DNA from: Candidatus Micrarchaeota archaeon
Lineage (GTDB): Archaea > Micrarchaeota > Micrarchaeia > Anstonellales > Bilamarchaeaceae
Direction: 5' to 3'
Assembly (NCBI GenBank): GCA_043827025.1
Contig: JBDRPL010000009.1
Location: 4,075 to 68,074 of the forward strand
Length of the DNA stretch: 64,000 bases
In this document: piece by piece, positions 1 to 64,000 of the stretch
How positions within the stretch are numbered: the first letter of the stretch is position 1
Layout of the letters: each line of letters begins with the position of its first letter
The notes under the pieces: generated by a model
Told to the model about the DNA's origin: nothing
The model's database searches: none
What the model saw: the letters and a program-made list of their open reading frames with translations, nothing else
Made by a program: the position numbers and the translations under genes

Positions 1-1
1 T

Positions 2-301
2 TTTTTCACTTTCCTTTAGTTGCCCATATTCTTTTTTGCTTATTTCGATAGGCATGCCTATGTATCCGCATTTGGTGCAGGTTATTTTGGTTTCTATTGA
101 AAAAGAACCCATCTCAGAAAGTTTGTCATCTTCAAAATCCTGTTCGCCAACTATGTGCTTGCATTTCGGGCAAATGATTAGGTCATTTTCGTTCTCTTCT
201 TTGCCTTCTTCTGCCTCTTTTTTCCTTTTTGCGGCTTCCTTGTCTTCGTATTCATCCATCTTTTTCACTGCATCGTTTATCTCTTCCTCTTCAGTAGTCA
301 T
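2..301 (-). CDS. Small acidic zinc-ribbon protein, partial (runs off window start)
   Basis: Not in ORF track. ATG at 301 reads MTTEEEEINDAVKKMDEYED...CPKCKH...CTKCGY...; two CxxC motifs; frame open to window edge. Confidence 0.75.
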   Translation of the reverse strand, partial: MTTEEEEINDAVKKMDEYEDKEAAKRKKEAEEGKEENENDLIICPKCKHIVGEQDFEDDKLSEMGSFSIETKITCTKCGYIGMPIEISKKEYGQLKESEK

Positions 302-470
302 GGTATCAACAACTCTATTTTATTTTATATCTCTTTCGTTTATTCTCTTGCAATTTGTTTAAACACAAGAAACAAGAGCTTTAGCGTAAAATTTCCTTTT
401 AGGTCTCTTGAAAAAGCACTAGGCAGTGACCTTGTGGTCACTTCTAGTCTTTTTTCTATTAAGAAAAAAG

Positions 471-634
471 CGCTAGGGGAGAGATTTGAACTCTCGAACG
501 GTTACCCGCAGCAGGTGTCCAAACTTTTAGGAAATTATTAACTTCCATCAAAGGTTTTTTGGGTACCAAAGCCTTTTTTTACAAAAAAGGCTTTGTTAGC
601 AACCTGCCGCCCTACCGGACTAGGCGACCCCAGC
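471..634 (-). tRNA. tRNA-Ser(GCT) with 80-nt intron at 37/38 (intron 517-596)
   Basis: Acceptor GCTGGGG/CCCTAGC + G73, anticodon stem GCAGG/CCTGC with loop TT-GCT-A|A, long variable arm, T arm GAGAG-TTCAAAT-CTCTC. Confidence 0.93.
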
Positions 635-692
635 ACAAACACTAATCGTTGTTTGTAGCCTAAGAAAAGGGATAAACAATTTAATAAATTAA

Positions 693-1868
693 CTATTGAA
701 GTTTGCCCCAGCCGGAAAGTTTCCATCTCTGACCTATTTTCCTGCTGATTGCAATCTTGTAATTGCTTTCTATGACTATCGGTTTCTTGAGTTTTATCTG
801 GTAAGTTCCCTTGTGAATCTTCATGACAATTCCAACAGAAGTTGCAGTCTGTGCATTTACAACAACTGGCTCGCCTTCTTTCAAAGGAAGTTCCTGACTA
901 CCCTTTCTTTTCAGGACTTCGTATTTTATCCTGAATTCCTCCAAGGCATCAGGCAGTTCATTAACATGGCCTACAACTGCGCCTACAAGTATATCTGTTT
1001 TTGTTATCGCCGGGTCAAGGTCGGTTCCTATTGCTATCAGCCCGCCTGGCTTTGCCTCAGTGAGTTTTTCATTCTCTTCCCTAAGTGAATTTATGGTGAA
1101 TTTCAATGGCTGAACCTTTCCACCTTCTTTCATGGCAATGCCTGGCTTTAATTCCACCTTATCACCAATCTTAAGAACGCCTTGTATTATCGAACCTCCA
1201 ATAACACCACCTTTCAACTCTTTTATAGGAGTTCCTGGCTTGTTAATATCAAAGGATCTTGAGATGTGCATTCTTATCTTCGCCTTTTCATCTCTTTGCG
1301 GTGTTTTGATTGTTTCCTCGATCATCTTAATGAGTTCAGGTAGATTTATGCCGTAATTCGCAGCAACAGGCACTATGGGTGCATTTTCCGCAACTGAGCC
1401 CTTAAGGAATTCCTTTATCTGCTTGTAATTCTCAAGCGCCTTTTCCTTGGTTGCAAGATCTATCTTTGTCTGAACAACAATTATGTTTTTTATGCCTATT
1501 GAATTCAGGACCATCAGGTGTTCTGCAGTTTGTGGCTGAGGACATTCCTCATTGGCAGCTATCAGGAAAAGCGCGCCGTCAAGTATGCTTGAGGCTGAGA
1601 TCACAGTTGTCATCAGTGTTTCATGGCCAGGGGCATCAACAAAAGATATCCTTCTGCTGAATTCATAGCCTGGCTCTTTTTTCAATGAGTATTTGCCTGT
1701 TTCCTTGTTATGATAAATTTCAGCGTTTGCATAGCCTAGTCTTATGGATATTCCTCTCTTAATTTCTTCGCTATGGGTGTCAGTCCATTTACCTGTAAGG
1801 GCTTTTGTAAGAGTGGTTTTGCCATGGTCAACATGGCCAAGTAAACCTATGTTTATTTCAGCCTGCAA
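693..1868 (-). CDS. eif2g: Translation initiation factor 2 gamma subunit
   Basis: GHVDHGKT, HSEEIKRGISIRLGY, FVDAPGHE, QTKID, RSFDINKPG motifs. Confidence 0.98.
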   Translation of the reverse strand: MQAEINIGLLGHVDHGKTTLTKALTGKWTDTHSEEIKRGISIRLGYANAEIYHNKETGKYSLKKEPGYEFSRRISFVDAPGHETLMTTVISASSILDGALFLIAANEECPQPQTAEHLMVLNSIGIKNIIVVQTKIDLATKEKALENYKQIKEFLKGSVAENAPIVPVAANYGINLPELIKMIEETIKTPQRDEKAKIRMHISRSFDINKPGTPIKELKGGVIGGSIIQGVLKIGDKVELKPGIAMKEGGKVQPLKFTINSLREENEKLTEAKPGGLIAIGTDLDPAITKTDILVGAVVGHVNELPDALEEFRIKYEVLKRKGSQELPLKEGEPVVVNAQTATSVGIVMKIHKGTYQIKLKKPIVIESNYKIAISRKIGQRWKLSGWGKLQ

Positions 1869-1874
1869 CTAAAA

Positions 1875-2261
1875 TCAGCTCTTTTTCTCCTGTTTTGGGA
1901 ACAGTTGGTCAAGAGGTGCTGTGCCTGCCGCGGTTACTACGCAGTTTATCTGCATCATATCCGAGGAATATGTGTTTCCATGCACCATCTTTCTTCGTCT
2001 TTCGCCATTTCTTTTTGTGTGGAATCCCACGCCTTTTGTAAGAAGGATCTGTCTTTTGGTGGCCCCCCCTACATCTTTTCTCATTGGGAATCCGCTCGTG
2101 TCGCTTCCGCCGCTAAGCTTGAATTTGTAGCCTGCTGCTCCAAACATTCCACCATCGATCTCCTCGCCGAGTTTCTTTCCGATTACGGTCGACTCTTGTT
2201 CGGGAGTCATGTCTTTCTGATAGCTTTTTCCTGTTTTTGTGTCAGATACGACTAATTTCAT
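1875..2261 (-). CDS. rps6e: 30S ribosomal protein S6e
   Basis: GGSDTSGFPMRKDV and GERRRKMVHGN motifs; usual adjacency to eIF2-gamma. Confidence 0.96.
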   Translation of the reverse strand: MKLVVSDTKTGKSYQKDMTPEQESTVIGKKLGEEIDGGMFGAAGYKFKLSGGSDTSGFPMRKDVGGATKRQILLTKGVGFHTKRNGERRRKMVHGNTYSSDMMQINCVVTAAGTAPLDQLFPKQEKKS

Positions 2262-2445
2262 GAATACACCTCATAATTTGTAAATAGAAGTGTATGGTTA
2301 AATTAAAAAAGCTTGTGAGGGGGATTGAAATCAGGTTTTTATTTGCTTCTGACGATTATGTCTTCATAAAGAACTCGACAACAATACAGATACAGAAGGG
2401 AAACGCGATAACCTGAAGCTCGGACTGCAGATCCTGGCAGTACTT

Positions 2446-2673
2446 TTGGTGCTTATGCTAGCATTTTTCCTAATCTCGCCAATCATTTCCTTGTTGCTTA
2501 TATTTGCTTCTGCCATTTGTTCATTGGCAGTGATGATACTGGCAACCATAGAGGTTGTCAAATCGAAAAAATCTGATGATTCCAAGGCCCTTTGGATACT
2601 TGGAATCTGGTTGTTGCTAGGTCTGTTAGGAGTAATACTTTATTATTTCATAGGAAGGGAAAAGAAACAATAA
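2446..2673 (+). CDS. PLDc N-terminal-like small membrane protein (start uncertain)
   Basis: Two hydrophobic helices with K(A)LWIxxIxxLxxLGxILYYFIGR pattern; frame open upstream to 2353 without ATG. Confidence 0.65.
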   Translation: MVLMLAFFLISPIISLLLIFASAICSLAVMILATIEVVKSKKSDDSKALWILGIWLLLGLLGVILYYFIGREKKQ

Positions 2674-2681
2674 AATTATTT

Positions 2682-3062
2682 CTACCTTTTTTGAGTATAC
2701 CCTATACCTATAACAAACTCATCACAATATCTTGACAAGTATGCGGACCTTGGCTCCAAGTTCTTGCAGTTGGGTTTGTTCAGGCTCACCAATTTTTTTA
2801 TTATCTTCCTTATATCAGCTACTGTTTCTTTTATTTTTGTCACGTTACGGGCGAGTCCAAGAGTATTTTCCTTATCCGCTATCTCTAGGAACTTTTTGAT
2901 GCCCATGTTGATACCTGAGACTGGCTGTTTTAGTTCTAGGTTCCTAAATACCCACCCTGGTTTCATCTGCGAGCTGAAATGGTTCATAAAGTTGAATTTT
3001 CTATCTTTCAGTTGGACGAAATTTCCGTTGAAATAGTAATAACTATCCATTGTGTCCGGCAT
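2682..3062 (-). CDS. Hypothetical protein
   Basis: Open frame downstream of TPR gene; ATG at 3062 removes the overlap; no motif recognised. Confidence 0.55.
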   Translation of the reverse strand: MPDTMDSYYYFNGNFVQLKDRKFNFMNHFSSQMKPGWVFRNLELKQPVSGINMGIKKFLEIADKENTLGLARNVTKIKETVADIRKIIKKLVSLNKPNCKNLEPRSAYLSRYCDEFVIGIGYTQKR

Positions 3063-3063
3063 C

Positions 3064-3573
3064 TTATCTCTTCTCAAGCTCAAGTATCTTTGTCTCTAAT
3101 TTCTCCTTTGCTTTTTCATTTATTTTCGGGTTGTTCTTGAAGAATGTCCTGAAGAATTCTTTCAATAGTGAGATGGTTTTCTTTTTGTCTGCATCATATG
3201 CGAGTTTCAGGAGCTCCTTGGATTTTGCATCATTCAGGAACATGTACCCTATTGCAAGGAAGAAGTATGTTTCAGCATCCTTCTTTATCTTTTCAGCTTC
3301 CTCGAATTTTTGCACTGCTTCATTCACTTCGAATGTTTCCATGTATGCCATGCCGTCTGCCTTGAAATATTCAGGTTTTTTCTTTATGGAAACGGCGTGT
3401 TCAAAACATTCATGCGCATATGGATAATTATCCAGTTTAAGTGAGATTATGCCCCTAAGATACCATAACTCGTCATTTTTATACTGGCTTTTAAGTAGCG
3501 AATCTATTATTTTGGCTGCTTCCCTGTGTTTGCCTTGTGAAAGTAGTTTTTTTGCATTTTCCAGTTCGCTCAT
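3064..3573 (-). CDS. Tetratricopeptide repeat protein
   Basis: TPR-like patterns (WYLRGIISLKLDNYPYAHECFEHA; AVQKFEEA; YFFLAIGY). Confidence 0.85.
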   Translation of the reverse strand: MSELENAKKLLSQGKHREAAKIIDSLLKSQYKNDELWYLRGIISLKLDNYPYAHECFEHAVSIKKKPEYFKADGMAYMETFEVNEAVQKFEEAEKIKKDAETYFFLAIGYMFLNDAKSKELLKLAYDADKKKTISLLKEFFRTFFKNNPKINEKAKEKLETKILELEKR

Positions 3574-3625
3574 GTTGATATCTTGTTACTCTAGCCTTAA
3601 ATAATTTTGCCATAGAGAACTCATT

Positions 3626-4006
3626 ATGAAGAAAGTAGTACTTGATACGAATTTCCTTCTTGCGCCTTACCAGTTTAAGATAGACATATTCACCCAGCTT
3701 CGGGATATGATACCTACAAATTACGAGTTGTATGTGTCCAAGAGGATATTGCACGAAATAACCAGGTTGTCACAGAGCACAGGAAGGCATGCCTCAGCTG
3801 CGCGATTCGCTCTCAAACTTATTGCAGTAAACAAGGTGAAAGTAATTGATTCGGATGAATTTGCAGATGATTGGATTGTCAAGTATGCGGAAGAAGACGA
3901 AGATGTCATTGTCTGCACGAACGATATATTTCTAAAGAACAGAGTCAAGGCGCGTAAGAGAAAAGTCGTTGGAATGAGGACAAAGGCGAGACTTGCTTTT
4001 CTTTGA
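3626..4006 (+). CDS. PIN-domain nuclease, Fcf1/Utp24-like
   Basis: VVLDTNFL, ADDWIV, CTNDxxLK motifs; typical neighbour of eIF2-gamma/rpS6e. Confidence 0.9.
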   Translation: MKKVVLDTNFLLAPYQFKIDIFTQLRDMIPTNYELYVSKRILHEITRLSQSTGRHASAARFALKLIAVNKVKVIDSDEFADDWIVKYAEEDEDVIVCTNDIFLKNRVKARKRKVVGMRTKARLAFL

Positions 4007-4045
4007 TGCCAATTCTTTTTTATATCTTAACTTAGTTATCTTTTC

Positions 4046-5002
4046 ATGCCTAACCACCCTATCCTTCTTTACCGCGGAGGCGAGTTCGATGCGAACTTCT
4101 ATCACTATTCAAATCTTGACATAGACAACGGAATACTTTTGGTAGATGGAAACAAAAAGACATTGTTCATCTCGAAGATGAACGAAACCTTCGCAAAGAA
4201 ATGGTTCGATGGAAAAGTAGTTGTTTACAAGGAAACTAAGGAACTAGCTAAACACATCAAATCCAAGAAATTGTTTTTCGATTCCAAATCTATGACTGTA
4301 AGAATCCACAAGCGTCTCTCTAAATTATTCAAACTGGAAGATGCTTCCGAGCAGCTTGCATTGGCGCGAGTGAAAAAAACAAGCGATGAGGTTTCAAAAA
4401 TAAGAAGAGCAGTTTCACTGTCAAAGAAAATATTTGGCGAACTCGATTTTTCGAACTTCAAAACAGAAAGCGATGTTCGTAAATTCCTTCTCGTGCGAAC
4501 CCTGGAGTTGGGATTGGAGCCCGCATTTCAGCCGATAGTTGCATCTGGAAGAAATGCCTCCATGCCTCATTATTCCGAGTTCAATTCAAAACTTTCTGAT
4601 TTGGTGCTAGTGGATTATGGAGTAAGATACAAACACTACAATGCGGATTTGACAAGATGTTTTTTCTTGAAAAAAGACAATAAAAAGGAACAGGCATATG
4701 AATCAGTAAAGCAAGTCTTCAACGAGCTTGTTGATAATTTCCAGAACTTCAAAACAGCAAAGCAGTTTGCAGAATTTGGCGCCAAACAAATGAAAAAACA
4801 GGGACTGCCTGAAATGATTCATTCATTTGGCCATGGCATTGGATTAGATGTGCATGAGAAGCCAAGGCTAAGCGTTTTTTCAAAGGACAAACTCTTGCCA
4901 AAGACTGCAATGGCAATCGAGCCTGCTGCTTACTTCAAGGATTTTGGAGTTAGATATGAAGAAACTGTTTATTTTGATGGGAAGAAAGCAAGAATATTGT
5001 AG
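4046..5002 (+). CDS. Xaa-Pro aminopeptidase (M24 family)
   Basis: DYG, ADLTRC, HSFGHGIGLDVHE, IEP, GVRYEE metal-ligand motifs. Confidence 0.92.
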   Translation: MPNHPILLYRGGEFDANFYHYSNLDIDNGILLVDGNKKTLFISKMNETFAKKWFDGKVVVYKETKELAKHIKSKKLFFDSKSMTVRIHKRLSKLFKLEDASEQLALARVKKTSDEVSKIRRAVSLSKKIFGELDFSNFKTESDVRKFLLVRTLELGLEPAFQPIVASGRNASMPHYSEFNSKLSDLVLVDYGVRYKHYNADLTRCFFLKKDNKKEQAYESVKQVFNELVDNFQNFKTAKQFAEFGAKQMKKQGLPEMIHSFGHGIGLDVHEKPRLSVFSKDKLLPKTAMAIEPAAYFKDFGVRYEETVYFDGKKARIL

Positions 5003-5005
5003 TGC

Positions 5006-5407
5006 TTAATAAATTATCACTTCTAATTTTTCGATTTGATCAAAGTGTTTCTTGTTTCTCGTAATTATCTTAGATATTCCGTTGCTCAGGCAAGCTGCGG
5101 CAATAAGATAATCAGGTTCATCTATCAGGATGCCTTTCTTTCGTAAATTGGCGTATAGTTCAGCTGCTCTTTTTGAAACTTCAAAGTCTATGTCTAACAC
5201 ATATAGATTTGAAACAATTGCTTCCAATGCGCTGAAATGTTTTTCTCTATTATGGGGTAAAAGATAGATCCCTCTCAAAACTTCGTAAACATTTATTGTA
5301 GTAGTATAGAATGCATTCTCTTTCTTCAATTGCTCTATGATGGCTATTGCTTTCTGTTCGCCTTTCAGAATGTCAATCAAGACAGCTGTATCCAGCAGAA
5401 CCTTCAT
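5006..5407 (-). CDS. vapC: VapC PIN-domain toxin
   Basis: LLDTAVLID, INVYEV, DYLIAA, ITRNKKHF. Confidence 0.92.
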   Translation of the reverse strand: MKVLLDTAVLIDILKGEQKAIAIIEQLKKENAFYTTTINVYEVLRGIYLLPHNREKHFSALEAIVSNLYVLDIDFEVSKRAAELYANLRKKGILIDEPDYLIAAACLSNGISKIITRNKKHFDQIEKLEVIIY

Positions 5408-5631
5408 TGCGTGTCAGCTCTCCACTTTTGTTTCCTTGCCTTATTTGTTTCTTCCTCGATAAATTTAAGGTCATCTTTGTAGTTCGCAAGAAGGCCGTAG
5501 CATTTGCTTATGTCTTTTTCTTCAACAAGGCTTCTGATAATATCTGAGAAGCTTTCATCGTCCTTCTTAAGCCTCTTCAATAGAGTGTAAACATCTTCGG
5601 TTATGGATATGTTGATACTGCCCATACTCAT
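5404..5631 (-). CDS. VapB-like antitoxin (archaeal DUF217-type)
   Basis: NISITEDVYxxLKRLKxxxESFSDIIxxL; 4-nt overlap with vapC. Confidence 0.85.
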   Translation of the reverse strand: MSMGSINISITEDVYTLLKRLKKDDESFSDIIRSLVEEKDISKCYGLLANYKDDLKFIEEETNKARKQKWRADTQ

Positions 5632-5668
5632 ATATGTACATGGATTAATTTATAATGCTTTGTATGAG

Positions 5669-8353
5669 CTATTTCCTCTCCCCATATTCCTTCAAGAACG
5701 CACTGTACTCTTTCAGCATATCTTCTGTCAAAGATGGCCTTCTTGTCTTTATTATCGCGGCAATGTTATCGGTGGTCATCTTTACCTTCTTTCCAGCTAT
5801 CTTCTGCCTAAGAATATCCATCTTCACCTGCTGGCAGATTGAATAAATGTCTGCACCTGTGAACCCAAGTGTCATTTTTCCAAGTTTCTTAAGATCAAGC
5901 CCGTCTGAAATATCTCCAAGATATAACTTGAACATCTCTGCCCTTCCTCTTTCATTTGGAGGTGGGATGTAGAATATCTTATCAAATCTTCCTGGTCTCA
6001 GAATCGCAGTATCAAGTGCACCAGGCCTATTGGTAGTCCCGACAACAACGACTCCCTTCAATTCGTTTATACCATCCATCTCTGTCAAAAATTGCCCTGT
6101 TACTTCAGAAGCCATGGTGCCCCGTGACGGTGCAATACTTTCAATTTCATCAACAAATATTATTGCAGGGGTATTCTCACGCGCACGGTTGAACGTTTCT
6201 TTTATTATTGAGACGGCCTGGCTATAACCTCGTTTCACAATTTCTGCTCCGGTGAGCACCTGGAAAGATGCCTTTAATTCTCCTGATGCTGCCTTTACAA
6301 TAAGGGTCTTACCTGTTCCTGGCGGACCGAAAAGCAGAATTCCTTTTGCAGGCTTTATTTTCATTTTTTTCATTTCTTCTTCATGCAATAAAGGGAATTC
6401 AATTGTTTCAAGGAATGCCTGTTTTACCCGATCCAACCCAATGACCTCTTCCCATTTTACAATCTCTTTCTTTTCTGTTTCTTTGGCCCCTATTCTCCTT
6501 TCGAAATCTGTCCTGAATTGCTTGAAGTTGTCAAGGCTTGCAATGCTTGTACTTGGCTTCACTTTGCTGATTATATCAATCACATGCTCTGTTTTCAATG
6601 GCACTACGACTCCTTTCTTCATAGCTTCCTTTGCAGCAAGTTTCACAGCCTCATTTATTATATTTTTTATGTCTGCACCGGAGAATCTCTCTGTTTTTTC
6701 TGCGAATTTTTTGTAGTCTATCTTGTCCTCAATAGGCAGGTTCTTGAGGTGGACTCTGAATATCGCTTCCCTTGTTTTCTTGTCAGGAAGAGACATATAT
6801 ATTATCTTATCAAGCCTTCCAGGCCTTAGCAATGCCTCGTCAATCTGGTCAGGCACATTCGTGGCGCCTATGAGTATAACTGGCTTCTTGGATTTTATTC
6901 CTCCATCTATCTGCTGGAGCAGAATGCTGAGCACTCTCTGTGCCACATCATCATTTTGCAGGCTCCTTTTCTTCCCTATGCTATCGATCTCATCGAAAAA
7001 CAATATGGACGGTGCATTCTTTCTGGCGATTTCGAAGACTTCGCTTACATTCCTTTCAGATTCGCCGTGCCATTGGCTCATGATATCGGATGCCTTCACA
7101 TAATAGAAACCATATTTCAGTTCCTTTGCCAATGCCCGCATGAGCATGGTTTTACCTGTTCCAGGAGGACCGAACAAAAGAATGCCTGATGGTGCCTTCA
7201 TCCCATAAGTATATGCAAGTTCTTTCTTTTCCAGAGGGACAACTATGGATTCCTTTAATTCATCCTTTACATCATCATAGCCCCCTACGTCTTTCATGGA
7301 GACTTCGCTGGAGCCAAGGCCCATGTCCTGCAAGCCGAACTTCCCGAATTTTTTCATCTTTTCAGTGCGGTTTATCTCTTCTTCCTTGCTTATCTTCACT
7401 TCGAATTGTTCGAGTATTGCTATTAAAATTACTGAAGATGCAACCATTCCTACGAATTCCATGTGGAATTCGGTTGAGGTCAGAGTGGCTATAAAATAAT
7501 AAATTGGGATTATAAGCAAATATGCTAAACTCGCAATGCTTTGTGACCTTCTGTTTCTCATTGTTCCTGAAAGGGAGCTGACGAGGTAAAGTACAACTGC
7601 CCACCCTAGTATCTGGATAATCCCAGTATCAGAGAATAGGACAAGCCAGACATTGCTGAATGTTTTTCCCATTGCATTGTCTAATTCGCTCACAGCCTCC
7701 CAGGTGGCAAGTCCTGCAAGCGAACTCAACCCTGTTGGAATGATTTGTACAATTTCCGTAGGGCCCTTGGAAATCATCAGGTCTTGACTTGCAGGCTGAT
7801 ACAACGCTATGTTCACTGGAAGGTATGCGCTATTTTCCATGAGCCATATGGAGGAAAAGAGGAGGATGAGAAATACAGATGCGCTTGCAATACCAAGGCT
7901 TTTCTTTGATCCGAAATGAAATGCAGCAATAAGCATTCCGAATATGGTAAACCATCCGAAGAACGAACCAAAAGGTGTGCCATGGAATGCAAATGGCGAT
8001 AGTATCAGTATCTGCAGGGCTGAAATTATTGCCCATTGGGTGAACATCTGGAAAAAGGTAAGTGATATCAATAATGTAAAGAGCCATGCAAGGGGGGCGG
8101 ATTGGTATGCAACTGCAGGGAATGCCAAGACCATTCCAAGGCCTGTGCCTGCCCATGGGACTTTATATGCCACGGCCCCGCAGATTATGGCAAGAATTAT
8201 ATTTAGTGGATTTGGGTAGAATGTAAAAGTGTTGAACAAAAACAGTGTTCCTAGAAATACAAGCATTGAGTTCCAGAACTCTTCATTATCTTGTATCATT
8301 TTTAGGTATGCCCGGACTTTTTGATGTGCCAAGGAGGTTTGCTGAGTTGCCAT
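5669..8353 (-). CDS. Tandem AAA+ (CDC48/VCP-like) ATPase with polytopic N-terminal membrane domain
   Basis: Two GPPGTGKT Walker A, FFDEID/FVDEIE Walker B, LLRPGRLD/ILRPGRFD arginine fingers; first ~320 aa carry about 10 hydrophobic helices. Confidence 0.92.
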   Translation of the reverse strand: MATQQTSLAHQKVRAYLKMIQDNEEFWNSMLVFLGTLFLFNTFTFYPNPLNIILAIICGAVAYKVPWAGTGLGMVLAFPAVAYQSAPLAWLFTLLISLTFFQMFTQWAIISALQILILSPFAFHGTPFGSFFGWFTIFGMLIAAFHFGSKKSLGIASASVFLILLFSSIWLMENSAYLPVNIALYQPASQDLMISKGPTEIVQIIPTGLSSLAGLATWEAVSELDNAMGKTFSNVWLVLFSDTGIIQILGWAVVLYLVSSLSGTMRNRRSQSIASLAYLLIIPIYYFIATLTSTEFHMEFVGMVASSVILIAILEQFEVKISKEEEINRTEKMKKFGKFGLQDMGLGSSEVSMKDVGGYDDVKDELKESIVVPLEKKELAYTYGMKAPSGILLFGPPGTGKTMLMRALAKELKYGFYYVKASDIMSQWHGESERNVSEVFEIARKNAPSILFFDEIDSIGKKRSLQNDDVAQRVLSILLQQIDGGIKSKKPVILIGATNVPDQIDEALLRPGRLDKIIYMSLPDKKTREAIFRVHLKNLPIEDKIDYKKFAEKTERFSGADIKNIINEAVKLAAKEAMKKGVVVPLKTEHVIDIISKVKPSTSIASLDNFKQFRTDFERRIGAKETEKKEIVKWEEVIGLDRVKQAFLETIEFPLLHEEEMKKMKIKPAKGILLFGPPGTGKTLIVKAASGELKASFQVLTGAEIVKRGYSQAVSIIKETFNRARENTPAIIFVDEIESIAPSRGTMASEVTGQFLTEMDGINELKGVVVVGTTNRPGALDTAILRPGRFDKIFYIPPPNERGRAEMFKLYLGDISDGLDLKKLGKMTLGFTGADIYSICQQVKMDILRQKIAGKKVKMTTDNIAAIIKTRRPSLTEDMLKEYSAFLKEYGERK

Positions 8354-8518
8354 TGGAACTATTTTACCTTTTATGTTTTTTAATCTTCCCTGCCAGACTT
8401 TTCCGGTGATTATGCAGATACTAAGAAATTTTTAGTTTCAGGAATTGCAGTGTCTAAGCTGGGCGAATGAAAAAATATAAAAAAAAACAAAAAACAAATA
8501 AAACTGTTTTTTCTTTTT

Positions 8519-9715
8519 TTATCTACAAGCCAATTTCGTATATTCCTCAGAATATTTTCCAGCAGTAGGCGTGCCTGTGCTTCCAAGTACAAATCTCGTA
8601 AAGAAGACTTTTGATGCACCGTTTCTCAAAGCTCCAAGGAATGAAGGTGCCATATCTGCCTTTTCCTTGTATTCAGCCTCGGTTATCCATATTGGTTTGC
8701 TGATGTTGACAGCATTAAGCTGTTCCTTCCATTTTTTAGTATTTAGGTTGGTGACATCCCCACTTTTTACATAGTGCATGTTGGTTATGTCTATATAATC
8801 TCCAAGTCCTTTTTGGTATTCTACTTTCCAGTATAGCAAAAACGTAGTTGTGGTTCCTGCTGCGCCACCTTGTACTATCTTGCAGTCTTCGCAAGTCTCT
8901 TTGATTGCCCCATAGCTTGCCTTTACGACATCCAGATAATCCTGCTGGTCTCCTTTGAAGAAGTTCAGGGTACTTGATTCCAATTCAGGTTCATTTATTA
9001 TTTCCCAATATTTTATCGGGTATTTCAAGCCAGGCATATCATTGATACCATCTCCATCATATCTTTCAACCAGCTTGGTCAGGAACTTCGTATAATCTGC
9101 CATGCTATATGGTTTACATCTCATGGCAGGTATTCCCTTGTTGGTTCCACTTGGATAGAATTCATCCTCCTTTCCTACACTACAATCCTTTGAGTATTTC
9201 TTCTGGTCCCAGTCTGCAAATGGCCAGATTGTTGCGAGTATTGTTACGTTATTTTTCTGGGCGGCAATGGCATATTCATCAGTTCTGCTGAAATCGTATT
9301 TCTCTGCCTCAGTTGGCTGGACGAACCCCCAGACAAATGGGCCAGGGTGTGGTCTTACCCAGCTTGCACCTATTGTATTTACTGTTGACATTTCTTCAGG
9401 AGTTCCGACAAGGAATCCAATACAGTTTCCCTCTATTTCTGGAGGTATGGACAACTTTTCGGTTTTTGCTGGTTCCACTACGGTGGTTTCCTCCTTTGGA
9501 GGCTCTACGACAGGAAGTTCCTGTGTTTTATTTTCAACGGGTATAATCGGAATCTGATCAATCGGTTTTTTTTCTGGTTCGATTACTGTCACCTTTTCCT
9601 GTTCTACCACGATCTTTACGTTCACTTCTTCAGGTGCTTCCTGCTTTTTAGCAGTACTCTGTGTGCATCCGAAAACCAGCATCAATATCAAGATAGCAGC
9701 CATCAGCCTTTTCAT
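8519..9715 (-). CDS. Lipoprotein glycoside hydrolase, clan GH-A-like TIM barrel
   Basis: Lipobox-like VFGC, Pro/Glu-rich linker, WEIINEPE acid/base motif and WITE nucleophile motif. Confidence 0.75.
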   Translation of the reverse strand: MKRLMAAILILMLVFGCTQSTAKKQEAPEEVNVKIVVEQEKVTVIEPEKKPIDQIPIIPVENKTQELPVVEPPKEETTVVEPAKTEKLSIPPEIEGNCIGFLVGTPEEMSTVNTIGASWVRPHPGPFVWGFVQPTEAEKYDFSRTDEYAIAAQKNNVTILATIWPFADWDQKKYSKDCSVGKEDEFYPSGTNKGIPAMRCKPYSMADYTKFLTKLVERYDGDGINDMPGLKYPIKYWEIINEPELESSTLNFFKGDQQDYLDVVKASYGAIKETCEDCKIVQGGAAGTTTTFLLYWKVEYQKGLGDYIDITNMHYVKSGDVTNLNTKKWKEQLNAVNISKPIWITEAEYKEKADMAPSFLGALRNGASKVFFTRFVLGSTGTPTAGKYSEEYTKLACR

Positions 9716-9736
9716 ATTTTCACCTTTTCTTTATCT

Positions 9737-10003
9737 TTATTCGATCTTTATTTCCACGCTTGGATTTATCTTTCTCCATTCTCCCATGTAGTTCTCCCAC
9801 AACGCCCTTATGGTCGAATCATATACCAAATTGTATTTTGATGCGACCTCTTTTGGCCTGTCGATTTCTATAAGAGGAAACCGCCTCATGAAGGAGATCT
9901 CGTCACGGAAGGGATTTCTTTCAATGACATATAGTCTTTTCTTTTCTCTTTTCTTGTCCTCACACCATTGGATTACTTTTTCAATTTCGTCCTTGGTTGT
10001 CAT
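9737..10003 (-). CDS. Hypothetical protein
   Basis: 88-aa ORF, protein-like composition, co-oriented with the hydrolase gene. Confidence 0.7.
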   Translation of the reverse strand: MTTKDEIEKVIQWCEDKKREKKRLYVIERNPFRDEISFMRRFPLIEIDRPKEVASKYNLVYDSTIRALWENYMGEWRKINPSVEIKIE

Positions 10004-10134
10004 ATTGTCATTTCACATGGGTTGTTTAAAATGTTGCCTTTTTTGTTAGCCTAAATGCAGCACGTTCGTCTTTTGTCGTCATTTTCTTCCAGTCCAAGTG
10101 ACAATTAAAAAGCTTTTGGTGGCATATTATTTTT

Positions 10135-10941
10135 ATGTTGGCTGAAGAGATTTTATCGCAGATAGATGTATTGCCAGTTAAAGAACTTTTACCTCATGAA
10201 GAAACGATATCTCTTAATCTGAAGAAGCTCAAGGAAGCAATGCTTAACATAGGCCATCTTGTAGATCCTGTTGTCATAGACAAAAAGACGAAACTGGTTC
10301 TCGACGGTCACCACAGAAGAAAGGTCCTTGACCTCATTGAATGTCCTAATGTCACCTGCCAGACTGTTGACTATATGAGTGACAAAATAACTGTTGGTTC
10401 GTGGTATCCTATATTTGACAATAAAAGTATTCGGGACGTCATTGCGACTCCGAATTTGAAATCAGAAGAGGTTGATTTTGAGGCTGGCCTCAATGCAGTG
10501 AATAAACTCCAGGCAGCATTTCTGATGTACCAGAATATTGATGGAAAGAAAAAAGCTTATTTGTTGAATCCTGGACATTATAAACTGAGAGAGATGATCG
10601 AAGAGCAGAACTTCGTATTCTCTACTATAAATGGTTCTATTAACTGGAGGTATATTTCAGACGATCTTGCAAGCAACTACCTTGAGACTGGGAGTACTGT
10701 GCTTTACAGGAGAATCTATTCAAAAGCAGAGATTGTGAAGATGGCACAGGACCACACCCCTTTTCCTCCGAAATCCACCCGGCATTGCATTCCTGACAGG
10801 ATTATCAGATTAAATATGAAATTAGGATGGTTGCACGAGGATAAGGACGAGGCATTCAACTATCTGAAGTCAATGCTTGAAAAGCGCCTTTATGAAGGCA
10901 ATGTAAGAAGGTATTCCGAGCCTGTGATTGTAATTTATTAA
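10135..10941 (+). CDS. serK: SerK-like ADP-dependent free serine kinase (ParB/Srx fold)
   Basis: PHEE, LDGHHR, WYP and FPPKSTRH match the Thermococcus SerK motifs PHEQ, VDGHHR, WYP, FSPKTTRH. Confidence 0.75.
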   Translation: MLAEEILSQIDVLPVKELLPHEETISLNLKKLKEAMLNIGHLVDPVVIDKKTKLVLDGHHRRKVLDLIECPNVTCQTVDYMSDKITVGSWYPIFDNKSIRDVIATPNLKSEEVDFEAGLNAVNKLQAAFLMYQNIDGKKKAYLLNPGHYKLREMIEEQNFVFSTINGSINWRYISDDLASNYLETGSTVLYRRIYSKAEIVKMAQDHTPFPPKSTRHCIPDRIIRLNMKLGWLHEDKDEAFNYLKSMLEKRLYEGNVRRYSEPVIVIY

Positions 10942-10972
10942 TTTTATTCGATTATTGCACTGTTGGTTCTAC

Positions 10973-11863
10973 ATGATCAAAAATCTCCTAAGGCAGACTT
11001 CAGTCATATTTTTGCTTGCGCTGGTTTTTGCATTTGTATCTCCTGGTTTTTCAACCACTGTAGATGATTATCTAACCCCATTGCTCATAGTTGCAATGAC
11101 CTTTTCTATTGTAGAAGTAAAATTCGATCTCCATACTTTCATAAAGGGAAAGGCATACCTCGCAAGGGCGTTTTTCTTTAATTATGTGGTCTGCACTGGA
11201 GTCACCCTTTTGCTTACCTACTTGCTAATTCAGGATCCTGACACTTTCAAGGGCATGGTGCTTTTTGCCTCAATTCCTTCTGCAGTTGGCGTTCTCTCCT
11301 ACTCGAAAATCCTGAAAGGCAATGGCGAATATGTCTTGAATGGGCAGATAATCCTCTATCTTGCCTCGCTTGTCTTGATGCCTTTAATAGTTTATTCCAT
11401 ATTGGGAACCTCAGTAGATACCTCAAAGCTTGTGGAAAGCCTTTTTCTTATGATTCTCCTTCCTCTTATTTTCTCTAGAATCGTAAGGAGGATGAACATC
11501 AAGAATCTTGCAGAATATGAAAAGATAATAATAAACATAGCATTCTTTTTCGTTTTCTATGCAGTACTTGGGCCGAACATGGACAAACTTGTTTTGAGTT
11601 CATTGACAATCGCTCTTTTCATGGTTTTCTTTTTCAGGAAGTTCATTGTGGGTACAATTGTCTTCTTTGCAGACAGATACTTAAAAGTGCCAAAGGATAT
11701 CGCAGTTGACGATGTTCTTTTCTCTACGTATAAGAACGAAGGGCTTGCAGTTGCGCTTGCAATGGCTCTTGCAGGCCCAGTTGCAGTATTTCCAGGGGCT
11801 ATAGTCACCATAGTTTCCGTATTCCTTTTCATTTATCTTGAGCAGATGTTTAAGATGTATTAG
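10973..11863 (+). CDS. Bile acid:sodium symporter (BASS) family transporter
   Basis: About 9-10 TM helices, PSAV/GNGE and KNEGLA Na-site-like motifs; ATG at 10973. Confidence 0.8.
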   Translation: MIKNLLRQTSVIFLLALVFAFVSPGFSTTVDDYLTPLLIVAMTFSIVEVKFDLHTFIKGKAYLARAFFFNYVVCTGVTLLLTYLLIQDPDTFKGMVLFASIPSAVGVLSYSKILKGNGEYVLNGQIILYLASLVLMPLIVYSILGTSVDTSKLVESLFLMILLPLIFSRIVRRMNIKNLAEYEKIIINIAFFFVFYAVLGPNMDKLVLSSLTIALFMVFFFRKFIVGTIVFFADRYLKVPKDIAVDDVLFSTYKNEGLAVALAMALAGPVAVFPGAIVTIVSVFLFIYLEQMFKMY

Positions 11864-11938
11864 TTGGCAGGGATTATGTCACCAGAGTTTACAGCACCTA
11901 TTTATTTTTTTTGTTTCATATTATTGGATGGTGAAATT

Positions 11939-13027
11939 ATGGTTTTATTAGGTCCAGGTCCGGTTCCTGTGCTACCCGAGATAAGCAATGCACAGACAAA
12001 GGAAATGATAACTCACAGAAGCAAGGAATTCACAGCACTTTATTCTGACCTTTGCACCAGATTAAGAGGTTATTTTGGCGCTGAGGAATCGTATGTCATC
12101 ACAGGTTCAGGAGCTCTTGGCCTTGAAGCACTGTTTGCTAATTTGACATTCAAGGATAAAGAAATAATCTGTTTTGCAAATGGGGAGTTTGGAGATAAAT
12201 TGGTTGAGACTGCGAATGTCTATACTGATTTTCGGGGATTCAATATAGGAGGGGTATTGCCTGAGGGAGGCATTGGCTGGAATCTTGAAAGGGCAAAAGC
12301 CCAGATTGACATTTCAAAGGCACAAGTCCTGGGAATGGTCTATAATGAGACTGGTTATGGCGTACGCAATCACATCAAGGAAATATGCAAGTATGCAAAA
12401 TCAAAAGGAATGATTACAATCATAGATGGTATTTCAGCATGGCCTGGAACTGAATTCAACATGAAGGAATTCCATGTGGATGGTTTTGTTACAGGGAGCC
12501 AGAAAGGCATCGGAGCGCCTCCTGGCATGGCCATGATTGGCCTGAGCAAAGAAGCTGTTAACATTTTTAGCAAAAGGAAAAGCATTCCTAGTTATTATCT
12601 TGACCTAAGAAGGCACAAGAAAAGATATGAAAAAGATCAGCAGACTCCAAATACACCTGCAATAAGTTTGTTTTGGGCATTGCAGAAGGCATTTGATATT
12701 CTTGATCGAGGCGGGGGGTTGCCAGCTTGCGTTAAACGTCATGCAGATGCAGCATCTCATGTTCGTTCGCGATTGACAAAGATGGGCTTTAGGTTGGTTG
12801 CAGAAAAAGGATTTGAATCCAATACAGTAACAGGTTTTGTTTGCGAAAGCCCAGAGCAGGCAAAGATGATAAAAGATAGATTAGACAAGGAGTTCCAGAT
12901 AAAGATTGTTGGCTGTAGAGGCTATTTCCTAAACAATGGACTAAGGATAGCTCACATGGGCAACTTCCAGATGAAATGGCTTGATGATTGTCTGGATGGG
13001 ATTGAGAAGATCATAAAAAAAGAATAA
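11939..13027 (+). CDS. Class V PLP aminotransferase (serine-pyruvate / phosphoserine aminotransferase-like)
   Basis: LGPGPVP, TGSG, NETG, IDGISA, TGSQKGIGAPPG (PLP Lys), NTPA; GGTGA RBS before ATG 11939. Confidence 0.9.
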   Translation: MVLLGPGPVPVLPEISNAQTKEMITHRSKEFTALYSDLCTRLRGYFGAEESYVITGSGALGLEALFANLTFKDKEIICFANGEFGDKLVETANVYTDFRGFNIGGVLPEGGIGWNLERAKAQIDISKAQVLGMVYNETGYGVRNHIKEICKYAKSKGMITIIDGISAWPGTEFNMKEFHVDGFVTGSQKGIGAPPGMAMIGLSKEAVNIFSKRKSIPSYYLDLRRHKKRYEKDQQTPNTPAISLFWALQKAFDILDRGGGLPACVKRHADAASHVRSRLTKMGFRLVAEKGFESNTVTGFVCESPEQAKMIKDRLDKEFQIKIVGCRGYFLNNGLRIAHMGNFQMKWLDDCLDGIEKIIKKE

Positions 13028-13029
13028 AG

Positions 13030-13434
13030 TTAAGCAGGCCGTCTTGTTTTTCCTGTCTTAACTGGAGTAGTTGCCTTAGGTTGTTCAAAGCTACCGGTAG
13101 CTGCTGGTAAACAGGCATCTCTTACTTGTCGAATGTATGTAGTTACCCTCTCTTGAGGCGTTTTTAATCCTGCAATCTTTTCTTCTCCAGCCCTTCTTAC
13201 AGCATCGCTCAAATCCCTTCTTTCAAGCAGTTTAGCAACAACACCAATACTTCCATTATGCTCATATGATTCTATGCTCCTAAGCAATGCCGGTTCTATT
13301 GCTTCTGTTAGTTGTGTAACTCCTTGTGATTGAACGTAATAATCAGCTAATGCATTCAACTTCTAGCTTCTAGCAAGCGCATCCAATGCATCTACAAAAT
13401 CTTCTTTGGTAACGTTATTCACTCCAGTTGTCAT
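13030..13434 (-). pseudogene. Orphan helical protein gene interrupted by an in-frame TAG (13363-13365)
   Basis: ATG 13434 with GAGTGGAG-like RBS reads MTTGVNNVTKEDFVDALDALARS*KLNALADYY..., continuing in frame into the 13030-13359 ORF. Confidence 0.6.
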
Positions 13435-13580
13435 ACATATCTCCACTCAAGAATATTAGACCTAACTGTTTTTAAATGTCGTGTTAACATATGTTAAATA
13501 CTGATTTATTAATGATCCCTACCATAACGAATGTATAAAAATATCATCTGTTTATCAACATTGAATTTTTTGGTGGTTTT

Positions 13581-13859
13581 ATGGTAGAACTGACGTATAA
13601 AGAAGACAATTACAAATCAGGCAGCGGTAAGGTCCTTTTGCAGACTTTGTATATAAAAAACAAAGGCAAGGTCATATGTGAATTATCTGGAAGAACAATT
13701 GGTGGCCTGCAGCAAATGAAGAAGTCTGATCCTAAGAATTATGAATCTACAATCAAGAGATATCTTGGGGAAGTCGTTAGGGGCTTGCCAAAAGAGGAAG
13801 CGGATGCAGTTATGAAGGAAGTTACTGAAAAGCTGAATTCATATAAGGATCTAATGTAA
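13581..13859 (+). CDS. Hypothetical protein
   Basis: 92-aa ORF with GGTGG RBS; no motif recognised. Confidence 0.75.
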   Translation: MVELTYKEDNYKSGSGKVLLQTLYIKNKGKVICELSGRTIGGLQQMKKSDPKNYESTIKRYLGEVVRGLPKEEADAVMKEVTEKLNSYKDLM

Positions 13860-13919
13860 GGATTCTAGTTATGCGAATGCTCTTGGCATAGCAAAAAAAT
13901 TAAAGGAGATGGTGAAACT

Positions 13920-14078
13920 ATGGGATGTGCAAAATGTGGTGCAAGCTCTATAAAGTCGACAGCTACGTGTTCTAAATGCAATGCAGGTTTTGGCCTTTGC
14001 CAGAATTGCATAAACAGTTGGAAAACATATGCCTGTCCTAGTTGCAAGACAACCTTTGCAAGCTGGAAAGGCATATAA
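13920..14078 (+). CDS. 52-aa protein with four CxxC motifs (double zinc finger)
   Basis: Below ORF-track cutoff. GGTGA RBS then MGCAKCGASSIKSTATCSKCNAGFGLCQNCINSWKTYACPSCKTTFASWKGI. Confidence 0.85.
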   Translation: MGCAKCGASSIKSTATCSKCNAGFGLCQNCINSWKTYACPSCKTTFASWKGI

Positions 14079-14157
14079 CCTTTTCTTTTTTTATCGAAAC
14101 ACAATTGTTTTAAATTCTTATTTCTTTATCTTATGCTATACTTTTAGGTTGATTTCT

Positions 14158-14355
14158 ATGGGAATAAAAATAAATCACGATGGTTGTATCCTATGTGTTG
14201 GATGTTCCTCAGTATGTCCTGCAGGGGCAATTGAAGTCGTAGGTACAAGGATGAAGGTTGACAACAGCAAGTGTATAAATTGTTCAATATGTGTAAAGGG
14301 CTGTCCTGCAAATGTTATCCATATGGATAAGGGACTCAAGACTTCTGAGGATTAG
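14158..14355 (+). CDS. 2x[4Fe-4S] ferredoxin
   Basis: CILCVGCSSVCP and CINCSICVKGCP motifs; ATG at 14158. Confidence 0.95.
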   Translation: MGIKINHDGCILCVGCSSVCPAGAIEVVGTRMKVDNSKCINCSICVKGCPANVIHMDKGLKTSED

Positions 14356-14370
14356 TCCCTATTTATCAAG

Positions 14371-15597
14371 GTGAAATTTATGGATTATGATCATGACATG
14401 ATTATCATTGGCGGCGGGCCATCTGGCTCAACATTGGCAAGGATTGCAGCAGGTGCAGGCCTTGATGTGTTAGTGGTGGACAAGAGGAAGCAGATTGGAG
14501 TTCCAGTCAGATGTGGTGAGGGTCTTGGGGAGCGAGAAGTGGTGGCAGAAGGCCTTGATCTTCCGAAGCAATGTATTTCAACAGACATTCACGGTGCAAA
14601 AGTAGTTGCGCCTAATGGCAAGTCTATAGTGTGGAAAGATGAACAGACAACTGGCTGGGTTCTTGAGAGAAAGGTGTTTGACCAATGGCTTTCAGAACTG
14701 GCAGTCAAAAAGGGAGCACAGTTTTTGACTTACACTCGAGCATCCGACATTCTAAAGGATGAGAAAGGAAAGCCATGCGGTGCAGTTTTGTCCAATGGCG
14801 GACGCGAACCTTACGAAGTAAGGGCACCATTGATTGTTTCTGCTGAAGGAATGGAAGCAATGATGGCAAGGAAGATGGGCTTCAAAACAGTTCATCAGTT
14901 GTATGACGTTGACACTTGTTATCAGTATGAGATGCAGGAATATGATCATGAGAATTTGATTGAATTATATTTTGGTAACCAAATCGCACCAAGAGGCTAT
15001 GTCTGGATTTTTCCAAAGGCAAACAAGAAAGCTAATGTTGGAATCGGAGTTGGTGGCCTTGTCACAAACGGAGATAAGCTTGGCGGAGTAAAAGGCGCAG
15101 CACCAAAGCCTTTGCTTGATGACTTTATTGAAAAGAATGATCAATTGAAGAAGGCAAGCAGACTTTGTAATTTTGGAGGGGTAATCTCAGTTGGTGCACC
15201 GTTGAGCGAGTTCGTTAGTGATAATTGCATGGCAATTGGAACAGCAGCAAAACAAGTCGATCCGATCCATGGAGGTGGAATCGCACTTGCAATGGAATCT
15301 GGGGTATTAGCTGCTGACACAATATTGAAAGCGTTTGAGAAGAAAGATTTTTCTAAGAATGCGCTTATGCCTTACCAGAACAACTGGAATTCAGGTCCAG
15401 GAAAAAAATGCGCCAAACGTCTATTGCTGAGAAAGGTAATGGAAAAGGTTAGTGATGATGATCTGAACTACATCTTCAACACAATTACGCCTAAAGACTT
15501 GGATGATACAATGGTGGGAAAGTTCGCAGGCCCGGTTGCAAAGGTCTTGGCAGGAAGACCAGGATTGTTGAAGATATTGGGTGCGTTGATAAGCTGA
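14371..15597 (+). CDS. Geranylgeranyl reductase family (digeranylgeranylglycerophospholipid reductase-like)
   Basis: IIGGGPSG FAD motif, VRCGEG, GYVWIFPK, DPIHGGGI. Confidence 0.9.
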   Translation: MKFMDYDHDMIIIGGGPSGSTLARIAAGAGLDVLVVDKRKQIGVPVRCGEGLGEREVVAEGLDLPKQCISTDIHGAKVVAPNGKSIVWKDEQTTGWVLERKVFDQWLSELAVKKGAQFLTYTRASDILKDEKGKPCGAVLSNGGREPYEVRAPLIVSAEGMEAMMARKMGFKTVHQLYDVDTCYQYEMQEYDHENLIELYFGNQIAPRGYVWIFPKANKKANVGIGVGGLVTNGDKLGGVKGAAPKPLLDDFIEKNDQLKKASRLCNFGGVISVGAPLSEFVSDNCMAIGTAAKQVDPIHGGGIALAMESGVLAADTILKAFEKKDFSKNALMPYQNNWNSGPGKKCAKRLLLRKVMEKVSDDDLNYIFNTITPKDLDDTMVGKFAGPVAKVLAGRPGLLKILGALIS

Positions 15598-15930
15598 TTG
15601 GATTACTGGAAATTTCTCCTATCCTATAATTTCAGTTATCCCAAGCCCGTCATTGCCATGTTTCAAATAGGCGTCTCCAAGCTCACCAACAATTGAACTT
15701 AGGCGATTATGGCCAAATATATCAAGCGCAATTTCGAATACCTGCGTTCCAATTTCTCTTTGTTTGCCTATTGCATAAAAGGCCAAAGCCATTTGCATAT
15801 CTTTTCCACGAACTCCAAGTCCTTTTCCTTCAAGCCGTTTGTATGTCCATCTGAAAAGTATACTAAGTTCTGCAGGAGTCATTCGTCGGCGTAGCGCAGT
15901 AAGTTCTTCTGAAGCATTTTGAATCTCAGC

Positions 15931-16611
15931 CCAAGGGGGGCACCCCCTTAGTCCGAGACCGCCCAAACCCCCCGCAGGGCTGAATTCCATCCGGTCTACG
16001 ACCGGTGGTCACCTGAGAAATGCCAAATTACTTATTCCTAAATAGAAAAAATCACACCAGTAGCCGGCGTGCCGCAGAGCGGCACACGGACCTTCACGAA
16101 AGGGGGCTACTGGATGTGAACATATGCAATATGTTAGCTATAGCTCTAGAAGAGGAAGACACCTGCTGCACATTTGCTTTAAGGTAAAGTATTGCCACAA
16201 TATATTTGACGACAAGAACATTCAAAAACGTTGTGAGGGCATTTTCAGGCAAGTGGAATCTCAAGAGAATAAATTTACCATTGAAGAACGGGGGTTTGAC
16301 AGAAATCATGTTCATTTTCTGGTTGAGCTGAGTCCAGATGCAAGTGAATCTTATTTTGCAAAGAAATTGAAAGGGACCTCTGCAAAATTTCTGCTTAGAG
16401 AATTTCCCTATCTGAAAAAGCAGTATTTCTGGGGTAGTGGACTATGGAATCCAGGTTATTTTTGTGATTCTGTTGGAGACTCTACCTATGACAGGGCAAA
16501 AGACTATATAAAAAATCAAGGTCTTCCTAGAGGCCAAACAACAATAAGCGGATTCTTCAATTAGGCGCTCAGGGATAGAAAACCACCAGTCTCTGACTGG
16601 TGGTCCTGAGC
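15931..16611 (+). mobile_element. IS200/IS605-family element, tnpA only, 681 bp
   Basis: Y1 transposase; GC-rich hairpins at both ends; boundaries fixed by in-frame host gene reconstruction; no target duplication beyond AGC microhomology. Confidence 0.85.
16124..16564 (+). CDS. tnpA: IS200/IS605 HUH Y1 transposase
   Basis: DRNHVHFLV (HUH), LKGTSA, LWNPGYF, catalytic YIKNQ. Confidence 0.95.
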   Translation: MQYVSYSSRRGRHLLHICFKVKYCHNIFDDKNIQKRCEGIFRQVESQENKFTIEERGFDRNHVHFLVELSPDASESYFAKKLKGTSAKFLLREFPYLKKQYFWGSGLWNPGYFCDSVGDSTYDRAKDYIKNQGLPRGQTTISGFFN

Positions 16612-16613
16612 GC
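16565..16613 (+). repeat. Right-end subterminal hairpin of the IS200-like element
   Basis: ACCACCAGTC-TCT-GACTGGTGGT (16582-16604) enclosed by GCGCTCAGG/CCTGAGCGC. Confidence 0.85.
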
Positions 16614-16802
16614 TAGTTAAGTATTTATTTTTCGGTTCGGATTTCGGTTTGGGAAGTGATATTTTTTCAGTAGGTATCAGTGTCCTTCCAATTACCTTTG
16701 TTTTTTGCATACTATTAAGGTGTTAAAAACTATTTAAAAATGTACCTTATGATTCCAAGACTTCTAAACAAGCTTTTTTAATCTGCCTTTCGATGTATCA
16801 AC

Positions 16803-17858
16803 ATGAAAGATGCTCCAGCTAAATCGTCAAGGGAAAGGCAGTTTAATATGATAACTGCAGCGATCCTTGTTTTGTTCCTGCTTTTTGTAGTGGGCTCGGC
16901 CATATGGGGTTATCTTGACTTCCTTTTCCTTGCACTTTTCCTTTTCGTGCTTCTCAATCCTGTTTATAAATTCCTAAGAAGCAAGGGGCTTGGTAAGACC
17001 ACTTCAGGTTTAGGCGCAATGTTAATAGGTTTCCTTGTCGTAGGCATTCCAGTTCTCATAGTTTCTGATCTGCTGGTGAAACAGACCCTGGGCATCATGG
17101 CAGAGGCCAAGCTATTTGATCAGAATACTCTTTCCCAAGGAGTTTCAGCATTGAATAACAACCTTAATTCATTAGATGGTATGTTCCCAGAATTGAACCT
17201 AAAATCCATAATCATAGATGGAGTTGGCAAAGCAGTCTCTGGTTTTGTAAATTTCATGACTTCACTTGTCATAAATTCCATTAAAAACATAGGTACTTTT
17301 GCTTTAGGTGCGCTGGTCACTGTTTTCACATTATTCTATCTATTGGTTGAGCAGGATATTTTTGCAAAGAACCTGAAAGAGTTATTTCCATTCAACCAGA
17401 AAAACACTAACATTTTATTCAATGAATTCAAGAAAATATTGTATTCCGCATTATTATGTACTGGTTTGGTTGCAGTGCTTCAGGCAGTTCCACTTACCCT
17501 GGTTTTCATGTATTACGGAGTCCAAGGCTCTGTTTTCTGGGGATTCGCTGCATTGGTATTGGCATGCGTGCCTTTTGTAGGCATACCCTTTGTTTGGATA
17601 CCTATTGCCGCAGCGGAGGCCCTGACTGGAAACCCTGGCGCAGCAATCGGAATTACAATAGCAGGTGTATTGCTTGCACTCTTGGAATACATAAGGCCTG
17701 CGCTTCAGAAAAAAGTAGGCAAGATCCATCCGCTGATAACAATAATTGGTTTGATAATCGGCCTTGCCAATTTCGGGATTCTCGGTCTTCTTATGGGTCC
17801 GATTTTGCTGAGCTTTTCGCTCCTGACCATAAAGATGTTCAAAGAGGAATATGTTTAA
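16803..17858 (+). CDS. AI-2E (PerM/UPF0118) family transporter
   Basis: Multiple TM helices, VPFVG, YIRP, IHPLITIIGLIIG...FGILGLLMGP. Confidence 0.9.
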   Translation: MKDAPAKSSRERQFNMITAAILVLFLLFVVGSAIWGYLDFLFLALFLFVLLNPVYKFLRSKGLGKTTSGLGAMLIGFLVVGIPVLIVSDLLVKQTLGIMAEAKLFDQNTLSQGVSALNNNLNSLDGMFPELNLKSIIIDGVGKAVSGFVNFMTSLVINSIKNIGTFALGALVTVFTLFYLLVEQDIFAKNLKELFPFNQKNTNILFNEFKKILYSALLCTGLVAVLQAVPLTLVFMYYGVQGSVFWGFAALVLACVPFVGIPFVWIPIAAAEALTGNPGAAIGITIAGVLLALLEYIRPALQKKVGKIHPLITIIGLIIGLANFGILGLLMGPILLSFSLLTIKMFKEEYV

Positions 17859-17871
17859 CCTTTAATTATGC

Positions 17872-18516
17872 TCATGCCAAAATCCCTGATCGGATGATGA
17901 AATAGATTCCAAACCCGAAGAATATCAGGCATACGAGGAGTTTTCCGTATTTTTTAACTGCTCTGTTTAGTCTGTCAAGGAATGGCTTTGATTTTTCAGG
18001 CATGAATGTAAATGCGACAAGCGGAAGAAGCGCTGGCATTATGAACAACATGTCTGCAAATGCAATAAGAACAAGTTTGTAAATGTTAGAAATGTCTGCA
18101 GCTGCAATTTCCTTGGCTGCTGTGAAATTAAGAAAAACAGCATCTATATTCGTTCCATTGACCATTACTCCAAGCAGGAAAAGCTTTAGCATTGCCGATT
18201 TTGATTCGCCTTTGACATTAACGTTGCCTTCCTTTGAAAATAGGCTGTAAAAACCGAAGACCATCATCAGCGAACCTATCAAAAAGTCTGCCATTTGCGG
18301 ATTCTGGAATTGGATCACTCCGTAGTTTCCTGAGCTGACAACAAAGCCTGCCAGCGCAAGAAGTATTGCAATGACTAATCCGCCAAGAATGAATGCAATT
18401 ATATTCGCTTTTTTTTCGGGGTTGCGCGCGAGCAGATATATGCTTATTGCAAGTATGCCTGGCGAAGCCATTGATGCAATTCCCAGCAAAAGGACGCTTA
18501 TGAATAATTCAAGCAT
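17872..18516 (-). CDS. GAP family (LysE-superfamily-like) membrane protein
   Basis: Six TM helices, MASPG near the N-terminus, NGTNID, LLPL pattern. Confidence 0.7.
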   Translation of the reverse strand: MLELFISVLLLGIASMASPGILAISIYLLARNPEKKANIIAFILGGLVIAILLALAGFVVSSGNYGVIQFQNPQMADFLIGSLMMVFGFYSLFSKEGNVNVKGESKSAMLKLFLLGVMVNGTNIDAVFLNFTAAKEIAAADISNIYKLVLIAFADMLFIMPALLPLVAFTFMPEKSKPFLDRLNRAVKKYGKLLVCLIFFGFGIYFIIRSGILA

Positions 18517-18518
18517 AG

Positions 18519-18998
18519 TTACTTCTTCGCCTTTCCTTTGCCTTTCAGTAAGGTCTTCTCATAGGATTGAATGAGTTTTTCGATTGTCTTTGATTCTTCT
18601 TTCAAAGCCCTTCCGACTCCTTCCAACATCTCTGGATTAATTTTCTGTGGATCCATTCCGGCAAGCGGTGATTGTTTTCCTGCAGCTGCTGCGCCTGGAT
18701 CTGTAACTTCTTGTTTCACAGCCATCGCTGCCCCGAGAATCTTCATGAATGAGCTCATTACCTGCTGTTTCAATGGCTCAGGCAATGCATTAAGCGCACC
18801 CTGGCCATTAGCCTCTTTGTCAGAAGCTTCAGCTATGAACTTTGCAAATTCCTTAGGCCTTTTCTTCTGTATTTTTGCTATGTCCAAGATCATTTCGCCT
18901 ATGTCTTCGACAATAGCATTCAGGTCGTTCAGTATGACGATTGATATGGGTTCCGTATCTTCCAAATAATCTTCATTTGATCTTTTTGCCCTTGGCAT
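18519..18998 (-). CDS. Hypothetical helical protein
   Basis: 159-aa ORF with GGTGG RBS, co-oriented with the GAP gene. Confidence 0.7.
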   Translation of the reverse strand: MPRAKRSNEDYLEDTEPISIVILNDLNAIVEDIGEMILDIAKIQKKRPKEFAKFIAEASDKEANGQGALNALPEPLKQQVMSSFMKILGAAMAVKQEVTDPGAAAAGKQSPLAGMDPQKINPEMLEGVGRALKEESKTIEKLIQSYEKTLLKGKGKAKK

Positions 18999-19067
18999 AT
19001 TACCACCGGAAGTATTGCTTCGCTAAGATTTATATTGTTTCTTCACCATATTCTTGCAGGTGTTTTC

Positions 19068-20669
19068 GTGTTTTCAGAAGAAGAAAAAAAGATACTAGAG
19101 CAATTCATGACCAACATGGACAAATCCATTTTTGTATTGAAGAATCTGCCTGAAGTAGTTAAGGGCGCCCTATTTGCAAGATATTCAAGAAGTTCAAAAT
19201 CCCTTCGCGAAGTCCTTCTTCGTGAATTCATCCAGATGCCTGAATCTGGATTTAAGGATATTGTTAATTATTCAAAGGGTTCAGGCCATGATGAAGTGGT
19301 TGCAATAAAGAAGGCAGAGGAGTTCTATGATCGCGTTTTAGTTGGCTATGGTGATGATTCTGTTGCTGAATTGGCTGGAGTTCACATCGCAATAGAAGAC
19401 GTCTCAAATATTGCAGTGAAATTCATCCAGGATGCCAGGATTGGCATCTGTCCGCTTGAGAAATCAACAAGATATGTTTATTTTGATGAAAAAGATAAGA
19501 ATGGAAAATGGCTCTATGTTGAGGAACCCGGGATAATGCAATCTGAATTCGCAGACGACTATATAATGACTTGTAATCGCCTTTTCGAAACCTATTCCAA
19601 ACTCAAACCTCAGGTTTCCAAATATGTGGAAGAAAAGTATCCGCAGGGAGAAGAATCTGAACGTGCATATAAGAGCACTATACGGGCAAAGACCTGCGAC
19701 CTGTTGCGAGGATTGCTTCCTGCTTCAACAAAGACCAACATGGGCGCTTTTGGAAATGGAAGGGCATTTGAATATCTTCTGACAAGAATGTATGCCTCTG
19801 ATTTGGAGGAAGTTAGAAGTGCAGCATCTTCTATTTATGAAGAGCTTAGGAAAGTTATGCCTTCTTTTGTGAAACGTTCTGGCAGTGAGCAGGGCAAAGT
19901 CATTCAGGAATATTGGAAAGGCATAAGGCAGAAGATGGTTGATGAAGGCACAGGTTTCCAATTGCCCTCAACAGCAAACCTGCCTGTTAAATTGGTTGAT
20001 TATGACAAAAATGCATTGAACAAGTTGGTTGCGTTTGCATTATTTGAATATACGCGATTGCCTGTTGAATCGATTTTGCACGAGGTTTCATCAATGCCTG
20101 ACGATTACAAACTAAAAATATTTTCGATGTATGTCGGTGACAGGAAGAATCGGAGGACAAAGCCAGGAAGGGCATTTGAAAATGTCTATTATACATTTGA
20201 CATCTGCGCGAATTTCGGCTGCTTTAGGGACATACATCGTCACCGCATTCTGACTCAACAGCGCCAGTTTCTTACAACTGCGCATGGCTACACAACTCCG
20301 AAAGAATTGAGTGAGGGTGGTTTTGAGCCGGAGTTTAAGGATGCGATGAAACTGGCTGATGAAACTTACAAGAAAATCGTTGTGAAGATGCCAGAGGAAG
20401 CGCAGTATATTGTTCCATTTGCCTACAATCTCAGATGGTACATGACGCTTAATCTGAGGGAAGCGTATCATTTCTGTGAATTGCGTTCAACACCTCAAGG
20501 GCATGTTGATTATCGAAGAGTAGCGCAACAGATGTATCAGGAAATAAAGAAAGTGCATCCATTTGTTGAAATGCAGGTTGACATGAAGGAATATGGATTA
20601 GAGCGCCTAGAGGCTGAGAAATGGATAGACAAAAGATTGGAAGAAGTAAAGAAAAAATACAGCAACTAG
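19068..20669 (+). CDS. thyX: FAD-dependent thymidylate synthase, duplicated two-domain type
   Basis: N-domain EKSTRY and C-domain RDIHRHRILTQQRQ; ELRSTPQGHxDYR; GTG start 19068 after AGGTG. Confidence 0.9.
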   Translation: MFSEEEKKILEQFMTNMDKSIFVLKNLPEVVKGALFARYSRSSKSLREVLLREFIQMPESGFKDIVNYSKGSGHDEVVAIKKAEEFYDRVLVGYGDDSVAELAGVHIAIEDVSNIAVKFIQDARIGICPLEKSTRYVYFDEKDKNGKWLYVEEPGIMQSEFADDYIMTCNRLFETYSKLKPQVSKYVEEKYPQGEESERAYKSTIRAKTCDLLRGLLPASTKTNMGAFGNGRAFEYLLTRMYASDLEEVRSAASSIYEELRKVMPSFVKRSGSEQGKVIQEYWKGIRQKMVDEGTGFQLPSTANLPVKLVDYDKNALNKLVAFALFEYTRLPVESILHEVSSMPDDYKLKIFSMYVGDRKNRRTKPGRAFENVYYTFDICANFGCFRDIHRHRILTQQRQFLTTAHGYTTPKELSEGGFEPEFKDAMKLADETYKKIVVKMPEEAQYIVPFAYNLRWYMTLNLREAYHFCELRSTPQGHVDYRRVAQQMYQEIKKVHPFVEMQVDMKEYGLERLEAEKWIDKRLEEVKKKYSN

Positions 20670-21310
20670 GAACCACTATTCTTGAAAGACTGCATTTCCT
20701 CAGCCAAATGTATTAATTCCTTTGCCCTGTTTCCAACTTCACCCTTTACCCTTGCTATTTCTCCAACTATTCCTGCCTCTCCATTAAGTGCAAGTACTTC
20801 AACAGCAGCCAATTGTAGCGGGACAGTCAATTTGTCGCGTTCCATTTCTCCAAGTGCTATGCATTTGAGGACTTGACCCTCTTTTCTTTGGTTATTTTCA
20901 CGTATCAGTCTTTTTGTCATTAGGCCTACCATAACTCTGTGGTAAGCGTCTTTTGCATCACTATGAAGGGGTTCATTTCCAAAGGACGAATCTGCAATCT
21001 GTCTTAACAAATGGTGCGCTTCAAGCCTTTCGAGTTTACTTAATGCATTTGAATTTCCTCTTCCAGCTTCCACGAAAAGCCGTGACCTGTTTTGGCCATC
21101 GGTTTCTCTGGAGGGTTCTTTTGCCATTGAAGCAATTTTCCTTAGGCGTGCAAGAGTAGTACTCCCCCCTATTACTCGGCATTCAGGTTCAGTAAGCGGA
21201 ATAGTTGCAACAAGCCCTAATCTTGTGCTTTGCGGTCCTCCGCTTCCATCTCTGCAGGACAGGAATCTTCCACCTGCTCCATGTGTTCCTTTTTGTGCGA
21301 AACTGGCCAT
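20666..21310 (-). CDS. Hypothetical orphan protein
   Basis: 214-aa ORF, unstructured basic N-terminus and helical C-terminus. Confidence 0.6.
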   Translation of the reverse strand: MASFAQKGTHGAGGRFLSCRDGSGGPQSTRLGLVATIPLTEPECRVIGGSTTLARLRKIASMAKEPSRETDGQNRSRLFVEAGRGNSNALSKLERLEAHHLLRQIADSSFGNEPLHSDAKDAYHRVMVGLMTKRLIRENNQRKEGQVLKCIALGEMERDKLTVPLQLAAVEVLALNGEAGIVGEIARVKGEVGNRAKELIHLAEEMQSFKNSGS

Positions 21311-21374
21311 TCCATATTTACAAATTTATTTCTATTTAAACATTTGTCACAGAATTATTCCAAAAAGAATATAC

Positions 21375-22589
21375 TCAGAACATTTCCCCAAGTAAATAAA
21401 TGCTTCCGCAAACCAGTATCATATCTTTTTTCTTAGCTTTCTTCTTTGCCTCTTTCAATGCCTTTTTGCAGTCTTCGATTGCAATTGCCTCAGTGTAGTT
21501 CTTTGCCAACTTCAAGACATTTTTCACCCTTTCACATCTTTCTGTTTTTATCTGCGTACAGATGAACAAGTCTGCCTGTGGAGCAAGAAGATGCACCATC
21601 TCCTGCCAATTCTTGTCTTTCATCACTCCGAAAACAATGATGAGTTTGTCATAGTTGAATATATGTAAATTGCCAATCAGTTCTCCGATTCCATTCGGGT
21701 TGTGCGCGCCATCTATCACAAGAAGCGGGTTCTTTCCGATTATCTCGAGCCGTCCGGAGTTCTTGGTTGCGAGAAGCCCTTTTCTTATAGCCTCTTCACT
21801 TACTCCCAATTCTTCAGCAGCTATTACTGCAAGCGATGCATTCTTTGTCTGGTGCCTGCCAAGTAATTTAATTTCAAGATTGTCATGGAATTCATGACCA
21901 ACGAATTCAAATAGCCCATGCTTGTTGTTGTACTCCTTGGTTTTGATATAGAAATCTTCATTGAAAATCTTCAATGGAATTCCAAGCTTTGTCGCATTCT
22001 CCTTTATGACATCCAAACCTCTTCCTTTTGTACCAGTTATGCATAGGCCCTTCTTCATTATGCCTGTTTTTTCGTAAGCTATTTCGTCTATTGTTTTACC
22101 AAGCCTGTTTGTATGGTCTAATTCTATATTAGTAATTATAGAAATGGCTTCCTGCGCTACATTCGTTGCATCCTGCCTTCCGCCTAATCCTATCTCCATG
22201 ACTGCAAAGTCGCATTTTTCATCTGAAAAATATTTATACGCAACTGCAGTCAATGCTTCGAATAGGGTTATGTTGTTCTTGTTTTTCTTGGCATATGCGA
22301 GTACTTCGCTCTCGTATTTGCTAAATGTTTTGTCACTAATTTCTTTTCCATTGATACGGATGCGTTCGTTGTACTTTTTAAGATGCGGTGAAAAATAGCT
22401 GCCAACCTTATAGCCCTCTTCCTTCAAGATGGAAGCAAGATAGGCTGTAACAGAGCCTTTGCCATTGGTTCCTGTGATAAGAATTACCTTGTAATCCTCT
22501 TGCGGGTTTCCCCAAAGCTTGAGAAGTTTCTCTATCCTGGACAAACCCAGTTTCATATCCTGCTTCAATGCTTTCTCGAGTTTTTTCAT
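21375..22589 (-). CDS. folC: Folylpolyglutamate/dihydrofolate synthase
   Basis: GTNGKGS, SPHL, EIGLGGRQDATN, DHTxxLG, IDGAHN. Confidence 0.95.
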   Translation of the reverse strand: MKKLEKALKQDMKLGLSRIEKLLKLWGNPQEDYKVILITGTNGKGSVTAYLASILKEEGYKVGSYFSPHLKKYNERIRINGKEISDKTFSKYESEVLAYAKKNKNNITLFEALTAVAYKYFSDEKCDFAVMEIGLGGRQDATNVAQEAISIITNIELDHTNRLGKTIDEIAYEKTGIMKKGLCITGTKGRGLDVIKENATKLGIPLKIFNEDFYIKTKEYNNKHGLFEFVGHEFHDNLEIKLLGRHQTKNASLAVIAAEELGVSEEAIRKGLLATKNSGRLEIIGKNPLLVIDGAHNPNGIGELIGNLHIFNYDKLIIVFGVMKDKNWQEMVHLLAPQADLFICTQIKTERCERVKNVLKLAKNYTEAIAIEDCKKALKEAKKKAKKKDMILVCGSIYLLGEMF

Positions 22590-22605
22590 TCAAACACATT
22601 TCAGT

Positions 22606-23463
22606 TTATCTTTTTTTATTTCTGTCTGCAGCTTTCATAGTATTCGCCAAAAGCATTGCAACTGTCAATGGCCCTACTCCTCCAGGAACTGGTGAGCAAT
22701 TTGCTTTTTTAATGACTTCATCAAAGACGACATCTCCAACTACTTTTTCTTTGCCATCAACCATTACTCTTGTGGTGCCGATATCAATCACAGTGGCTCC
22801 TTCCTTCACCATTTTTCCAGTTATGAGTTTTGGTGATCCGGCTGCTGCAAGAATTACGTCTGCATTGGTTGTGTGCTCCGCCAAGTTTCGAGTTTTGGAA
22901 TGGCACAGGGTGACAGTCGCATTCTTATGAAGCAGCATCATCGCCAGTGGTTTTCCAACAGTATTTCCCCGTCCAATCACAACTGCTTTTTTGCCTTCAA
23001 GCTCAATTTTATAGAATTCAAGCATTTTCATTACTCCAAGAGGAGTGGCTGGCCAGAACGTCTCACCATCAACTATGTTCTGCATTACTTTCCCCATATT
23101 TATCGAAGTGTATCCATCAACATCTTTTTTTGGGTCAATCGTCTCGATTACCATGTTCGTGTCAATGTGCTTTGGAATTGGAGTCTGTACAATGAATCCA
23201 TCAATTTTTCTGTCATTGTTCAGTTTTTTGACCTCTTCAAGCAGCTTGTTTTCAGAAATAGATCCAGGGAACTTGTAAACCTCAGCTTTCACTCCAATCT
23301 CAGCAGCCTTCTCGCATTTCTTTCTAACATAAACTTGCGATGGCTTGTCCTCACCTATCACAACTATCCCCAGGACGGGTGCCAAGCCTTTTTCCTTTAT
23401 CTTTTTTTCCAATTCTTCAGTTATCTTCCCTGCAACTTCTTTTCCAGAAAGCGTTTTGTACAT
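22606..23463 (-). CDS. folD: Methylene-THF dehydrogenase/cyclohydrolase
   Basis: SQVYVRKK, KDVDG, PATPLG, GRGNTVGKP, PVPGGVGPLTVA; ATG at 23463. Confidence 0.97.
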   Translation of the reverse strand: MYKTLSGKEVAGKITEELEKKIKEKGLAPVLGIVVIGEDKPSQVYVRKKCEKAAEIGVKAEVYKFPGSISENKLLEEVKKLNNDRKIDGFIVQTPIPKHIDTNMVIETIDPKKDVDGYTSINMGKVMQNIVDGETFWPATPLGVMKMLEFYKIELEGKKAVVIGRGNTVGKPLAMMLLHKNATVTLCHSKTRNLAEHTTNADVILAAAGSPKLITGKMVKEGATVIDIGTTRVMVDGKEKVVGDVVFDEVIKKANCSPVPGGVGPLTVAMLLANTMKAADRNKKR

Positions 23464-23669
23464 GTGGAAAACAATATCGTGAAACAAATAAAAACCATCA
23501 GGATTCCTTTTTTTGGTAGTTACCGAACGAGCGTTGCTAATAAACCCCTAGGTTTTGCCTACTTTCTGAGCAACCTTCAGACTTTATGAGCAAACGGGAC
23601 TATTTTAGGAACGTTTACCGAACAGTAAGCTTTATAAATCTGTTTTTTGAAAAGGTATCAGGCGTTTTT

Positions 23670-26009
23670 ATGAATTGTCGAAACATCATGTTGGTTCTTC
23701 TGGGATTGTTATTGGTTAGTGGGTTTGGATTTTCAGCTACTATTTTTGTTAATGGCACAGATACCCAAGCTCCCAATTGTGGTGGTTTTGATAGCCGGGG
23801 TTATGCAAATTATACTACAATCAGTGATGCCATAAGTTTTGCATCTGCAGGAGACCAGATAATTATATGTAAAAAAGATGGAGGGTATTTTGAAAACATC
23901 GTTGTTAACAAGTCTTTGAATATCACTACTCCAAACAATGGTTCTGCAGCAACACTTTATGCTCTTAATACAAAATTGCCAGCCATAAACATAACAGCTA
24001 ACTGGACAAACATATCATTTTTACATATCTCTGGTGCAGGTGTGAATGAGGTGGTAGGTGCTCCACCCGCTGGAATTCGCATAAATGCATCCCACATAAA
24101 CATTTCAAACGTAAATATCTCCAATTGTACTTATGGTGTTTATCTTGATGTTACTTTGGAGCATGTTGAATTTAGGGACAGTACCAGACCGCTCTATAAT
24201 TATTTCTATAACAATAGGGTCTATAATAATTCTATAGGGTTTTATCTGGCAGGCAATGGTACTTTTGTGAATAACACAGTTTTTGATAACTGGTTATATG
24301 GATTTTATATAAATGGAACTGCGAGCTATTCAACGTTCATAAATAATACGGGATATAATTACACTGAAGCCGGAAATACCTCCGGCCAATTGGCTGGTTT
24401 CCAGGTGGAAGGGGCAAGCTACCTTAATTTTACCAACAATACGGCATACAATAACAATGTCGGATTTAACATAAGTACTTCGAATTATCTTAACCTTTCG
24501 AACAATACAGGTTACAACAACACTTATTATAATTTCGGATTCAGTGGAAGCAGTGCAAACCTAAGCCACAACAATGTGACTAACATCTCAAGGGGTGTTG
24601 GGTATCAATTCGACACTCGTTCCAATGTATCCTTTGCACAGAATAATTATGTATGGAACAGGACTGCAATTGGAATAGATATAAACATCAGTGGAGGAAG
24701 CGCAGTTACTACCTATTTCAATTCAATTTTCAATAATTTAACAACTACAAACGGCTCCATATTCTTTGATGCTGCTAAGGAGCTTCAAATCGTTGTATTC
24801 AGCCCTTCAAGCAGTGGGGCACTTCAAGACACTACTTGTGCAGATTCTGCTTCCCGTAACAACTGTACCAGGGTTACATATTACAATAAAGATTATGTGA
24901 ATTTGACTGCTAATTCAGTAGCTCCATCGATACTCCTTGGTTTGTATTATAATACAAGCACTGATGCTACAACAAGTGATCTTGCAATTGGAAGGATCGG
25001 GTTGTACATCACAAGTGGAAGTGCATGGGAGCATCTTGGTGTTGATACATTAGATACTAGCAGAGGTACTGTGAGGAAAGTGTTGACTTCTCCAGAGGTA
25101 AACACTTCATCAATGACGTATGGAATTTCCAACTTAATTCTTCTTTCGACGTCTTGGGTATCCAGTCCTTCGACTACAAGCACCAAGTCATTCACTCTTT
25201 CAAAGGAATTCGACTGTAATACTGGGAAACTGACTGTTGAGACTGGCGGTGTTTCATATGTTGATGTCAGTTTGGTTGAAACTTCTCCAATTTATGTTCT
25301 TATAAGTATGGAAACTACGACGGCAGATGGAGTGGAATTTACCATTACACAGAGCGGAACTTATAAGCTTCTGGCTGCTAGGTCAGGATACTATTCAGAA
25401 CAGATAGTAGACATGGATCTGACTTTGTGTTCCGAACCAACTCCTCAGACAACTCCAGAATGCACAACTGATTCAGATTGCCTTAATTCAGAAACATGCA
25501 TTGGTGGAAGCTGTGCAGCAGTAACTGGAGTATGCGGTTATGCTTCAGACCACGAATGGGTGGCATATGATTGTTGCATGGATTCAGATTGTTTGTCAGG
25601 TTACTCATGTGTCTCCCATGAATGTGTTTCAGTTGTTTCAGAACTGGAACAGCAGGCTCGTGAAGCACTTGAAAATGCAAATGCCAAGATCGCCATGGCA
25701 AAGGCAGAAGGAAAGGATGTTTCAGGAGCAGAGGCCAAATACATGGAGGCAGAACTCCTGTTCCAGGGTAATGATTACGAATCTGCAGTTTCAGTTTCAA
25801 CACTTTCCGTGTCTTTGATAAAGGATAAACCAAAGGCAAGTAGTGTGCCTCCGAAGACAACTACTACAACGACAACGCCAACAACACCTGCAAATCAGGA
25901 ACTTCCTAAGCAGGATATGGGGGGCCTTATTTTGATGTTAGGTGCAGGTGTAGTCTTATTAGTTGTTCTTGTTGGGGCTTACTTTGTGATGAAGGGAAAG
26001 AAAAAGTAA
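23670..26009 (+). CDS. Secreted surface protein: parallel beta-helix (NosD-like) region, Cys-rich module, Thr/Pro linker, C-terminal TM anchor
   Basis: Signal peptide, Asn-rich NNTxYNN-G repeats, YDCCMDSDC module, terminal hydrophobic helix followed by KGKKK. Confidence 0.85.
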   Translation: MNCRNIMLVLLGLLLVSGFGFSATIFVNGTDTQAPNCGGFDSRGYANYTTISDAISFASAGDQIIICKKDGGYFENIVVNKSLNITTPNNGSAATLYALNTKLPAINITANWTNISFLHISGAGVNEVVGAPPAGIRINASHINISNVNISNCTYGVYLDVTLEHVEFRDSTRPLYNYFYNNRVYNNSIGFYLAGNGTFVNNTVFDNWLYGFYINGTASYSTFINNTGYNYTEAGNTSGQLAGFQVEGASYLNFTNNTAYNNNVGFNISTSNYLNLSNNTGYNNTYYNFGFSGSSANLSHNNVTNISRGVGYQFDTRSNVSFAQNNYVWNRTAIGIDINISGGSAVTTYFNSIFNNLTTTNGSIFFDAAKELQIVVFSPSSSGALQDTTCADSASRNNCTRVTYYNKDYVNLTANSVAPSILLGLYYNTSTDATTSDLAIGRIGLYITSGSAWEHLGVDTLDTSRGTVRKVLTSPEVNTSSMTYGISNLILLSTSWVSSPSTTSTKSFTLSKEFDCNTGKLTVETGGVSYVDVSLVETSPIYVLISMETTTADGVEFTITQSGTYKLLAARSGYYSEQIVDMDLTLCSEPTPQTTPECTTDSDCLNSETCIGGSCAAVTGVCGYASDHEWVAYDCCMDSDCLSGYSCVSHECVSVVSELEQQAREALENANAKIAMAKAEGKDVSGAEAKYMEAELLFQGNDYESAVSVSTLSVSLIKDKPKASSVPPKTTTTTTTPTTPANQELPKQDMGGLILMLGAGVVLLVVLVGAYFVMKGKKK

Positions 26010-26137
26010 TCCCTTATTTTTTATCATTTTTTCTTTTCATCTCTTTTTTCCATCCTTCGTTGTTGTTTTCACTTTTTTTGTCTTTTTTCATAGGCATATT
26101 TATAAATATAGTTCTCGTAGTTTTTTTAGGTGAATAT

Positions 26138-26371
26138 ATGGTAAAAAAATTAGTCAAGAGAGGGGATTCCTTCAAAGAGGCAAAGCTCAGAGCTTCCCTT
26201 AATCGTGCAGGCGTCCTTCCAAAACAATCTGGAGAAATCGTGGTATTGGTCAAAAAATATGTTGCAAAGGAAAGCAGGCCAACGACCTTGGGTGTAAGAA
26301 AGATTGTCGAAGTTTATCTAAAGAAAGAGAATCCAAAAGCCCACAAGAAGTACCACGTACATAAAAAATAA
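26138..26371 (+). CDS. Stand-alone ATP-cone domain protein
   Basis: GGTGA RBS, then VKRGDSFKEAKLRASLNRAG...TTLGVRKIVEVYL pattern. Confidence 0.7.
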   Translation: MVKKLVKRGDSFKEAKLRASLNRAGVLPKQSGEIVVLVKKYVAKESRPTTLGVRKIVEVYLKKENPKAHKKYHVHKK

Positions 26372-26410
26372 AAAATAATTTTTTTTCTTGTTTTTTTATT
26401 TTTTTGTATC
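26372..26410. terminator. A/T-tract inverted repeat between convergent genes
   Basis: AAAAAATAAAAAATA followed by T-tracts, usable on both strands. Confidence 0.45.
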
Positions 26411-26417
26411 CTAATTT

Positions 26418-26894
26418 TCAGTCAATGACATTTATCTGGATTGATTTGGTTATGTCCATTGACATGGGTACATCAAGGATTGCCTTAAGGCGCCATATGA
26501 CTGGTGTTGCACTTGGTGTGCCAATTCTTCCAGCCATGAATGAACCTGCTCCACCCATGCCCGGTATTGCTGCGGGTGGGGATATATTCAGTTTTGGAAC
26601 TGCTATTTCAAATGGGTATTTTTTGCTGGTATACTCCCTTTCTTTGTCAAGTGTGAGTGCAAATGAATAAAGCACTTCAGTATCTGTTGTTGTTGTCGGG
26701 GTTTGCCCTGGTTTGATTTCAACTCTTTTTACTTGCCTCTCAGCACGTATCTCTACCCTGAGTTCATTTGCCTTTTTTGGCTTTGGCAAATCAAGCACAA
26801 CTTCTCCCTTTATTTTACTCCCTTTTTTTACATTGGGGTCCTTGATAGTTATGCCTATCTTTCCTTCTCCGAAACCTAAAAAACCAAACATCAT
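26418..26894 (-). CDS. Arrestin-N/SpoOM-like beta-sandwich protein
   Basis: IKGEVVLDL, YPFEIAVP, WRLKAILDVPMSMDI pattern. Confidence 0.65.
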   Translation of the reverse strand: MMFGFLGFGEGKIGITIKDPNVKKGSKIKGEVVLDLPKPKKANELRVEIRAERQVKRVEIKPGQTPTTTTDTEVLYSFALTLDKEREYTSKKYPFEIAVPKLNISPPAAIPGMGGAGSFMAGRIGTPSATPVIWRLKAILDVPMSMDITKSIQINVID

Positions 26895-26952
26895 ATCATC
26901 ACAAAGCTAATTCGAAAAGAAGATTAATTAATGTTTACTCCTGGGATTTGGC

Positions 26953-28848
26953 TCATTTGAGTCTTATTGCCTCGAGATTTGCCATTGCCCTTCCTTCCTT
27001 GCCAAGCATCATCTGTGCTCCTCTTGCAAGTTCGTCTGTCTTTCCCCAGTCTCCATGCATTGTAATGACTCTTTCTGGGCTTGGCCTTATATTTTTTATA
27101 TACGCCATTAGCTGGGCTCTGTCTGAGTGGCCTGAGAATCCTTCTGCAGTTTCTATTTGCATATTTATGTTGAGTATTTTTAGTCTGCCGTCATCCCCTG
27201 TTATTGGTATTTCTTTCAAGCCCCTTTGGATCTTACTTCCAAGCGAGAGCGCGCCCTGATATCCCACAAACACCAGTGTGTTCTTTGGGTCATCTGCCAT
27301 GAGCTTGAGGTATTCATAAGAAGGGCCACCATTAAGCATTCCTGAGGGCGCCAATATGATTGCAGGTTCTCCATTCGTTATTAATTCTTTTTCAACGCCT
27401 TTCGCAACCTTTATCATTGGAGATTCAAATGGGCTGTTATTCGAAAGTATCCTTCTTTGGAGCTGTTCTCTAAGATACTCTGGGTATGCAGTGTGTATAG
27501 CAGATGCCTCAAGCACCATTCCGTCAATATATAATGGTATATTGAAATTTGGGTTCATTCTGTAATACTCTTCAAGCACAAGCATGATTTCCTGGCTTCT
27601 TCCTACTGAAAATACTGGGATAAGGACCTTTCCTTTTCTGTCAATTGTCTGTTGGATTAGATCTGTTAATTTCTTCTCAGCTTCAACTCTTTTAGCCCCT
27701 ATGTCATTTCTTCCTCCATAAGTACTTTCCACCATTAAGGTTTCTACTCTTGGGAAGTGGGTGTTTGCAGGTTCGAATAATTTTGTGAAGCCGAATTTTA
27801 TGTCTCCAGAATATACTAAGTTGTGCGCACCTTCTCCTATGTGAAGGTGTACGCTTGCGCTTCCTAAAATATGACCTGCATTATAGAATGTCATTTTTAT
27901 TTCAGGGGTTATATCCACAACTTCGTTATATGGGACAGTTATCATGTGTTTGAGTTCTTTTTGTATGTCCTTCTTGGAATATGGCGGGTCTACGCCAAAT
28001 GCTCTTTTTGTGAGGTTGACATAGTCTTGCTGAAGCAGTATTGTAAGGTCTCTTGTCGGTGGAGTGCAATAAACTGGCCCGTCATACCCGTATGCATAAA
28101 GGTAAGGTACGAAACCCGAGTGGTCTGTGTGGGCATGGCTTAGTACAACTGCATCCAATTCCTCAACAGAGAAACCCATCATATTAAGGTAAGGATATGC
28201 TTTAGTTGGATCGCCTGTTGAAGTATTGACTCCGCAATCAAGTAGTATTTTGCTGTTAGGGGTCTGGACAAGTACGCAGGACCTTCCGATTTCTCTGAAT
28301 GCGCCTAGCGATACTATTCTTATCCAGTCGCTTGTAGGCGGGGGTTGGCATATCTTCTTGCCGAGAGACACCAGGAATTTCTTTCTTTCAGCTGCCTCTG
28401 CTATCAAGCTCTTTCTTATCCCATCTATTGTTGAAGATGGCATTGTTGGTGCCCTTTTTGCAATAGGGGTCCAGTTCGTCTGCATCATCATCTCTTTAAG
28501 TATTGAGCCGCCCTTTCCTATTACTAATCCTGGCTTAACTGCCTCTATGAACACTTCAGAAAATTCAGGGTTGAATCTTATGTCTTTCAACTCTGCTTCT
28601 TTTGGGATTATGCTCTCGATTATCTTTTTTGCGGATTCAGGTTCCATGAGAGCTGAAGGGTCTACTCTAATACTGACCTTCTTCTTCAATGTTCCTGCAA
28701 TCTCTTTTATGAGCTGGTCATTCTTGTAGAACTCTTTTATGTTTCTTATGTAAATCACAGTTTCAAGTCCTTCTGGCTCGACTTTTGTGATTTCACATGT
28801 CTTTGGCATTATTGCATGTACTGCTTTTTCAATGTCTTTATAGTGCAC
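26953..28848 (-). CDS. aCPSF1: Beta-CASP ribonuclease aCPSF1 (KH domains + MBL)
   Basis: KPGLVIGKGG, SHAHTDHSG, GHILGS, FSGHSDR; next to psmB. Confidence 0.97.
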   Translation of the reverse strand: MHYKDIEKAVHAIMPKTCEITKVEPEGLETVIYIRNIKEFYKNDQLIKEIAGTLKKKVSIRVDPSALMEPESAKKIIESIIPKEAELKDIRFNPEFSEVFIEAVKPGLVIGKGGSILKEMMMQTNWTPIAKRAPTMPSSTIDGIRKSLIAEAAERKKFLVSLGKKICQPPPTSDWIRIVSLGAFREIGRSCVLVQTPNSKILLDCGVNTSTGDPTKAYPYLNMMGFSVEELDAVVLSHAHTDHSGFVPYLYAYGYDGPVYCTPPTRDLTILLQQDYVNLTKRAFGVDPPYSKKDIQKELKHMITVPYNEVVDITPEIKMTFYNAGHILGSASVHLHIGEGAHNLVYSGDIKFGFTKLFEPANTHFPRVETLMVESTYGGRNDIGAKRVEAEKKLTDLIQQTIDRKGKVLIPVFSVGRSQEIMLVLEEYYRMNPNFNIPLYIDGMVLEASAIHTAYPEYLREQLQRRILSNNSPFESPMIKVAKGVEKELITNGEPAIILAPSGMLNGGPSYEYLKLMADDPKNTLVFVGYQGALSLGSKIQRGLKEIPITGDDGRLKILNINMQIETAEGFSGHSDRAQLMAYIKNIRPSPERVITMHGDWGKTDELARGAQMMLGKEGRAMANLEAIRLK

Positions 28849-28978
28849 TTTTACACCTCGAATTTTATCTATGGTTTTATGGATAATATGTTCGCTTTAT
28901 TTTAATGTAAAAAATTAAATAAGAAAAATCAATAACTGAAATCTATTTAGATTCTAAGTTTATTTTGCCATGATTTAA

Positions 28979-29623
28979 TCAGGATTCAATTATTTTTTTG
29001 ACATCCTCCTTCCTCATCCTCTGAAATCCGTTCTTGTCTATTACGACCAAATCTACTCTTTCACCGCTTGCAGCATCTCTTTTCATTGCAGATGTGACTG
29101 CCTTTGCAGCTATAAGCAGATTCTCATGTACTGTGGCATTGTCGGTGTAAAGGTCTTCAATGACACCGTATGCAATTGGCGAACCGCTGCCTGTGGATGT
29201 CAACTTCTCTTCAGTGACTCCTCCGAGCATATCAATACTATATAATCTTGGTTTGCTGTCATATCCGCCAAGGAGTATCTGCACCCAAAAGGGGTAATAT
29301 TTATGCCCTGCCAGTATGTTTGCAAGTAATGTAGCTGCTGCCTGTATTGATGCTTTTTTACTGTGTTTCAATTCATATAATTTCAATTCTGCAGACATCC
29401 ACCTTATGAGTGTTTGTGCATCTCCCACGCTTCCTGCGATAGTCATGCCTATGTGCTTGTCTATTGGATATATCTTATCAATATCCTTGCTTGCGATCAA
29501 GTATCCCATCGTGGCACGTCTGTCCGATGCCAGGACTACGCTGTCCTTTCCGACTAATCCGACAGTTGTTGTACCGGTTTTGATGATCCTCTCGTTTTTC
29601 ATGCTTTCTTTTTGGTCATCCAT
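28979..29623 (-). CDS. psmB: Proteasome beta subunit
   Basis: Propeptide ending KTG|TTTVG, ASDRRAT, GSGSPIAYG, RDAASG. Confidence 0.97.
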   Translation of the reverse strand: MDDQKESMKNERIIKTGTTTVGLVGKDSVVLASDRRATMGYLIASKDIDKIYPIDKHIGMTIAGSVGDAQTLIRWMSAELKLYELKHSKKASIQAAATLLANILAGHKYYPFWVQILLGGYDSKPRLYSIDMLGGVTEEKLTSTGSGSPIAYGVIEDLYTDNATVHENLLIAAKAVTSAMKRDAASGERVDLVVIDKNGFQRMRKEDVKKIIES

Positions 29624-29725
29624 TTTAAATCATCTCGGGAGAATAAGTTATTATTAACTTAGACACTAATCTTTTTAAAGCTGAGTCTCCTCTGTTTTTA
29701 ATAATCTTACCTTAGAAACCTAGGT

Positions 29726-32251
29726 ATGCATAGCCAGGACATTTCAGAAGTCATGAAGCAACTTTTCTCAGCTGGTGATGGTCTTTCTTCAGAAGAAGCA
29801 CAAAAAAGACTTGAAAAATATGGGAAGAATGAGCTGGGTGATTCATACAAGCGGACTGCATGGGGCATACTCACAAGCCAGTTCAAGAATTTTCTTTTTT
29901 TCCTGCTCATTGCAGCAGTAATAATTTCCCTTGCCATAGGGCATACTATTGATGCAATTGCAATTTCTGTTGCTATACTTCTTTCAGTTGGTTTTGGATT
30001 TTTCCTTGAATATCGTGCTGACAAGAGCCTTGAAGCCCTGAAGTCAATTGCAGAATCAGAGGTTGTGGTCAAGCGTGATGGGGCCAATAAATTAGTTTCA
30101 TCTTTGGAACTTGTTCCCGGTGACATTGTTTATCTGACTGAGGGTTCGAAAATATCTGCTGATGCAAGGCTTTTGAGCGCCCTTGAACTGGAAGTCAATG
30201 AAGCTTACCTCACAGGTGAATCAAGGGCAATACGAAAGGCAGTGGATGTGCTTCAGGAGAACACCATTCTGGCAGAAAGGAAGAACATGGTGTATTCGGG
30301 GAGTTTCGTCACAAAAGGCGAAGGCAGTGCCATAGTTGTTGCAACGGGGAATCTTACAGAACTAGGAAAGATATCTTCTGCGCTTGCCAAGGTTGAAAGT
30401 GGCGAGACTGTTCTCCAGCGATCTCTTAATGACCTTGGAAAAAAAGTCTCCATAGCTTCCATATTAATAATCATTCTCCTTTTCGCAGTGGGTTTGCTTC
30501 AGCAAAAGAATCCTGTTGATCTATTCGTACTTTCTGTCTCGCTCGCAGTCGCAGCTGTGCCTGAGGGCCTTATAACCGTATTGACAATAATTCTTGCCCT
30601 TGGCGTAAGAAGAATGGCTGAGCATAATGCCCTTGTGCGTAACATCCAATCTGTAGAGACGCTTGGAACATCCACAGTGCTTGTTGTGGACAAGACAGGA
30701 ACACTAACTCTTGGAAAGATGAAACTCACTACAATATTCACAGACAATTCTTTTTATGGGACAAAAGATGTTCCCAAGAAAAACAAATCTATCTTCTATT
30801 CAATTCTCTGTACCTATGCAAAGGTGACTGATAAGGGGTTTTTCGGAGACGAAATGGACAAATCTATATTAGAATCAGGGGAATCGCTTGGATTTGACGT
30901 GAGGGAAATCAAGGATTCCAACCAGCCCATAGAAGCGTATCCATTTGATAATGAGAAAAAAAGAATGAAGATGTTGTTCAACATAAGCGGCAAGGAAGTC
31001 ATGATCATGAAGGGCGCGCCTGAAAGAATCATTTCTTTGTGCCACAAGGCGGATGTGAATGGAAAGATAGTTGATTTTGATAAGAAGGAGCTTGATGATG
31101 AATTGCTTAAATTTACCTCTGATGGCCTGAGGGTGCTTGCCTTGGCCTATAGAAAAAACAATAGCAAAGACATTATTTTTTTGGCATTGCTCGGATTCCA
31201 GGATCCTCCACGGAAGAATGTGCTTGAGACGCTCAATGAAGCAAAATCCCAGGGATTGAGGATAATCATGCTTACTGGGGATAATCTGGAGACTGCCATT
31301 TCAATAGGCAAGCAGGTTTGCCTTGTTACAGATGAGTCCCAGGCAGTGCTGTGGAAGAGTCTTGAGCAGCTTGATGATAAACAGCTTAAGCAGAAACTTT
31401 CAAATATTTCCATAATTGCAAGGTCAACCTCGCTTAGTAAACTTAGGATAGTTGAGATGCTCATACAGATGGGTGAGATAGTTGCAGTTACAGGGGATGG
31501 TGTAAATGATGCGCCTGCATTGAAAAAAGCTCATGTAGGGGTTGTTATGGGCTCAGGAACCGATGTCAGCAAGGAAGCTGGCAAATTGATTTTAATGGAT
31601 GATGACCTCTCTACGTTGATTGCTGCCATTCGCTACGGGCGAACAGTATTCAGCAACATAATAAGTTTCATAAGATTTCAGTTCACCACAAATGTGTCGA
31701 CCCTGCTCTTGTTCATTACTACCTTTTTCGCAGGTATTCCTTCGTTGCTTACTCCGGTCCAGATACTTTTCATTAACATAATCATGGATGGCCCGCCTGC
31801 GCTTGCACTTGGTTTTGAGGATTCTGCAAATACTAACAAGGTCCATCGAAAGATCTTTTCTAAGAATGTCCTCTGTTCCATTGCAGTATCAGCAGTTTTC
31901 ATGGTGCTTGTGACGTTGTATATTTTTTCATCATTTGATCCTCAGAAAGTCCTTACGGGCACGTTTGTTGTTTTTGTTCTGATGCAGCTCTTCAATTCAT
32001 TGAACTGTCGTTCTCTTTCTAACTCGTTTTTCTACAAGCCACAGAACAACAAGTACATCTTCGGCACATTCTTTGCAATGCTTGCAATACTTTACCTCAT
32101 TGTAGAGCTTCCTTTCTTTGAGACATACATGGGCACAACAGGCCTTTCTCCGAACGAATGGATTTATCTCTTGGCAATAAGTGCATCAGTGCTTGTTCTC
32201 GAAGAGGTGAAGAAGAGAGTTTTCAAAAGGTATTTTTTGCAGGAGGAGTAA
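29726..32251 (+). CDS. P-type ATPase, type II (Ca2+-type)
   Basis: TGES, VPEGL, DKTGT phosphorylation site, MLTGDN, TGDGVNDAPAL. Confidence 0.96.
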   Translation: MHSQDISEVMKQLFSAGDGLSSEEAQKRLEKYGKNELGDSYKRTAWGILTSQFKNFLFFLLIAAVIISLAIGHTIDAIAISVAILLSVGFGFFLEYRADKSLEALKSIAESEVVVKRDGANKLVSSLELVPGDIVYLTEGSKISADARLLSALELEVNEAYLTGESRAIRKAVDVLQENTILAERKNMVYSGSFVTKGEGSAIVVATGNLTELGKISSALAKVESGETVLQRSLNDLGKKVSIASILIIILLFAVGLLQQKNPVDLFVLSVSLAVAAVPEGLITVLTIILALGVRRMAEHNALVRNIQSVETLGTSTVLVVDKTGTLTLGKMKLTTIFTDNSFYGTKDVPKKNKSIFYSILCTYAKVTDKGFFGDEMDKSILESGESLGFDVREIKDSNQPIEAYPFDNEKKRMKMLFNISGKEVMIMKGAPERIISLCHKADVNGKIVDFDKKELDDELLKFTSDGLRVLALAYRKNNSKDIIFLALLGFQDPPRKNVLETLNEAKSQGLRIIMLTGDNLETAISIGKQVCLVTDESQAVLWKSLEQLDDKQLKQKLSNISIIARSTSLSKLRIVEMLIQMGEIVAVTGDGVNDAPALKKAHVGVVMGSGTDVSKEAGKLILMDDDLSTLIAAIRYGRTVFSNIISFIRFQFTTNVSTLLLFITTFFAGIPSLLTPVQILFINIIMDGPPALALGFEDSANTNKVHRKIFSKNVLCSIAVSAVFMVLVTLYIFSSFDPQKVLTGTFVVFVLMQLFNSLNCRSLSNSFFYKPQNNKYIFGTFFAMLAILYLIVELPFFETYMGTTGLSPNEWIYLLAISASVLVLEEVKKRVFKRYFLQEE

Positions 32252-33050
32252 TGGTTGCTCCGAAAAGATATTCATTGTAATTCAAACCGCCAGGTGGGCA
32301 GAATATATTTTCCTCGCAATTTTCTTCATCCATAACTACTTCGTATCTATTTGCCAAAAGCAGTGCTCTGATTGATTCTGGGCTAACCAGGGAATCCATG
32401 GCTATGAATAGAATTCCATCTTTTGTAAGCAATTCTGGAAAAACATTCTTGAACGGCAGTTCGATTAACATCATTTTCATGCCTTCAAGTATTGGATAAA
32501 GCGGTTGGCTTTCAATACATTTTGGATCAATCCCGAATCTGCTGGTGATTATTTCCATAATCGGAGATCTTAGCTCTTCGAACATTTCTTTTTCAGGCTC
32601 AGTTTTGCCAGAGGCAATCCTTTTTTCCTTAGTGTGCTTTATGGTTTCAAGTAAGTCTATAGGAGGGCTTGGATTAAAGAGAGTTATTATATTGAATTTT
32701 CCCAGAAAGTGTCCCATTTCCGGGGAACAAGTTAAAAGTTCAAGAGGCCTGAGGAATGTTGCATAAATTTCAGCGCCTTTCAGCCCGACATATCTTTTTT
32801 CCGCTTTCCCATAGGAATCTATACCGATGAGTCTTATCCTTCTTGGTGAAAGCATTCCTCTTAGCCCATCAATTGCAAATTTCAGCGCCACTGCTGTTCC
32901 AATTCCAACTGATCCAGAACCGTCTGCGCATCTGAAGTCCAATATGCGTATGATTTCTTTTCTGCCTAATCTTTCTTCCACAATTGGGTGTGCCAAAAAT
33001 CTTTGCATTGTCTTGAATGCCTTTTCCTGGCGTTGTTGGGCGAATTGCAT
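32223..33050 (-). CDS. Orphan protein, possible divergent Rossmann methyltransferase
   Basis: ILDFRCADGSG, LIGID and LLTKDGILFI resemble class I MTase motifs I, II and VI. Confidence 0.5.
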   Translation of the reverse strand: MQFAQQRQEKAFKTMQRFLAHPIVEERLGRKEIIRILDFRCADGSGSVGIGTAVALKFAIDGLRGMLSPRRIRLIGIDSYGKAEKRYVGLKGAEIYATFLRPLELLTCSPEMGHFLGKFNIITLFNPSPPIDLLETIKHTKEKRIASGKTEPEKEMFEELRSPIMEIITSRFGIDPKCIESQPLYPILEGMKMMLIELPFKNVFPELLTKDGILFIAMDSLVSPESIRALLLANRYEVVMDEENCEENIFCPPGGLNYNEYLFGATITPPAKNTF

Positions 33051-33121
33051 TGTGTTTAATGATGTTCCAAAAAGTTTATATTTTTGACATAATCAAGTAA
33101 ATCGGATAAAAAGAGAAGATT

Positions 33122-33275
33122 TGGGGTCATAGGGATTCGAACCCTAATATGCAGATAACGGCTCTTGTTTGCCTGTTTGTTTCCAAACAGGCTAGATCTG
33201 GAGTCTGCCGTGTTACCTGGTTGTGCGCTTCTGTGCACAAATTTGAACGCAGTTCAAGCTTTGCACCATGACCCC
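33122..33275 (-). tRNA. tRNA-Trp(CCA) with two introns: 15/16 (33221-33260, 40 nt) and 37/38 (33157-33197, 41 nt)
   Basis: Acceptor GGGGTCA/TGACCCC + A73, anticodon stem GCAGA/TCTGC with loop CT-CCA-G|A, T arm TAGGG-TTCGAAT-CCCTA; D-loop intron has BHB with GTGC/GCAC central helix. Confidence 0.9.
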
Positions 33276-33340
33276 GAAGCCATGAATTCTCGTCATCTGA
33301 TCGAGAGCATCTATTTTTAGGAGGCGACGATTTTAAATTC

Positions 33341-34489
33341 CTATTCCTTATGTATGAAAACTATCCAGATCCAGCCAATCCCAAGAACAGCGATCAGATA
33401 AATTCCAATCCCTGAAATCACATCCCTGAATCCTACACGTCCGCATTTATGATCTTTTATTCTGGTTCCATTCTCGCATTTCAAATCAACACACTTGTTG
33501 TTTTCACATCCCTGTGTTTCACTGCAATCTGCTCCAACCATGCATTCGTAATCTACGCACATGTGGTTCTGCGGGTACTGGGCATACTTGCATAATATAC
33601 TTTCACACATCTTTTCGAAGCACCTCTGGCTTGCTAGGCATTGGTTGTCAGAACAGCATTCATATTTTATGCACTGATGGTCCAAGATATGTTCGCACGG
33701 TTCGCACATGAATGGAATGCATTTATTCCCTAAGCATTTGCTTTCTTCAGAACAATCCGAGTTTTCTGCGCATTCGTATTTCGTGCATTTGTTTTGGTCG
33801 CAGTATTGCCCGCTCTTGCAATCTTCCTTCGAGCAACATTCATATTGAATGCAGGTGTGGTTTTGGACATGTCCGCAGCTGCAGTCTAGATCAATGCAGA
33901 AATTGCTACTGCATTTCTGGCCGGCTCCGCAGTCAGCATCAGCACAGCACTCATAAGGTACAAACACATGGTCTACGAAATGGCCGCATTCATTGTTTGT
34001 TTGTATTGGTTTGCATTTAGTGGTACACCCGCTTATGCTGCAATACTCGTCGCTTCCGCAATTTGCATCAGTGTAGCATTCATGGCTGGACTTTCTGGTA
34101 ACTTGTACGTTGTCATTACGGTCCATACAGTACCAGCCTTCGTTGTTTGTACCTCTTCCCTCGACAAATACATATGCGCACTGCTTGAACATCAATATAT
34201 TGCTCCCAGTGGGTGCAGGGAATCTTCCAGTGAGGCTTACCTGCATTTCTTCGTTCGGCCCAAGGGTTTTTTCTAATTCTTTCATTCCGAAAATCCCAAC
34301 ATCTTCAATGTAATGCGCCATCTTGGTGACTGTGATTGTCTCGTCGCCTGTGTTTTGGATATAAACTCTTGACAAGTATGTTCCTTCTTCGACACAGCAT
34401 CCGTTGCAGTCAAAATCAGAATCCATTTCCATAGTAACTGTGCTGAAAGAAAAGGTCAGCACTAACAATACTAGAAGCAGTCTTTTCAT
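33341..34489 (-). CDS. Cys-rich surface protein with C-terminal TM anchor
   Basis: Signal peptide, FDCNGCC domain, about five YECx(5)C modules, terminal TM helix. Confidence 0.85.
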   Translation of the reverse strand: MKRLLLVLLVLTFSFSTVTMEMDSDFDCNGCCVEEGTYLSRVYIQNTGDETITVTKMAHYIEDVGIFGMKELEKTLGPNEEMQVSLTGRFPAPTGSNILMFKQCAYVFVEGRGTNNEGWYCMDRNDNVQVTRKSSHECYTDANCGSDEYCSISGCTTKCKPIQTNNECGHFVDHVFVPYECCADADCGAGQKCSSNFCIDLDCSCGHVQNHTCIQYECCSKEDCKSGQYCDQNKCTKYECAENSDCSEESKCLGNKCIPFMCEPCEHILDHQCIKYECCSDNQCLASQRCFEKMCESILCKYAQYPQNHMCVDYECMVGADCSETQGCENNKCVDLKCENGTRIKDHKCGRVGFRDVISGIGIYLIAVLGIGWIWIVFIHKE

Positions 34490-35514
34490 TCTAACTCACT
34501 CAGTTTATTTTTTATGCCTGAGATGGAAAGTATCTCATTTGTATCATAGGAATACGTCCTGAAGTCATCCTTTGTAAAAAGCCAGTAAACATCTGTCATT
34601 ACATTTCCATTTCCCATTCCGTCAAAATTTCCATCCTGAGGTTCTACTATATAAATATCCTCAGGATTCTCCTTTCCTTTTTGACCTATGCCCGTTTCCA
34701 TATGGTAAGTCCCGCCGATTTTTGTGACATATCCTCCGATGGAATAGAAGTTACACGGGCACTGGACATATGTGTCCATGTCTACCTTGACTCTTATTTC
34801 TGATTCCCTGCAGCTCGACTGCAAATTCTTGTATTCAGTTCTCAGCCATGCTGCCATGTAAAGCGCAAAATCATCACAGTCACCCTGCTTGGAAAGCCAG
34901 AATGTGTTTAAATCGAATATTCTCTGTCCGTCTGCAAAGTTTGAGGTTGTTTGGTCGTCTACCCATACGAATCCAAGGCATTTTGTCATGTCTCTTCCCA
35001 TTTTGTTTGCGTCTATAATGCAATTTTTAGCCGGATTTCCACAATAGCTGTGGATTTTATTTTCCTGTTCTTTAGATATCAGACTGTTGGAGCTTACGAA
35101 GTTTTCAAGGTTGTCCAGGTTGTATATGATGTTTTCCACTTCTTTTTTTGTGGTTAATAATTCTTCTGCCTTTAATTTCAGGAGCGCATTGTTCTCCATG
35201 ACTTTGTCCTGAAGGGCATCAGCCCTTTCAACTTCGCTTTCAAGACGAGCCTGCAGGTCTGAATTGTCTGTTTCCTTGGCTTGCAGTTCGTCTTTGCAGA
35301 CACCGAGCTCCTTTTGTTGCTCTCTTCTGAGGTTTGTTTCTTGTTTTGTGTTGTTCCCCTGCACTAAGTACATGTTCATATATTTTTCTTTTTCATCACT
35401 TTCTTTTGCATATAATGAGAAATGTCTTTCATTTTCGATGAAAAAGTAGACTGCCAAGAGTATCACCAAAAAAGGCAAAGCCATTGAGATTATGTTTTTG
35501 ACATTGATTTCCAT
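34486..35514 (-). CDS. Membrane-anchored coiled-coil protein with transglutaminase-like Cys protease domain
   Basis: N-terminal TM, heptad region, GDCDDFA motif, later H and EPQ; 4-nt overlap with downstream gene. Confidence 0.75.
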   Translation of the reverse strand: MEINVKNIISMALPFLVILLAVYFFIENERHFSLYAKESDEKEKYMNMYLVQGNNTKQETNLRREQQKELGVCKDELQAKETDNSDLQARLESEVERADALQDKVMENNALLKLKAEELLTTKKEVENIIYNLDNLENFVSSNSLISKEQENKIHSYCGNPAKNCIIDANKMGRDMTKCLGFVWVDDQTTSNFADGQRIFDLNTFWLSKQGDCDDFALYMAAWLRTEYKNLQSSCRESEIRVKVDMDTYVQCPCNFYSIGGYVTKIGGTYHMETGIGQKGKENPEDIYIVEPQDGNFDGMGNGNVMTDVYWLFTKDDFRTYSYDTNEILSISGIKNKLSELE

Positions 35515-35681
35515 GCTTTTATCTTTAGCTGGAAATTTAAAATCGTTTGCAAAATCAGTTTTGTCCTTTCCTTTCTAAATGAAAAACATGTATTTTTAAA
35601 TTGTTATAATAAGTAAACTATTAAGGTTGAAAATAAGAAAAGATTTTTAAATATATTTAGTATAAAACGTGTTGAACAAAA

Positions 35682-36113
35682 ATGGAAGAATTAGTACATT
35701 TGCATTTGACTGTGAATGCCCGGGTCGATCCAACCTTTGCAGAATTTTCAAAGGAAAAGGCCCAAGCATTTGTGGATGAATTAATGGGAATTACTGGCAT
35801 GAAGCCTTTAGGCCCTCTAAACTGGGCCGATGCCACTGATTTGGATTTTCCAGGCCAGAGCATCGTTCAGATGATAACGACCAGTCATTCAAGTTTGCAT
35901 TATTTCTCTGATACCAAGGAGATCTACTTTGATATTTACTCCTGCAAACAGTATGATTACAAAAAAGTGCTGAAGTTGCTGGATAGGACCTTCATGATCA
36001 AGGAATGGCATGGTGTATTATATAATCGGGCGAATGGCAAAGAACCAAAGGTAAAATCAGTTGGTTCCGAGAAAGTTATTATAGTTGCAAGGGAACCAAG
36101 CCTGTTTAAGTGA
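35682..36113 (+). CDS. Pyruvoyl-dependent decarboxylase proenzyme, AdoMetDC (SpeD)-like
   Basis: QMITTSHSSLHYF self-cleavage region and FDIYSCK motif. Confidence 0.75.
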   Translation: MEELVHLHLTVNARVDPTFAEFSKEKAQAFVDELMGITGMKPLGPLNWADATDLDFPGQSIVQMITTSHSSLHYFSDTKEIYFDIYSCKQYDYKKVLKLLDRTFMIKEWHGVLYNRANGKEPKVKSVGSEKVIIVAREPSLFK

Positions 36114-36135
36114 AAAATGGAAAAACTTATTTTTA

Positions 36136-36252
36136 TCATGCTTCGGCAATATTAGCATCGGTGGCCTCTGCTGCCACCCCATAATTTCGGGCCGTTAAAT
36201 AAGATGCATTTTCCAAATCAACAATCCTTTTTTGAATTTGAACTCTTGCCAT
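36136..36252 (-). CDS. Putative 38-aa small protein
   Basis: GAGGTGG RBS 4 nt before ATG; MARVQIQKRIVDLENASYLTARNYGVAAEATDANIAEA. Confidence 0.45.
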   Translation of the reverse strand: MARVQIQKRIVDLENASYLTARNYGVAAEATDANIAEA

Positions 36253-36359
36253 ATTTCCACCTCAAACTAGATTTGATATGCGTTAATATTAAGAATCTAA
36301 TTGAACGAGACATCGGCAAAGCTTCAAGAATAGAACGTTCCAAATTATGCATTTATAAT

Positions 36360-38114
36360 CTACTCTTTCTTTTCCTTTGTTTTCTCTGTTGTACTGTCTT
36401 TTAGTTTGGGCCTTGTTCTTAAGTATACGAGCGTAAGGGCAGCGGTTATCACAACAACTATCAGTAGTGCATAATCCAGTTTTTCATCATCAAAAATTAT
36501 TCCGCGTTTCTTCTTTTTGTCAATTTCAGTGTCTGTTTTATCTGCCATTGTGCTTCCTGATGCAATTGGCGTTCCGTTCTTAGAGAACTTAAAGTCATAA
36601 ACTCCTGCATTGTCTGCCATTAATATTGCTCTTCCCTTTTCATCAGTTATGATTGTTTTCTTCTCCCCATTAGGGTCTGTTATCGTGACAGTTGTTCCCT
36701 GGGATGGCTTTCCGCATTCATTCACTTGTATGTTTATGTTGTCACCAACATTTACTGTTGGAGGGATTGTTGTCTGGTATTCTGTGCAATCTTTCATATC
36801 TGTGCATTCTCCTGCCCTGCAATACTCGGTGTCTGCACAATCCTGGCTTGTGGTGCATTTGGTTTTTCCCCCATTATTCCCATTAGGGGGTGTTATCCCG
36901 CCATTGCAATTGAAATCATAATCCGTTTCATACATCCCGCCATCTGTGTATCCTGAAGCATATACGCTTATTCTGTGAGTTCCGTAATTTAGGTTCATAC
37001 TTGTCTGGCCTGAGGCGTCTGTCTGGAAAGGCACTTCATCAACAGTTACATATGCGTTTTGGATAGGCCCGGTTACTGAATCTGTAACTGTGACTATAAT
37101 TCCGTTTGGGCAATCATTGCTTATTTCCACTTCAATATGGCCTTTGTCCATACACGCGTGGTCATAGCATATTTTACCTGTGCCGCATTCAGTATCAGAG
37201 CAGCAGGTATATGTGGTCCATGCATGATGTTCTATCTTTCCGCATGTGCCATGTGTTTCGACTTCCCTGCATTTTGAATAGCATGAGGTTCCGGCATTAT
37301 AACAGTATTCATTGTCCTTGCAGTCATCATTTGTTTCGCATTCGTAGCTTGTCTTGGAAGCCAGCTTGAATATTTTAGGTTCGCATTCGATCATTTCGTA
37401 AGGAGTTCCCTGATTGTTTTCAAAATAAACGCAAACATCATATTCCAAATTGTATTCCTTTGTTTCTGGCAATTCCCCTGAGATCTCAAAGGCGTCATTT
37501 TCCAGCATGTTTATTCTGGTCCCTGTTGCATCAGTGTAATTTCCAAATAGCATCCCATCCTTTGTTTTCAGCTCGATTTTCTTTACCTTTATTTCATTGT
37601 ATGGGTTATTGTTAGTCACCTCTGCAATTCCAAGGTATGTGCTTTCCGAGAAGCAGCATCCGTCTTGGCATCTGAAGTGGACGTTAGTTTCAATTCTATC
37701 GCTCGGATTATATGTGCACTCTACTTCTGAGTCATAGAGATGCACACTTTTCGTTCCGCTGCAATCCCATTGCGTATTCCCTGGAGTCCCTCCGATTTCC
37801 TCGTACTGGGCACATATAAAATAATATGCGTCATTCTCATTTGGGAGTAATCCGCTTACTAAGTATGTTCCTGAAAGACCAACTGAGATATGCTGTCCAT
37901 TTAGGTCAGTCCATGTTCCGAAAACCTGGTTGTTTGACATCAGCCTGAGTTCTATGGCATATATATTTATTGCAGCGTTGTGGTCATTTACTATTTCCAC
38001 ATTTGCAGAATATGTCTGGCCTTTTGTGCAGCAGCTTCCGCAGTTGAATGCTGCAGTTCCATCAATTGCAAACAGTGTTCCAATGACCAATAGTAACAAA
38101 ACGAGCTTTTTCAT
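36360..38114 (-). CDS. Cys-rich surface protein with duplicated N-terminal domain, Ig-like domains and C-terminal TM
   Basis: Signal peptide, FNCGSCC and FRCQDGCC repeats, YTCCSDTEC module, QTDASG/ITDEKG Ig-like turns, terminal TM helix. Confidence 0.85.
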   Translation of the reverse strand: MKKLVLLLLVIGTLFAIDGTAAFNCGSCCTKGQTYSANVEIVNDHNAAINIYAIELRLMSNNQVFGTWTDLNGQHISVGLSGTYLVSGLLPNENDAYYFICAQYEEIGGTPGNTQWDCSGTKSVHLYDSEVECTYNPSDRIETNVHFRCQDGCCFSESTYLGIAEVTNNNPYNEIKVKKIELKTKDGMLFGNYTDATGTRINMLENDAFEISGELPETKEYNLEYDVCVYFENNQGTPYEMIECEPKIFKLASKTSYECETNDDCKDNEYCYNAGTSCYSKCREVETHGTCGKIEHHAWTTYTCCSDTECGTGKICYDHACMDKGHIEVEISNDCPNGIIVTVTDSVTGPIQNAYVTVDEVPFQTDASGQTSMNLNYGTHRISVYASGYTDGGMYETDYDFNCNGGITPPNGNNGGKTKCTTSQDCADTEYCRAGECTDMKDCTEYQTTIPPTVNVGDNINIQVNECGKPSQGTTVTITDPNGEKKTIITDEKGRAILMADNAGVYDFKFSKNGTPIASGSTMADKTDTEIDKKKKRGIIFDDEKLDYALLIVVVITAALTLVYLRTRPKLKDSTTEKTKEKKE

Positions 38115-38200
38115 GCTAAACTATCTATTATTCCTCTTTTATTTCTTTCTGTGGCGGAGATAAGTTGCATTTATAATACTTTTGTGGAATATATTTACTA

Positions 38201-38359
38201 ATGCCAATCCCAGGACCAAGAGGTTCGCCGGGCCATCTGTAGCCTGCAGCGGAATGTCAGGACAAAGAACTTTATAGAAAAATAGGCCGGATAAGAAGGG
38301 AAATGACCCGCGAACGGCAGAGAGGAAATCAAAACTGGAAAGCATTGGTAATTGCTTAG
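38201..38359 (+). pseudogene. Possible short leaderless ORF interrupted by an in-frame TAG (38240-38242), or a structured ncRNA
   Basis: MPIPGPRGSPGHL*PAAECQDKELYRKIGRIRREMTRERQRGNQNWKALVIA*; GC-richer than flanks; T-tract follows. Confidence 0.3.
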
Positions 38360-38391
38360 TTTTTTTAGCCTATCTGACCAAATCCTAGTCT

Positions 38392-39174
38392 ATGTCGTCC
38401 AACCTTATCAAATTTGCAGAGGAGAACAAAACTGTTTTATGTTTCGGTGTTGATCCTGTAAAGGAGAAGATGCCGTCTGGCGTTTCAATCTCGAACTTTT
38501 TCGGTTCAATGATTGACACGCTTCTCAACGAGCACCAGATTGCTTCCATAAAGCCTAACTATGCTTTCTTTGCTCAGTATGGGTTTGATGGCCTGAAAGA
38601 GCTAAAGCATTTGCTTGACAAATACAAAAACAAAACACATATCATACTTGATGCAAAACGCGGAGACATTGGAAACACAGGCAAGGCCTATGCAAAGGAA
38701 ATATTCGATTTCTGGGGTGCAGATGCTGTTACCATTTCGCCTTACATGGGATTTGATTCAGTCGAGCCCTTCCTGAGGGAAGGAAAAACAGTTTACATGC
38801 TCTGTAAAACATCAAACAAGGGTTCGAATGATTTTCAGGAAATAGCTGATTCAAAAGGAGAAAAACTATACACGCACGTAGCAAAAAAGGCAGTTGAATG
38901 GAAAACTGGTTTGGTTGTTGGAGCAACAAGTGATTCCATCGATTCAATTATAAATATTACAAAAGGACAAATTCCATTCCTGATTCCAGGAGTTGGAACA
39001 CAAGGTGGGGATTTGGAAATGGTTCTCAATGCCATTAAAGCAAATCCAATGATACACAGGATAAATTCTTCTTCTGGAATCTCTTATGCCTATCAAAAAA
39101 CAGGAGAAAAGCCTGAAGTTTCGGCATTGAATGAGGCAAAGAAGCTCAATTCCCTGATTGGCAGATTATTCTAA
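38392..39174 (+). CDS. pyrF: Orotidine-5'-phosphate decarboxylase
   Basis: GVDP, IKPNYAFF, ILDAKRGDIGNT, CKTSN, VVGAT, PGVGTQGG. Confidence 0.96.
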   Translation: MSSNLIKFAEENKTVLCFGVDPVKEKMPSGVSISNFFGSMIDTLLNEHQIASIKPNYAFFAQYGFDGLKELKHLLDKYKNKTHIILDAKRGDIGNTGKAYAKEIFDFWGADAVTISPYMGFDSVEPFLREGKTVYMLCKTSNKGSNDFQEIADSKGEKLYTHVAKKAVEWKTGLVVGATSDSIDSIINITKGQIPFLIPGVGTQGGDLEMVLNAIKANPMIHRINSSSGISYAYQKTGEKPEVSALNEAKKLNSLIGRLF

Positions 39175-39918
39175 TTTTTCATTTGTCCCTTCACTTTTAT
39201 TCATCTCTTCAATTTCTTCCTGGTTTTTGCCTTCCACTTTTTTCTTTTCATCCTTTTTTTCTTCGCGTTTCAAATACTCAGGCATTTCCTTTTCCTTTGC
39301 CCTATTCTCTGCAAGCCTCATGAGCACCCAGCTTGCAACGCCAATAACTGCGAATACTATCATCAGAGTCACAAGAAGGCTTTTTGTCCAGTCCGTTATG
39401 ATTATCTGGAACTTTGCAACCATTGCCTTATTTTCCGATGTCTGAGAGATATCTGAGAAAAAGTTCGGGAAAATCGCGCCAAATATGATTGGGATTATAA
39501 GCCAAAGCACCGCCATGCTGACAACATACATTATGGAATTGTTCCTAAAGCTGCGGAATATGTCTGTGAATGTAAGTGCAATATTCCTGTTCTTAAGATA
39601 AAGCAAAAATGAGGCAATTGCTATAAGTATGATTATTGCAGGGAACACAATGTTTTTCATTTGGTTAAGTCCTATCTGCTCGCCTATTGTTCCGAACTGC
39701 GAATCCAACATTTTATCAAAATCGTCAGAATTTTGTTGTGGTACATTTACAAATTCCTTGATCTCTTTCTTGAGCTCAACAAGCTTGTCCGGGAGTATGG
39801 CTCCGGTGACTGCAAGAAATATCAGCAGAAATGCAACTAAAAAGGCCAGCCCTGCAAGCTTTCCCAAAACAAAATCCTTTATTCCCATAATAAAAACCTG
39901 ATTTTCATACTTGTGCAC
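39166..39918 (-). CDS. Hypothetical membrane protein
   Basis: Four hydrophobic helices and a charged C-terminal tail. Confidence 0.7.
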   Translation of the reverse strand: MHKYENQVFIMGIKDFVLGKLAGLAFLVAFLLIFLAVTGAILPDKLVELKKEIKEFVNVPQQNSDDFDKMLDSQFGTIGEQIGLNQMKNIVFPAIIILIAIASFLLYLKNRNIALTFTDIFRSFRNNSIMYVVSMAVLWLIIPIIFGAIFPNFFSDISQTSENKAMVAKFQIIITDWTKSLLVTLMIVFAVIGVASWVLMRLAENRAKEKEMPEYLKREEKKDEKKKVEGKNQEEIEEMNKSEGTNEKLE

Positions 39919-40164
39919 TTAAACCTGTATTCCAATGAATTTCAATACTATCAATATCAATAAACCCGGTATTCCGCCTATTGCTGCAACAATTACAGTG
40001 ACTGCAGTTATAGGAAGTATCCCGAAGAAATAGCACAGAAAGAGCCCTACGATTGAAATCACAGTTTGTATTAATAGTTTGGCAATGCTCTTCAATACTT
40101 TGAAAAGCACGAAGCTCAATACCACTGCAAGCCCAGTATATCCAAGAATTCCAATGACATCCAT
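39919..40164 (-). CDS. BofA-like small membrane protein
   Basis: Three TM helices, LPITAVTVIVAAIGGIPG motif. Confidence 0.75.
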   Translation of the reverse strand: MDVIGILGYTGLAVVLSFVLFKVLKSIAKLLIQTVISIVGLFLCYFFGILPITAVTVIVAAIGGIPGLLILIVLKFIGIQV

Positions 40165-40235
40165 GCTTTTGATTCGAATCGCAAGTATTAAAATAGTTCT
40201 GTCTGAATCTATTCTAGAATTTCAGAGGTGGTAGA

Positions 40236-42221
40236 GTGGTAACATTAGCTTTGTCTTTAGCATTTGCAATTGGCATCATTACCCTGTTGTATGCAGGATG
40301 GCTTACAAGGGGAGTGATGCAGGCAAAGAGCGGAGACGCAAAGATGCAGCAGATATCCAAAGCAATACAGGAGGGCGCTAATGCTTTCTTGATGAGGCAA
40401 TACAAAACATTGTTGCCCCTTGTCGTGGTTCTGCTTGCAATAATTGGATATTTCATAAGTTTCAATACAGGAATTGCATTTCTTGCAGGAGTATTATCTT
40501 CTGCTTTGGCAGGATATGTCGGCATGCAGGTTTCTGTTCGTGCAAATGTAAGAGTGGCTCAAGCAGCCAGTTCTGGCCTGGATCAGGCACTGAGCCTTGC
40601 ATTCAGAGGCGGTTCTGTAACTGGAATGGCATTGACGGGTCTTGGATTAGTTGGCCTTTCTGCTCTTTACTTTGCATTTGGTGCAGATCAGGCAGCACTT
40701 GTTCCCTTGATTGGATATGGGTTCGGTGCATCTTTGATTTCACTGTTCGCAAGGGTTGGCGGCGGAATCTACACAAAAGCAGCAGATGTTGGTGCTGACC
40801 TTGTTGGTAAAGTTGAGAAGGGAATACCTGAAGATGACCCAAGGAATCCTGCAGTGATTGCAGACAACGTTGGAGACAATGTTGGTGATTGCGCAGGCAT
40901 GGCAGCAGATGTGTTTGAATCATTTGTTGTCACCATAATCGCAGCAATGCTTCTTGGCGGTGCGCTGGTTAACAATATGGAGATTCCACTTGCAATAGGT
41001 GCATTGGGAGTTCTCGCAAGCATAATTGGCTCGTTATTTGTCAGATTGGGAAAGAGCAAGAAAATCATGGGCGCATTTTACATGGGTATTGGCGTAAGCG
41101 CAGTGTTCCTGTTGATCTTGTCATATGCATACTTGAATTACATAGGGGACGTTTCATTGTTTCCTGTAATCATAGTGGGTGCATTGGTGACTGGAATAAT
41201 GTTTTATGTAACTGAATACTACACAGGAAAGGAATACGGGCCAGTGCAGCAGGTCGCAGCAGCATCAAAAACAGGTGCTGGAACAAATATCATACAAGGT
41301 CTTGCAATTGGAATGCAGTCTACTGTAATTCCAGTATTATTAATTGTAATTGCAATTGCCATTTCGTACACAGTAGGTGGATTGTTTGGAATAGCAGTTG
41401 CTGCAGCAGCAATGCTTTCATTGTCTGGCATAGTGATTGCAGTTGACTCATATGGTCCAATCACTGATAATGCAGGTGGAATAGCTGAGATGAGCGGATT
41501 GCCTCCAAATGTGAGGAAAATAACTGATGAGCTGGATTCTGTTGGAAACACAACAAAGGCAACGACAAAAGGTTTTGCCATAGTTGGTGCAGCACTTGGC
41601 GCACTTGCGCTTTTCGCTGCTTTCAGCGAAGCCACGGGCTTGACAGTGATTAATCTGTTGATGCCACAGGTTACTATAGGTCTGTTCATCGGAGCAGCGC
41701 TTCCATTCATCTTCTCCAGCCTTTTGATGACTGCTGTTGGTAAAGCAGCATTTGAGATTGTTGAAGAGGTAAGGAGACAGTTCCGTGAGATAAAGGGATT
41801 GATGGAAGGCACTGGAAAAGCTGACTATGCAAGATGCGTTGACATTTCGACAAAAACAGCTTTGAAAGAACTTGTTGTTCCTGGAATCATCGCAGTCTTC
41901 ACTCCATTGGTTGTTGGCCTTCTGTTCGGTGCAGAGGCTCTTGCAGGCCTATTGGCAGGGGTTATTGCATCTGGTCTGCTCATGGCATTGTTCATGTGCA
42001 ACGCAGGCGCAGCCTGGGACAATGGAAAGAAATACGTTGAAGATGGCAACTTCGGTGGCAAGGGAAGCGATGCTCACAAGGCAGCAGTTGTTGGTGACAC
42101 AGTTGGGGATCCATTGAAGGATACGGCCGGTCCAGCATTGAATGCTTTGATTAAAGTAGTAAATACGGTTTCACTTGTGTTTGCTTCTTTGATATTGGCG
42201 TATGGGATACATCTGATTTAG
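40236..42221 (+). CDS. hppA: Membrane-integral H+-translocating pyrophosphatase, predicted K+-independent
   Basis: GGGIYTKAADVGADLVGK, EDDPRNPAVIADNVGDNVGD, GNTTKATTKG, GDTVGDPLKDTAGPA. Confidence 0.96.
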   Translation: MVTLALSLAFAIGIITLLYAGWLTRGVMQAKSGDAKMQQISKAIQEGANAFLMRQYKTLLPLVVVLLAIIGYFISFNTGIAFLAGVLSSALAGYVGMQVSVRANVRVAQAASSGLDQALSLAFRGGSVTGMALTGLGLVGLSALYFAFGADQAALVPLIGYGFGASLISLFARVGGGIYTKAADVGADLVGKVEKGIPEDDPRNPAVIADNVGDNVGDCAGMAADVFESFVVTIIAAMLLGGALVNNMEIPLAIGALGVLASIIGSLFVRLGKSKKIMGAFYMGIGVSAVFLLILSYAYLNYIGDVSLFPVIIVGALVTGIMFYVTEYYTGKEYGPVQQVAAASKTGAGTNIIQGLAIGMQSTVIPVLLIVIAIAISYTVGGLFGIAVAAAAMLSLSGIVIAVDSYGPITDNAGGIAEMSGLPPNVRKITDELDSVGNTTKATTKGFAIVGAALGALALFAAFSEATGLTVINLLMPQVTIGLFIGAALPFIFSSLLMTAVGKAAFEIVEEVRRQFREIKGLMEGTGKADYARCVDISTKTALKELVVPGIIAVFTPLVVGLLFGAEALAGLLAGVIASGLLMALFMCNAGAAWDNGKKYVEDGNFGGKGSDAHKAAVVGDTVGDPLKDTAGPALNALIKVVNTVSLVFASLILAYGIHLI

Positions 42222-42310
42222 GTCTTGGGTCTAGCGTCCTGAGTTTCGAATCCTTATTTTTTATTTTTCTTTTCTTATTAGGCGCTATCACATCTATTTT
42301 TAATGACAGC

Positions 42311-42670
42311 CCAAGGGGGATGCCCACTCATCGTGAACGAAGTTCACGAGTGTGCCCGTGACCGTGTGTTAAGTTGTCCTGAAAAGGATGCGACTGTAGG
42401 GGGATCCAAGCAACAAAAGCAAAGCCTCCAAAATTAAGAAGCTGATTAAACTGGCGCGTGCTAAGAAATAGTTTCTATTCCATACGGATTCCGTATTTTC
42501 GTCTCATAGAGCAGCCTTTATATGCTCTGCTACTCAGAAGAGCACTCGGCGAGATGATCTATTCTCCGATAAAACGGCGTTCCGTTTTATGGATCATAAA
42601 TCGATGCGTCGATTTATCGGTCGTGCCAAATTTGGCATAGTCGTGCTAAACAGGAGTAAGATCTCTGATC
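42311..42670. other. Palindrome-rich non-coding segment between convergent hppA and tRNA-Leu
   Basis: At least seven stem-loops; begins with CAGC|CCAAGGGGG, identical to the IS200-like left junction. Confidence 0.5.
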
Positions 42671-42679
42671 TAATATAAA

Positions 42680-42861
42680 TGCAGGGGGCAGGAAATTCCG
42701 TTTCCAGTTCCCGGTTTTCGGTTTTGGAAACTTTTGAACCTGCGGACTCACTAAGAGACTGGATGTCTTATTGCTTTTTAGCAACCGTGTTTTTGGGCTG
42801 CCTTTTTCCTAAAAAGGCAGACTTAAGTCCAGCGCGTTTGACCGAGCTCTGCCACCCCTGC
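42680..42861 (-). tRNA. tRNA-Leu(TAA) with two introns: 37/38 (42765-42821, 57 nt) and 59/60 (42694-42732, 39 nt)
   Basis: Acceptor GCAGGGG/CCCCTGC + A73, anticodon stem CTGGA/TCCAG with loop CT-TAA-G|A, long variable arm, T stem GCAGG/CCTGC interrupted by a BHB intron. Confidence 0.92.
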
Positions 42862-43027
42862 GAACGAAGTGAGCAGGGGGCATTGACCAATAGGCCAATC
42901 CAACCCCTGCATGCAGAAGATAAAAATACCTACGAACAATTAATAAAAGATGTACAATCCGGTTTCAATTGCGTTTTTGCAAACATTTAAGTCTATTATC
43001 ATATATGTTTAATTATGGTATTAATTT

Positions 43028-43819
43028 ATGCAGATGCGTTATCGAAAAGAAAGGCATGGTTTTCAAAAGCCAAATGTACTTGGCATCCCAGGCCATGTCT
43101 TCGGCAGGCATTGGCACCAGAGGAGAGGCGCTAAGGTTCCATCTGATAATGCTGAGATGAGAGACGAAGTTCATATCCGATGGCCCACTGCCATAGAAGT
43201 AAAAATGCATCTTTTTCCTGGTAGATGCCCCTTCATCTTGCCTAATGATGATCATTGGGGTGTAACTCGTACAAAACTTGATGAAATTGAAATGGCTCAG
43301 CAGTTTCCAATCTCGGTTCACTGCAGAACTCTTGTGTCTCAAGTAATCATGCCGGTTATCCTTTACTGGGGTTGCGGCAGGGGAACTGCGGTTCGAACTT
43401 TGGCAGAAGATCCTGAAATCAAGGGAAGAGCCCTTATTTTTGGCTATGGTGACCTTTAGTACTCCGAATGGAATGAAATTCAAGGAGTCAAATTCCTCTT
43501 CTTTGTCAAAGAACATCTTGCAGAATACTTCAGAAGGATGAAATTACGTATAGATTTTATTTTCAGTAATTGTGCAGTGGATTATCTGCATGGACAGGTT
43601 TTAATAGATCATTTGACGGATTTGGCCTCGGTGATGTCTCCGGGCGGAGTTCTTCTTTTTCCAGGAATGTGTAATCGACCTGAAATGACCAGGCTTATGG
43701 ATTTATTTGATGAACTGGGTCCATACCCCGCTGCTTGCAGTGAAATCCAGTTCATCAAAGCTGTGACCGAATGGGGCATACCCTATCAGCTTGCTGTGGG
43801 GTCCCTTCGGTCACATTGA
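43028..43819 (+). pseudogene. Class I SAM-dependent methyltransferase interrupted by an in-frame TAG (43457-43459)
   Basis: ILYWGCGRG (motif I) before the stop; IDFIFSN and MSPGGVLL (later motifs) after it in the same frame. Confidence 0.75.
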
Positions 43820-43940
43820 TTTGAGATTAGAACAATCGATTATGAACATGGCGGTCTTTCTCTTCCATCTGCATATGTCCTTACCAAAAAGCCAGAAACT
43901 GGAAACCCATGATCCAAGACGCTGGACTCTAGACTGGAGA

Positions 43941-45242
43941 CTAATACAAATATCCCCACATGGCCAGCCTGTCGCTGTCTTCTGCCCACTTGGCGCCTAT
44001 GTCTGTCCTGTAGAACATGTTTGGTATAATTATGTTCTTTATCCTGTTGTAGACCAGCCTTCTTGTTTCCTCCATGGTGGTTCCGGAAGCTGTTATTATG
44101 AGTGAATAGCCGCAGTTGCCTGCAAGCCTCCAATCATTCTCAACCAGTTTCACATCTCCAAGGTGGACTCCGTCCATATTGGATTTCTTGAAGATTATGG
44201 ATGCATCTTCTGAATATCTTTTGAAGGATTCAGGGTCATTGAAAGGGAATGGAGGCACTGCAATCACAACTCCTATCTCAAAAGCCCTTTTAGTCCTTAA
44301 TTCTGGCTTCTCTTTTTTGGCCATGCCGTAGAGGAACGTGCCCCATTCATTCAGTACGCCTTCCATGACAATGCTTATGTGGGGATAGCCGAATCTGCTT
44401 GTGAATTCAAGAGGATATATTCCTCGTGAGTTGGCGATGCAATTTATGTCTATGTATCCAACGTAGCCGCATGCTGCCAGTTTCTCTTTCATCTTTAGTA
44501 GTGTCGCATCAAACAGCGGGCTTCTGTTGGTGAAGAACATCGAAGTGCCCATCTCCCCAGTACTTGGTCCTATGTCCCCGGGAAACATTCTTTTGTGTTC
44601 GAAATTTATGTTTATTGGGTAAAGGAACTCCTCGCCATTGAAGAATGCTCCCACTGCAACTTCGACACCAGAGATGTGTTTCTGTATCTGGAATTCCTTT
44701 ATTTTTTTGCCCCAGTTTTTCTTGTACCTTTCAAGCATCTCTACGATGTCTTTTCCATCATCTTCCTGTCCGACAAACAGAAGTTCCTTTTCGTTCTGCG
44801 CTATTCCGCTTGGCTTTAACACATACCTATCAGGAGTCTTTACAATGAATTCCACTGCATCGTCAAAATTGGTGAAATTCCATCTTGGGATTATGTTTAT
44901 GCCAACTGATTTCATCTCGGATTGGCCAAATTCCCTGTCCATCTCCAGTTTGTCAGTATAAACGCTTCCTCCAACTACAGGTTTCCCTGATTTTCTTAGT
45001 TTCTCTGCATCTTCGCCAAATCCAAAATCATCGAATACAATCAGGTCTGCCCAGTCCACATGTTCCTTCCAGTTGTCAACTTTATCTACAAATCCATCGC
45101 AAACATCTTTCTGGTCTTCTTCTTTAATGTAATATTTTACCTCATGGCCTTCTTTTTTGATGGCCCAAGCCATATCGCCTATAAGCGCATCAATTGAAAC
45201 AAACAGTATTTTCAATGTTTTTTTATGATTGTTGCCATTCAT
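43941..45242 (-). CDS. PurD-like ATP-grasp ligase (divergent)
   Basis: KLEMDREFG, YVLKPSG, GVEVA, FEHKRMFPGDIGPSTGEMGT, LEFTSRFG; lacks the canonical PurD GGREHA motif. Confidence 0.85.
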   Translation of the reverse strand: MNGNNHKKTLKILFVSIDALIGDMAWAIKKEGHEVKYYIKEEDQKDVCDGFVDKVDNWKEHVDWADLIVFDDFGFGEDAEKLRKSGKPVVGGSVYTDKLEMDREFGQSEMKSVGINIIPRWNFTNFDDAVEFIVKTPDRYVLKPSGIAQNEKELLFVGQEDDGKDIVEMLERYKKNWGKKIKEFQIQKHISGVEVAVGAFFNGEEFLYPININFEHKRMFPGDIGPSTGEMGTSMFFTNRSPLFDATLLKMKEKLAACGYVGYIDINCIANSRGIYPLEFTSRFGYPHISIVMEGVLNEWGTFLYGMAKKEKPELRTKRAFEIGVVIAVPPFPFNDPESFKRYSEDASIIFKKSNMDGVHLGDVKLVENDWRLAGNCGYSLIITASGTTMEETRRLVYNRIKNIIIPNMFYRTDIGAKWAEDSDRLAMWGYLY

Positions 45243-45359
45243 ATCTATATTGGGGGACAAATATTTATTTGCATTTTGGTATTTTTGCAGATGTATCCAT
45301 TTTTTTACAACAATCCACAAAAATAAGCTTTTTATATGCTCCTATTGTAGTTTATACAA

Positions 45360-46148
45360 ATGGATCAGCTCAAAGGCATTGCTTTGCGCAATTACAATGG
45401 TGATAAGCGCGAAGGTTCTCGGCACGCATACATTTTGAATGAGCTTAGAAAAAGAGGCTGCAAGCCTATTGTGGATTCCCATATGAACATTTGGGTGGAA
45501 AAAGGGAAAGGCAGGCCAGTTGCCTTGTTTTCTTCGCACATGGATATTGATCCAAAGATAAAAAAGCCGGTTTTCAAGGAAATTAATAAAAAGGGCCGCA
45601 AATCTGTTTTTGGAGTTTTGGATAATTGTATAGGTTGCCACATCAATCTTGTTCTTGCAAGCAAAAAGCCGAAAAAAGGCACAGCGATTTACGTTTTTAC
45701 AGCTTCTGAGGAAGTCAAATGGAATTGCCCGAGAATTTTCTCCCGCAGTGCCAAGGAAGTGGTTACTGAGCTTAAGCGCAGGAATATAGAACCAGATTTT
45801 TGCATTGCCATTGACGTTACTTATCCTAGGCAGATACGGGTCCACAAAGGTCAGGACCTAAACAAGAACTATAAAAAATTTTTTGATATTTCAGACAAGA
45901 CTCACTGCTATGTTGATTGCTATGCCAACCAGGTTTCAAGAAAGCTTGGGAAGTCTCTTGTCAGAAAATTCAATGACTCAAAAGTCAAGTTCCGCAATCT
46001 TCATGGCCATGATGAATCTTATGTCTATGGTAGGATTGCGCCTTCATTTGGTTTCGGGCCGGTTGTTTACGGTGCATTCGACAAGCCGAAACAGCTGATG
46101 CCCCTGTCGCACATGAAGAGCGCAATACGTTTTTTGCGAAAGTTTTAA
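45360..46148 (+). CDS. Zn-dependent exopeptidase-superfamily hydrolase (M20/M28/M42-like)
   Basis: SSHMD, GVLDN, FTASEE, IAIDVT metal-ligand motifs. Confidence 0.75.
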   Translation: MDQLKGIALRNYNGDKREGSRHAYILNELRKRGCKPIVDSHMNIWVEKGKGRPVALFSSHMDIDPKIKKPVFKEINKKGRKSVFGVLDNCIGCHINLVLASKKPKKGTAIYVFTASEEVKWNCPRIFSRSAKEVVTELKRRNIEPDFCIAIDVTYPRQIRVHKGQDLNKNYKKFFDISDKTHCYVDCYANQVSRKLGKSLVRKFNDSKVKFRNLHGHDESYVYGRIAPSFGFGPVVYGAFDKPKQLMPLSHMKSAIRFLRKF

Positions 46149-46173
46149 ATAACATTGTATTTAATGTTATTTT

Positions 46174-46728
46174 ATGTACAAACTTCAAGGGCCAAGAAGA
46201 TTACCCAAGTCGCACATTATGTGTGTTATCCGGGATCATCCCCCACGACCTGAAGATATAATGGGCAGATCTCATTTGCAGGTATCAAAGGGTACTGGAA
46301 TTTCCAGAGACTATGCGAATCAATTTAATTCTATTTTCAGTGCACTGCTGATCTTTATTCGGTTTAAGTCGCTAGGTCGGGATCCAAACTTTGCAATTAA
46401 TAAAATCAGGCAATTCATATCAAAGACTGTGCACTATCAGGTTTTTCTGAAAAGTAAGTTAGCTCTTTATGCCAATACGCCTTCTGGAGCGGCAATGGAT
46501 GCGGATTCGACATTGAGGACATTATGTTCTCCCAAACAAAAAATAAAAATGCTTGACCATCTTGTTGATTCCTTACATACTACTGGATCAGAAAGTTCTC
46601 TTGACATTATCCGTATTCTTGATGTTGTTTTAGAGGCGTTTTCATTGATTTACTCTCGAAAAGAGGGTGCCAAGATTTTGAAACAGATTGCTGACACAAG
46701 GGATGACTTGGCTGCATCTTTAAAATGA
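46174..46728 (+). CDS. Hypothetical orphan protein
   Basis: 184-aa ORF with no antisense competitor; no motif recognised. Confidence 0.6.
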   Translation: MYKLQGPRRLPKSHIMCVIRDHPPRPEDIMGRSHLQVSKGTGISRDYANQFNSIFSALLIFIRFKSLGRDPNFAINKIRQFISKTVHYQVFLKSKLALYANTPSGAAMDADSTLRTLCSPKQKIKMLDHLVDSLHTTGSESSLDIIRILDVVLEAFSLIYSRKEGAKILKQIADTRDDLAASLK

Positions 46729-46747
46729 CTTCATTCAATTTCCTGCG

Positions 46748-47782
46748 CTAGTCGTCACCCATGAATTTCAATGGCTTGTTCTTTTTGTGCTTCAGCGCCT
46801 TTTTGATGACCTTGGAGAATACCCAGACGAGGAAGATTACAAACACCACGAGTATTCCTATTATCGTTTCTCCTGAAACCTGAAGCAGAACTCCCAGGTT
46901 CGTGATAGTATTGTAGGCCATATGCACTATTATTGCAGGTATGACTGCAAAAGGAAGGTACTTGTCATCATTTGGATCTTTGTTCTTTCGTATAAGGCCC
47001 ACGATTCCACCCGTTATTCCAGTGAAAACCCCGTGGAGCAAACCGCTTCCGAATATCCTCAAACCCACCAGGCTAAGCCATGGCACAAGCCCGATTTCAA
47101 ATGGAGAATAAAATGTATAATATCCCCAGTTTTCCATAAAAGAGAATCCCACACCTATGATAAAACCATAAAGTATGCCATCCATCATGTCATCCATTTC
47201 GTGATGGAAAGACATCACAATAACTCCGCTTCCCTTGATTATTTCTTCTATCACTGGGCCTGCGATTGAGATCACTATTGCTCCTGCAATGACTGTTCCG
47301 AAAACAGCTGTTAATTCTGTTTCAGCGAAATCATTTGCAAAAGCTGAGATGAATGTTGCGATACAACCTAGGAGGAATAATGTAGGCACGAATCTCAAAG
47401 GCTCTCTTTCCCTTGAATCAATTATCCACATTATGACTGCGTATGCAAAAGAAAATGCAAGAGCGATTGCGCCGGCAGCAACAAAAGTGAAGATCACCTC
47501 TCTTGTGTTTGGCAGGTCTATTGAAATCATATAGACATAAATTCCTATGAACGCAAGCCCAATTATCCAGAAATAAATTGAAACAAGGAATGAAGTGATT
47601 TTTTGGGAGAAGGTCATTCCAGGCCTGAAAGGGCGGAACAATGTTTTTGATGCATACTCTCCCTTATACGCCTCGACATTCTTTTGCCTTTTTGAGTAGC
47701 GGTACATCAAGTATGCCCCTCCTATGACAAAGAGGAGCATTATGAATATGAAAACTGTGTCAACGATATAGATATCTTCCAT
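46748..47782 (-). CDS. PrsW family intramembrane metalloprotease
   Basis: EEIIKG, GFSFMEN, LLHGVFT, HMAYN motifs in TM helices. Confidence 0.9.
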   Translation of the reverse strand: MEDIYIVDTVFIFIMLLFVIGGAYLMYRYSKRQKNVEAYKGEYASKTLFRPFRPGMTFSQKITSFLVSIYFWIIGLAFIGIYVYMISIDLPNTREVIFTFVAAGAIALAFSFAYAVIMWIIDSREREPLRFVPTLFLLGCIATFISAFANDFAETELTAVFGTVIAGAIVISIAGPVIEEIIKGSGVIVMSFHHEMDDMMDGILYGFIIGVGFSFMENWGYYTFYSPFEIGLVPWLSLVGLRIFGSGLLHGVFTGITGGIVGLIRKNKDPNDDKYLPFAVIPAIIVHMAYNTITNLGVLLQVSGETIIGILVVFVIFLVWVFSKVIKKALKHKKNKPLKFMGDD

Positions 47783-47788
47783 AATACA

Positions 47789-48505
47789 TCATCCATACAT
47801 GGACCCAGTAGGCTTCTTGGAGATTATCTTGGATTTTATCATCTTGTTTTTCATCTGTTTTTCCATGTCTTTGGCTTCTGTTTGAAGCTCTTTTATGTCA
47901 ATTTTTATGTTCAGTATTTTTGATAGCGCTAATATGGCATTTGCAGCTGCCTTTGGATCCAATTCGTCCTGGGATGATTCTGCAAGTATTGAAAGTACTG
48001 GAAATTTCAGGACTGTTCCCATTGTAAGAAGAGTTCCTGCGACTCCTGTGGTTGCACCTTCTTTTATTGAGTTGGCTATCTTTTTCTTTTCCAGTTCCTT
48101 GACCTTGCCTAGGTCTGTGGATATTGCATATATCTTGTCCTCACCTTCATGCATGCATATGCCTCCAAGTGTGATTGCTTCCTTGGCTTTTATGGACGTC
48201 ATGTATTCGTATATCTTTTGGGCAAGTTCCATTGAGGTTGCAACTGGTATGGACATTTCTGAAAGTATGACTACTAGGTTGTATTGTTCTGAATAATGTA
48301 TTCTTGCTGCTGGGAGTGGAACATAATCATGGATGGCTGCGAGTGGTGCAAAGCTTTCGCTTGTTATATAGCCTACGAACTCAAGCTTCAGACTGTCGAT
48401 TATCTGGCTTGCTGCCACGCTTCCGACAAGGCCTGTGCCTGGAAAACCGATAATAACAGTAGGATTCTTCGTCTTTATGTCTTTTATTTTGTGGATTTCG
48501 ACCAT
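47789..48505 (-). CDS. PAC2 family proteasome assembly chaperone
   Basis: GFPGTGLVGSVA, ITLGG, DPKAA motifs. Confidence 0.9.
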   Translation of the reverse strand: MVEIHKIKDIKTKNPTVIIGFPGTGLVGSVAASQIIDSLKLEFVGYITSESFAPLAAIHDYVPLPAARIHYSEQYNLVVILSEMSIPVATSMELAQKIYEYMTSIKAKEAITLGGICMHEGEDKIYAISTDLGKVKELEKKKIANSIKEGATTGVAGTLLTMGTVLKFPVLSILAESSQDELDPKAAANAILALSKILNIKIDIKELQTEAKDMEKQMKNKMIKSKIISKKPTGSMYG

Positions 48506-48571
48506 GGAGGTATAAATGAAGCCAAAGTTTATATATTATTTGAATCTATCTTATACTATTGAGGTAATGTC

Positions 48572-48742
48572 ATGTCTTGGAAATCACAAAGCGTATCAAT
48601 GCCAATGACTTCAGCAGGTATTGTAGGCATCGCAGCAAATGAACAGCTTGCAGGCATACAGATAGATCCGAGGGTTGTAATCCTGGCAACACTTGTTTTT
48701 GTAGGAGTCGTAAAAATAGCAAGCATGCTTGTGATGGGATGA
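48572..48742 (+). CDS. secG: Preprotein translocase subunit Sec61-beta (archaeal SecG)
   Basis: Below ORF-track cutoff. GAGGT RBS; MPMTSAGIVG...IQIDPRVV followed by one TM helix; 56 aa. Confidence 0.85.
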   Translation: MSWKSQSVSMPMTSAGIVGIAANEQLAGIQIDPRVVILATLVFVGVVKIASMLVMG

Positions 48743-48749
48743 ATTTTTA

Positions 48750-49493
48750 CTAATCCTTTATTTGGTCCCACATAAACTCGAAGAATTTTTTATATCCATC
48801 AGCCAGTTTTCTGCCTTTCATCACGAATTGAATCGGCTCTTCGTCTAATTGGCCTGGCCCGATACCTACAAATGTAACTACTCGGTCGCCAAATATGTCA
48901 ACTGCAGTCTGGCTCGAATATTTTTTCGGAAAGAATTTGTACGGTTTGTCGACCAGTTTCAATATCTCTGGTTTCTGCTCCTTTACTTCGTAATCGAAAA
49001 TGTGCCTGAACTCAATTCCTCTTTTTTTCCGCTCCTGGTCGAACTTAACCAGAAAATGCTTGAGTCTTGGGTCAAGCCAGAATGCCTTTGCCCCTATGAA
49101 ATAAACAGTCTCGCCAGTGTCAAGTATGTCCTGCAAATACTGCTTGAAACCATTGATTCCTTTATAGACATAAGCCGTTTCGTCTTCTTCATACCTATTG
49201 AATTTCTTTTCCAAATCCGGCAGTATCTCATTTAGCTTCTTTTCCTTTTCCTGTATCAAATCCAATAGCCGAGAAGGGTGAATGGCGTGATACTCTTTTC
49301 GGTTGTGAATAAATGTTTCAGATATTAGCCCTTTTTCCAGCAGTTTGGCAAGCACATCATAGATATTTCTTCTATGGACTTTTGATTTGGTCGCCATTTG
49401 CTCTATTGAAGAGCTTCCCAATGACAGGAGTGATTCATAGACCTTGGATTCATTTTGGCCAAGACCGAGTTCTTCTAATATTTTCTCATACAT
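48750..49493 (-). CDS. TrmB family transcriptional regulator
   Basis: LGLGQNESKVYESLL...VHRRNIYDVLAKLLEKGL wHTH, C-terminal PLD-like sensor region. Confidence 0.9.
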   Translation of the reverse strand: MYEKILEELGLGQNESKVYESLLSLGSSSIEQMATKSKVHRRNIYDVLAKLLEKGLISETFIHNRKEYHAIHPSRLLDLIQEKEKKLNEILPDLEKKFNRYEEDETAYVYKGINGFKQYLQDILDTGETVYFIGAKAFWLDPRLKHFLVKFDQERKKRGIEFRHIFDYEVKEQKPEILKLVDKPYKFFPKKYSSQTAVDIFGDRVVTFVGIGPGQLDEEPIQFVMKGRKLADGYKKFFEFMWDQIKD

Positions 49494-49498
49494 GTTTC

Positions 49499-49711
49499 TC
49501 ACAACAATGCAATAAGTTCTTCCTTCGAAAGGCCCATGACTCTCAGAATTTGCAAAAGGGTTCCTTTTTTGAGTTCCTTATGCTGAGGGATAACGAGAAG
49601 TACAGATTCCTTTTTTAGAATAAGGTGGCTGCCTTTTTGCCTGGTTATTGCAAAACCGATTTTTACTGCCACTTTGGTAAGTTCTGCACCGCTTATAACT
49701 GGCAGTTTCAT
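49499..49711 (-). CDS. hicA: HicA mRNA interferase toxin
   Basis: GFAITRQKGSHLIL, VIPQHKELKKGTLLQIL. Confidence 0.93.
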   Translation of the reverse strand: MKLPVISGAELTKVAVKIGFAITRQKGSHLILKKESVLLVIPQHKELKKGTLLQILRVMGLSKEELIALL

Positions 49712-49715
49712 ATCT

Positions 49716-49943
49716 TCACGAAGAGAATGCGGATGGTTCTACGACAGTAATGTTCTTTAGGATTGATCGAAGCTTGGAACCTTCTATCTCTTCCATGTAT
49801 ACCTCTGCAGCTTCCTTTATGTTGGCGAATGCTTCCTCTTTTGTTTCTCCTTGTGAGATGCAACCTGGAAGTTCAGGAACATATACGGTATATCCGCCTT
49901 CTTCTTGTTTTTCCAAGACTACATGGTATTTCATATTATTCAT
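49716..49943 (-). CDS. hicB: HicB antitoxin (short form)
   Basis: EEGGYTVYVPELPGCISQGETKEEAFANIKEA. Confidence 0.93.
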   Translation of the reverse strand: MNNMKYHVVLEKQEEGGYTVYVPELPGCISQGETKEEAFANIKEAAEVYMEEIEGSKLRSILKNITVVEPSAFSS

Positions 49944-50051
49944 TATATTCCACCTTGTTTTTATTCTTACTGTTTTTCTTATGGTGATAAATGCCACCAA
50001 CATTATTTAAGTATTCCATATGTCATAATAAAAATCAAAAGGTGTTTTTAT

Positions 50052-50720
50052 ATGAAAACAAGAAATCGTATAACAAAGATTGCAACTGCGACTGTAGCAG
50101 CAATAACAATCGCAGCATTATGTTTTCCATTCAAGGCAAAAGCTGACGAGCTCTCGTTAACTCGAGGAACTGCAGCACAACTTTTTTATCAAACTAACAG
50201 AGAACAAAGACAGAAAGTAGGAATAGGATTTGATTCGACTTTCAGTTTAAGGGATTTTTCACTTGGTTTAGGTACTTCTGTTGTTTCTGAACTTGGAAAA
50301 GGTAACACTTCGCTTGAACGGGCAGGTCTTTCATTCGGTTTTCCGCTTCCTTTTGGTCTGAGTGCAACAACCTATGCTCAGATATATCAGTTCTTAGGTG
50401 GACAACGTGCATTTGGCGGAGTGCTTCATTTGCCCTTAGGACAAGTGACTTTGCAAGCTGGTGGAGAAAGAGATGTTGCAGGTGCAACCCCTGTTTTTGC
50501 AGGCGCGGATTTTCCCATTGGACCAGTTCTTATTTCACCAACAGCAATAGCTCCAATGGTTGATGGACAAGATTATCCTAACCTAGGAGGAACAGTAAAA
50601 CTAACCTGGAAAACAAAAGTAGCAAATTTCTTCCTGCAGGTTTTTGGAATGACAAATCCAGAGAAGAAAGAGCTTTTGGCAGGAAATGTGCAGGCAGGAG
50701 TGGAAATTCCAATCAACTAA
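50052..50720 (+). CDS. Secreted protein with amphipathic beta-strand patterning (candidate transmembrane beta-barrel)
   Basis: Signal peptide ending AKA|D, about 11-12 alternating strands with PLG/PIG turns, C-terminal QAGVEIPIN. Confidence 0.55.
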   Translation: MKTRNRITKIATATVAAITIAALCFPFKAKADELSLTRGTAAQLFYQTNREQRQKVGIGFDSTFSLRDFSLGLGTSVVSELGKGNTSLERAGLSFGFPLPFGLSATTYAQIYQFLGGQRAFGGVLHLPLGQVTLQAGGERDVAGATPVFAGADFPIGPVLISPTAIAPMVDGQDYPNLGGTVKLTWKTKVANFFLQVFGMTNPEKKELLAGNVQAGVEIPIN

Positions 50721-51743
50721 TCAATCTCTGGCCTCTAAAACAAGTATCTTATTTCTTTTTGCCCCGCTTAATTTAAGCGCCTTAATCAATTCAGACAATT
50801 CAGTTATTGGAACCAATTTGTCTCCTGCTTTGACTTTGAAATCTATCCCCTTTTCAGGGTAAGGCAAATCGATTATCATTCCATTTCCGAATTTTTGCTT
50901 CGGAAGCGAGTCAAGTTCTTTGATTGCCTTATACAACTTTCTGTTTAGTATTCTTTCAACAAACTCCTTTCCGCTTGTTTTTCTCAGAAGCATCAATGCC
51001 TCGTCATCCCCAAGTCCTAGGAATTCTTCCGCATTTATGTCCTTGTTTTCAATTGCCATTTCAACAGCTTTGCGGAACATTGCAGCCGCTATCCTGGTCG
51101 TCTTATGCAGATAAACGGTAGAGAACATCATGAATCTTGCAATCAGCAATGTCTCGGCAGCTTCCAGCCCCCTTTCTTCAATACAAAGTTCGCCGTTTTC
51201 AATACAGAGCGTGTGGGTGAGCCTGTCAGTATCAATTATTCCATAGGCAACTCCTGTATTGTGGGCGTCCCTTGTCAAATAATCCATCCTGTCAGCACCA
51301 AGGTCTGATGTAACTATTTCACCTTTCTTGCTTTCACCTATTCTCCATATTTCTTTTGCAGAATGATTTTCATTTAATATGTCTGCTATTTCTTCTTTAC
51401 AAACTTTTTGTTCTCCGATTTTTTCATGATCTCCAAGGTATGTTTTCAATATTTTTTCAGAATCATGTGAGAATGCAAGATGGCCGATGTCATGCAGTAA
51501 TGCATAGAGCCTCAGCTCTTGTTTTTCTTCATTGCCTATCTGAAGCTTGTCTGCTATCTGTGAAGTCAGATGCATTGTGCCGAGCGCATGGGCAAATCTC
51601 GTATGTGTTGCTCCTGGATAAACAAGGTAGGTGAGTGCCATCTGTTTTATCCTATGTAGCCTTTGGAATTCTGCAGTATCTATCAATCGCTTTTCTGTTT
51701 CTGAAAAAGAAATAGTCCCGTAAATTTCATCTTTGATTATCAT
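50721..51743 (-). CDS. HD-domain phosphohydrolase (SAMHD1/dNTPase-like)
   Basis: QRLHRIKQ, HTRFAHALG, LLHDIGH, ADRMDYLTRD, VYLHKT. Confidence 0.92.
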   Translation of the reverse strand: MIIKDEIYGTISFSETEKRLIDTAEFQRLHRIKQMALTYLVYPGATHTRFAHALGTMHLTSQIADKLQIGNEEKQELRLYALLHDIGHLAFSHDSEKILKTYLGDHEKIGEQKVCKEEIADILNENHSAKEIWRIGESKKGEIVTSDLGADRMDYLTRDAHNTGVAYGIIDTDRLTHTLCIENGELCIEERGLEAAETLLIARFMMFSTVYLHKTTRIAAAMFRKAVEMAIENKDINAEEFLGLGDDEALMLLRKTSGKEFVERILNRKLYKAIKELDSLPKQKFGNGMIIDLPYPEKGIDFKVKAGDKLVPITELSELIKALKLSGAKRNKILVLEARD

Positions 51744-51755
51744 GCTCTCGCCAAA

Positions 51756-52523
51756 CTATACCAAACTAAACATTCCCTTCTTCTTTTCTATTACTTCCCC
51801 CTCTTCGCCAAGGAACCTTAAAATCACTGTGACAGCATCAGCTTCAAGATTGCACCTCTTTCCAATTCCAACAGCATCACAATCTCCTTCTCCAAGTGCC
51901 TTCTTTATCGCATTTGAGGTTTTTTCATAATATGTTTTAGTGGCAGCGTAGAATTTCTGGTCAAATCCTTTGACTGCGAGTATACTAGATTTTTCACTCT
52001 TCATTTTCTGCGAGAACGCATATGCTTGGTTGCTGTCTGTTAGTATGAGGTAGCCTTTTTTTTTGAGTTCCAATACGAAATCCCCTGGCATCTCTGATTT
52101 TCTTTCTCCTTGTACAACAGGTTTTACTAGGGGTCCGTTTGTTTGTTGGCCTTTCACAAAATTGAAGATGTTGTCAGTTATATTATATACTCCATCAGGA
52201 TATTTCTTGTTTTGGTAGACTGTTATGAGTTTCTTTGACAACAGTCCTGAAAGCGTCTTTCTTTCTGTGTCATTGAGCGTCTTGTCTATCTTTGGAGGGA
52301 CCCTGTCTTCGAACTTAAATGCAAGCAACTTCAATACTAATGTCTTTTCCTCATGGTTGAGAAGTACATCGCCTGTTTTTTGCTTTACTACTTCCACATT
52401 TCCAAGCCTTTTGCTTAGCAGATAAAACCCGTCCTTAAGTTTGAAAAATTCAACATCAGATCCAAGTTCATCTGGCAGTTCCAAGTAGTATTTGTTTTCT
52501 CTTTTCAGAACTCGGGTTTCCAT
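51756..52523 (-). CDS. Hypothetical protein, possible winged-helix domains
   Basis: 255-aa ORF co-oriented with the HD gene; LLSKKLI and FLGEEGEV wHTH-like segments. Confidence 0.65.
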   Translation of the reverse strand: METRVLKRENKYYLELPDELGSDVEFFKLKDGFYLLSKRLGNVEVVKQKTGDVLLNHEEKTLVLKLLAFKFEDRVPPKIDKTLNDTERKTLSGLLSKKLITVYQNKKYPDGVYNITDNIFNFVKGQQTNGPLVKPVVQGERKSEMPGDFVLELKKKGYLILTDSNQAYAFSQKMKSEKSSILAVKGFDQKFYAATKTYYEKTSNAIKKALGEGDCDAVGIGKRCNLEADAVTVILRFLGEEGEVIEKKKGMFSLV

Positions 52524-52604
52524 GTGATATCTAGTATTCGTTGATAATTTTTAATACTATCTCTGGCCAAAGCTTTCGTTTAAAAAAAATAAAAAAAGAT
52601 ATGC

Positions 52605-53216
52605 TTATCCGGAGAGTCCTGGCATATCTCCTTCACAGCTGAGCATTATTGCTTCCTGAGTATCAGGATCATCATAGCCCTCCATCATCATGATGAGTTC
52701 TATGCCGAATATAGTTGTCTTTTTGTTTTCTGCATCTCCTCCCCTCATCATATTTATCACGGGGTTTGGAAGTGTGCATTTCTTGTATTTTCCAGCATAT
52801 GCTTTTTGGTCTTCCATCTGTATGTTGTCAGCAGGGCCATATTGTACCTTGACCATGCATCCGTCACCTGATGGGCCTTCTATAGTGAAGTCCAACCCCT
52901 TATCTGGTTCTGTGACCTTTGCCTTTGAACAGGCAAGTAAATTCTCATAGATGCAGTAATTTGCATTGATGTCGTTATCTGTTGTTGGCGGAACTGTTTT
53001 TTCATAGATCTTGCCGCAATCCGCGTATGTGGGTGCAGTTGTCACCGGCGTTGTCGTTACTGGGGGTGTTGTTTGTGTGCCATCTGTAGTGGTTGTTGTT
53101 TCCGTTGTTGCAGGTGCATTTTGATCTATTGTGCTTGTGCTGGTACAGCCGCTGAGCATCAGCATCGCAATTATTAATCCTATCAAAAGGACCGACTTAT
53201 TTTTTTGAAATTCCAT
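52605..53216 (-). CDS. Lipoprotein with Thr/Pro linker and Cys-containing domain
   Basis: Lipobox LSGC, TTTPPVTTTP linker; GGAGGG RBS before ATG 53216. Confidence 0.8.
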   Translation of the reverse strand: MEFQKNKSVLLIGLIIAMLMLSGCTSTSTIDQNAPATTETTTTTDGTQTTPPVTTTPVTTAPTYADCGKIYEKTVPPTTDNDINANYCIYENLLACSKAKVTEPDKGLDFTIEGPSGDGCMVKVQYGPADNIQMEDQKAYAGKYKKCTLPNPVINMMRGGDAENKKTTIFGIELIMMMEGYDDPDTQEAIMLSCEGDMPGLSG

Positions 53217-53233
53217 TTTATCCCCTCCTTTCA

Positions 53234-54136
53234 TTATTTTTTGTGTAGGTATTCCTTCACCATTTCTTTTATACCTTCGGGTGTCTTCCTTGGCTTGAAC
53301 TTCAGTTCTTTCTTTGCCTTTGCGCAGTTAAAAAACCTGTCGTTGGCAAGTATGTTCAGGTGCTCGGAAGTAAGGAATTGTTTTTTATTCATCAGCTTTT
53401 TTATCATGCCTTGTAATAGGAAAAGCGCTTTGGCGATTGCCACACTTGTTTTTTTCGGCTCCATCCTGATTCTCAGAGCTTTGCAAACCGCCTCATGTGT
53501 TTCTATTTGAGTTATCGGGTCAGCGCAAACAACATAAACTCCTGGTTTTGCATTTACTGAGTTTGCGATTGCTCGTGCAACATCGTCCACATGCACAAAC
53601 GGAAGATGGTTCTTTCCATCTCCAATTATTGGCATCCTGCTCTTTGAAATATATTCAATCATCTTGAAATAATCTTCGAAACCAGGACCATATATCGTTC
53701 CAATCCTAAGCACCACATTTCCCTTGCCTTCCAAAACTTCCTGCTCGCTTGCATATTTGCTCTTTGCATATTCGCTGTCAGGTCTGCATCTTGTTTGTTC
53801 ATTAGCAGGGAGTTCCGCAAGTTTTTTGCCATAGACTGATATGGAACCTGCATAGATTATCCGTGTTTTTTTCGGGTCAATGGAATCACAAATCCTTTTC
53901 GTCAATCCGTAATTCGCATGCCACAATTCTTTCTTGTCATTGAATTTCATGGAGCCTGCAAGATGTATCACTGCATTTGCGCCTTTGAAAGTCTGTTTCA
54001 AATCAAGATTCGAATCGCGAAGATTAACAGGAATGGCATTTGGAATCAACTTTAAGACTGTCTTTCCAAGCCTTCCCTTAGCGCCTGTTATGTATATCTT
54101 CAGGTTCTGTTTAGGTTTCAATATACTCACTTTCAA
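53234..54136 (-). CDS. NAD-dependent epimerase/dehydratase (extended SDR)
   Basis: ITGAKGRLG, VIHLAG, YAKSK, LRIGTIYG, FVHVDDVA. Confidence 0.92.
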   Translation of the reverse strand: MKVSILKPKQNLKIYITGAKGRLGKTVLKLIPNAIPVNLRDSNLDLKQTFKGANAVIHLAGSMKFNDKKELWHANYGLTKRICDSIDPKKTRIIYAGSISVYGKKLAELPANEQTRCRPDSEYAKSKYASEQEVLEGKGNVVLRIGTIYGPGFEDYFKMIEYISKSRMPIIGDGKNHLPFVHVDDVARAIANSVNAKPGVYVVCADPITQIETHEAVCKALRIRMEPKKTSVAIAKALFLLQGMIKKLMNKKQFLTSEHLNILANDRFFNCAKAKKELKFKPRKTPEGIKEMVKEYLHKK

Positions 54137-54176
54137 TTAGAATTAGAAAAAGGAAAGAATAAAGGGATTTCTATTG

Positions 54177-54545
54177 TCAGTTGAGTCCTGGGTATAACTT
54201 TTTATCAATCGGATTGCATTTTTTGCCCAACTCGTCAAGGCCTTCCACTGCCCCTACGTTTACAATGCACATCTTGCCTAATTCATTGACCACAGGCATG
54301 CATTTCTTTCCCCATTCGTCAACGCCATCTACTTGGCCTGGGTTTACAGTGCATTTCTTGCCTGTGAGGATATCGATAGTCATCAATTTCTTTGATGCTG
54401 GCTGTACTGTTATTTTCGTGTCCCCTACAACTGGCGTGACTTTCTTGGCAATAGTCGCCTTCCCAGAAGCAGATTCTCCTTGGATACATCCTGCAAGCAG
54501 TATTGCCATTGCCAAAAGTCCGATTATCAATAGTTTGGTGTTCAT
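54177..54545 (-). CDS. Small lipoprotein with two 28-aa GKKC repeats
   Basis: Lipobox LAGC; DILTGKKCTVNPGQVDGVDEWGKKCMP and NELGKMCIVNVGAVEGLDELGKKCNP. Confidence 0.8.
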   Translation of the reverse strand: MNTKLLIIGLLAMAILLAGCIQGESASGKATIAKKVTPVVGDTKITVQPASKKLMTIDILTGKKCTVNPGQVDGVDEWGKKCMPVVNELGKMCIVNVGAVEGLDELGKKCNPIDKKLYPGLN

Positions 54546-54757
54546 AATTATCTATTGATCCGGGCATGTTTTTATTGGTTTGGGTTATTGCGAATGGCAT
54601 GGCGCAGGCAATTGGCATAATCGACAAAAAAGATTCAAAGCCAGTAATCAATAAGCTGAAAGCCATTGGATTTGATTAATCGAATAGCAGAACGAGTGAA
54701 AAAAGACGCGTATTTATAAACCTACAATTCCATATTTTCACCAATGATCGGTGATAC

Positions 54758-55582
54758 GTGATGGTAAGCCAGAAAACACTTATTTATGGTTCTGTTGCAA
54801 TTGGCGTGCTGGGTTTTTTCCTTAGCCTCATAAATGCTTCAGGCCCTAGTACAAACCCTCTTTTAGGGATGATAGGCGCAATATTTGCAGGGATGGGCGC
54901 GCTTTTTGCGGTAATTTTTGTAAAGTTTGGTTACATTGTGATACCTGCAATCACGAAAAGGACCGGCACTGTGGTTCAGTTTGAGAATTCCTATGAGATA
55001 CCTCCTTCAGAGGATGTGGTTGTGAAGAATGTTAATGGTGCATATTATGCCTCAGCATTCCTTAGCCTGGAGATATTTGAATCCGCCTCGGAAAAGTCCA
55101 ATGAGCAGAATATCGCATACAATGAGTTTTTCGAAAGGGCAATTTCGAACCTGAAATATGTCACAAAAATCTCATACTTAGTGTATGTCGAAGATATCAC
55201 AGAAGAAAGGAAAAGAATAGATACTAGGAGAGCAGAAGCCCAGCTTAGGCTCCAAAGAGAGAGGGAAAAGGGCGAACAGGACGTATTGAGGATCGACAAG
55301 TTTGAGAAAGAGATTTCGATGTTTGATGGCCAGCTTGACAAACTCATACGCGGTGAAAAGCCTATTGGTGTAATTGCAACAGCAATGACCTGCGCAGTTG
55401 GAGTTAGCAAGGATGCTGCAATTGCAAATGTGAAGGCGCAGGCCAATGAACTTACGACTCTATTGTCAAATGCACTTAATGTGAAAGTGGAGCAGCTTAC
55501 TGGAGACCAGATGCTGAAATGCTTTGAATGGGAATCTTTCTTCCCTGCGAAACCGCAGGATTTACAGGATAACTTGGTGTAA
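54758..55582 (+). CDS. Two-TM protein resembling VirB3 plus the VirB4/TraC N-terminal region
   Basis: Two N-terminal TM helices, coiled insert, C-terminal A...A.EL...L.N.LNV.V..LTG..M..CF pattern; directly upstream of the ATPase. Confidence 0.55.
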   Translation: MMVSQKTLIYGSVAIGVLGFFLSLINASGPSTNPLLGMIGAIFAGMGALFAVIFVKFGYIVIPAITKRTGTVVQFENSYEIPPSEDVVVKNVNGAYYASAFLSLEIFESASEKSNEQNIAYNEFFERAISNLKYVTKISYLVYVEDITEERKRIDTRRAEAQLRLQREREKGEQDVLRIDKFEKEISMFDGQLDKLIRGEKPIGVIATAMTCAVGVSKDAAIANVKAQANELTTLLSNALNVKVEQLTGDQMLKCFEWESFFPAKPQDLQDNLV

Positions 55583-55585
55583 GAT

Positions 55586-57124
55586 ATGTTGGGCGGAAAA
55601 TTGCATCTAAGCAAAATCAAGAACGTGGATCTTGCAAGGAGGAATCTTCTTGTGCATCCTCCTGAGCCCCCTATAGAGATAGTGTTTCCCGACCCGCTCA
55701 ATTCCGTTTATGTGGGAAGAACAAAGATATTTAATGTTCCTTTTTACTGGTCCTATGAAAATGTTGCAAATCCGCACATTGCAGTGGTAGGTATCTCAGG
55801 TTCAGGTAAAAGTTATTTCATAAAAACCTTTCTTCTTAGGTCATCCTACGTATGGAATGCGAACGCACTTATAATCGATTGGGCTGGGGAGTATAAGGAC
55901 TGGGTAAGGCAGACTGGCGGGAAAATCATCTCTCTGGGAAAAGGCTCGTTTCTCAACCTTCTTGATCTTGGAGGCATGAAGCCGTATAATAGGATAAAAC
56001 AGATAATGAGGACCCTTGGTATACTTACAGATATTGATCAATATCCTGAGCAAAAAAGGCTGACAGAACAGGCTTTGGAAAAAGCATACATAAAGGCAAA
56101 ATACAAGATGGATCGGAATGACCAGAAGGATGAGCTGGGAAAAGGCCTTACGCCCCCGACTTTAAGAGACGTTGTCAATGAACTGAAGGAGCAGGCGACT
56201 CTGGGCACATATGAATTCCCTGCTGAACTCGAGAATGCTATTTACAGATTAAAACAATTCACTAGAAGCGGAGAGGATTTCTTTGCGCAGCAGAGCACAG
56301 TTTCGCTTGATGAAATAACTACTTCCGGCCTTGTTGATCTTGATTTGTCTGGTTTGCCTGATGAAACCTTTAGGGCATTAGGCGCACTTACTATCCTACA
56401 GTTCCTTAAGGAGAAGATGAGGCTGACAGGATGGGAATCCAAAAAAGGAGTGAAATTTATAATCGTGCTTGATGAGGCTTGGAAAATAGCTGGTGATGAG
56501 AAGAGTGATGCAGTCATGATAATAAGAGAGGGCCGTAAATATAATTTCTGCATGATAGTGGCATCCCAAAATCCTACAGACATCAATGAGGCCATTTTTT
56601 CCAACGTTGGAACAACATTCATCTTGAAGATAAAGTTCGATAAGTATCTGGATTATTTACAATCTACATTAAACTTCAGCAATTATATGCGAAATGCAAT
56701 CTCGAAATTCGGTGTAGGGGAATGTGCAGTCAATATGGCCTTTACTACGCCCACCCAATATCCCCCAACATTCCTGATCAGTAAAATCGAAGGTGAAGAG
56801 CCTGCAGAGGAATATTTCCTTGACTTAGAACTGGCACTTACTCCTGAGCAGAAGAAAAAGATGGAATTCAATACGAGGGTGGCATTCCTTAAGAAAGAGC
56901 TTACAAGGAAACTCGTGCAATATGGTTTGAATCTTGACAAGGTCAAAGAAACGATTTCTGCATTTGAGAAGGAGAAACGGCACCTAGGAGTAGTTAAATT
57001 TGTCATTATGCTTGAGAGGTATGGTATAGCAAGGCAAAACATCTCAAAGCTTCTGAAGGAATCAGGGCTTGACGATCGTGTAATAATCAGTATTTTTGCA
57101 AAAGCCAGAAGCGGAGGTGTCTGA
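55586..57124 (+). CDS. VirB4/TraB/HerA-superfamily secretion ATPase with extra C-terminal helical domain
   Basis: PHIAVVGISGSGKS Walker A, IIDWAGEY, IVLDEAW Walker B, REGRKY, ASQNPTD. Confidence 0.88.
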   Translation: MLGGKLHLSKIKNVDLARRNLLVHPPEPPIEIVFPDPLNSVYVGRTKIFNVPFYWSYENVANPHIAVVGISGSGKSYFIKTFLLRSSYVWNANALIIDWAGEYKDWVRQTGGKIISLGKGSFLNLLDLGGMKPYNRIKQIMRTLGILTDIDQYPEQKRLTEQALEKAYIKAKYKMDRNDQKDELGKGLTPPTLRDVVNELKEQATLGTYEFPAELENAIYRLKQFTRSGEDFFAQQSTVSLDEITTSGLVDLDLSGLPDETFRALGALTILQFLKEKMRLTGWESKKGVKFIIVLDEAWKIAGDEKSDAVMIIREGRKYNFCMIVASQNPTDINEAIFSNVGTTFILKIKFDKYLDYLQSTLNFSNYMRNAISKFGVGECAVNMAFTTPTQYPPTFLISKIEGEEPAEEYFLDLELALTPEQKKKMEFNTRVAFLKKELTRKLVQYGLNLDKVKETISAFEKEKRHLGVVKFVIMLERYGIARQNISKLLKESGLDDRVIISIFAKARSGGV

Positions 57125-57125
57125 A

Positions 57126-57425
57126 TTGACAAACAGCATAAAGATGCTCAAGGATGATTTCAGGAGACGGCTAAGAGCATATGGTCTTTCAGAAGAAAGG
57201 ATGGAAGAGGCATCAAGGCTTTTTGAAAGGAACAATAGCCATGTGGATGTAATTTCATTTGTTCTCATGCTTGAGCGATTTGGAGTTTCAAGACGAGACA
57301 TCCGCGATTTTCTCAAGGAAGCGGGCATAGATGACATCACACTTATAAATGTCTTTGGAAAAGTAGACATCAAGAAAAGCGATTTTTCCAGCAGTGGCAT
57401 AACTCAGGTAGTCCTGGAGGATTGA
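57126..57425 (+). CDS. Small protein paralogous to the ATPase C-terminal domain
   Basis: GGAGGTG RBS before TTG 57126; gapless alignment to the ATPase tail with 30/74 identities counted by hand. Confidence 0.8.
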   Translation: MTNSIKMLKDDFRRRLRAYGLSEERMEEASRLFERNNSHVDVISFVLMLERFGVSRRDIRDFLKEAGIDDITLINVFGKVDIKKSDFSSSGITQVVLED

Positions 57426-57427
57426 AC

Positions 57428-57811
57428 ATGAAAGTCTGCATCATATGCGAAAAAGAAGTAAAAGGCTCGAATTCAGGGGCGAAGAAGGTAAAGATAGATG
57501 TGGTCATCAAAGCCATCAGGTCTATGAAGTCTTTTTTGAAGGTGGCAAAGAACAATGGACTGTATGTGTGCAAGAAAGATTTTGAGTCTTACAGGAAGAA
57601 AAGGGAGAAATTTGAAAGAGATATGGTGCTTGTTTCAGCCATTGCCGCGATAGTTGTATTAGTATTGATAGGAATCCCGCTTCTTTCAGGGCGACTCAAT
57701 CTTCTTGATGTGTTTGCCTCTCTGTTCCTGGGGGTGCTTTTGCTTGCCTTTGGAGTTATCTTTAGATACACGCCTGCAATAGAAGGCGCAGGAAAAATCA
57801 AGGGTGTTTGA
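57428..57811 (+). CDS. Two-TM protein with N-terminal Cys motif
   Basis: CIIC...YVC soluble part followed by two hydrophobic helices; GGAGG RBS. Confidence 0.8.
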   Translation: MKVCIICEKEVKGSNSGAKKVKIDVVIKAIRSMKSFLKVAKNNGLYVCKKDFESYRKKREKFERDMVLVSAIAAIVVLVLIGIPLLSGRLNLLDVFASLFLGVLLLAFGVIFRYTPAIEGAGKIKGV

Positions 57812-57812
57812 C

Positions 57813-58544
57813 ATGGTTGACCAGAAAAGAATGGGGGAACCTTCAGTAGGCGGGTTCAAGATAAAAGGCGTGGTGCTGAAAAAATCTTTGAGTAACGTGG
57901 CCGAGATTTTGAGGACAGTTTCATTTTTGGAAGTTGCTCTTGGAACAGACAAGGTGAATGCAGCTTATGTAGAAAGTAAGGATATCAACAACAATCCTTA
58001 TCTTTTTTCGATAATCCAGATAAGTAAGAATGAAGTTGAAGTTATATATTCCATTACTCCTGAAATTTCTCCTGCTAAAAGAAAGATGGATGTGATAAGG
58101 TATTTCCTGAATATCCTCAGCCTTGTGGGCGAATATTATTCAGTGGACAATAAAGTAGTCTATCAGCTCATCGAAGAATCGCTCACTTCAATTGCAGAAT
58201 CTGTGACTCTTGATTATTCTAAGCTTTATACCTCTTATGACAGCCTTAAGGCAGAGGCTGATACTCTCAGGAAGAAAAATGAGAGGATGAAGGATGAGAT
58301 TCAGGCGCTGAACAATAGGAATTTTGAGCTCAAATCGAAAAATGATGAACTTTCGCTTGTGGTTAATGAATTTGAGGGGCTTTCAGATGAGGCGATTATG
58401 GCAAGGCTTCAGAATTGGGTGCTAGAGCATGATGGTGAAGTGAATGTATATGAGTTCGCAAAGGTGAACAAGGTAATCGAGACAAGGGTAGAATCAGCAC
58501 TGAACAAGCTCGTGAGCGAAGGTTACCTGGAGCTCCTGAAATAA
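57813..58544 (+). CDS. Coiled-coil protein with C-terminal winged helix
   Basis: Heptad stretch YDSLKAEA...VVNEF; C-terminal VNVYEFAK...VESALNKLVSEGYL. Confidence 0.75.
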   Translation: MVDQKRMGEPSVGGFKIKGVVLKKSLSNVAEILRTVSFLEVALGTDKVNAAYVESKDINNNPYLFSIIQISKNEVEVIYSITPEISPAKRKMDVIRYFLNILSLVGEYYSVDNKVVYQLIEESLTSIAESVTLDYSKLYTSYDSLKAEADTLRKKNERMKDEIQALNNRNFELKSKNDELSLVVNEFEGLSDEAIMARLQNWVLEHDGEVNVYEFAKVNKVIETRVESALNKLVSEGYLELLK

Positions 58545-58559
58545 ACTAGAAGGATTGCT

Positions 58560-61115
58560 ATGGTGGATGTTACAAAACTCAGGATTTCAAAGAAATCGTA
58601 CAGGTTCGAGGTAAAGAAGAAATTCGAAAATGCCCAAATCTACAAGCCAGTCAAACGCAGCCTAGGCGAGCAGTTGAAGAATTCACTTTCAAAGATGTTC
58701 AAGCCAAAGCCAAAGCCCAAAGCAGTAGTAGGTTTTATTACTCCACCCAGTGCCCATCATGGATTCAATTTCAAGCTTCTTTTTGGAGCAATAATCATTG
58801 CTTTCATTTTAGTATATGCCGGCTTTGCATTTTATGTCCAGACAATCTCCTCTTTCAACGAGCCTGTTAAAGTCATTGTAAGGGGTTATTTTGATAGTTC
58901 CATTGTTGACAAGGGAATCATAACTGCAGGAGATAGGACTAATAGCAAAAACATAGGCTATGTCCGCCTTGACCATAAGTCCTCTAATATTGATAGTTAT
59001 AGTGTTAACATCTCCGTTTATGATCAGTATCTGCCATCTGAGATATTCGTACTTGACAGTGCAAGATATCAGGCAGATTCGTTTGATGAATTCTTTTTTG
59101 ACCTTAAGAATGATCTCTATTCTATGGGGATGCATGTGACCAAGATTTCGATAAAAGACCTCCATTCCATGCCTGCAGGCGCCATGATCATCGTACCTTC
59201 AGGCCAGATACCAGAGGAGTTCCTTGGGGATTCAGGGCTTCTCAAAAGCCTTACTTCAAAAGGCTCAGTCATAATTTATATTGGAAACAACTTTGACCAA
59301 ATGTTACGCACCTCTTCAGATGGCCAGGGCGTTGTTGTCAAGACTCCTGATGCCCTAAAAACAAACTCCGTAGGATTCACTGCCTCAAGGCCGACATGTT
59401 CTGGTCTTGGGCTATATGATTCATTATATGATGTCAGAGGTTCATCTTCTCTTTATGGTTGTGTGAGCCTGATCAAATATGGCCAGGGTAACATATTATT
59501 CCTTCCTCAAACCCTTGATTCAGGATGGATCTCTAATGGAAGCCCTGACCCAGCTCTTGCATCAAAAGACATATCCAAGATAATTTATGATGCTGCATGG
59601 CTGAAACCCTCTATTGAAAACAAATATTATTATTTCAACAAATCAGAAGATGGTATTACTGATTTTTTCACCAATACTTTTGATGGTGATGATAAATATG
59701 TCCGCTTTGAGATACGAAGCTATTCAAGCAACATAATGTTCCTTGATGTGCGTACACTTCACCTTGCTAAGAATGTAAATGGGGATCTGACAACTGAAGG
59801 GGGATATATTGTTTCAGTAGAACAAACAGATTCCAGAATCAGGATGCATGCCGACCTCAAGGATCCAAAGCCTGAAGAGAAACAACTCTATTTTGTTATC
59901 ACAAAGAATGGTGAATTTGTTGGTGAAAGGACTCCATTTTCAAGAGGTCCTGTAAGTACGATAACTCCTGTTTCAGGAGATGTTTCAGTTGCCCTTGATT
60001 CCGGGGAATATATTGCAGAGCTTGTGGATGACGAAAGTTATGTGTATGCGAAATCTTACCTCAAGGTCGTTTTTCTAGATATAGCGTACACAGGTACAAA
60101 CAACCTGCGGACAATAGCTGGTTTCTCCATTAAGAAAGATGGAAAGCCTTTCAAGGTGACAAGCGAGTTCAAGGTGAGTGCTGACAATGGAAAATTCGGC
60201 ACATACACCTTTAAGGATGTTTCTGATGTGGAAGTTGATGTTTCCAAATATGTTCCTGACGGCCTTCCGAGTGGGGAGCATATATTTACATTTACCATAG
60301 GTAATGTGAAAAAAGATGTCACTGCCCAGACCTTCGGAAGCGCGTGCGTTGGCATATTCTGCAAGGCGGAATTCATAATTGTTGTTGTTTTGGCAGTAGG
60401 AATATTCATTCTTGGATATTACTTTGCAAAGAAAGACAAGCCAATATATCAGATAGATATACCTGATTTCCCTCCTATTATCAGGAGCAAAGTTCCTCTT
60501 AGGACTTCAGAAGTGCTTGAGCTTTTCAATAAGGTCAATGAGGATTACAAATGGAACCACAGCCCGCTTACGATTACTGAGTTCAAGGAAAGTTTCAAGA
60601 CTATCTACCATGGAGGCATGTCATTGAATATAACTGATTTCAATGCAGAATATGTTCTTGATTCGCTTATTTCAAGAGGCCTCGTGAAGGAATGCCTTGA
60701 TTATTATGCACCTTCTTCATGGGAACTGGCTTCTAAGAAAACAACTGTTTATCTTGCTATATTCAGGAAGATAAGGGATATTTGTGTTAATAATGCTGTT
60801 CCTTTCACCCGGATGGGTGAAGTGAAGTCCTGCGACACAAAAATTACTACGGTAGGCCAGGAAATGCTTGTCCATATCTGGTCCGAAAGCGGAGGCAGTT
60901 TACCTGCATTCTTTAAGAATCTCCTGAAGTCATCAAGGGATGGCATAAATCTTGTCATTTTCAAAGACATTGTCTCAAAAGAAGCGTTTTATTCATATCT
61001 GCTTTCGCCAAACCCGCCTATTCTTCTTGTGAAAATGGCTGTTGAGAACGGATCTATACAGTTGATGACTGTTGATGAGTTTGAGAAGATGGTCAAGGAC
61101 TTGAAGTTCGTCTAG
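58560..61115 (+). CDS. Large membrane protein: two TM helices enclosing a ~500-aa beta-rich domain, plus a cytoplasmic C-terminal domain
   Basis: TM near aa 72-93 and aa 607-625; last gene of the co-oriented cluster. Confidence 0.8.
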   Translation: MVDVTKLRISKKSYRFEVKKKFENAQIYKPVKRSLGEQLKNSLSKMFKPKPKPKAVVGFITPPSAHHGFNFKLLFGAIIIAFILVYAGFAFYVQTISSFNEPVKVIVRGYFDSSIVDKGIITAGDRTNSKNIGYVRLDHKSSNIDSYSVNISVYDQYLPSEIFVLDSARYQADSFDEFFFDLKNDLYSMGMHVTKISIKDLHSMPAGAMIIVPSGQIPEEFLGDSGLLKSLTSKGSVIIYIGNNFDQMLRTSSDGQGVVVKTPDALKTNSVGFTASRPTCSGLGLYDSLYDVRGSSSLYGCVSLIKYGQGNILFLPQTLDSGWISNGSPDPALASKDISKIIYDAAWLKPSIENKYYYFNKSEDGITDFFTNTFDGDDKYVRFEIRSYSSNIMFLDVRTLHLAKNVNGDLTTEGGYIVSVEQTDSRIRMHADLKDPKPEEKQLYFVITKNGEFVGERTPFSRGPVSTITPVSGDVSVALDSGEYIAELVDDESYVYAKSYLKVVFLDIAYTGTNNLRTIAGFSIKKDGKPFKVTSEFKVSADNGKFGTYTFKDVSDVEVDVSKYVPDGLPSGEHIFTFTIGNVKKDVTAQTFGSACVGIFCKAEFIIVVVLAVGIFILGYYFAKKDKPIYQIDIPDFPPIIRSKVPLRTSEVLELFNKVNEDYKWNHSPLTITEFKESFKTIYHGGMSLNITDFNAEYVLDSLISRGLVKECLDYYAPSSWELASKKTTVYLAIFRKIRDICVNNAVPFTRMGEVKSCDTKITTVGQEMLVHIWSESGGSLPAFFKNLLKSSRDGINLVIFKDIVSKEAFYSYLLSPNPPILLVKMAVENGSIQLMTVDEFEKMVKDLKFV

Positions 61116-61154
61116 ATATTAATTTTCAAAGAAAGAGGATATAAAAAAATTAAT

Positions 61155-61904
61155 TTATTTCTTCCACTTAATCAATTGTTCAAGCCTTTCCTTGTCAAGG
61201 AAATCCATTTCGTTGTTGCACTTCGTGCATTTGAAGCTGGATTCACTTGCGCTTTCGAATGGTGTGATGCTTTCCATTCCGCAGTCGGTGCAGAAATAGT
61301 GGTCTCCGCTTTCAAGGTATTCCTTATGTTTGCTTTCAATGCTTCCAACGACCCAGTTTTTTATTCTTGCCCTGTTCAATTTCCAGCTGTAAGAATACCA
61401 TCCAGTTTCACTGTCCTTATCTCTGAAATAACTTACCAATCCTGTGCTATGCAATTTGTTTAATGTTGCACGAACGTCGCTTATTTTTATCTTCAGTTTC
61501 TTTGCAATATCATCGTCACTTGGATGTCCTTTGAAATTCCTAACTATTTCCAATGAGTTTTCTCCTGCAAGATCTATGAGCAATTGTCTGGCATATGCAT
61601 CCTGCAAAACTACGTTCAATCTATCTATTTCCATCAGCTCGAGCTTGTCCCTCTCCCTTTGCAATGTCCTTTCATCCGGCATTTTTGGAGGTTCTGGCTT
61701 CTTAAGAATCGCCTTTCCTTTTACAAGCTTCAGGTTTTTTGATGTTTTAGCCTTGATCTTTACAGCCTTTACGATTTTGATAACGTTTTTCTTTGCTGGT
61801 TTTGCCTTTAGCTTTGTTTTAATTGCCCTTACTTTCGCCACGCTCTTTCCAGTTGCCTTTTTGCTTGTTTTTTGTTTTGATTTGGATTTAGATTTAATAG
61901 CCAA
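61155..61904 (-). CDS. tfe: Transcription factor E (TFIIE-alpha) with Lys-rich N-terminal extension
   Basis: DDIAKKLKIKISDVRATLNKL wHTH, RDKDSETGWYSYSW, CTDC...CTKC zinc ribbon; TTG 61904 after AGGTGA. Confidence 0.93.
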   Translation of the reverse strand: MAIKSKSKSKQKTSKKATGKSVAKVRAIKTKLKAKPAKKNVIKIVKAVKIKAKTSKNLKLVKGKAILKKPEPPKMPDERTLQRERDKLELMEIDRLNVVLQDAYARQLLIDLAGENSLEIVRNFKGHPSDDDIAKKLKIKISDVRATLNKLHSTGLVSYFRDKDSETGWYSYSWKLNRARIKNWVVGSIESKHKEYLESGDHYFCTDCGMESITPFESASESSFKCTKCNNEMDFLDKERLEQLIKWKK

Positions 61905-62051
61905 TTTACTCACCTTGCATTCATAATTACGCAATTTTCATATTTAAACCTTTGTATTCACGCCGGAGAAAATGGTCTAAAAACACAGTTTTTTATGAAA
62001 AACAACGGTTTGAGCTGTTTGTTATAAACGGAGGTTTATAATTCCCTATTT

Positions 62052-62669
62052 CTATTTCTTGTTCTTGGCCAAAACCCAGAACTGTTTTTCTCCACCTAGT
62101 TTGAGTATTTTGCTCCACATTATCTCAAAACCAGCATCTTCAATGAGTTTGGATGTCTTTTTGGGACTGTAAAAACTCCAAAACATTGGCACTCCTAGGT
62201 AATCCTTTTCATATCCCTCCCATCCGTTTGCGTCAATTCCAGAAGCATTGATGAATATAATCGCATTAGGTTTGAGGATCTTGTGGAGTTTTTTATATAT
62301 CCTCTCATGTTTTTTACGAGGTATGTGGATCAAAGCATAGAAAGAAACTGCTCCGTCGAAAGAATTCAGCCTGAATCTCATCTTTGTTGCATCCATTCTT
62401 ATAAATTTGGCCTTTGGAACATTTTTTTTGGCAAGTTTGATCATGCCATGTGCAAAATCTATGCCCACTACGCAATATCCCTTCTCAATAAGAAACTTGG
62501 CTATTGGAATGCCTGCACCACAACCCAGATCAAGAACCTTGCCCTTTGGAAGTTGTTTTGAGAATTTAGCTAACAGAGCATTGTTTTTGTATCTGCCTCG
62601 CTGTTCATGATATATTTTAGCAATTTTCGTATATCCTTTACGAACAAGTTCAGATTTTGGTTTTGACAT
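62052..62669 (-). CDS. Class I SAM-dependent methyltransferase
   Basis: VLDLGCGAG, GIDFA, FDGAVSFYALIH. Confidence 0.92.
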   Translation of the reverse strand: MSKPKSELVRKGYTKIAKIYHEQRGRYKNNALLAKFSKQLPKGKVLDLGCGAGIPIAKFLIEKGYCVVGIDFAHGMIKLAKKNVPKAKFIRMDATKMRFRLNSFDGAVSFYALIHIPRKKHERIYKKLHKILKPNAIIFINASGIDANGWEGYEKDYLGVPMFWSFYSPKKTSKLIEDAGFEIMWSKILKLGGEKQFWVLAKNKK

Positions 62670-62728
62670 AGTTTTCGATTGTATGTATAAGGGCCATCTT
62701 TTAATAATCTTTCAAACCATCTTTTTTC

Positions 62729-63319
62729 ATGCCAATCGAGTCTGATGTCTTTGATTCTGTTTACGAGCCTGCGGAAGACACCTACTTGCTGGAGAAACAT
62801 GCAAGGAATCTCAAAGGCAGAGTCCTTGAAATTGGGTGCGGTTCAGGCTATGTTGCAATCTCGAATGCGAAAAACAATCCTGATAATGAAGTGATCGGCG
62901 TTGACATCAATAAGGAAGCAGTTAGAAATGCCATTCATAATGCCAAGAAAAACAACGTAATGAATGCCCATTTCTTCTACAGTAATCTCTTTTCAAAAGT
63001 GAAAGGTAAGTTCGATGCCATATTCTTCAACCCCCCGTACCTGCCGACTGAAAAAAGTGATAAGGTCAAGGGCGAACTGAATAAGGCGTTTGACGGGGGA
63101 AAGGACGGCCGGCTAGTTTTAGACAGATTCCTATCCAAGTTCGATAAGTATTTGAAGAAAGACGGCACTCTATTGCTAGTACAAAGCTCTCTAAATAATA
63201 AAGACAAGTCAATCCAAATTCTGTCAAAAAAAGGCTTTAAGGCCGATGTCATCGACCAGCAAAGCTTCTTTTTTGAGACATTGTTTGTCTTAAGGTCGGA
63301 AAAAAAATCCAGTCATTAG
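62729..63319 (+). CDS. HemK2/PrmC-family N5-glutamine methyltransferase
   Basis: VYEPAEDTYLL, LEIGCGSG, FNPPYLP, FDGGKDGR. Confidence 0.93.
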   Translation: MPIESDVFDSVYEPAEDTYLLEKHARNLKGRVLEIGCGSGYVAISNAKNNPDNEVIGVDINKEAVRNAIHNAKKNNVMNAHFFYSNLFSKVKGKFDAIFFNPPYLPTEKSDKVKGELNKAFDGGKDGRLVLDRFLSKFDKYLKKDGTLLLVQSSLNNKDKSIQILSKKGFKADVIDQQSFFFETLFVLRSEKKSSH

Positions 63320-63321
63320 AA

Positions 63322-64000
63322 CTATGCCCATATTCTACGTTGATGGCTCAGAATCTTTTGGACTTCCTCAGTTAATTCTCGTTGTACTCCTGAATTTGGA
63401 TCACACACTATTCTTCGAAGTGCCGCTAGTTCTTCTTCAGATCTAAAGGTACATACTAGCTCACTAAGAATGCCATCAGCCCTATTCGTCCCTGTCCAAT
63501 ATGCATGCTGAATTGCACTGCTCAAAAGGGTTAGCCTTGCATCTAATGTTTCCATTGGGTGTTCTTTTGAAAGCAAAGCAACTGCTTGTGCCATTGCTGT
63601 TAAGAGGGGATAAAGCCTATTGTTATGCCACATGCCATTATTTCTTGCAAGACGTTCTGCAGTTCTTGCAAATTCCACAGTTATGTCTGGTGCAAGCACA
63701 TATCCTTTTTTCTCATCGTACTTGGTAAACATTTCTCCAGAAATAGGAAGAATGTGTTGAGTACTTAATCTTAATTTAGCAAGAACTGCTACATTTCCAA
63801 TGTCTTGAGGCATTGATTCAAACCTGGGGTCTGCAAGAAGATGAACATTTCTAAGAAGTATCTGAAGTTGTGCTCTAAGAACTGCAGTTTCAAAAACATC
63901 ATAGTGGCCATCATGTCTAGGATCATTCTTTCTATTATTTGTGTGGGATTGGGCAAAAGCACAATTTTGTGCTATACCTCCAAGTACCTCAAAAAATTTG
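63322..64000 (-). CDS. Hypothetical orphan protein, partial (frame open to window end)
   Basis: The 63322-63813 frame has no stop between 63814 and the window edge. Confidence 0.65.
   Translation of the reverse strand, partial: KFFEVLGGIAQNCAFAQSHTNNRKNDPRHDGHYDVFETAVLRAQLQILLRNVHLLADPRFESMPQDIGNVAVLAKLRLSTQHILPISGEMFTKYDEKKGYVLAPDITVEFARTAERLARNNGMWHNNRLYPLLTAMAQAVALLSKEHPMETLDARLTLLSSAIQHAYWTGTNRADGILSELVCTFRSEEELAALRRIVCDPNSGVQRELTEEVQKILSHQRRIWA

Follow-up and report, generated by a model that had tools for sequence, protein, structure and literature searches.

The question raised by this locus is what a double AAA+ motor does when a multi-pass membrane domain occupies the place of the N-domain of Cdc48-type proteins. 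The gene is an uninterrupted open reading frame at positions 5669..8353 on the minus strand of the window, the 64,000-nucleotide stretch of a Micrarchaeota genome analysed here, and its translation from the list of open reading frames gives 894 amino acids followed by a stop codon. All positions below refer to this stretch, and all features lie on the minus strand. The protein consists of a membrane domain (aa 24-316), a linker of about 35 residues, and two complete classical AAA modules in tandem, and its homologues are full length and alignable from residue 1. In Pfam, the protein matches AAA (PF00004) twice (E 2e-78 over two stretches) and AAA_lid_3 (PF17862) twice; aa 1-330 have no Pfam match at all, CDC48_N included, and no peptidase domain such as Peptidase_M41 was found anywhere in the protein. 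The structure predicted for the monomer has a pLDDT of 84.3 and a pTM of 0.57. A sequence-only reading had described a tandem AAA+ ATPase whose N-domain is replaced by a membrane domain, with neither a double-psi barrel nor a protease domain, and the Pfam searches, together with AlphaFold2 models that contain only helices in the N-terminal region, bear this description out.

The N-terminal membrane domain and its link to the motor

The protein begins with an N-terminal tail (aa 1-23, positions 8285..8353) that is probably cytosolic according to AlphaFold2 and charge counts, and that contains a basic amphipathic helix (aa 8-22) in which residue K12 is a lysine or arginine in 95% of the homologues. 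The tail is followed by the multi-pass helical membrane domain (aa 24-316, positions 7406..8284), which is defined by AlphaFold2 and by conservation and is assigned to no Pfam family; the hydrophobicity of the N-terminal region extends to about aa 320. Modelled with AlphaFold2 from a 56-sequence alignment, the domain is all-helical (pLDDT 93.6, pTM 0.90) with 11 hydrophobic helices, the first six at aa 24-42, 48-64, 66-84, 86-121, 129-147, and 149-170 and the remaining five, after a 30-residue loop (aa 171-200), at aa 201-216, 218-241, 244-264, 270-292, and 298-316. Variants of the protein in Thermoplasmatota carry a basic cytosolic stretch at the position that corresponds to the N-terminal tail. 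With the start of the domain thus placed in the cytosol, where the AAA part must lie as well, the membrane should be crossed an even number of times, most likely ten, in agreement with the approximately ten transmembrane segments estimated earlier from the sequence.

Conservation in the membrane domain is concentrated in defined residues and motifs. Q84, W107, P120, F121, G148, S149, W170, and W251 are invariant, and conserved polar or acidic residues lie in the predicted membrane helices (Q84, D242, Q247, Q271, E315, and the family consensus residues E102/E105, which are Q102/T105 in this protein). The family motifs of the membrane domain region of about 320 residues are FYP, AFPAVAYQS, FGSKKS, and FGKFG. 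One of these includes a GSKKS turn between two membrane helices (aa 148-152, positions 7898..7912), recognized from conservation and charge counts, in which K150/K151 are lysine or arginine in about 80% of the homologues, next to the invariant G148 and S149. Another, the conserved FGKFG (aa 336-340), belongs to the basic linker between the last membrane helix and the first AAA module (aa 317-350, positions 7304..7405). The linker contains a helix (aa 324-344) and two invariant residues, E324 and G340, and in the AlphaFold2 model it spans only about 35 residues.

No curated family corresponding to the membrane domain was found in Pfam or NCBIfam, where searches with the protein and 23 members at E values up to 1 returned only scattered chance matches. 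Fold searches with the model of the domain, one of the checks suggested by the sequence-only reading, gave no match in the PDB (best E 0.5, TM-score about 0.2) or among viral structures (best E 0.43), and no fold match to a rhomboid/Derlin, Hrd1, an insertase, or a transporter; the predicted fold has no match among solved structures, although Foldseek has low sensitivity for helical membrane bundles and a distant kinship is possible despite these results. Comparison of halves and quarters of the domain with hhalign detected no internal repeat (probability <1%). With its large size, its conservation, several invariant polar and tryptophan residues, and a model of high confidence, the domain is clearly more than an anchor.

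The two AAA modules and their relation to Cdc48

The first module, D1, with its lid covers aa 351-622 (positions 6488..7303; Pfam AAA and AAA_lid_3) and includes a C-terminal stretch, KPSTS...F..DFERR, that resembles the Vps4 C-terminal helix; the Pfam Vps4_C match itself is on the relative P0106, at aa 614-646. Its Walker A motif is GPPGTGKT with invariant residues (aa 395-402, positions 7148..7171), its pore loop 1 is SQWHGES (aa 426-432, positions 7058..7078; family consensus S-x-W-Y-G-E-S), and its Walker B motif is ILFFDEID (aa 450-457, positions 6983..7006). The second module, D2, also recognized with its lid by Pfam, covers aa 630-894 (positions 5672..6466), with the Walker A motif GPPGTGKT (aa 676-683, positions 6305..6328), the non-canonical pore loop KRGYSQAV (aa 707-714, positions 6212..6235; family consensus K-x-G-Y-x-x-A-V), and the Walker B motif IIFVDEIE (aa 731-738, positions 6140..6163). 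The protein ends with FLKEYGERK (aa 886-894, positions 5672..5698), for which the family consensus is F..EYGER(K/R).

Both modules retain the complete classical AAA motif set except for pore loop 1 of D2. The Walker A lysine, the Walker B Asp-Glu pair, the sensor-1 asparagine, and both RPGR arginines, which occupy the arginine-finger position, do not vary in either module among 56 homologues, and the D1 pore loop keeps its aromatic residue and glycine (family consensus W-Y-G). Both pore loops had been correctly located from the sequence, and that of D2 had been called degenerate. KRGYSQAV does depart from the canonical motif, as it stands where K-aromatic-hydrophobic-G-E-S-E is usual, but it is not decayed: at least 80% of the homologues share K707, G709, and A713, and at least 60% share Y710, and the loop is therefore a family-specific motif. 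The D1 pore loop is interrupted by an intein, between E431 and S432, in 15 of the 75 homologue clusters; inteins as a rule occupy functionally critical sites.

The AAA part is collinear with the Thermoplasma VAT structures 5G4G/5VC7 (query 4-540 against 180-717, E 6e-112). Like VAT and Cdc48 (p97), the protein has two stacked classical AAA modules with lids over about 540 collinear residues and catalytic motifs intact in both rings, and some of its relatives share the terminal HbYX tail of archaeal Cdc48. Unlike them, it lacks the double-psi-barrel N-domain, in place of which it carries the multi-pass membrane domain, and it combines a canonical pore loop in D1 with a deviant one in D2. The earlier label of CDC48-like holds for this overall layout only, since the whole protein scores 480.8 bits against the CDC48 model TIGR01243, below the curated cut-off of 802.65, and its modules stand apart from those of VAT. 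Scored alone, D1 and D2 reach 248 and 244 bits, respectively, in NCBIfam, and each best matches positions ~450-731 of the CDC48 model, which are its D2 part. In a module tree, which is a quick tree with few outgroups, the D1 and D2 clades of the family (support 98 and 96) are separate from VAT_D1 (100) and VAT_D2 (97) of the same phylum, so that in this AAA phylogeny, proposed with the original description and run here against VAT, neither module groups with its VAT counterpart. Because both modules are Cdc48-D2-like and lie apart from VAT D1 and D2, the family is an old lineage; a VAT with a recently swapped N-domain is ruled out by the module tree and the per-module scoring.

Canonical soluble VAT, recognized by CDC48_N, was detected in 150 of 151 genomes, and the membrane-AAA protein is therefore an extra paralogue; the same count rules out that it replaces VAT in reduced genomes. 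The genome studied here encodes a separate VAT of 711 aa with CDC48_N, which ends in SMYR.

Distribution, C-terminal tails, and genome context

The N-terminal domain was found in 291 of 401 Micrarchaeota genomes, which belong to 120 of the 155 genera, mostly as a single copy. As to the distribution that the sequence-only reading had left to be checked, most of the phylum thus retains the fusion. The 75 homologue clusters share 32-59% identity over aa 1-340 and nearly all are of matching length, apart from a few truncated, partial entries. A profile search of 1.84 billion representative proteins retrieved the domain in 76 clusters, and its carriers are Micrarchaeota and a few Thermoplasmatota variants; the Thermoplasmatota variant has an added extracellular domain of about 350 aa. 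Micrarchaeota depend on Thermoplasmatota hosts, and outside Micrarchaeota the domain was found in a few Thermoplasmatota alone. No member was detected in five genomes, each with a completeness of at least 90%, that represent five other families of the class; the family is therefore not essential for the phylum. Full-text searches found no paper describing a membrane domain followed by two AAA modules; with neither such a paper nor a curated family, the fusion of a double-ring AAA motor with this membrane domain appears to be undescribed.

The HbYX motif docks into the alpha ring of the 20S proteasome, as in PAN and archaeal Cdc48. Tails ending in HbYX occur in 6 of the 75 homologue clusters, in at least three separate lineages; they are flexible, acidic, and proline-rich, about 20 aa long, and end in GMYR, SHYR, or SQYR, resembling the SMYR end of the genome's own VAT. 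The protein of the window ends in EYGERK, with no HbYX, and as most relatives also lack the motif, proteasome coupling is not general. Genes for the 20S alpha and beta subunits, for LonB, and for VAT are present in the genome; no FtsH or Peptidase_M41 was found in it with Pfam, and no PAN was seen. Snf7 was not found in the genome either, by a search that a control shows to be poorly sensitive, and on this result, with that limited sensitivity, a Vps4-like role with ESCRT-III was rejected.

The gene neighbourhood is not conserved, the commonest neighbour family being present in only 6 of 25 loci, all of one subclade, and therefore indicates no partner or substrate. Large surface proteins that are anchored to the membrane at their C-terminus are encoded beside the gene in one Micrarchaeota subclade (6 of 25 loci) and beside the Thermoplasmatota variant, which has a secreted vWA protein and a giant protein with Ig-like repeats as neighbours; these surface-protein neighbours are weak hints from context. 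An aromatic amino-acid operon lies upstream in five loci and looks like plain synteny.

A candidate membrane extractase and its alternatives

We give about an even chance to the reading that the protein is a self-anchored hexameric extractase, which pulls membrane proteins into the cytosol. By analogy with classical AAA proteins, it would be a type II AAA+ unfoldase that assembles as a hexamer, with its two stacked ATPase rings hanging directly beneath the cytoplasmic membrane and its six membrane domains, about 60 helices, forming a collar above the D1 pore. Powered by ATP hydrolysis in D1, with its canonical aromatic loop, and in D2, with its family-specific loop, the rings would pull the polypeptide from the membrane side, and the engaged segment would thread through D1 and then D2 into the cytosol. 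Possible targets are membrane proteins or membrane-anchored surface proteins, in quality control or regulated turnover, and the conserved membrane domain may recruit these substrates and perhaps help them to leave the lipid bilayer. In lineages with HbYX tails, the extracted chain could pass straight to the 20S proteasome, making the protein a functional counterpart of bacterial FtsH; in those without the tail, including this organism, it may be handed over to the proteasome/VAT or LonB system or left to refold. We infer the hexamer, the pulling direction, the substrates, and the function of the membrane domain from the architecture and from better-known AAA proteins. In Cdc48, VAT, FtsH, and Msp1, cryo-EM studies place substrate entry at the N-terminal face of the first ring, and because D1 follows the last membrane helix after only ~35 residues, the entry face of D1 should lie against the membrane, as an extractase needs.

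Extraction is favoured by the intact motor motifs, the VAT-collinear layout, the D1 pore loop with its inteins in some relatives, the conserved membrane domain, the short linker, and the HbYX tails of relatives, by a gene content in which neither an FtsH peptidase nor PAN was detected beside 20S, LonB, and VAT, and weakly by the surface-protein neighbours. Against it count the lack of HbYX in this protein and most relatives, the unconserved neighbourhood, the five genomes in which the family was not detected, the membrane domain, for which sequence and fold comparisons detect no kinship to a known retrotranslocation or insertase component, and LonB, which is already a membrane-bound protease in this genome, so that the need for a second quality-control system is not obvious. 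The extractase reading proposed from the sequence fits in its architecture, conservation, and linker; its further suggestions of a channel and of ERAD kinship find no counterpart in a rhomboid/Derlin or Hrd1 match. A bolder version, which we regard as unlikely, holds that the hexamer is a complete one-polypeptide retrotranslocon or translocon, in which a conduit or lipid-thinning gate of ~60 helices and new fold is joined to a Cdc48-type double-ring motor; it would have evolved the principle of ERAD dislocation (Hrd1/Derlin plus Cdc48) independently, or alternatively would pull in host polypeptides.

Several known systems provide comparisons for the extractase. FtsH is also a membrane-anchored hexameric AAA ring on a short linker that pulls membrane proteins into its pore, and the ring of the HbYX-tailed relatives together with the 20S proteasome would share its overall logic; FtsH, however, combines two membrane helices with a single AAA ring and carries an M41 zinc protease (HEXXH) in the same chain, whereas the present protein has about ten passes, two rings, and no protease domain. 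Msp1/ATAD1 is likewise a membrane-anchored classical AAA ring without a protease, and Msp1 extracts tail-anchored proteins through its central pore, but it is eukaryotic and has only one membrane helix, at the N-terminus, and one ring, in contrast to the 11 hydrophobic helices and two modules found here, and no sequence or fold relation between its anchor and the membrane domain was detected. LonB, encoded in the same genome, is the known membrane-bound ATP-dependent proteolytic machine of archaea; its membrane helices lie inside a single AAA+ module of a different clade with a fused Ser-Lys protease, and the two are unrelated. Ycf2-FtsHi and Bcs1, whose AAA rings are set in a membrane and transport polypeptides through it or out of it, are precedents for non-degradative translocases, but they are organellar, with other anchors and single rings, and share homology in the AAA fold alone; Bcs1 is moreover heptameric and moves folded cargo.

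The Vps4-like stretch after D1 (with the Vps4_C match on P0106) and the lack of HbYX in most members would also suit a remodelling or disassembly motor of the NSF or Vps4 type, which would dismantle a membrane-bound assembly by partly unfolding one subunit without extracting it for degradation. Candidate targets are surface-layer anchors, cell-surface filaments, or cell-contact structures of the symbiosis, and the surface-protein genes beside the gene in one subclade, the vWA and Ig-like-repeat genes beside the Thermoplasmatota variant, and the extracellular domain of ~350 aa in that variant point the same way. We nevertheless consider this function doubtful: Pfam finds no adaptor-binding domain of the MIT or NSF-N type in the protein, the neighbourhood hints come from a minority of loci, the HbYX tails of some members point to degradation, and the poorly sensitive search detected no Snf7-type filament protein in the genome.

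Import would involve the same pull as extraction, with the polypeptide drawn from the membrane side into the cytosol; in this reading the ring of membrane domains would be a protein channel through which the AAA rings pull outside, perhaps host, polypeptides into the symbiont cytosol. The Ycf2-FtsHi import motor of chloroplasts is a possible analogue, the family is almost confined to the host-dependent Micrarchaeota, and the membrane domain, whose predicted fold matches no solved structure, is big enough to enclose a conduit (about 60 helices per hexamer). An import motor is quite unlikely, however, given that Thermoplasmatota, a group not known to be symbiotic, also have distant homologues, that some Micrarchaeota families have no such gene, that there is no evidence of a pore and the neighbourhood holds no partner receptor genes, and that HbYX tails suggest destruction of the substrate rather than its use. 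Very unlikely is an export motor, which would push folded or unfolded cargo outward as Bcs1 does, or a membrane domain that is itself a transporter or enzyme controlled by the ATPase. The conserved polar and acidic residues in the predicted membrane helices would suit a transport path, and the absence of a known fold match is compatible with it, but classical AAA rings translocate from the N-terminal to the C-terminal face, which here leads away from the membrane, canonical unfoldase pore loops are kept, and the domain has neither the internal repeat typical of transporters (hhalign) nor a transporter family or fold match.

To our knowledge, archaea lack FtsH, and the removal of membrane proteins in archaea is known only through LonB. 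If the extractase reading is true, a membrane-embedded double-ring unfoldase would be a second, differently built removal route that is conserved across the phylum, and in some lineages this unfoldase seems to be wired to the 20S proteasome. A confidently predicted fold without a solved relative, set on a well-understood motor, would make the protein tractable for studying how a substrate is handed from a membrane domain to an AAA pore. For Micrarchaeota, the protein is one of the few conserved, lineage-typical membrane machines.

The gene and its tandem AAA modules

The gene is a single open frame of 894 codons running from 8353 to 5669 on the minus strand of the window. The hydropathy of the encoded 894-aa protein is high as far as aa ~320, and within aa ~350-894 Pfam recognizes two copies each of the AAA domain and the AAA lid. 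The D1 module carries GPPGTGKT (aa 395-402), SQWHGES (426-432), ILFFDEID (450-457), GATN, and RPGRLD, and the D2 module carries GPPGTGKT (aa 676-683), KRGYSQAV (707-714), IIFVDEIE (731-738), GTTN, and RPGRFD; SQWHGES and KRGYSQAV, quoted in the sequence-only reading, are found in the translated sequence where that reading had placed them. Across 56 aligned full-length homologues, D1 and D2 invariably keep the Walker A Lys, Walker B Asp-Glu, sensor-1 Asn, and the two finger-position Arg residues, and because these are kept, both rings should bind and hydrolyze ATP. The aromatic pore loop is retained in D1 (family consensus S-x-W-Y-G-E-S-E), and the D2 pore loop has a conserved family motif of its own, K-x-G-Y-x-x-A-V.

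An intein is present in 15 of the 75 homologue clusters (P0003, P0009, P0011, P0013, P0014, P0018, P0021, P0022, P0028, P0040, P0043, P0046, P0047, P0055, and P0056), in a full-size version of ~494 aa that includes a LAGLIDADG endonuclease or in a mini version of ~180 aa; the gene in the window is without one. The intein starts with SLPY, finishes with FAHN followed by Ser, and is always located between the Glu and Ser of W-Y-G-E-S-E-K-N, within the D1 pore-loop motif, a point corresponding to 7058-7078 of the window, between aa 431 and 432. Since inteins usually insert at the most strongly constrained sites, this position marks the D1 pore loop as critical. VAT N-domain open frames of 1,173-1,392 aa, versus about 720 aa usually, occur in four genomes (G091, G081, G028, and G126), which suggests that the soluble VAT, too, is interrupted by inteins or other inserts.

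The AAA part of the protein is collinear with the solved Thermoplasma VAT (E 6e-112) and also with Cdc48/p97. The top NCBIfam model is CDC48 (TIGR01243), at 480.8 bits against a curated cut-off of 802.65; D1 alone scores 248 bits and D2 alone 244 bits, each best against the D2 half of the model. The same genome also encodes a normal soluble VAT (711 aa) that has the N-domain and ends in SMYR, and in the class 150 of 151 genomes carry CDC48_N; the membrane AAA protein is therefore a paralogue additional to VAT. A single-module AAA tree comprises 17 members of the family, 12 of the phylum's VATs, and 4 Thermoplasmatota variants; two TPR-AAA proteins encoded in this genome serve as the outgroup. 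The family D1 modules form one clade (support 98) and the D2 modules another (96); VAT D1 (100) and VAT D2 (97) join each other (95) and then family D2 (97), and family D1 and the Thermoplasmatota single modules fall outside this grouping. Quick and thinly rooted as it is, the tree rules out a VAT with a recently swapped N-domain, so the earlier statement that the Cdc48 N-domain had been replaced is rejected in that sense. The description "CDC48-like" holds for the collinear tandem arrangement but not for the score, which is under the cut-off, or for the modules, which stand apart from VAT D1 and D2.

A multi-pass membrane domain and its distribution

An AlphaFold2 model of aa 1-345, based on 56 sequences (mean pLDDT 93.6, pTM 0.90), contains a basic amphipathic helix (aa 8-22), 11 hydrophobic helices between aa 24 and 316, one of them (86-121) with 36 residues, a 30-residue loop (aa 171-200), and a basic linker helix (aa 324-344) that closes with a conserved FGKFG motif. 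The full-length model gives the same membrane domain again, with only ~35 residues from the last membrane helix to D1. In the homologue alignment the invariant residues of this domain include Q84, W107, P120, F121, G148, S149, W170, and W251; D242, Q247, Q271, and E315 are nearly invariant, and in most family members the long helix has acidic residues near its centre, at 102 and 105. The absence of a double-psi barrel N-domain from aa 1-320, proposed earlier, is borne out by the helical model and by the lack of any Pfam match on aa 1-330. Pfam returned no family for the domain in 23 members scanned, no internal repeat was detectable, and a fold search with the model matched neither a PDB structure (best E 0.5, TM-score about 0.2) nor a viral model.

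A profile made from 23 N-domains (the membrane region) of retrieved loci was scored against 1.84 billion representative proteins and matched only 76 clusters at E <= 0.001. The weakest matches include Thermoplasmatota proteins of 987-1,295 aa (P0125, P0132, P0135, and P0157), in which a signal sequence and a ~350-aa extracellular domain are followed by an anchor helix, a homologous membrane domain, and one or two AAA modules. Compared by profile with the Micrarchaeota domain, theirs matches at 97% probability across the first four helices, and the PFYP and A-x-YQS motifs are common to both; this branch is rare, with five clusters. Because these relatives have an extracellular domain and one anchor helix ahead of the membrane domain, and a strongly basic stretch just before it, the domain is predicted to begin in the cytosol. 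With the end of the domain necessarily cytosolic too, the passes are even in number, most likely 10, a count deduced from parity that agrees with the ~10 TM helices first proposed; the non-crossing helix is most likely one of the weakly hydrophobic 201-216 or 218-241.

Searching 5.8 billion proteins with aa 1-340 gave 75 clusters, all with AAA domains and nearly all of ~895 aa, or of ~1,080-1,400 aa with an inserted intein, together with a few truncated partial entries. Their names are Micrarchaeota, Bilamarchaeaceae, Anstonellales, and Burarchaeum, the exception being P0031, a partial entry labelled Candidatus ainarchaeum sp. Of the phylum's 401 genomes, 291 have a match (120 of 155 genera; among high-quality genomes, 140 of 188), usually as one copy with an open frame of about 900 aa, so the fusion is conserved in relatives. 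Two large families of the class matched weakly with a single sequence, and the profile search showed that the proteins behind these matches, 927-933 aa long, are divergent but real members; five other families are each represented by a genome of at least 90% completeness that gave no match even by profile. The gene is thus widespread, not universal, in the phylum.

Membrane anchoring is common to the known membrane-anchored AAA machines FtsH, Msp1, LonB, Bcs1, and Ycf2-FtsHi, but to our knowledge none of them combines a multi-pass domain of comparable size with a double ring, as the present family does. The membrane domain is without a curated family or solved relative, the homologues are named only "AAA family ATPase", "VCP-like ATPase", or "SpoVK/Ycf46/Vps4 family", and a full-text search, with incomplete coverage of the literature, did not find the architecture described; in these sources it is not an already described family.

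Gene neighbourhood

The upstream neighbour (8519-9715, minus strand) is a 398-aa predicted lipoprotein with a Pro/Glu-rich linker and no Pfam match, read from sequence as a possible glycoside hydrolase. Downstream, 37 bases from the AAA gene and overlapping by 4 bases, are genes for a 75-aa VapB antitoxin (5404-5631, minus strand; PF02697) and a 133-aa VapC PIN toxin (5006-5407, minus strand; PF01850), followed by an M24 peptidase (4046-5002) and a PIN_9 protein (3626-4006), both on the plus strand. No neighbour is conserved across 25 loci from other genomes. One Micrarchaeota subclade (6 of 25 loci) has genes for a ~900-aa S-layer-like protein and an anchored secreted protein of ~700 aa immediately downstream, and another (5 of 25) has an aromatic amino-acid operon upstream. 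At the loci of the first subclade (L041 and L043-L048) the ~900-aa protein that follows the homologue is secreted, rich in Thr/Ser/Asn, and encoded on the same strand, and in most of them the ~700-aa secreted protein, which bears C-terminal membrane helices, follows as well. On a Thermoplasmatota contig (L076:1-9966) the membrane AAA gene is third in a tight row, after genes for a giant surface protein with repeated Ig-like domains and a C-terminal anchor and for a secreted vWA protein, and before one for a small membrane protein.

Proposed mechanism and possible output to the proteasome

The best-supported reading, held with about even confidence, is extraction of membrane or membrane-anchored proteins by a self-anchored hexamer. 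The hexameric unfoldase would be held by its own membrane domain with the D1 entry face against the membrane, and would draw polypeptide into the cytosol from the membrane side, because the motors are intact, the D1 pore loop is canonical, the linker is very short, and the polarity of threading is fixed in Cdc48, VAT, FtsH, and Msp1. Of the rival readings, a non-degradative motor for the disassembly of surface assemblies is unlikely, an import motor is quite unlikely, and an export motor or regulated transporter appears very improbable. The membrane domain's size and its conservation point to an active part in extraction, whether in substrate recruitment or in helping substrates leave the bilayer; no result marks it as a channel.

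Most family members have the C-terminus F..EYGER(K/R). In six clusters the protein continues past YGERG into a ~20-aa acidic proline-rich stretch ending GMYR, SHYR, or SQYR; because the nearest relatives of these clusters are without it, this hydrophobic-Tyr-X (HbYX) tail arose in at least three lineages. The protein in the window has no HbYX tail. To dock on the 20S proteasome, PAN and archaeal Cdc48 use a signal of this kind, a flexible tail that ends in hydrophobic-Tyr-X. Docking of this type was reportedly described by Smith et al. in 2007 and by Barthelme and Sauer in 2012.

Besides VAT and LonB, the genome itself (1.33 Mb, 91.6% complete) has genes for both 20S subunits, alpha and beta, and for three TPR-AAA proteins; no PAN-like gene was present among its AAA matches and no FtsH peptidase was found. 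As a PAN-type gene is missing from those matches, the TPR-AAA proteins and VAT may be the proteasome partners. The TPR-AAA proteins, on contigs C19, C36, and C24 (loci L004, L005, and L006), have TPR repeats and a single AAA module with Walker A GPPGCGK[T/S], and HbYX-like tails are seen on one ending KKMYG and one ending KSMFG. One of the two 20S subunit genes lies at ~29039-29584 of the window (minus strand; C9:33113-33658), ~21 kb from the AAA gene. In some lineages, the extractase is predicted to deliver its output to the 20S proteasome via HbYX tails, and because of this output the tailed family members are putative functional counterparts of FtsH.

What the first reader, a model, noticed from the sequence alone, without database searches (positions are those of the whole stretch)
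10135..13027. SerK-like kinase, Na+ symporter and class V aminotransferase: possible serine scavenging module
Seen: three co-oriented genes, with SerK catalytic motifs conserved (PHEE, DGHHR, WYP, KSTRH). Known: Thermococcus SerK phosphorylates free serine with ADP, and some archaeal class V aminotransferases act on phosphoserine. Inference: import serine, phosphorylate it, transaminate to 3-phosphohydroxypyruvate and feed lower glycolysis (needs a SerA-type enzyme, not in this window). This would be an energy or carbon route for a host-dependent cell and an unexpected amino-acid role for a BASS transporter.
Basis: partly seen in the sequence, partly recalled or inferred. Interest (0 to 1): 0.6.

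Follow-up and report, generated by a model that had tools for sequence, protein, structure and literature searches.

The report
Serine kinase-like operon in a Micrarchaeote
A small symbiotic archaeon carries a distant relative of the archaeal free-serine kinase next to the aminotransferase of the phosphoserine pathway, which links serine to 3-phosphoglycerate in a known way with an unusual enzyme in the place of the normal phosphatase.

Summary

- **Gene 1** is a distant SerK/SbnI-type protein. It scores 53 bits on NCBIfam SerK against a cut-off of 380, and its nearest solved relative is Thermococcus SerK. It belongs to a subfamily found in a subset of Micrarchaeota.
- **Gene 3** is an AGXT-type class V aminotransferase.
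- **Linkage.** In 80 related loci the aminotransferase follows the kinase-like gene on the same strand in 55 of the 68 with room. A short 3-phosphoglycerate dehydrogenase (PGDH) lies in 25 of the 80.
- **The missing SerA-type enzyme.** This genome has that PGDH on another contig.
- **Co-occurrence.** In 120 sampled genomes of the phylum the three genes occur together (29 of 30 kinase-bearing genomes).

The module is therefore a phosphorylated serine pathway with a SerK-type enzyme where SerB stands elsewhere. One genome has SerB-aminotransferase-PGDH-SerRS instead.

The direction is open. Kinase chemistry favours serine to 3-phosphoglycerate (0.45). The tie to SerRS and the lack of SerB favour serine synthesis (0.33).

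The BASS-like permease is a lineage-specific insert. It was seen here and on one related contig, and nothing ties it to serine.

A serK-aminotransferase-PGDH cluster is already in print for Desulfurococcales. This is a new variant of a known kind, of moderate interest.

The parts
10103..10112 (+). A/T-rich TATA-like box (AATTAAAAAG), about 25-30 nt upstream of the first ATG. Possible archaeal promoter of the operon, with a short or no leader.
   Evidence: Read directly from the sequence. This is inference only; no promoter tool for archaea was available.
10135..10941 (+). SerK/SbnI-type free-serine-kinase-like protein, 268 aa. Motifs: PHEE 10192-10203, DGHHR 10303-10317, WYP 10402-10410, KSTRH 10771-10785. 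It has a conserved tail of about 37 residues beyond the end of Thermococcus SerK.
   Evidence: SerK 53.3 bits, SbnI 25.1 bits; 5x0b E 1e-11; invariant H21 E22 D57 G58 H60 R61 W90 PPKSTRH; model pLDDT 78.8; Foldseek top hits 1vk1, SerK, SbnI at E about 1e-11; HE 75/75, DG[HN]HR 75/75, PPKSTRH 73/75.
10955..11863 (+). BASS/SBF-family permease-like membrane protein. ORF of 302 aa; probable start ATG 10973, giving 296 aa. A lineage-specific insertion between the two enzyme genes.
   Evidence: SBF 33.5 bits; PanS 35.3 bits, cut-off 400; 0 of 80 loci; L097 homologue, 38% identity; ASBT fold.
11864..13027 (+). AGXT-type class V (PLP) aminotransferase, probable phosphoserine aminotransferase. ORF of 387 aa; probable start ATG 11939, giving 362 aa. 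The PLP lysine lies in SQK at ORF residue 214 (codon at 12503).
   Evidence: 2dr1 E 1.6e-34; SQK aligned; synteny; co-occurrence; aminotransferase-PGDH-SerRS operons; GGTGA before ATG 11939; position of SQK.

Best explanation
The genome is a Micrarchaeote (a DPANN archaeon).

**The three genes.**
- Gene 1 belongs to a subfamily of the SerK/SbnI free-serine-kinase fold that is found in a subset of Micrarchaeota.
- Gene 3 is the AGXT-type class V aminotransferase that, in this phylum, is the fixed partner of a short 3-phosphoglycerate dehydrogenase. It is therefore most likely the phosphoserine aminotransferase.
- The PGDH of this genome is encoded on another contig (C6).

**The module.** Together the three enzymes form the phosphorylated serine pathway, with the SerK-type enzyme standing where SerB stands in other lineages.

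**Most likely working.** The kinase phosphorylates free L-serine with a nucleotide. The aminotransferase converts O-phosphoserine to 3-phosphohydroxypyruvate. PGDH reduces that with NADH to 3-phosphoglycerate. Serine taken up from the surroundings or the host thus enters central carbon metabolism.

**The permease.** The BASS-like permease was inserted into the operon only in this narrow lineage. Its substrate is unknown. By what the family is known to carry, it is more likely a small carboxylate than serine.

**Shown:** gene identities at family level, conserved motifs, synteny, co-occurrence, and the presence of PGDH, PGK, a phosphoglycerate-mutase-like gene and enolase.

**Inferred:** the substrates of all three proteins, the phosphate donor and the direction of flux.
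For: **Kinase-like gene.**
- The only NCBIfam hits are SerK and SbnI.
- The best solved relatives are Thermococcus SerK, its Pyrococcus homologue and SbnI, by sequence and by fold.
- The residue aligned to SerK Glu30 is E22. Glu30 is the position mutated in PDB entries 5x0e, 5x0g, 5x0j and 5x0k (titles).
- Motif counts in 75 full-length relatives: HE 75 of 75, DG[HN]HR 75 of 75, PPKSTRH 73 of 75.

**Linkage.**
- The aminotransferase lies downstream on the same strand in 55 of 68 loci with room, 27 of them with a gap of 150 nt or less.
- PGDH is present in 25 of 80 loci, mostly directly after the aminotransferase.

**Co-occurrence in 120 sampled genomes of the phylum.**
- 30 carry the kinase-like gene. 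Of these, 29 also carry the aminotransferase, and all 29 carry the PGDH orthologue.
- Genus g3 of the same family lacks the kinase-like gene and the aminotransferase in all 3 genomes. Two of the 3 also lack any PGDH match, and G065 has only weaker matches (best E 5e-46; the place table gives 40% and 29% identity).

**PGDH identity.** It scores best on TIGR01327 PGDH (330 bits) against glyoxylate reductase (226 bits).

**Phosphorylated route.** G113 has SerB directly upstream of aminotransferase-PGDH.

**Kinase direction.**
- The characterised relatives are kinases. Makino 2016 (PMC5120207, passages read) shows ADP-dependent phosphorylation of free serine, and serK next to PGDH and aminotransferase genes in Desulfurococcales.
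- GapMind 2026 (PMC13759103, passages read) gives an equilibrium constant of 4e-4 for the reverse reaction.

**Downstream enzymes in this genome.** PGK, a phosphoglycerate-mutase-like gene, enolase and a PEP-synthase/PPDK-like gene are present.

**No other visible user of phosphoserine.** SepRS is absent, CysRS is present, and there is no CysK.
Against: - No enzyme activity was tested.
- The protein is far below the curated SerK cut-off (53 against 380 bits). It is 22-23% identical to SerK in the Foldseek alignments.
- Most of the subfamily has DGNHR where SerK has DGHHR (70 of 75).
- The subfamily carries a conserved C-terminal tail that SerK lacks.
- The context elsewhere in the phylum is biosynthetic. 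Aminotransferase-PGDH-SerRS lie in one row in 10 of 10 genomes examined, six of which carry the kinase-like gene elsewhere.
- No SerB was found in this genome. Only 2 of the 30 kinase-bearing genomes have a SerB-like match in a frame of ordinary size. The kinase-like protein could therefore stand in for SerB.
- Serine to 3-phosphoglycerate costs one phosphoanhydride bond and one NADH, so it gains no energy.
- Pyruvate kinase was not found.
Confidence: 0.45

Rival explanations
1. Stand-in for SerB in serine synthesis. The pathway runs 3-phosphoglycerate to phosphohydroxypyruvate to phosphoserine to serine. The SerK-like protein carries out or enables the last step, by phosphate transfer to a nucleotide or another acceptor, or by hydrolysis. 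It may work in both directions, as proposed for the bacterial DUF1015 'SerBK' proteins.
For: - Aminotransferase-PGDH-SerRS lie in a row in 10 of 10 genomes examined. G113, which lacks the kinase-like gene, has SerB directly upstream of that row. In this family the kinase-like gene takes that upstream place.
- SerB reaches the cut-off in 4 of 121 genomes, and none of those has a strong kinase-like match.
- Of the 30 kinase-bearing genomes, 18 have no SerB match at E <= 1e-8. Ten have only weak partial matches (34-42 bits) in frames of 864-1023 aa. Two (G097 at 139 bits, G117 at 77 bits) have a SerB-like gene of ordinary size.
- This genome has SHMT, TrpB and SerRS, which use serine.
- Precedent: GapMind 2026 (PMC13759103, passages read) shows that DUF1015 proteins complement an E. 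coli serB mutant. They are distant structural relatives of SbnI and are encoded with serA and serC.
Against: - The reverse kinase reaction is strongly unfavourable (K about 4e-4, same paper).
- All characterised members of the fold are kinases.
- This genome has at least five HAD_2-type phosphatase-like genes that could hide a phosphoserine phosphatase.
- G097 has both a near-cut-off SerB and the full kinase operon.
- Two genomes (G071, G141) have aminotransferase-PGDH-SerRS with neither SerB nor the kinase-like gene, so an unseen phosphatase exists in the phylum.
- The genomes are related to each other, so the complementary pattern rests on few independent events.
Confidence: 0.33
2. Supply of phosphoserine for another use, such as cysteine synthesis from phosphoserine as in Thermococcus, or Sep-tRNA. 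The kinase and the aminotransferase-PGDH branch would both feed the phosphoserine pool.
For: - Makino 2016 (PMC5120207) shows this role for SerK in T. kodakarensis.
- This genome has a divergent 548-aa fold-type II PLP enzyme of unknown function (C7:14559-16202; PALP 103 bits). It could use a phospho-amino acid.
Against: - No SepRS was found, and CysRS is present.
- The only PALP enzymes are TrpB and that divergent protein.
- The divergent protein is in only 5 of the 120 sampled genomes, against 30 with the kinase-like gene.
Confidence: 0.06
3. Non-phosphorylated route. The aminotransferase acts on free serine (serine:pyruvate or serine:glyoxylate type), the dehydrogenase is a hydroxypyruvate reductase, and the SerK-like protein phosphorylates glycerate.
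For: - The nearest solved relatives of the aminotransferase are named serine or alanine-glyoxylate aminotransferases.
- Canonical SerC models score only 38 bits.
- Glyoxylate reductase is the third-best NCBIfam match of the dehydrogenase, at 226 bits, after two PGDH models.
Against: - PGDH is the best match of the dehydrogenase, by about 100 bits.
- SerB, which acts on phosphoserine, heads the same gene row in G113.
- The kinase-like protein keeps the SerK motifs.
Confidence: 0.05
4. The ParB-fold protein is not a metabolic kinase here. It is instead a nucleotide-binding regulator of the neighbouring genes; SbnI is also a transcription regulator.
For: - The NCBIfam name of SbnI is 'bifunctional transcriptional regulator/O-phospho-L-serine synthase'.
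- A survey of the fold reports varied nucleotide binding (PMC12704722, passages read).
Against: - No DNA-binding domain was found.
- The catalytic-type motifs are invariant.
- The gene is kept together with the two enzymes across 29 of 30 genomes.
Confidence: 0.05

Closest known systems
ADP-dependent free serine kinase SerK (T. kodakarensis TK0378; PDB 5x0b and others) and the serK-PGDH-aminotransferase clusters of Desulfurococcales (Makino 2016, PMC5120207)
   Same: - Best sequence and fold match.
- The PHE, DGxHR, W-Y-P and K(S/T)TRH motifs are shared.
- The gene sits in an operon with an aminotransferase and a PGDH, as described for Desulfurococcus and Staphylothermus.
   Different: - Only 22-23% identical in the Foldseek alignments, and 53 bits against a cut-off of 380.
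- DGNHR in 70 of 75 relatives.
- A conserved tail of about 37 residues.
- Found in mesophilic DPANN archaea. Makino 2016 states that clear-cut homologues were not found outside four hyperthermophile genera.
- The phosphate donor is unknown.
SbnI, the ATP-dependent serine kinase and regulator of staphyloferrin B synthesis (PDB 5ujd, 6nr6)
   Same: - Same fold.
- The match runs over nearly the whole length, including the C-terminal part (query 4-266 on model positions 2-251 of 254; Foldseek E about 1e-11).
   Different: - 25 bits against a cut-off of 350.
- No siderophore genes nearby.
- Different partners.
SerBK (DUF1015) of Clostridioides, Clostridium and Bacteroides (GapMind 2026, PMC13759103)
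   Same: - A protein related to serine kinases, encoded with serA and serC in genomes that lack SerB.
- The same open question about direction.
   Different: - No Pfam family, DUF1015 included, matched at E <= 0.01.
- Those proteins are bacterial and only remote structural relatives of SbnI.
Archaeal AGXT-type class V aminotransferases used as phosphoserine aminotransferase: TK1548 in Makino 2016; PH1308 (PDB 2dr1); Methanocaldococcus MJ0959 (the last recalled, not checked here)
   Same: - The best solved relative is 2dr1 (E 1.6e-34).
- The PLP lysine in SQK is conserved.
- Partnered with PGDH.
   Different: - Substrate not tested.
- The best NCBIfam score is on the PhnW-AepZ model (142 bits, below the 360.8 cut-off).
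Bacterial BASS homologues ASBT_NM, ASBT_Yf and PanS
   Same: - Pfam SBF above the gathering score.
- Full-length fold match with TM 0.67-0.77.
- Weak full-length match to PanS.
   Different: - 18-24% identical.
- Very few relatives: 2 proteins, one of them the window's own.
- Substrate and ion coupling unknown.
- An ASBT_NM structure with pantoate is on record (8oyg). It points to small hydroxy-acids, not amino acids.

Membership tests
SerK (NCBIfam NF053625, equivalog) | Whole-protein score at or above the curated cut-off (380 bits) | tested here: not met
   53.3 bits. Sixteen relatives sampled from the wider family scored 42-95 bits.
SerK (NCBIfam NF053625, equivalog) | Two-domain SerK fold with a ParB/Srx-like N-terminal domain | tested here: met
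   AF2 model with pLDDT 78.8. The nine hits with Foldseek E <= 0.001 are all SerK, its Pyrococcus homologue or SbnI, at E about 1e-11 and TM about 0.5 over 236-274 columns.
SerK (NCBIfam NF053625, equivalog) | Catalytic glutamate (Glu30 of Tk-SerK) and the DGHHR and KTTRH stretches | tested here: met
   E22 aligns to Glu30 (mutant titles E30A and E30Q). HE is in 75/75 relatives, DG[HN]HR in 75/75 (N in 70) and PPKSTRH in 73/75. The role of Glu30 as catalytic base is recalled from Nagata 2017, which is not held.
SerK (NCBIfam NF053625, equivalog) | ADP-dependent phosphorylation of free L-serine | not testable with these tools
   Needs an enzyme assay.
SbnI (NCBIfam NF033589) | Score at or above the cut-off (350 bits) | tested here: not met
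   25.1 bits.
SerBK / DUF1015 | Match to the Pfam DUF1015 model | tested here: not met
   No Pfam family at E <= 0.01 for the 268-aa protein.
BASS / SBF (Pfam PF01758) | Score at or above the gathering score (24.3 bits) | tested here: met
   33.5 bits over residues 42-204. P0280 scores 27.3 bits. The L097, G008 and G023 homologues fall below it.
BASS / SBF (Pfam PF01758) | ASBT-type fold of about ten helices | tested here: met
   Model pLDDT 66.8, from only 5 sequences. Foldseek top 15 hits are ASBT_Yf and ASBT_NM, with TM 0.66-0.77. The model is of modest confidence.
BASS / SBF (Pfam PF01758) | Na+ sites and Na+-coupled transport; the substrate | not tested
   Site residues were not mapped. 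Transport needs an assay.
Class V aminotransferase (Pfam PF00266), AGXT/SPT branch | Gathering score and the PLP lysine | tested here: met
   68.6 bits against 21.5. SQK with K214 aligns to SQK of 2dr1.
Canonical SerC (TIGR01364, NF003764) | Score at or above the cut-off | tested here: not met
   38.3 bits against 443.6, and 37.8 against 253. If it is a phosphoserine aminotransferase, it is of the AGXT-like archaeal type.
Phosphoserine aminotransferase (function) | Encoded with SerA- and SerB-type genes; acts on phosphoserine | tested here: inconclusive
   Context is met: PGDH is adjacent in 25 of 80 loci, and the SerB-aminotransferase-PGDH-SerRS row occurs in G113. Activity is not testable here.
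PGDH (TIGR01327), the unlinked partner at G000:C6:17051-17926 | Score at or above the cut-off (454 bits) | tested here: not met
   329.9 bits over model positions 2-301 of 525. It is a short form without the C-terminal regulatory part, and PGDH is still its best family.

The most novel reading that the evidence does not exclude
In a large part of the Micrarchaeota, a kinase-fold protein of the SerK/SbnI type has displaced phosphoserine phosphatase as the last enzyme of serine synthesis. It would be the archaeal counterpart of the bacterial SerBK puzzle. The H-to-N change in the nucleotide motif and the conserved tail would then mark a change of chemistry, for example phosphate transfer from phosphoserine to an acceptor other than a low-energy nucleotide, or hydrolysis.
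Probability: 0.3. Interest if true: 0.65.

Novelty: new variant of a known kind. Interest (0 to 1): 0.45.

Why it matters
- **Metabolic models of DPANN archaea.** These archaea are usually modelled as unable to make or to use most amino acids. A conserved three-enzyme link between serine and 3-phosphoglycerate changes that for much of the Micrarchaeota. Which way it runs decides whether these cells make their own serine or draw carbon from host serine.
- **Reach of the SerK family.** The 2016 paper saw clear-cut homologues only in four hyperthermophile genera. Here the wider family has 637 cluster representatives at E <= 1e-10.
- **The SerB question.** It gives an independent archaeal case for the open question raised by SerBK: how a kinase-type protein can sit where SerB should be.

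Tried and rejected
**Sep-tRNA route.** Rejected for this genome. There is no SepRS (37.5 bits on PheRS alpha only), and CysRS is present.

**Cysteine from phosphoserine by CysK.** No CysK was found. The odd PALP protein is too rare to be the general partner (5 of 120).

**BASS as a conserved partner.** Rejected:
- 0 of 80 loci.
- 2 of 40 relatives, with the kinase-like gene on other contigs in both.
- A pattern scan of metagenome contigs with the permease found nothing.

**A transporter of another family in the same slot.** Not found. Of 15 proteins scanned, 14 are genes lying between the kinase-like gene and the aminotransferase in other loci. None matched a transporter family: two are beta-helix/NosD proteins, one is a protein kinase, and the other 11 had no Pfam match. 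The 15th, the L097 permease homologue, also had no match. A TrmB-like regulator in that slot had been scanned earlier.

**HEAT-repeat protein after the aminotransferase.** No function found.

**Neighbours of the kinase-like gene where the aminotransferase is not nearby.** Nothing consistent. One locus (L037) has a small HAD-like hydrolase right after it.

**Literature.**
- Nagata 2017 and the SbnI paper are not held, so the substrate-binding residues of SerK could not be checked one by one.
- A search for Micrarchaeota plus serine kinase gave one paper, on another subject.
- A wider search gave nothing on Micrarchaeota serine metabolism.


Full report
**1. What is in the window**

One search gives three adjoining ORFs on the + strand: 10135-10941 (268 aa), 10955-11863 (302 aa) and 11864-13027 (387 aa). 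A divergent small gene lies upstream (9737-10003, - strand) and a convergent one downstream (13030-13359, - strand). The three therefore form their own unit.

- An A/T-rich TATA-like stretch lies about 25-30 nt before the first ATG. This is inference only.
- The permease probably starts at ATG 10973. The database copy has 296 aa.
- The aminotransferase probably starts at ATG 11939, which is preceded by GGTGA and is where homologues begin to align.

**2. The organism**

Homologues of the first protein are named Micrarchaeota, Micrarchaeia or Bilamarchaeum wherever a name is given. The genome held for the window has 1.33 Mb in 36 contigs. It is 91.6% complete with 1.7% contamination.

**3. The kinase-like protein**

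- Pfam finds nothing at E <= 0.01.
- NCBIfam finds only SerK (53.3 bits, cut-off 380) and SbnI (25.1 bits, cut-off 350).
- Against solved structures the best matches are Thermococcus 'free serine kinase' (5x0b, E 1e-11), the Pyrococcus homologue 1vk1 and SbnI.
- An AlphaFold model from 28 relatives (pLDDT 78.8) finds the same nine entries first, at E about 1e-11. ParB and sulfiredoxin domains follow far behind.
- In the alignment, P20-H21-E22 fall on P-H-E30 of SerK. Glu30 is the residue mutated in the deposited E30A and E30Q structures.

The protein belongs to a tight subfamily:

- 302 proteins at E <= 1e-3, with the 120 listed 52-93% identical. Three of them carry the JGI name 'L-serine kinase (ADP)'.
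- Invariant H21, E22, D57, G58, H60, R61, W90 and PPKSTRH, plus a conserved tail (residues about 232-268) that lies beyond the end of SerK.
- In 75 full-length copies from related loci, HE is present in 75, DG[HN]HR in 75 (N in 70, H in 5) and PPKSTRH in 73. The window's DGHHR is thus the minority form.

A profile search of 1.84 billion cluster representatives found 1592 proteins at E <= 0.001, 637 at E <= 1e-10 and 25 at E <= 1e-30. One more distant cluster is from Nitrososphaerota/Conexivisphaerales. Sixteen sampled members score 42-95 bits on the SerK model. This is therefore a wide, uncurated SerK-like family, and the window's protein sits in its Micrarchaeota branch.

**4. The aminotransferase**

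- Pfam Aminotran_5 scores 68.6 bits.
- The nearest solved proteins are the Pyrococcus 'serine aminotransferase' 2dr1 (E 1.6e-34), then alanine-glyoxylate and serine-pyruvate aminotransferases.
- Canonical SerC models score 38 bits.
- The PLP lysine (SQK, K214 of the ORF) is in place.
- In this genome, besides weak matches (38 bits or less) elsewhere, the only other class V match is a strong one of 472 bits. I take it to be a NifS/IscS-type cysteine desulfurase by its score on the Pfam model. It was not named by a curated model.

**5. The permease**

- Pfam SBF scores 33.5 bits, above the gathering score.
- There is a weak full-length match to PanS.
- A modest model (pLDDT 66.8, five sequences) matches ASBT_Yf and ASBT_NM over the full length, with TM 0.66-0.77.
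- It has very few relatives. The word-indexed search gave the window's own protein and one at 34% identity.

**6. Gene neighbourhoods**

A scan of one genome per species found 150 loci encoding a relative of the kinase-like protein, and the best 80 were kept.

| Feature | Count |
|---|---|
| Loci with at least 1300 nt downstream of the kinase-like gene | 68 of 80 |
| Aminotransferase downstream, same strand | 55 of 68 |
| ... with gap <= 150 nt | 27 |
| ... with gap 150-1500 nt | 19 |
| ... with gap 1500-3000 nt | 4 |
| ... with gap > 3000 nt | 5 |
| Overlapping start (L078) | 1 |
| No aminotransferase | 12 |
| PGDH-type gene anywhere in the locus | 25 of 80 |
| Permease | 0 of 80 |

- The D-2-hydroxyacid dehydrogenase of about 294 aa (Pfam 2-Hacid_dh_C, 206 bits) usually lies directly after the aminotransferase.
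- Other recurrent neighbours are a HEAT-repeat protein after the aminotransferase (24 loci) and a small TrmB-like regulator between the two genes (cluster of 12 loci).
- The permease slot is filled the same way on one metagenome contig. On L097 the kinase-like protein is 69% identical, the permease 38% and the aminotransferase 55%.
- Permease homologues exist in 2 of 40 related genomes at 27-29% identity.
- In those two genomes the kinase-like gene lies on other contigs. One of the permease homologues sits between a carbamoyltransferase gene and the small chain of carbamoyl-phosphate synthase.

**7. The missing SerA-type enzyme**

This genome has one orthologue of that dehydrogenase at C6:17051-17926, 52-62% identical to the 23 operon copies. 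Its best NCBIfam model is PGDH TIGR01327 (329.9 bits over positions 2-301 of 525, a short form). Glyoxylate reductase scores 225.6 bits.

**8. Distribution in the phylum**

The sample is 120 other genomes, drawn evenly.

*Kinase-like gene.* There are 29 strong matches (E <= 1e-40) and one weak split copy (G019). By family they fall as f1 19 of 22, f6 8 of 8, f12 2 of 2, and one in f15. There are none in f13 (0 of 38) or f14 (0 of 22). Four further weak matches cover only the N-terminal ParB-like part. I did not count them.

*Aminotransferase.* At E <= 1e-60 it is in 30 genomes, 29 of them the same ones. G117 has the kinase-like gene only and G116 the aminotransferase only. More distant copies are in G113, G123, G071 and G141.

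*PGDH orthologue.* It is in all 29, and also in G116, G113, G071 and G141.

*Genus g3 of the same family.* All three genomes lack the kinase-like gene and the aminotransferase. Two of the three have no PGDH match. G065 has two weaker matches (best E 5e-46; the place table gives 40% and 29% identity).

*SerB (TIGR00338).*
- It is over the cut-off in 4 of 121 genomes (G113, G069, G052, G043). None of these has a strong kinase-like match.
- Among the 30 kinase-bearing genomes, two have a SerB-like gene of ordinary size: G097 (139 bits, just under the cut-off) and G117 (77 bits).
- Ten have only 34-42-bit partial matches inside frames of 864-1023 aa. I take these to be P-type ATPases; this was not verified.
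- Eighteen have nothing at E <= 1e-8.

**9. An operon with SerRS**

I fetched ten genomes in which the coordinates showed the aminotransferase and PGDH side by side. This was a selection on that feature.

- Without the kinase-like gene: G113, G071, G116, G141.
- With it elsewhere in the genome: G105, G037, G035, G029, G083, G108.

In 10 of 10 the order is aminotransferase, PGDH, seryl-tRNA synthetase on one strand. In G113, SerB (204 bits) lies directly upstream of this row. None of the 80 kinase loci holds SerRS or a G113-type SerB, and this genome's SerRS is on contig C24.

**10. The rest of this genome**

| Status | Item |
|---|---|
| Present | SHMT |
| Present | TrpB |
| Present | Enolase |
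| Present | PGK |
| Present | Cofactor-independent phosphoglycerate-mutase-like gene |
| Present | PEP-synthase/PPDK-like gene |
| Present | CysRS |
| Present | At least five HAD_2-type phosphatase-like genes |
| Not found | SepRS |
| Not found | SerB |
| Not found | CysK/CysM |
| Not found | Pyruvate kinase |
| Not found | Histidine-phosphatase family |

The genome is 91.6% complete, so 'not found' is not 'absent'.

**11. Reading**

The three enzymes are coupled by position and by joint presence and loss. The dehydrogenase is of the PGDH type, and SerB heads the same row in one lineage. The pathway is therefore the phosphorylated one, and the aminotransferase most likely acts on phosphoserine. 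The kinase-like protein stands at the serine/phosphoserine step. That much I hold at about 0.8.

The direction is not settled.

*For serine to 3-phosphoglycerate:*
- Every characterised member of the fold is a kinase. Makino 2016 (PMC5120207, passages read) proposed exactly this route and noted serK-PGDH-aminotransferase clusters in Desulfurococcales.
- The reverse reaction is very unfavourable. GapMind 2026 (PMC13759103, passages read) gives K about 4e-4.
- HAD phosphatases that could be the true phosphoserine phosphatase are present.
- G097 has both SerB and the kinase operon.

*For serine synthesis with the kinase-like protein in SerB's place:*
- The link to SerRS.
- The near-complementary pattern with SerB.
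- The precedent of SerBK.

I put assimilation at 0.45 and the SerB-substitute (or two-way) reading at 0.33.

The balance of the assimilation route is inference. It costs one phosphoanhydride bond and one NADH per serine up to 3-phosphoglycerate, so it supplies carbon or takes up reducing power. It does not supply energy.

**12. The permease**

It is real and of the BASS fold, but its place in the operon is a recent, narrow event. BASS members with known substrates carry organic anions such as bile acids, pantoate and other hydroxy- or keto-acids. This is established knowledge of the family, and an ASBT_NM-pantoate structure appears. An amino-acid role has no support here. A role for an amino-group acceptor or another carboxylate is as likely, and none was tested.

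**13. Comparison and novelty**

- The cluster of a serine kinase with an aminotransferase and PGDH is in print for Desulfurococcales. Some members of this subfamily already carry an automatic 'L-serine kinase (ADP)' label.
- New here are the distant Micrarchaeota subfamily with its own motif variant and tail, its tight coupling to the aminotransferase-PGDH pair, and the SerB-complementary pattern with a SerRS-linked operon.
- Two searches of the held literature found no paper that describes this. Subscription journals and the supplements of the papers cited were not seen.
- Verdict: a new variant of a known kind, of moderate interest.

Noticed in passing
L107 4293-7708; L108 3555-6817; L115 2038-5220; L116 2509-5654; L117 2125-5311 and others: Aminotransferase, short PGDH and seryl-tRNA synthetase lie in one row on one strand in 10 of 10 Micrarchaeota genomes examined, once with SerB in front (G113). 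A serine-synthesis operon that includes SerRS seems to be the older arrangement in the phylum.
   Followed up: partly
G000:C7:14559-16202 (L090 1447-3093): A 548-aa fold-type II PLP enzyme (PALP 103 bits) with a long C-terminal extension. It has only weak likeness to serine dehydratases, threonine synthase and CysM. It was found in 5 of 120 sampled genomes, all of the window's family.
   Followed up: partly
L061 8323-9510 and 23 other loci; own copy at G000:C6:68453-69619: A protein of about 395 aa with an N-terminal HEAT repeat follows the aminotransferase in 24 of the 80 loci. No function was found with Pfam, NCBIfam or the protein atlas.
   Followed up: partly
L023 7235-7600, L024 7539-7937, L025 2724-3089, L033 7234-7581 and others: A small TrmB/MarR-like regulator (about 120 aa) sits between the kinase-like gene and the aminotransferase in a subset of loci (cluster of 12). 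It may control the operon.
   Followed up: no
L085 556-3462 (G023:C9): The permease homologue of G023 lies between an aspartate/ornithine carbamoyltransferase gene and the small chain of carbamoyl-phosphate synthase. This context is unrelated to serine.
   Followed up: no
L037 5983-8304: In one locus the kinase-like gene is followed at 29 nt by a small HAD-like hydrolase (194 aa), then a calcineurin-like phosphoesterase. This is a single case of a kinase-like gene next to phosphatase-like genes.
   Followed up: no
window 9737-10003 (- strand): The 88-aa protein upstream of the operon has homologues (55-60% identity) about 4.5 kb upstream of the kinase-like gene in 8 of the 80 loci. It matches no family.
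   Followed up: no
window 5669-8353 (- strand): An 894-aa protein with a long hydrophobic N-terminal part and two GPPGTGKT Walker A motifs. It looks like a membrane-anchored double AAA+ ATPase of the CDC48 type. This was read from the translation only.
   Followed up: no
whole genome G000: Pyruvate kinase was not found, while a PEP-synthase/PPDK-like gene (791-aa frame, C7:38895-39842), enolase, PGK and a phosphoglycerate-mutase-like gene are present. The lower part of glycolysis may be set up for the gluconeogenic direction.
   Followed up: partly

Follow-up and report, generated by a model that had tools for sequence, protein, structure and literature searches.

In a 64,000-nucleotide stretch of DNA from Candidatus Micrarchaeota archaeon (the window), we identified a gene whose product is probably a Sec-exported, outer-membrane (OM)-type beta-barrel of 12 strands that would act as a passive channel outside the cytoplasmic membrane and would belong to an archaeal, regulated family. 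A sequence-only reading of the same DNA had proposed an outer-membrane or host-membrane pore from alternating segments in the translation, and had taken Micrarchaeota to have two membranes. The observation itself stands, as do the predicted barrel fold, the membrane patterning of the residues and the non-bacterial origin of the gene, while the two-membrane premise is not supported. The gene and its product comprise:

50052–50720, plus strand: barrel-protein gene, 222-aa precursor, stop codon included (ORF and translation, a family of about 12 sequences, AF2 12-stranded barrel)
50052–50144, plus strand: Sec-type signal peptide, residues 1–31 (sequence, hydrophobicity, AF2, conservation)
50157–50711, plus strand: predicted barrel domain of 12 antiparallel strands, residues 36–220 (DSSP on AF2 models, Foldseek, face analysis)
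50691–50714, plus strand: C-terminal motif Q-A-G-V-E-I-P-I, residues 214–221 (family alignment, beta-signal pattern)

The open reading frame runs from an ATG at 50052 to a TAA at 50718–50720 (222 aa), and the precursor opens with the layout of a signal peptide: a basic n-region (MKTRNRITK), the hydrophobic stretch IATATVAAITIAALCF with its core at residues 10–25, and a c-region, PFKAKA, followed by DE. Cleavage between AKA and D, where the sequence-only reading had placed it, is predicted from the −3/−1 rule, with A-K-A at these positions, and residues P26, K28 and A31 are at least 90% conserved in the family alignment. AF2 models a helix at residues 8–23 of the signal peptide with low pLDDT. 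Windows of 19 residues with a mean Kyte–Doolittle value of at least 1.6 start only at residues 7–10, and thus span residues 7–28, while the highest 19-residue mean in the mature protein is 1.37. There is therefore no transmembrane helix past the signal peptide, as had been claimed from the letters.

The mature protein is confidently predicted to form a closed 12-stranded membrane barrel resembling the porins found in Gram-negative bacteria. With an alignment of 10 sequences (Neff about 3, the L004 protein left out), AF2 returned a pLDDT of 86.1 and a pTM of 0.75, with all five models in agreement (each 80–86) and mature-region values of 87–97 per 10-residue block. DSSP on these models places the strands at residues 36–49, 54–66, 69–80, 86–98, 104–112, 118–129, 132–141, 146–156, 159–169, 178–187, 192–202 and 207–220, a modelled closed antiparallel meander with an even number of strands that superposes over nearly its full length on 12-stranded OM barrels. 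All ten strand segments listed in the earlier reading are present, though the model has 12: the list lacked b1 (36–49, LTRGTAAQLFYQTN) and b9 (159–169, VLISPTAIAPM). Similarly, the turns are short (2–8 residues) and rich in Gly and Pro, as had been noted, but they are not uniformly Pro-Gly. The longest loop of the barrel has 8 residues, and there are no extra-membrane domains or long surface loops.

Structural neighbours of the model point the same way. The best 50 Foldseek matches in the PDB are all OM barrels or designed transmembrane barrels, with no soluble barrel among the top structural matches. The best size-matched neighbour is KdgM (4fqe; TM 0.73 on the target, rmsd 3.8 Å over 186 columns), followed among size-matched structures by VhGalP (8xua; TM 0.60/0.63), the intimin/invasin beta-domains, FapF and OmpG. 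Among BFVD matches at E ≤ 0.001, every named one is a porin or OMP, and several are unnamed.

The two faces of the strands, assigned by strand parity, conservation and girdle patterns rather than by model geometry, differ in composition and in conservation. Alternation of apolar and polar residues is clear in every strand but b9, which is apolar on both faces, in the query as well as in the family average. Taken as a period-2 hydrophobic-moment score, this alternation is only moderately above chance (z = 2.5–2.9 against 2000 composition-preserving shuffles, with similar values for a few other ORFs of the window) and does not set the protein apart within the window. Since z is modest, family conservation and structure prediction, not the pattern alone, carry the claim. 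The apolar face is 83% L/A/V/I/G/F/T and about 7% charged; the opposite face is 18% Gly, with S/T/Q/N/D/E, and about 22% charged. Along the apolar face, the aromatic fraction is 0.19 and 0.15 at the two rims and 0.03–0.06 between them, and charges appear only past the far rim. By strand parity, then, the barrel would have an apolar belt, two aromatic girdles and a conserved polar lumen. Of the columns conserved at 90% or more, 14 lie on the polar face and 5 on the apolar face, and entropy is 1.45 on the former versus 1.83 on the latter (Mann–Whitney p = 0.012). The polar face is thus the more conserved, the opposite of what is expected if the apolar face were a soluble hydrophobic core. Conserved residues on the presumed lumen face include the acidic E139 and D141 and the aromatic Y108, F149 and F198, and the face as a whole is net acidic (D+E 14.1% versus K+R 8.2%). 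Parity puts the invariant E89 on the apolar face, with its register uncertain.

These face data bear most directly on a rival reading, in which the exported barrel is soluble, turns its apolar face inward and takes up or transports lipids or other hydrophobic compounds, possibly as a lipid-scavenging carrier instead of a channel. Strict alternation alone cannot tell which face points out, and DPANN archaea generally depend on the lipids of their hosts. The organism is of the reduced-genome symbiont type (PMC8975820), and porin-like barrels that trap lipid are known from bacteria (PMC12228718). Yet conservation is lower on the apolar face, whose aromatics sit at the two rims and not at the centre and which is flanked by charges, while the opposite face, Gly-rich and with so few charges, would make a poor soluble surface. 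In addition, general geometric reasoning suggests that these side chains could not fill the interior of a barrel with 12 strands, and the top structural matches include no soluble barrel. The apolar belt, the girdles and the conserved polar face likewise argue against the polar exterior that the sequence-only reading had named as its refuting case, and we consider a soluble carrier unlikely.

The last strand adds a further resemblance to OM barrels. Residues Q214-A-G-V-E-I-P-I221 match the pattern polar-x-G-x-x-hydrophobic-x-hydrophobic of the beta-signal consensus, reportedly set out by Kutik et al. in 2008, and G216 is invariant in the family. The window protein carries one extra residue, N222, after the motif, while 5 of the 11 family members end on F or L. 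The earlier remark that this strand recalls the beta-signal holds as a resemblance only, since any amphipathic last strand would partly fit the pattern.

On the membrane that such a barrel would occupy, the earlier reading finds less support. Its two-membrane premise goes back to early cryo-ET (Comolli 2009, cited in PMC4243693), whereas both strains since brought into cultivation have S-layers over a single membrane (bioRxiv 10.1101/2021.04.28.441871; bioRxiv 10.1101/2024.05.20.594898). The window also codes for archaeal surface proteins of an ordinary kind, anchored in the membrane at their C-termini. The candidate membranes are an outer layer of this lineage, the membrane of a host cell, or the cell's own membrane, in which, being energised, an open pore would be harmful. 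No archaeon is known to have a demonstrated transmembrane beta-barrel protein, nor are archaea known to have Omp85/BamA, POTRA, Skp-like or SurA-like partners; a Pfam scan that covered about 50 proteins of the window turned up none of these. In the literature we found no report of a beta-barrel membrane protein from Micrarchaeota or DPANN, the nearest being a possible distant PopA relative in Altiarchaeales. That a Micrarchaeota lineage makes a true porin-type barrel with a beta-signal-like C-terminus, either in a lipid outer layer of its own with a novel insertion route or as an exported protein that inserts itself into the host membrane and taps the host's metabolites, is a proposal that we put forward tentatively.

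A proteinaceous envelope offers the barrel another place. It could be a building block in or under the S-layer or in a cell–cell contact apparatus, its apolar surface taken up by protein contacts. Besides the S-layers of the cultivated strains, cryo-ET of ARM-1 revealed an unidentified barrel-shaped envelope complex at sites of host contact (bioRxiv 10.1101/2024.05.20.594898), and divergence is much more rapid in the barrel gene than in the neighbouring trmB, with identities of 48–51% for the barrel protein versus 80% for the trmB product, as is typical of surface components. However, at 21 nm the ARM-1 complex is far wider than one 12-stranded barrel, for which there is no evidence of oligomers, and no homologue could be attributed to the cultivated Micrarchaeota strains. 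An apolar belt that runs all round and is bounded by two aromatic girdles is a product of lipid contact, and we hold an envelope block to be improbable.

The model could also be wrong at a more basic level, with the barrel a prediction artefact and the real fold a sandwich, an open sheet, an amyloid-like structure or no fixed structure. The alignment is shallow, idealised alternating sequences can draw barrel predictions, and when only three sequences were aligned, two of the five models failed (pLDDT 52 and 28), although the run gave the identical 12 strands. Against this, the five models converge once 10 sequences are used, with strand boundaries unchanged, and the family alignment has invariant Gly and Pro at turns and on one face, with strand number and lengths kept in relatives down to 26% identity. 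For these reasons we give an artefact little credence.

Upstream of the barrel gene, the window has the arrangement of a putative divergent, regulated promoter:

48750–49493, minus strand: TrmB-family regulator (trmB), 247 aa (PF01978, E = 5e-15)
49499–49943, minus strand: hicB-hicA toxin–antitoxin pair (Pfam HicA_toxin, HicB_lk_antitox)
49983–49998, no strand assigned: palindromic candidate operator GGTGATAAATGCCACC, an invariant block in a four-locus alignment, just upstream of the TATA box
50005–50013, plus strand: TATA-box-like element ATTTAAGTA, conserved in the window and in loci L001, L002, L004, L010 and L011
50019–50028, plus strand: conserved element TATGTCATAA, from conserved alignment columns between the TATA box and the start codon
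50040–50044, plus strand: Shine–Dalgarno-like AGGTG, 7 nt before the ATG

The trmB gene is taken to start at the ATG at 49493, the listed ORF going on to a GTG at 49502, and its product has the winged-helix domain PF01978 at residues 9–76. A TrmB-family gene adjoins the barrel gene or lies near it in 8 of 9 loci, and PF01978 was also found in L001, L002, L005, L007, L010 and L011. The window regulator is 80–81% identical to its counterparts in L001, L002 and L004 and 60% identical to that in L005; in L007, a single protein combines TrmB with a periplasmic-binding-protein-like domain, and in L008 the regulator is instead of the AsnC type. The consensus of the candidate operator, GGTGAT-N4-RYCACC, has a single match in the 64 kb versus 0.04 expected, and the palindrome occurs exactly once in each locus with a TrmB orthologue, always in the divergent region between trmB and the barrel gene. 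It would most likely be bound by the divergent TrmB-family regulator. The TATA-box-like element, ATTTAAATA in relatives, is near-palindromic, and the putative promoter may be shared by both divergent transcription units. Downstream, the TATGTCATAA element (consensus TATGTYRTAG) is possibly the transcription start region, and L008, despite its different regulator, has a similar TATGTTGT downstream of its TATA box. At the site equivalent to AGGTG, L001, L004, L007 and L011 carry GGTGA or GGAGGTG. Between the shared promoter and operator and trmB, the window holds the hicB-hicA pair (hicA at 49499–49711, hicB from 49716 to about 49943 or 49934), which is absent from L001, L002, L004, L010 and L011; we infer the shorter hicB start because the 95-aa ORF would cover the conserved operator and TATA box.

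The family to which the gene belongs is small. About 12 relatives were found among ~15 billion proteins, all in archaeal contexts, and the two in labelled metagenome-assembled genomes come from Ca. Micrarchaeota (L004) and Ca. Micrarchaeia (P0007, MFA5049537.1). The nine independent loci, drawn from different samples, are without exception archaeal, with archaeal housekeeping genes as neighbours, and there is no bacterial homologue in 1.84 billion representatives. Neither the query nor any of 10 family members has a Pfam match at E ≤ 10, and searches of NCBIfam and of PDB sequences gave no usable match for the single protein or the family profile. The profile matched no PDB sequence at all, and the weak matches to PDB sequences, choriogenin H (E = 0.04) among them, are noise. 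Two giant repeat proteins, P0008 and P0010, were not counted as relatives, since their matches consist of numerous short stretches of low complexity. No paralogue of the barrel gene was found in the window or in any locus. A search for a conserved downstream partner led to a gene of 224–307 aa in L002, L004, L005 and L011, which has no Pfam match and whose absence from the window and L001 rules it out as an obligate partner.

On this comparative evidence, the family is an old, small, vertically inherited one, so far confined to Micrarchaeota-type archaea, and its rarity is easier to square with an accessory role, or with thin sampling of the clade, than with a component common to all envelopes. 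Since regulator and promoter are conserved and all members are archaeal, the gene would be an old, regulated archaeal gene and not contamination or a recent transfer; the transfer from bacteria that the sequence-only reading had named as a refuting case, absent from relatives, is rejected. The gene does have the lowest third-position GC content in the window (0.239 versus 0.412 ± 0.048, rank 1 of 48), but since this value is low in all six loci tested, irrespective of local third-position GC (0.23–0.48), it is a property of the gene and not a trace of recent arrival. Recent horizontal transfer or misassembly of a bacterial OMP gene, for which that GC content would speak, is therefore already contradicted by its recurrence, by nine archaeal loci and no bacterial homologue in any search, and by co-inheritance with the TrmB regulator and the archaeal TATA/operator block, leaving it barely any probability.

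A mechanism can be proposed in which these features act together. The gene would be transcribed from an archaeal TATA promoter, with the divergent TrmB-family regulator binding at the palindrome, so that production of the channel would answer a metabolite signal, possibly a sugar. The precursor would be exported by Sec, lose its 31-residue signal peptide and form a compact 12-stranded antiparallel barrel, with an outward-facing apolar belt about five residues tall between the two aromatic girdles and a lumen lined by Gly, Ser, Thr, Gln and Asn together with the conserved acidic and aromatic residues. Because the loops are very short, the lipid layer would enclose nearly all of the protein. Its most likely job would be that of a passive channel for small hydrophilic solutes through a lipid barrier outside the cytoplasmic membrane.

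Membrane beta-barrels are regarded as characteristic of the outer membranes of bacteria and of organelles that descend from bacteria. In a survey of OM barrels, archaeal matches were treated as probably non-functional and set aside as contamination or dead transfers (PMC8346858). By contrast, the family described here appears to be archaeal only and vertically inherited, with an archaeal promoter and regulator of its own and a residue pattern that shows every mark of a barrel set in lipid. If the reading is true, the protein would be the first channel of the membrane beta-barrel type with an archaeal origin. Should the prediction hold, one small protein makes it testable what the envelopes of uncultivated Micrarchaeota consist of and how solutes move between DPANN symbionts and their hosts, and invites one to ask by what route a barrel enters the membrane where BAM is lacking. 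Should it fail, the family is a clean case of structure prediction misled by idealised alternating sequences.

Among known systems, the closest in predicted structure are the KdgM/NanC channels (PF06178; KdgM 4fqe, VhGalP 8xua), which are the best size-matched structural neighbours of the modelled barrel. Like it, they have a mature part of about 190 residues, with 12 antiparallel strands joined by very short loops, and are made with an N-terminal signal peptide. Expression of KdgM/NanC is tied to sugar-responsive regulators, and the barrel gene has its TrmB-family neighbour. In sequence the two differ: aligned with E. coli NanC by hhalign, the family profile reaches a probability of 0.2%, and there is no match to PF06178. 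KdgM/NanC lumens are basic and pass acidic sugars, whereas the presumed lumen here is net acidic, and the organism is an archaeon, for which neither an outer membrane nor BAM machinery has been demonstrated. With the bacterial and organellar OM barrels at large (OmpG, the intimin/invasin beta-domain, FapF, general porins), the predicted protein shares the meander, the girdled belt and the Gly-rich lumen, while it differs in having no extra domains or long loops and in ending in N after its motif. Its likeness to known OMP families is one of predicted fold only.

Within the archaea, the known outer-membrane pore for comparison is Ihomp1 (Imp1227) of Ignicoccus hospitalis, an envelope protein of an archaeon in close contact with another archaeon. 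Ignicoccus hospitalis is among the few archaea described with two membranes (PMC4243693). Ihomp1 is very small, consists of alpha-helices and assembles into oligomeric rings; it is unrelated to the barrel protein in sequence and fold and is not a beta-barrel. For regulation, the nearest comparison is with the Thermococcales, where the TGM operator of TrmB and TrmBL1 reads TATCAC-N5-GTGATA. The window palindrome has the same GTGAT/ATCAC half-sites in the opposite arrangement and with a 4-nt spacer, and the 247-residue window regulator, unlike Thermococcales TrmB, has no Pfam match to the TrmB sugar-binding domain. TrmB of the Thermococcales controls sugar transporters, and the place of the palindrome beside the TATA box suggests similar transcriptional control of a transport-related gene here.

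The barrel gene is a 222-residue open reading frame on the + strand, with its ATG at 50052, its TAA at 50718-50720 and a Shine-Dalgarno-like AGGTG 7 nt 5′ of the start. A longer, TTG-started frame from 49905 is not credible, as it would cross conserved promoter DNA. The sequence-only reading had described a cleavable signal (cut between AKA and D), a mature part built of alternating segments, and the lack of a transmembrane helix, and all three descriptions were borne out: the N-terminus (MKTRNRITK, a hydrophobic core, then PFKAKA-DE) reads as a textbook Sec signal with predicted cleavage before DE, every one of the listed segments lies in the mature part, and no hydrophobic helix was found there. 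The period-2 hydrophobic-moment score reaches z = 2.5–2.9 over shuffles, with some other window ORFs scoring similarly, so the alternation pattern alone is suggestive, not decisive.

Two further properties of the gene were observed. The signal c-region and first mature residues (LPFKAKA-EEL; residues 26–34, window 50127-50153) are conserved beyond what is usual for signal-peptide ends, with P26, K28 and A31 at least 90% conserved across the family down to 26% overall identity, which may reflect a dedicated processing or targeting step. The gene also has the lowest GC3 among 48 window genes (0.239 vs 0.412 ± 0.048, z = −3.6), and in each of the six loci examined (window, L004, L005, L008, L010, L011) the barrel gene is one of the four genes lowest in GC3, whatever the local GC3; this could reflect expression-linked codon bias, a constraint on mRNA structure, or compensation for Gly/Ala-rich first and second positions.

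Structure prediction supports the reading at the level of the fold. AlphaFold2 with a 3-sequence alignment gave a 12-stranded all-beta model (pLDDT 82.4), with two of five models failing; with 10 sequences all five models converged (pLDDT 80–86), the best reaching pLDDT 86.1 and pTM 0.75, with pLDDT 87–97 in each 10-residue block of the mature protein and strand boundaries unchanged from the 3-sequence model. In the PDB, all of the top 50 Foldseek matches were either bacterial outer-membrane barrels or designed transmembrane ones, at 5–12% sequence identity. Best matched in size were the 12-stranded KdgM porin (4fqe; TM 0.73 on target, rmsd 3.8 Å over 186 columns) and VhGalP (8xua; TM 0.60/0.63), together with FapF, OmpG and the beta-domains of intimin/invasin. 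Among predicted viral structures at E ≤ 0.001, the named matches were phage-encoded porins or OMPs, and several were unnamed. No soluble barrel, lipocalin or sandwich occurred among these PDB and viral matches, and an outer-membrane-type barrel fold is well supported in silico.

Whether such a barrel is embedded in lipid or is soluble with a polar exterior, the case that the sequence-only reading had itself named as contrary, was addressed from residue patterns, using DSSP strand boundaries on the model and the family alignment rather than model coordinates. In both the query and the family mean, 11 of the 12 strands alternate apolar and polar faces, the exception being b9 (residues 159–169), where both are apolar. 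In the family as a whole, L/A/V/I/G/F/T make up 83% of the apolar face and charged residues about 7%; Gly accounts for 18% of the opposite face, which also carries S, T, Q, N, D and E. The conserved face of a soluble barrel is its hydrophobic core, whereas in membrane barrels conservation falls on the lumen, the side towards the lipid having only to remain apolar. Here, 19 strand columns are conserved to at least 90%, and 14 of them lie on the polar face (G57, G59, G74, Y108, A120, G122, G137, E139, D141, F149, G151, G179, F198, G216), whose mean entropy is 1.45 vs 1.83 for the apolar face (p = 0.012). Along the apolar face, starting at the termini-side rim and ending at the far one, the share of aromatic residues runs 0.19, 0.06, 0.04, 0.03 and 0.15, and charged and polar residues appear on this face only past the far-rim aromatic peak. 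The pattern gives a pair of aromatic girdles with an aliphatic middle between them, separated by about four steps, which we estimate at roughly 20–24 Å. Loops are 2–8 residues and slightly longer on the side opposite the termini. Taken together, alternation, composition, conservation, girdles and loops form the signature of a lipid-embedded barrel and argue against the soluble alternative. On balance, we favour a lipid-embedded barrel channel as the probable nature of the protein.

Pfam, NCBIfam and PDB sequences returned no match to the protein, whether searched as a single sequence or as a family profile. Among 5.8 billion clustered proteins there were just two relatives (49–51% identity), and phmmer, run exhaustively against 1.84 billion representatives, brought up eight true relatives, 126–255 aa long (26–51% identity; one truncated, the rest 211–255 aa). 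Two giant repeat proteins in that search were judged spurious. With cluster look-ups the family comes to about a dozen distinct sequences, one of them MFA5049537.1, ‘hypothetical protein [Candidatus Micrarchaeia archaeon]’, and the single match in GTDB species genomes (L004) is a Candidatus Micrarchaeota MAG. Lineages that carry the family have not been cultivated, and their base composition varies widely. The window is archaeal (FttA/aCPSF1, Cdc48, PAC2, Sec61-beta, aIF2-gamma, proteasome subunit, geranylgeranyl reductase, H+-pyrophosphatase), and archaeal neighbours such as eIF-1A, eIF-2-beta, RIO1, archaeal-type LysRS, FEN-1, Nre and a wyosine radical-SAM enzyme occur at all nine independent barrel loci. 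No search, including that of 1.84 billion representatives, found a bacterial relative. Contamination and the recent bacterial transfer that the sequence-only reading had allowed for are set aside.

Elsewhere in the window, a 544-aa ThyX (Thy1; 19035-20669, +) has about twice the usual length and two matched stretches, which suggests a tandem duplication or fusion. No tRNA gene or Rfam family reached threshold in 1-64000.

A TrmB-family regulator divergently adjoins the barrel gene, or lies within about 2 kb, in eight of nine loci (window trmB, 48750..49493, −), and the ninth has an AsnC-type regulator at the equivalent position. This pair is the sole constant, as other flanking genes vary. Regulator identity is 80–81% where barrel identity is 48–51%, and 60% where it is 31%; these parallel values indicate co-inheritance, and the barrel evolves much faster, as exposed proteins often do. 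Between the genes lies a conserved block, TGGTGATaAtTgCCACCAA-N4-ATTTAAaTA-N5-TATGTyrTAg, which in the window comprises:

49983-49998, palindrome GGTGATAAATGCCACC
50005-50013, TATA-like element
50019-50028, TATGT element

The form GGTGAT-N4-RYCACC has one match in the 64-kb window vs 0.04 expected. The relaxed GGTGRY-N4-RYCACC occurs exactly once per locus with a TrmB orthologue, always in the divergent region, and has no match in loci with other regulator types. Its half-sites are those of the Thermococcales TrmB/TrmBL1 operator, but in the opposite arrangement. The palindrome is a candidate operator: the TrmB-like protein would bind it and regulate its own transcription unit together with the barrel gene. 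In the window regulator the search revealed no TrmB sugar-binding domain.

Several variations on this arrangement were seen. In L007 (832-2781, −), the locus of a distant family member, the divergent gene encodes a 649-aa regulator in which a TrmB-like module is fused to a periplasmic-binding-protein-like Peripla_BP_5/6 ligand-binding domain, which hints at a regulon responsive to a small-molecule ligand. In the window, a hicB-hicA pair (49499-49943, −) is inserted between the shared promoter and trmB; the hicA stop is 5 nt from the trmB ATG, and the three genes apparently form one unit. L005, whose barrel is a distant relative, has an unrelated toxin-antitoxin pair, UPF0175 and DUF3368, at the equivalent promoter-proximal spot (7834-8645, −), and the different pairs indicate two independent insertions. 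A second family (224–307 aa; no signal peptide, no Pfam match; motifs EAFRLIS.EDAR.EGFFRKAG and YPENN...LLAEFEAML.SAI.H) is loosely associated, adjoining the barrel gene in four loci and absent from the window and L001:

L002 3994-4707, downstream of the barrel gene
L004 10659-11372, downstream
L011 10702-11376, downstream
L005 8812-9735, upstream

As to where the barrel resides, the weakest point of the case, the sequence-only reading had proposed a possible archaeal outer-membrane or host-membrane pore, noting that ARMAN Micrarchaeota had been described with two membranes. That idea of two membranes stems from early cryo-ET, in the summary given in PMC4243693; it fails for the two cultivated Micrarchaeota, which carry an S-layer above a single membrane (bioRxiv 10.1101/2021.04.28.441871; bioRxiv 10.1101/2024.05.20.594898). 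The outer-membrane-type fold stands in silico, whereas what is known of the cultivated strains gives placement in an archaeal outer membrane no support; for the lineages carrying the family that placement may still hold. The C-terminal strand, which the sequence-only reading had likened to the beta-signal region, does fit the beta-signal pattern, with an invariant Gly, but this is a resemblance only, with no known receptor, and no Omp85/POTRA-like protein was found among about 50 window proteins scanned. Possible locations are a lipid outer layer of the lineage's own, a host cell's membrane, or its own membrane with the barrel gated or closed; the last seems the least probable of the three, since a barrel standing open in that membrane would dissipate its potential.

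Other window genes with possible surface or transfer roles are:

33341-34489, −, and 36360-38114, −, predicted surface proteins sharing a Cys-rich N-terminal motif (CNGCC / CGSCC...GxTY), which look like paralogues
23586-26009, +, predicted surface protein with a right-handed beta-helix domain
52605-53234, −, 209-aa candidate archaeal lipoprotein (hydrophobic N-terminus, lipobox-like LSGC, Thr/Pro-rich linker; no Pfam match)
54758-55582, +, two-TM protein
55586-57124, +, HerA/VirB4/TraG-like P-loop ATPase (DUF87, P-loop_TraG)
57804-58544, +, coiled-coil protein
58560-61115, +, 851-aa protein without a Pfam match, containing two hydrophobic segments

The first three proteins are of an ordinary archaeal surface type, each combining a signal peptide with a C-terminal membrane anchor and also a basic tail, and are candidate envelope or adhesion proteins. 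The cluster around the ATPase (54758-61115, +) could encode machinery, of the Ced/Ted or type-IV kind, for transferring DNA or protein.

The barrel family is new and archaeal-only; its fold is known, but not one to be expected in this cellular setting. The claim is surprising and, needing just one small protein, cheap to test; it has a bearing on the biology of DPANN envelopes and on how barrels may form without BAM. In the literature we found no beta-barrel membrane protein in Micrarchaeota or other DPANN, save for one brief reference to a possible distant relative of PopA in Altiarchaeales. To our knowledge, the sole characterised archaeal outer-membrane pore is Ignicoccus Ihomp1, which is alpha-helical. 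The protein shares general features with outer-membrane barrels, but their defining cellular context is absent. Closest in architecture is the KdgM/NanC family, of which it is not a detectable member by sequence comparison: none of 10 barrel-family members has a Pfam match at E ≤ 10, and aligning the family profile to E. coli NanC with hhalign yielded a probability of 0.2%. Its presumed lumen also differs, being net acidic where that of KdgM/NanC is basic.
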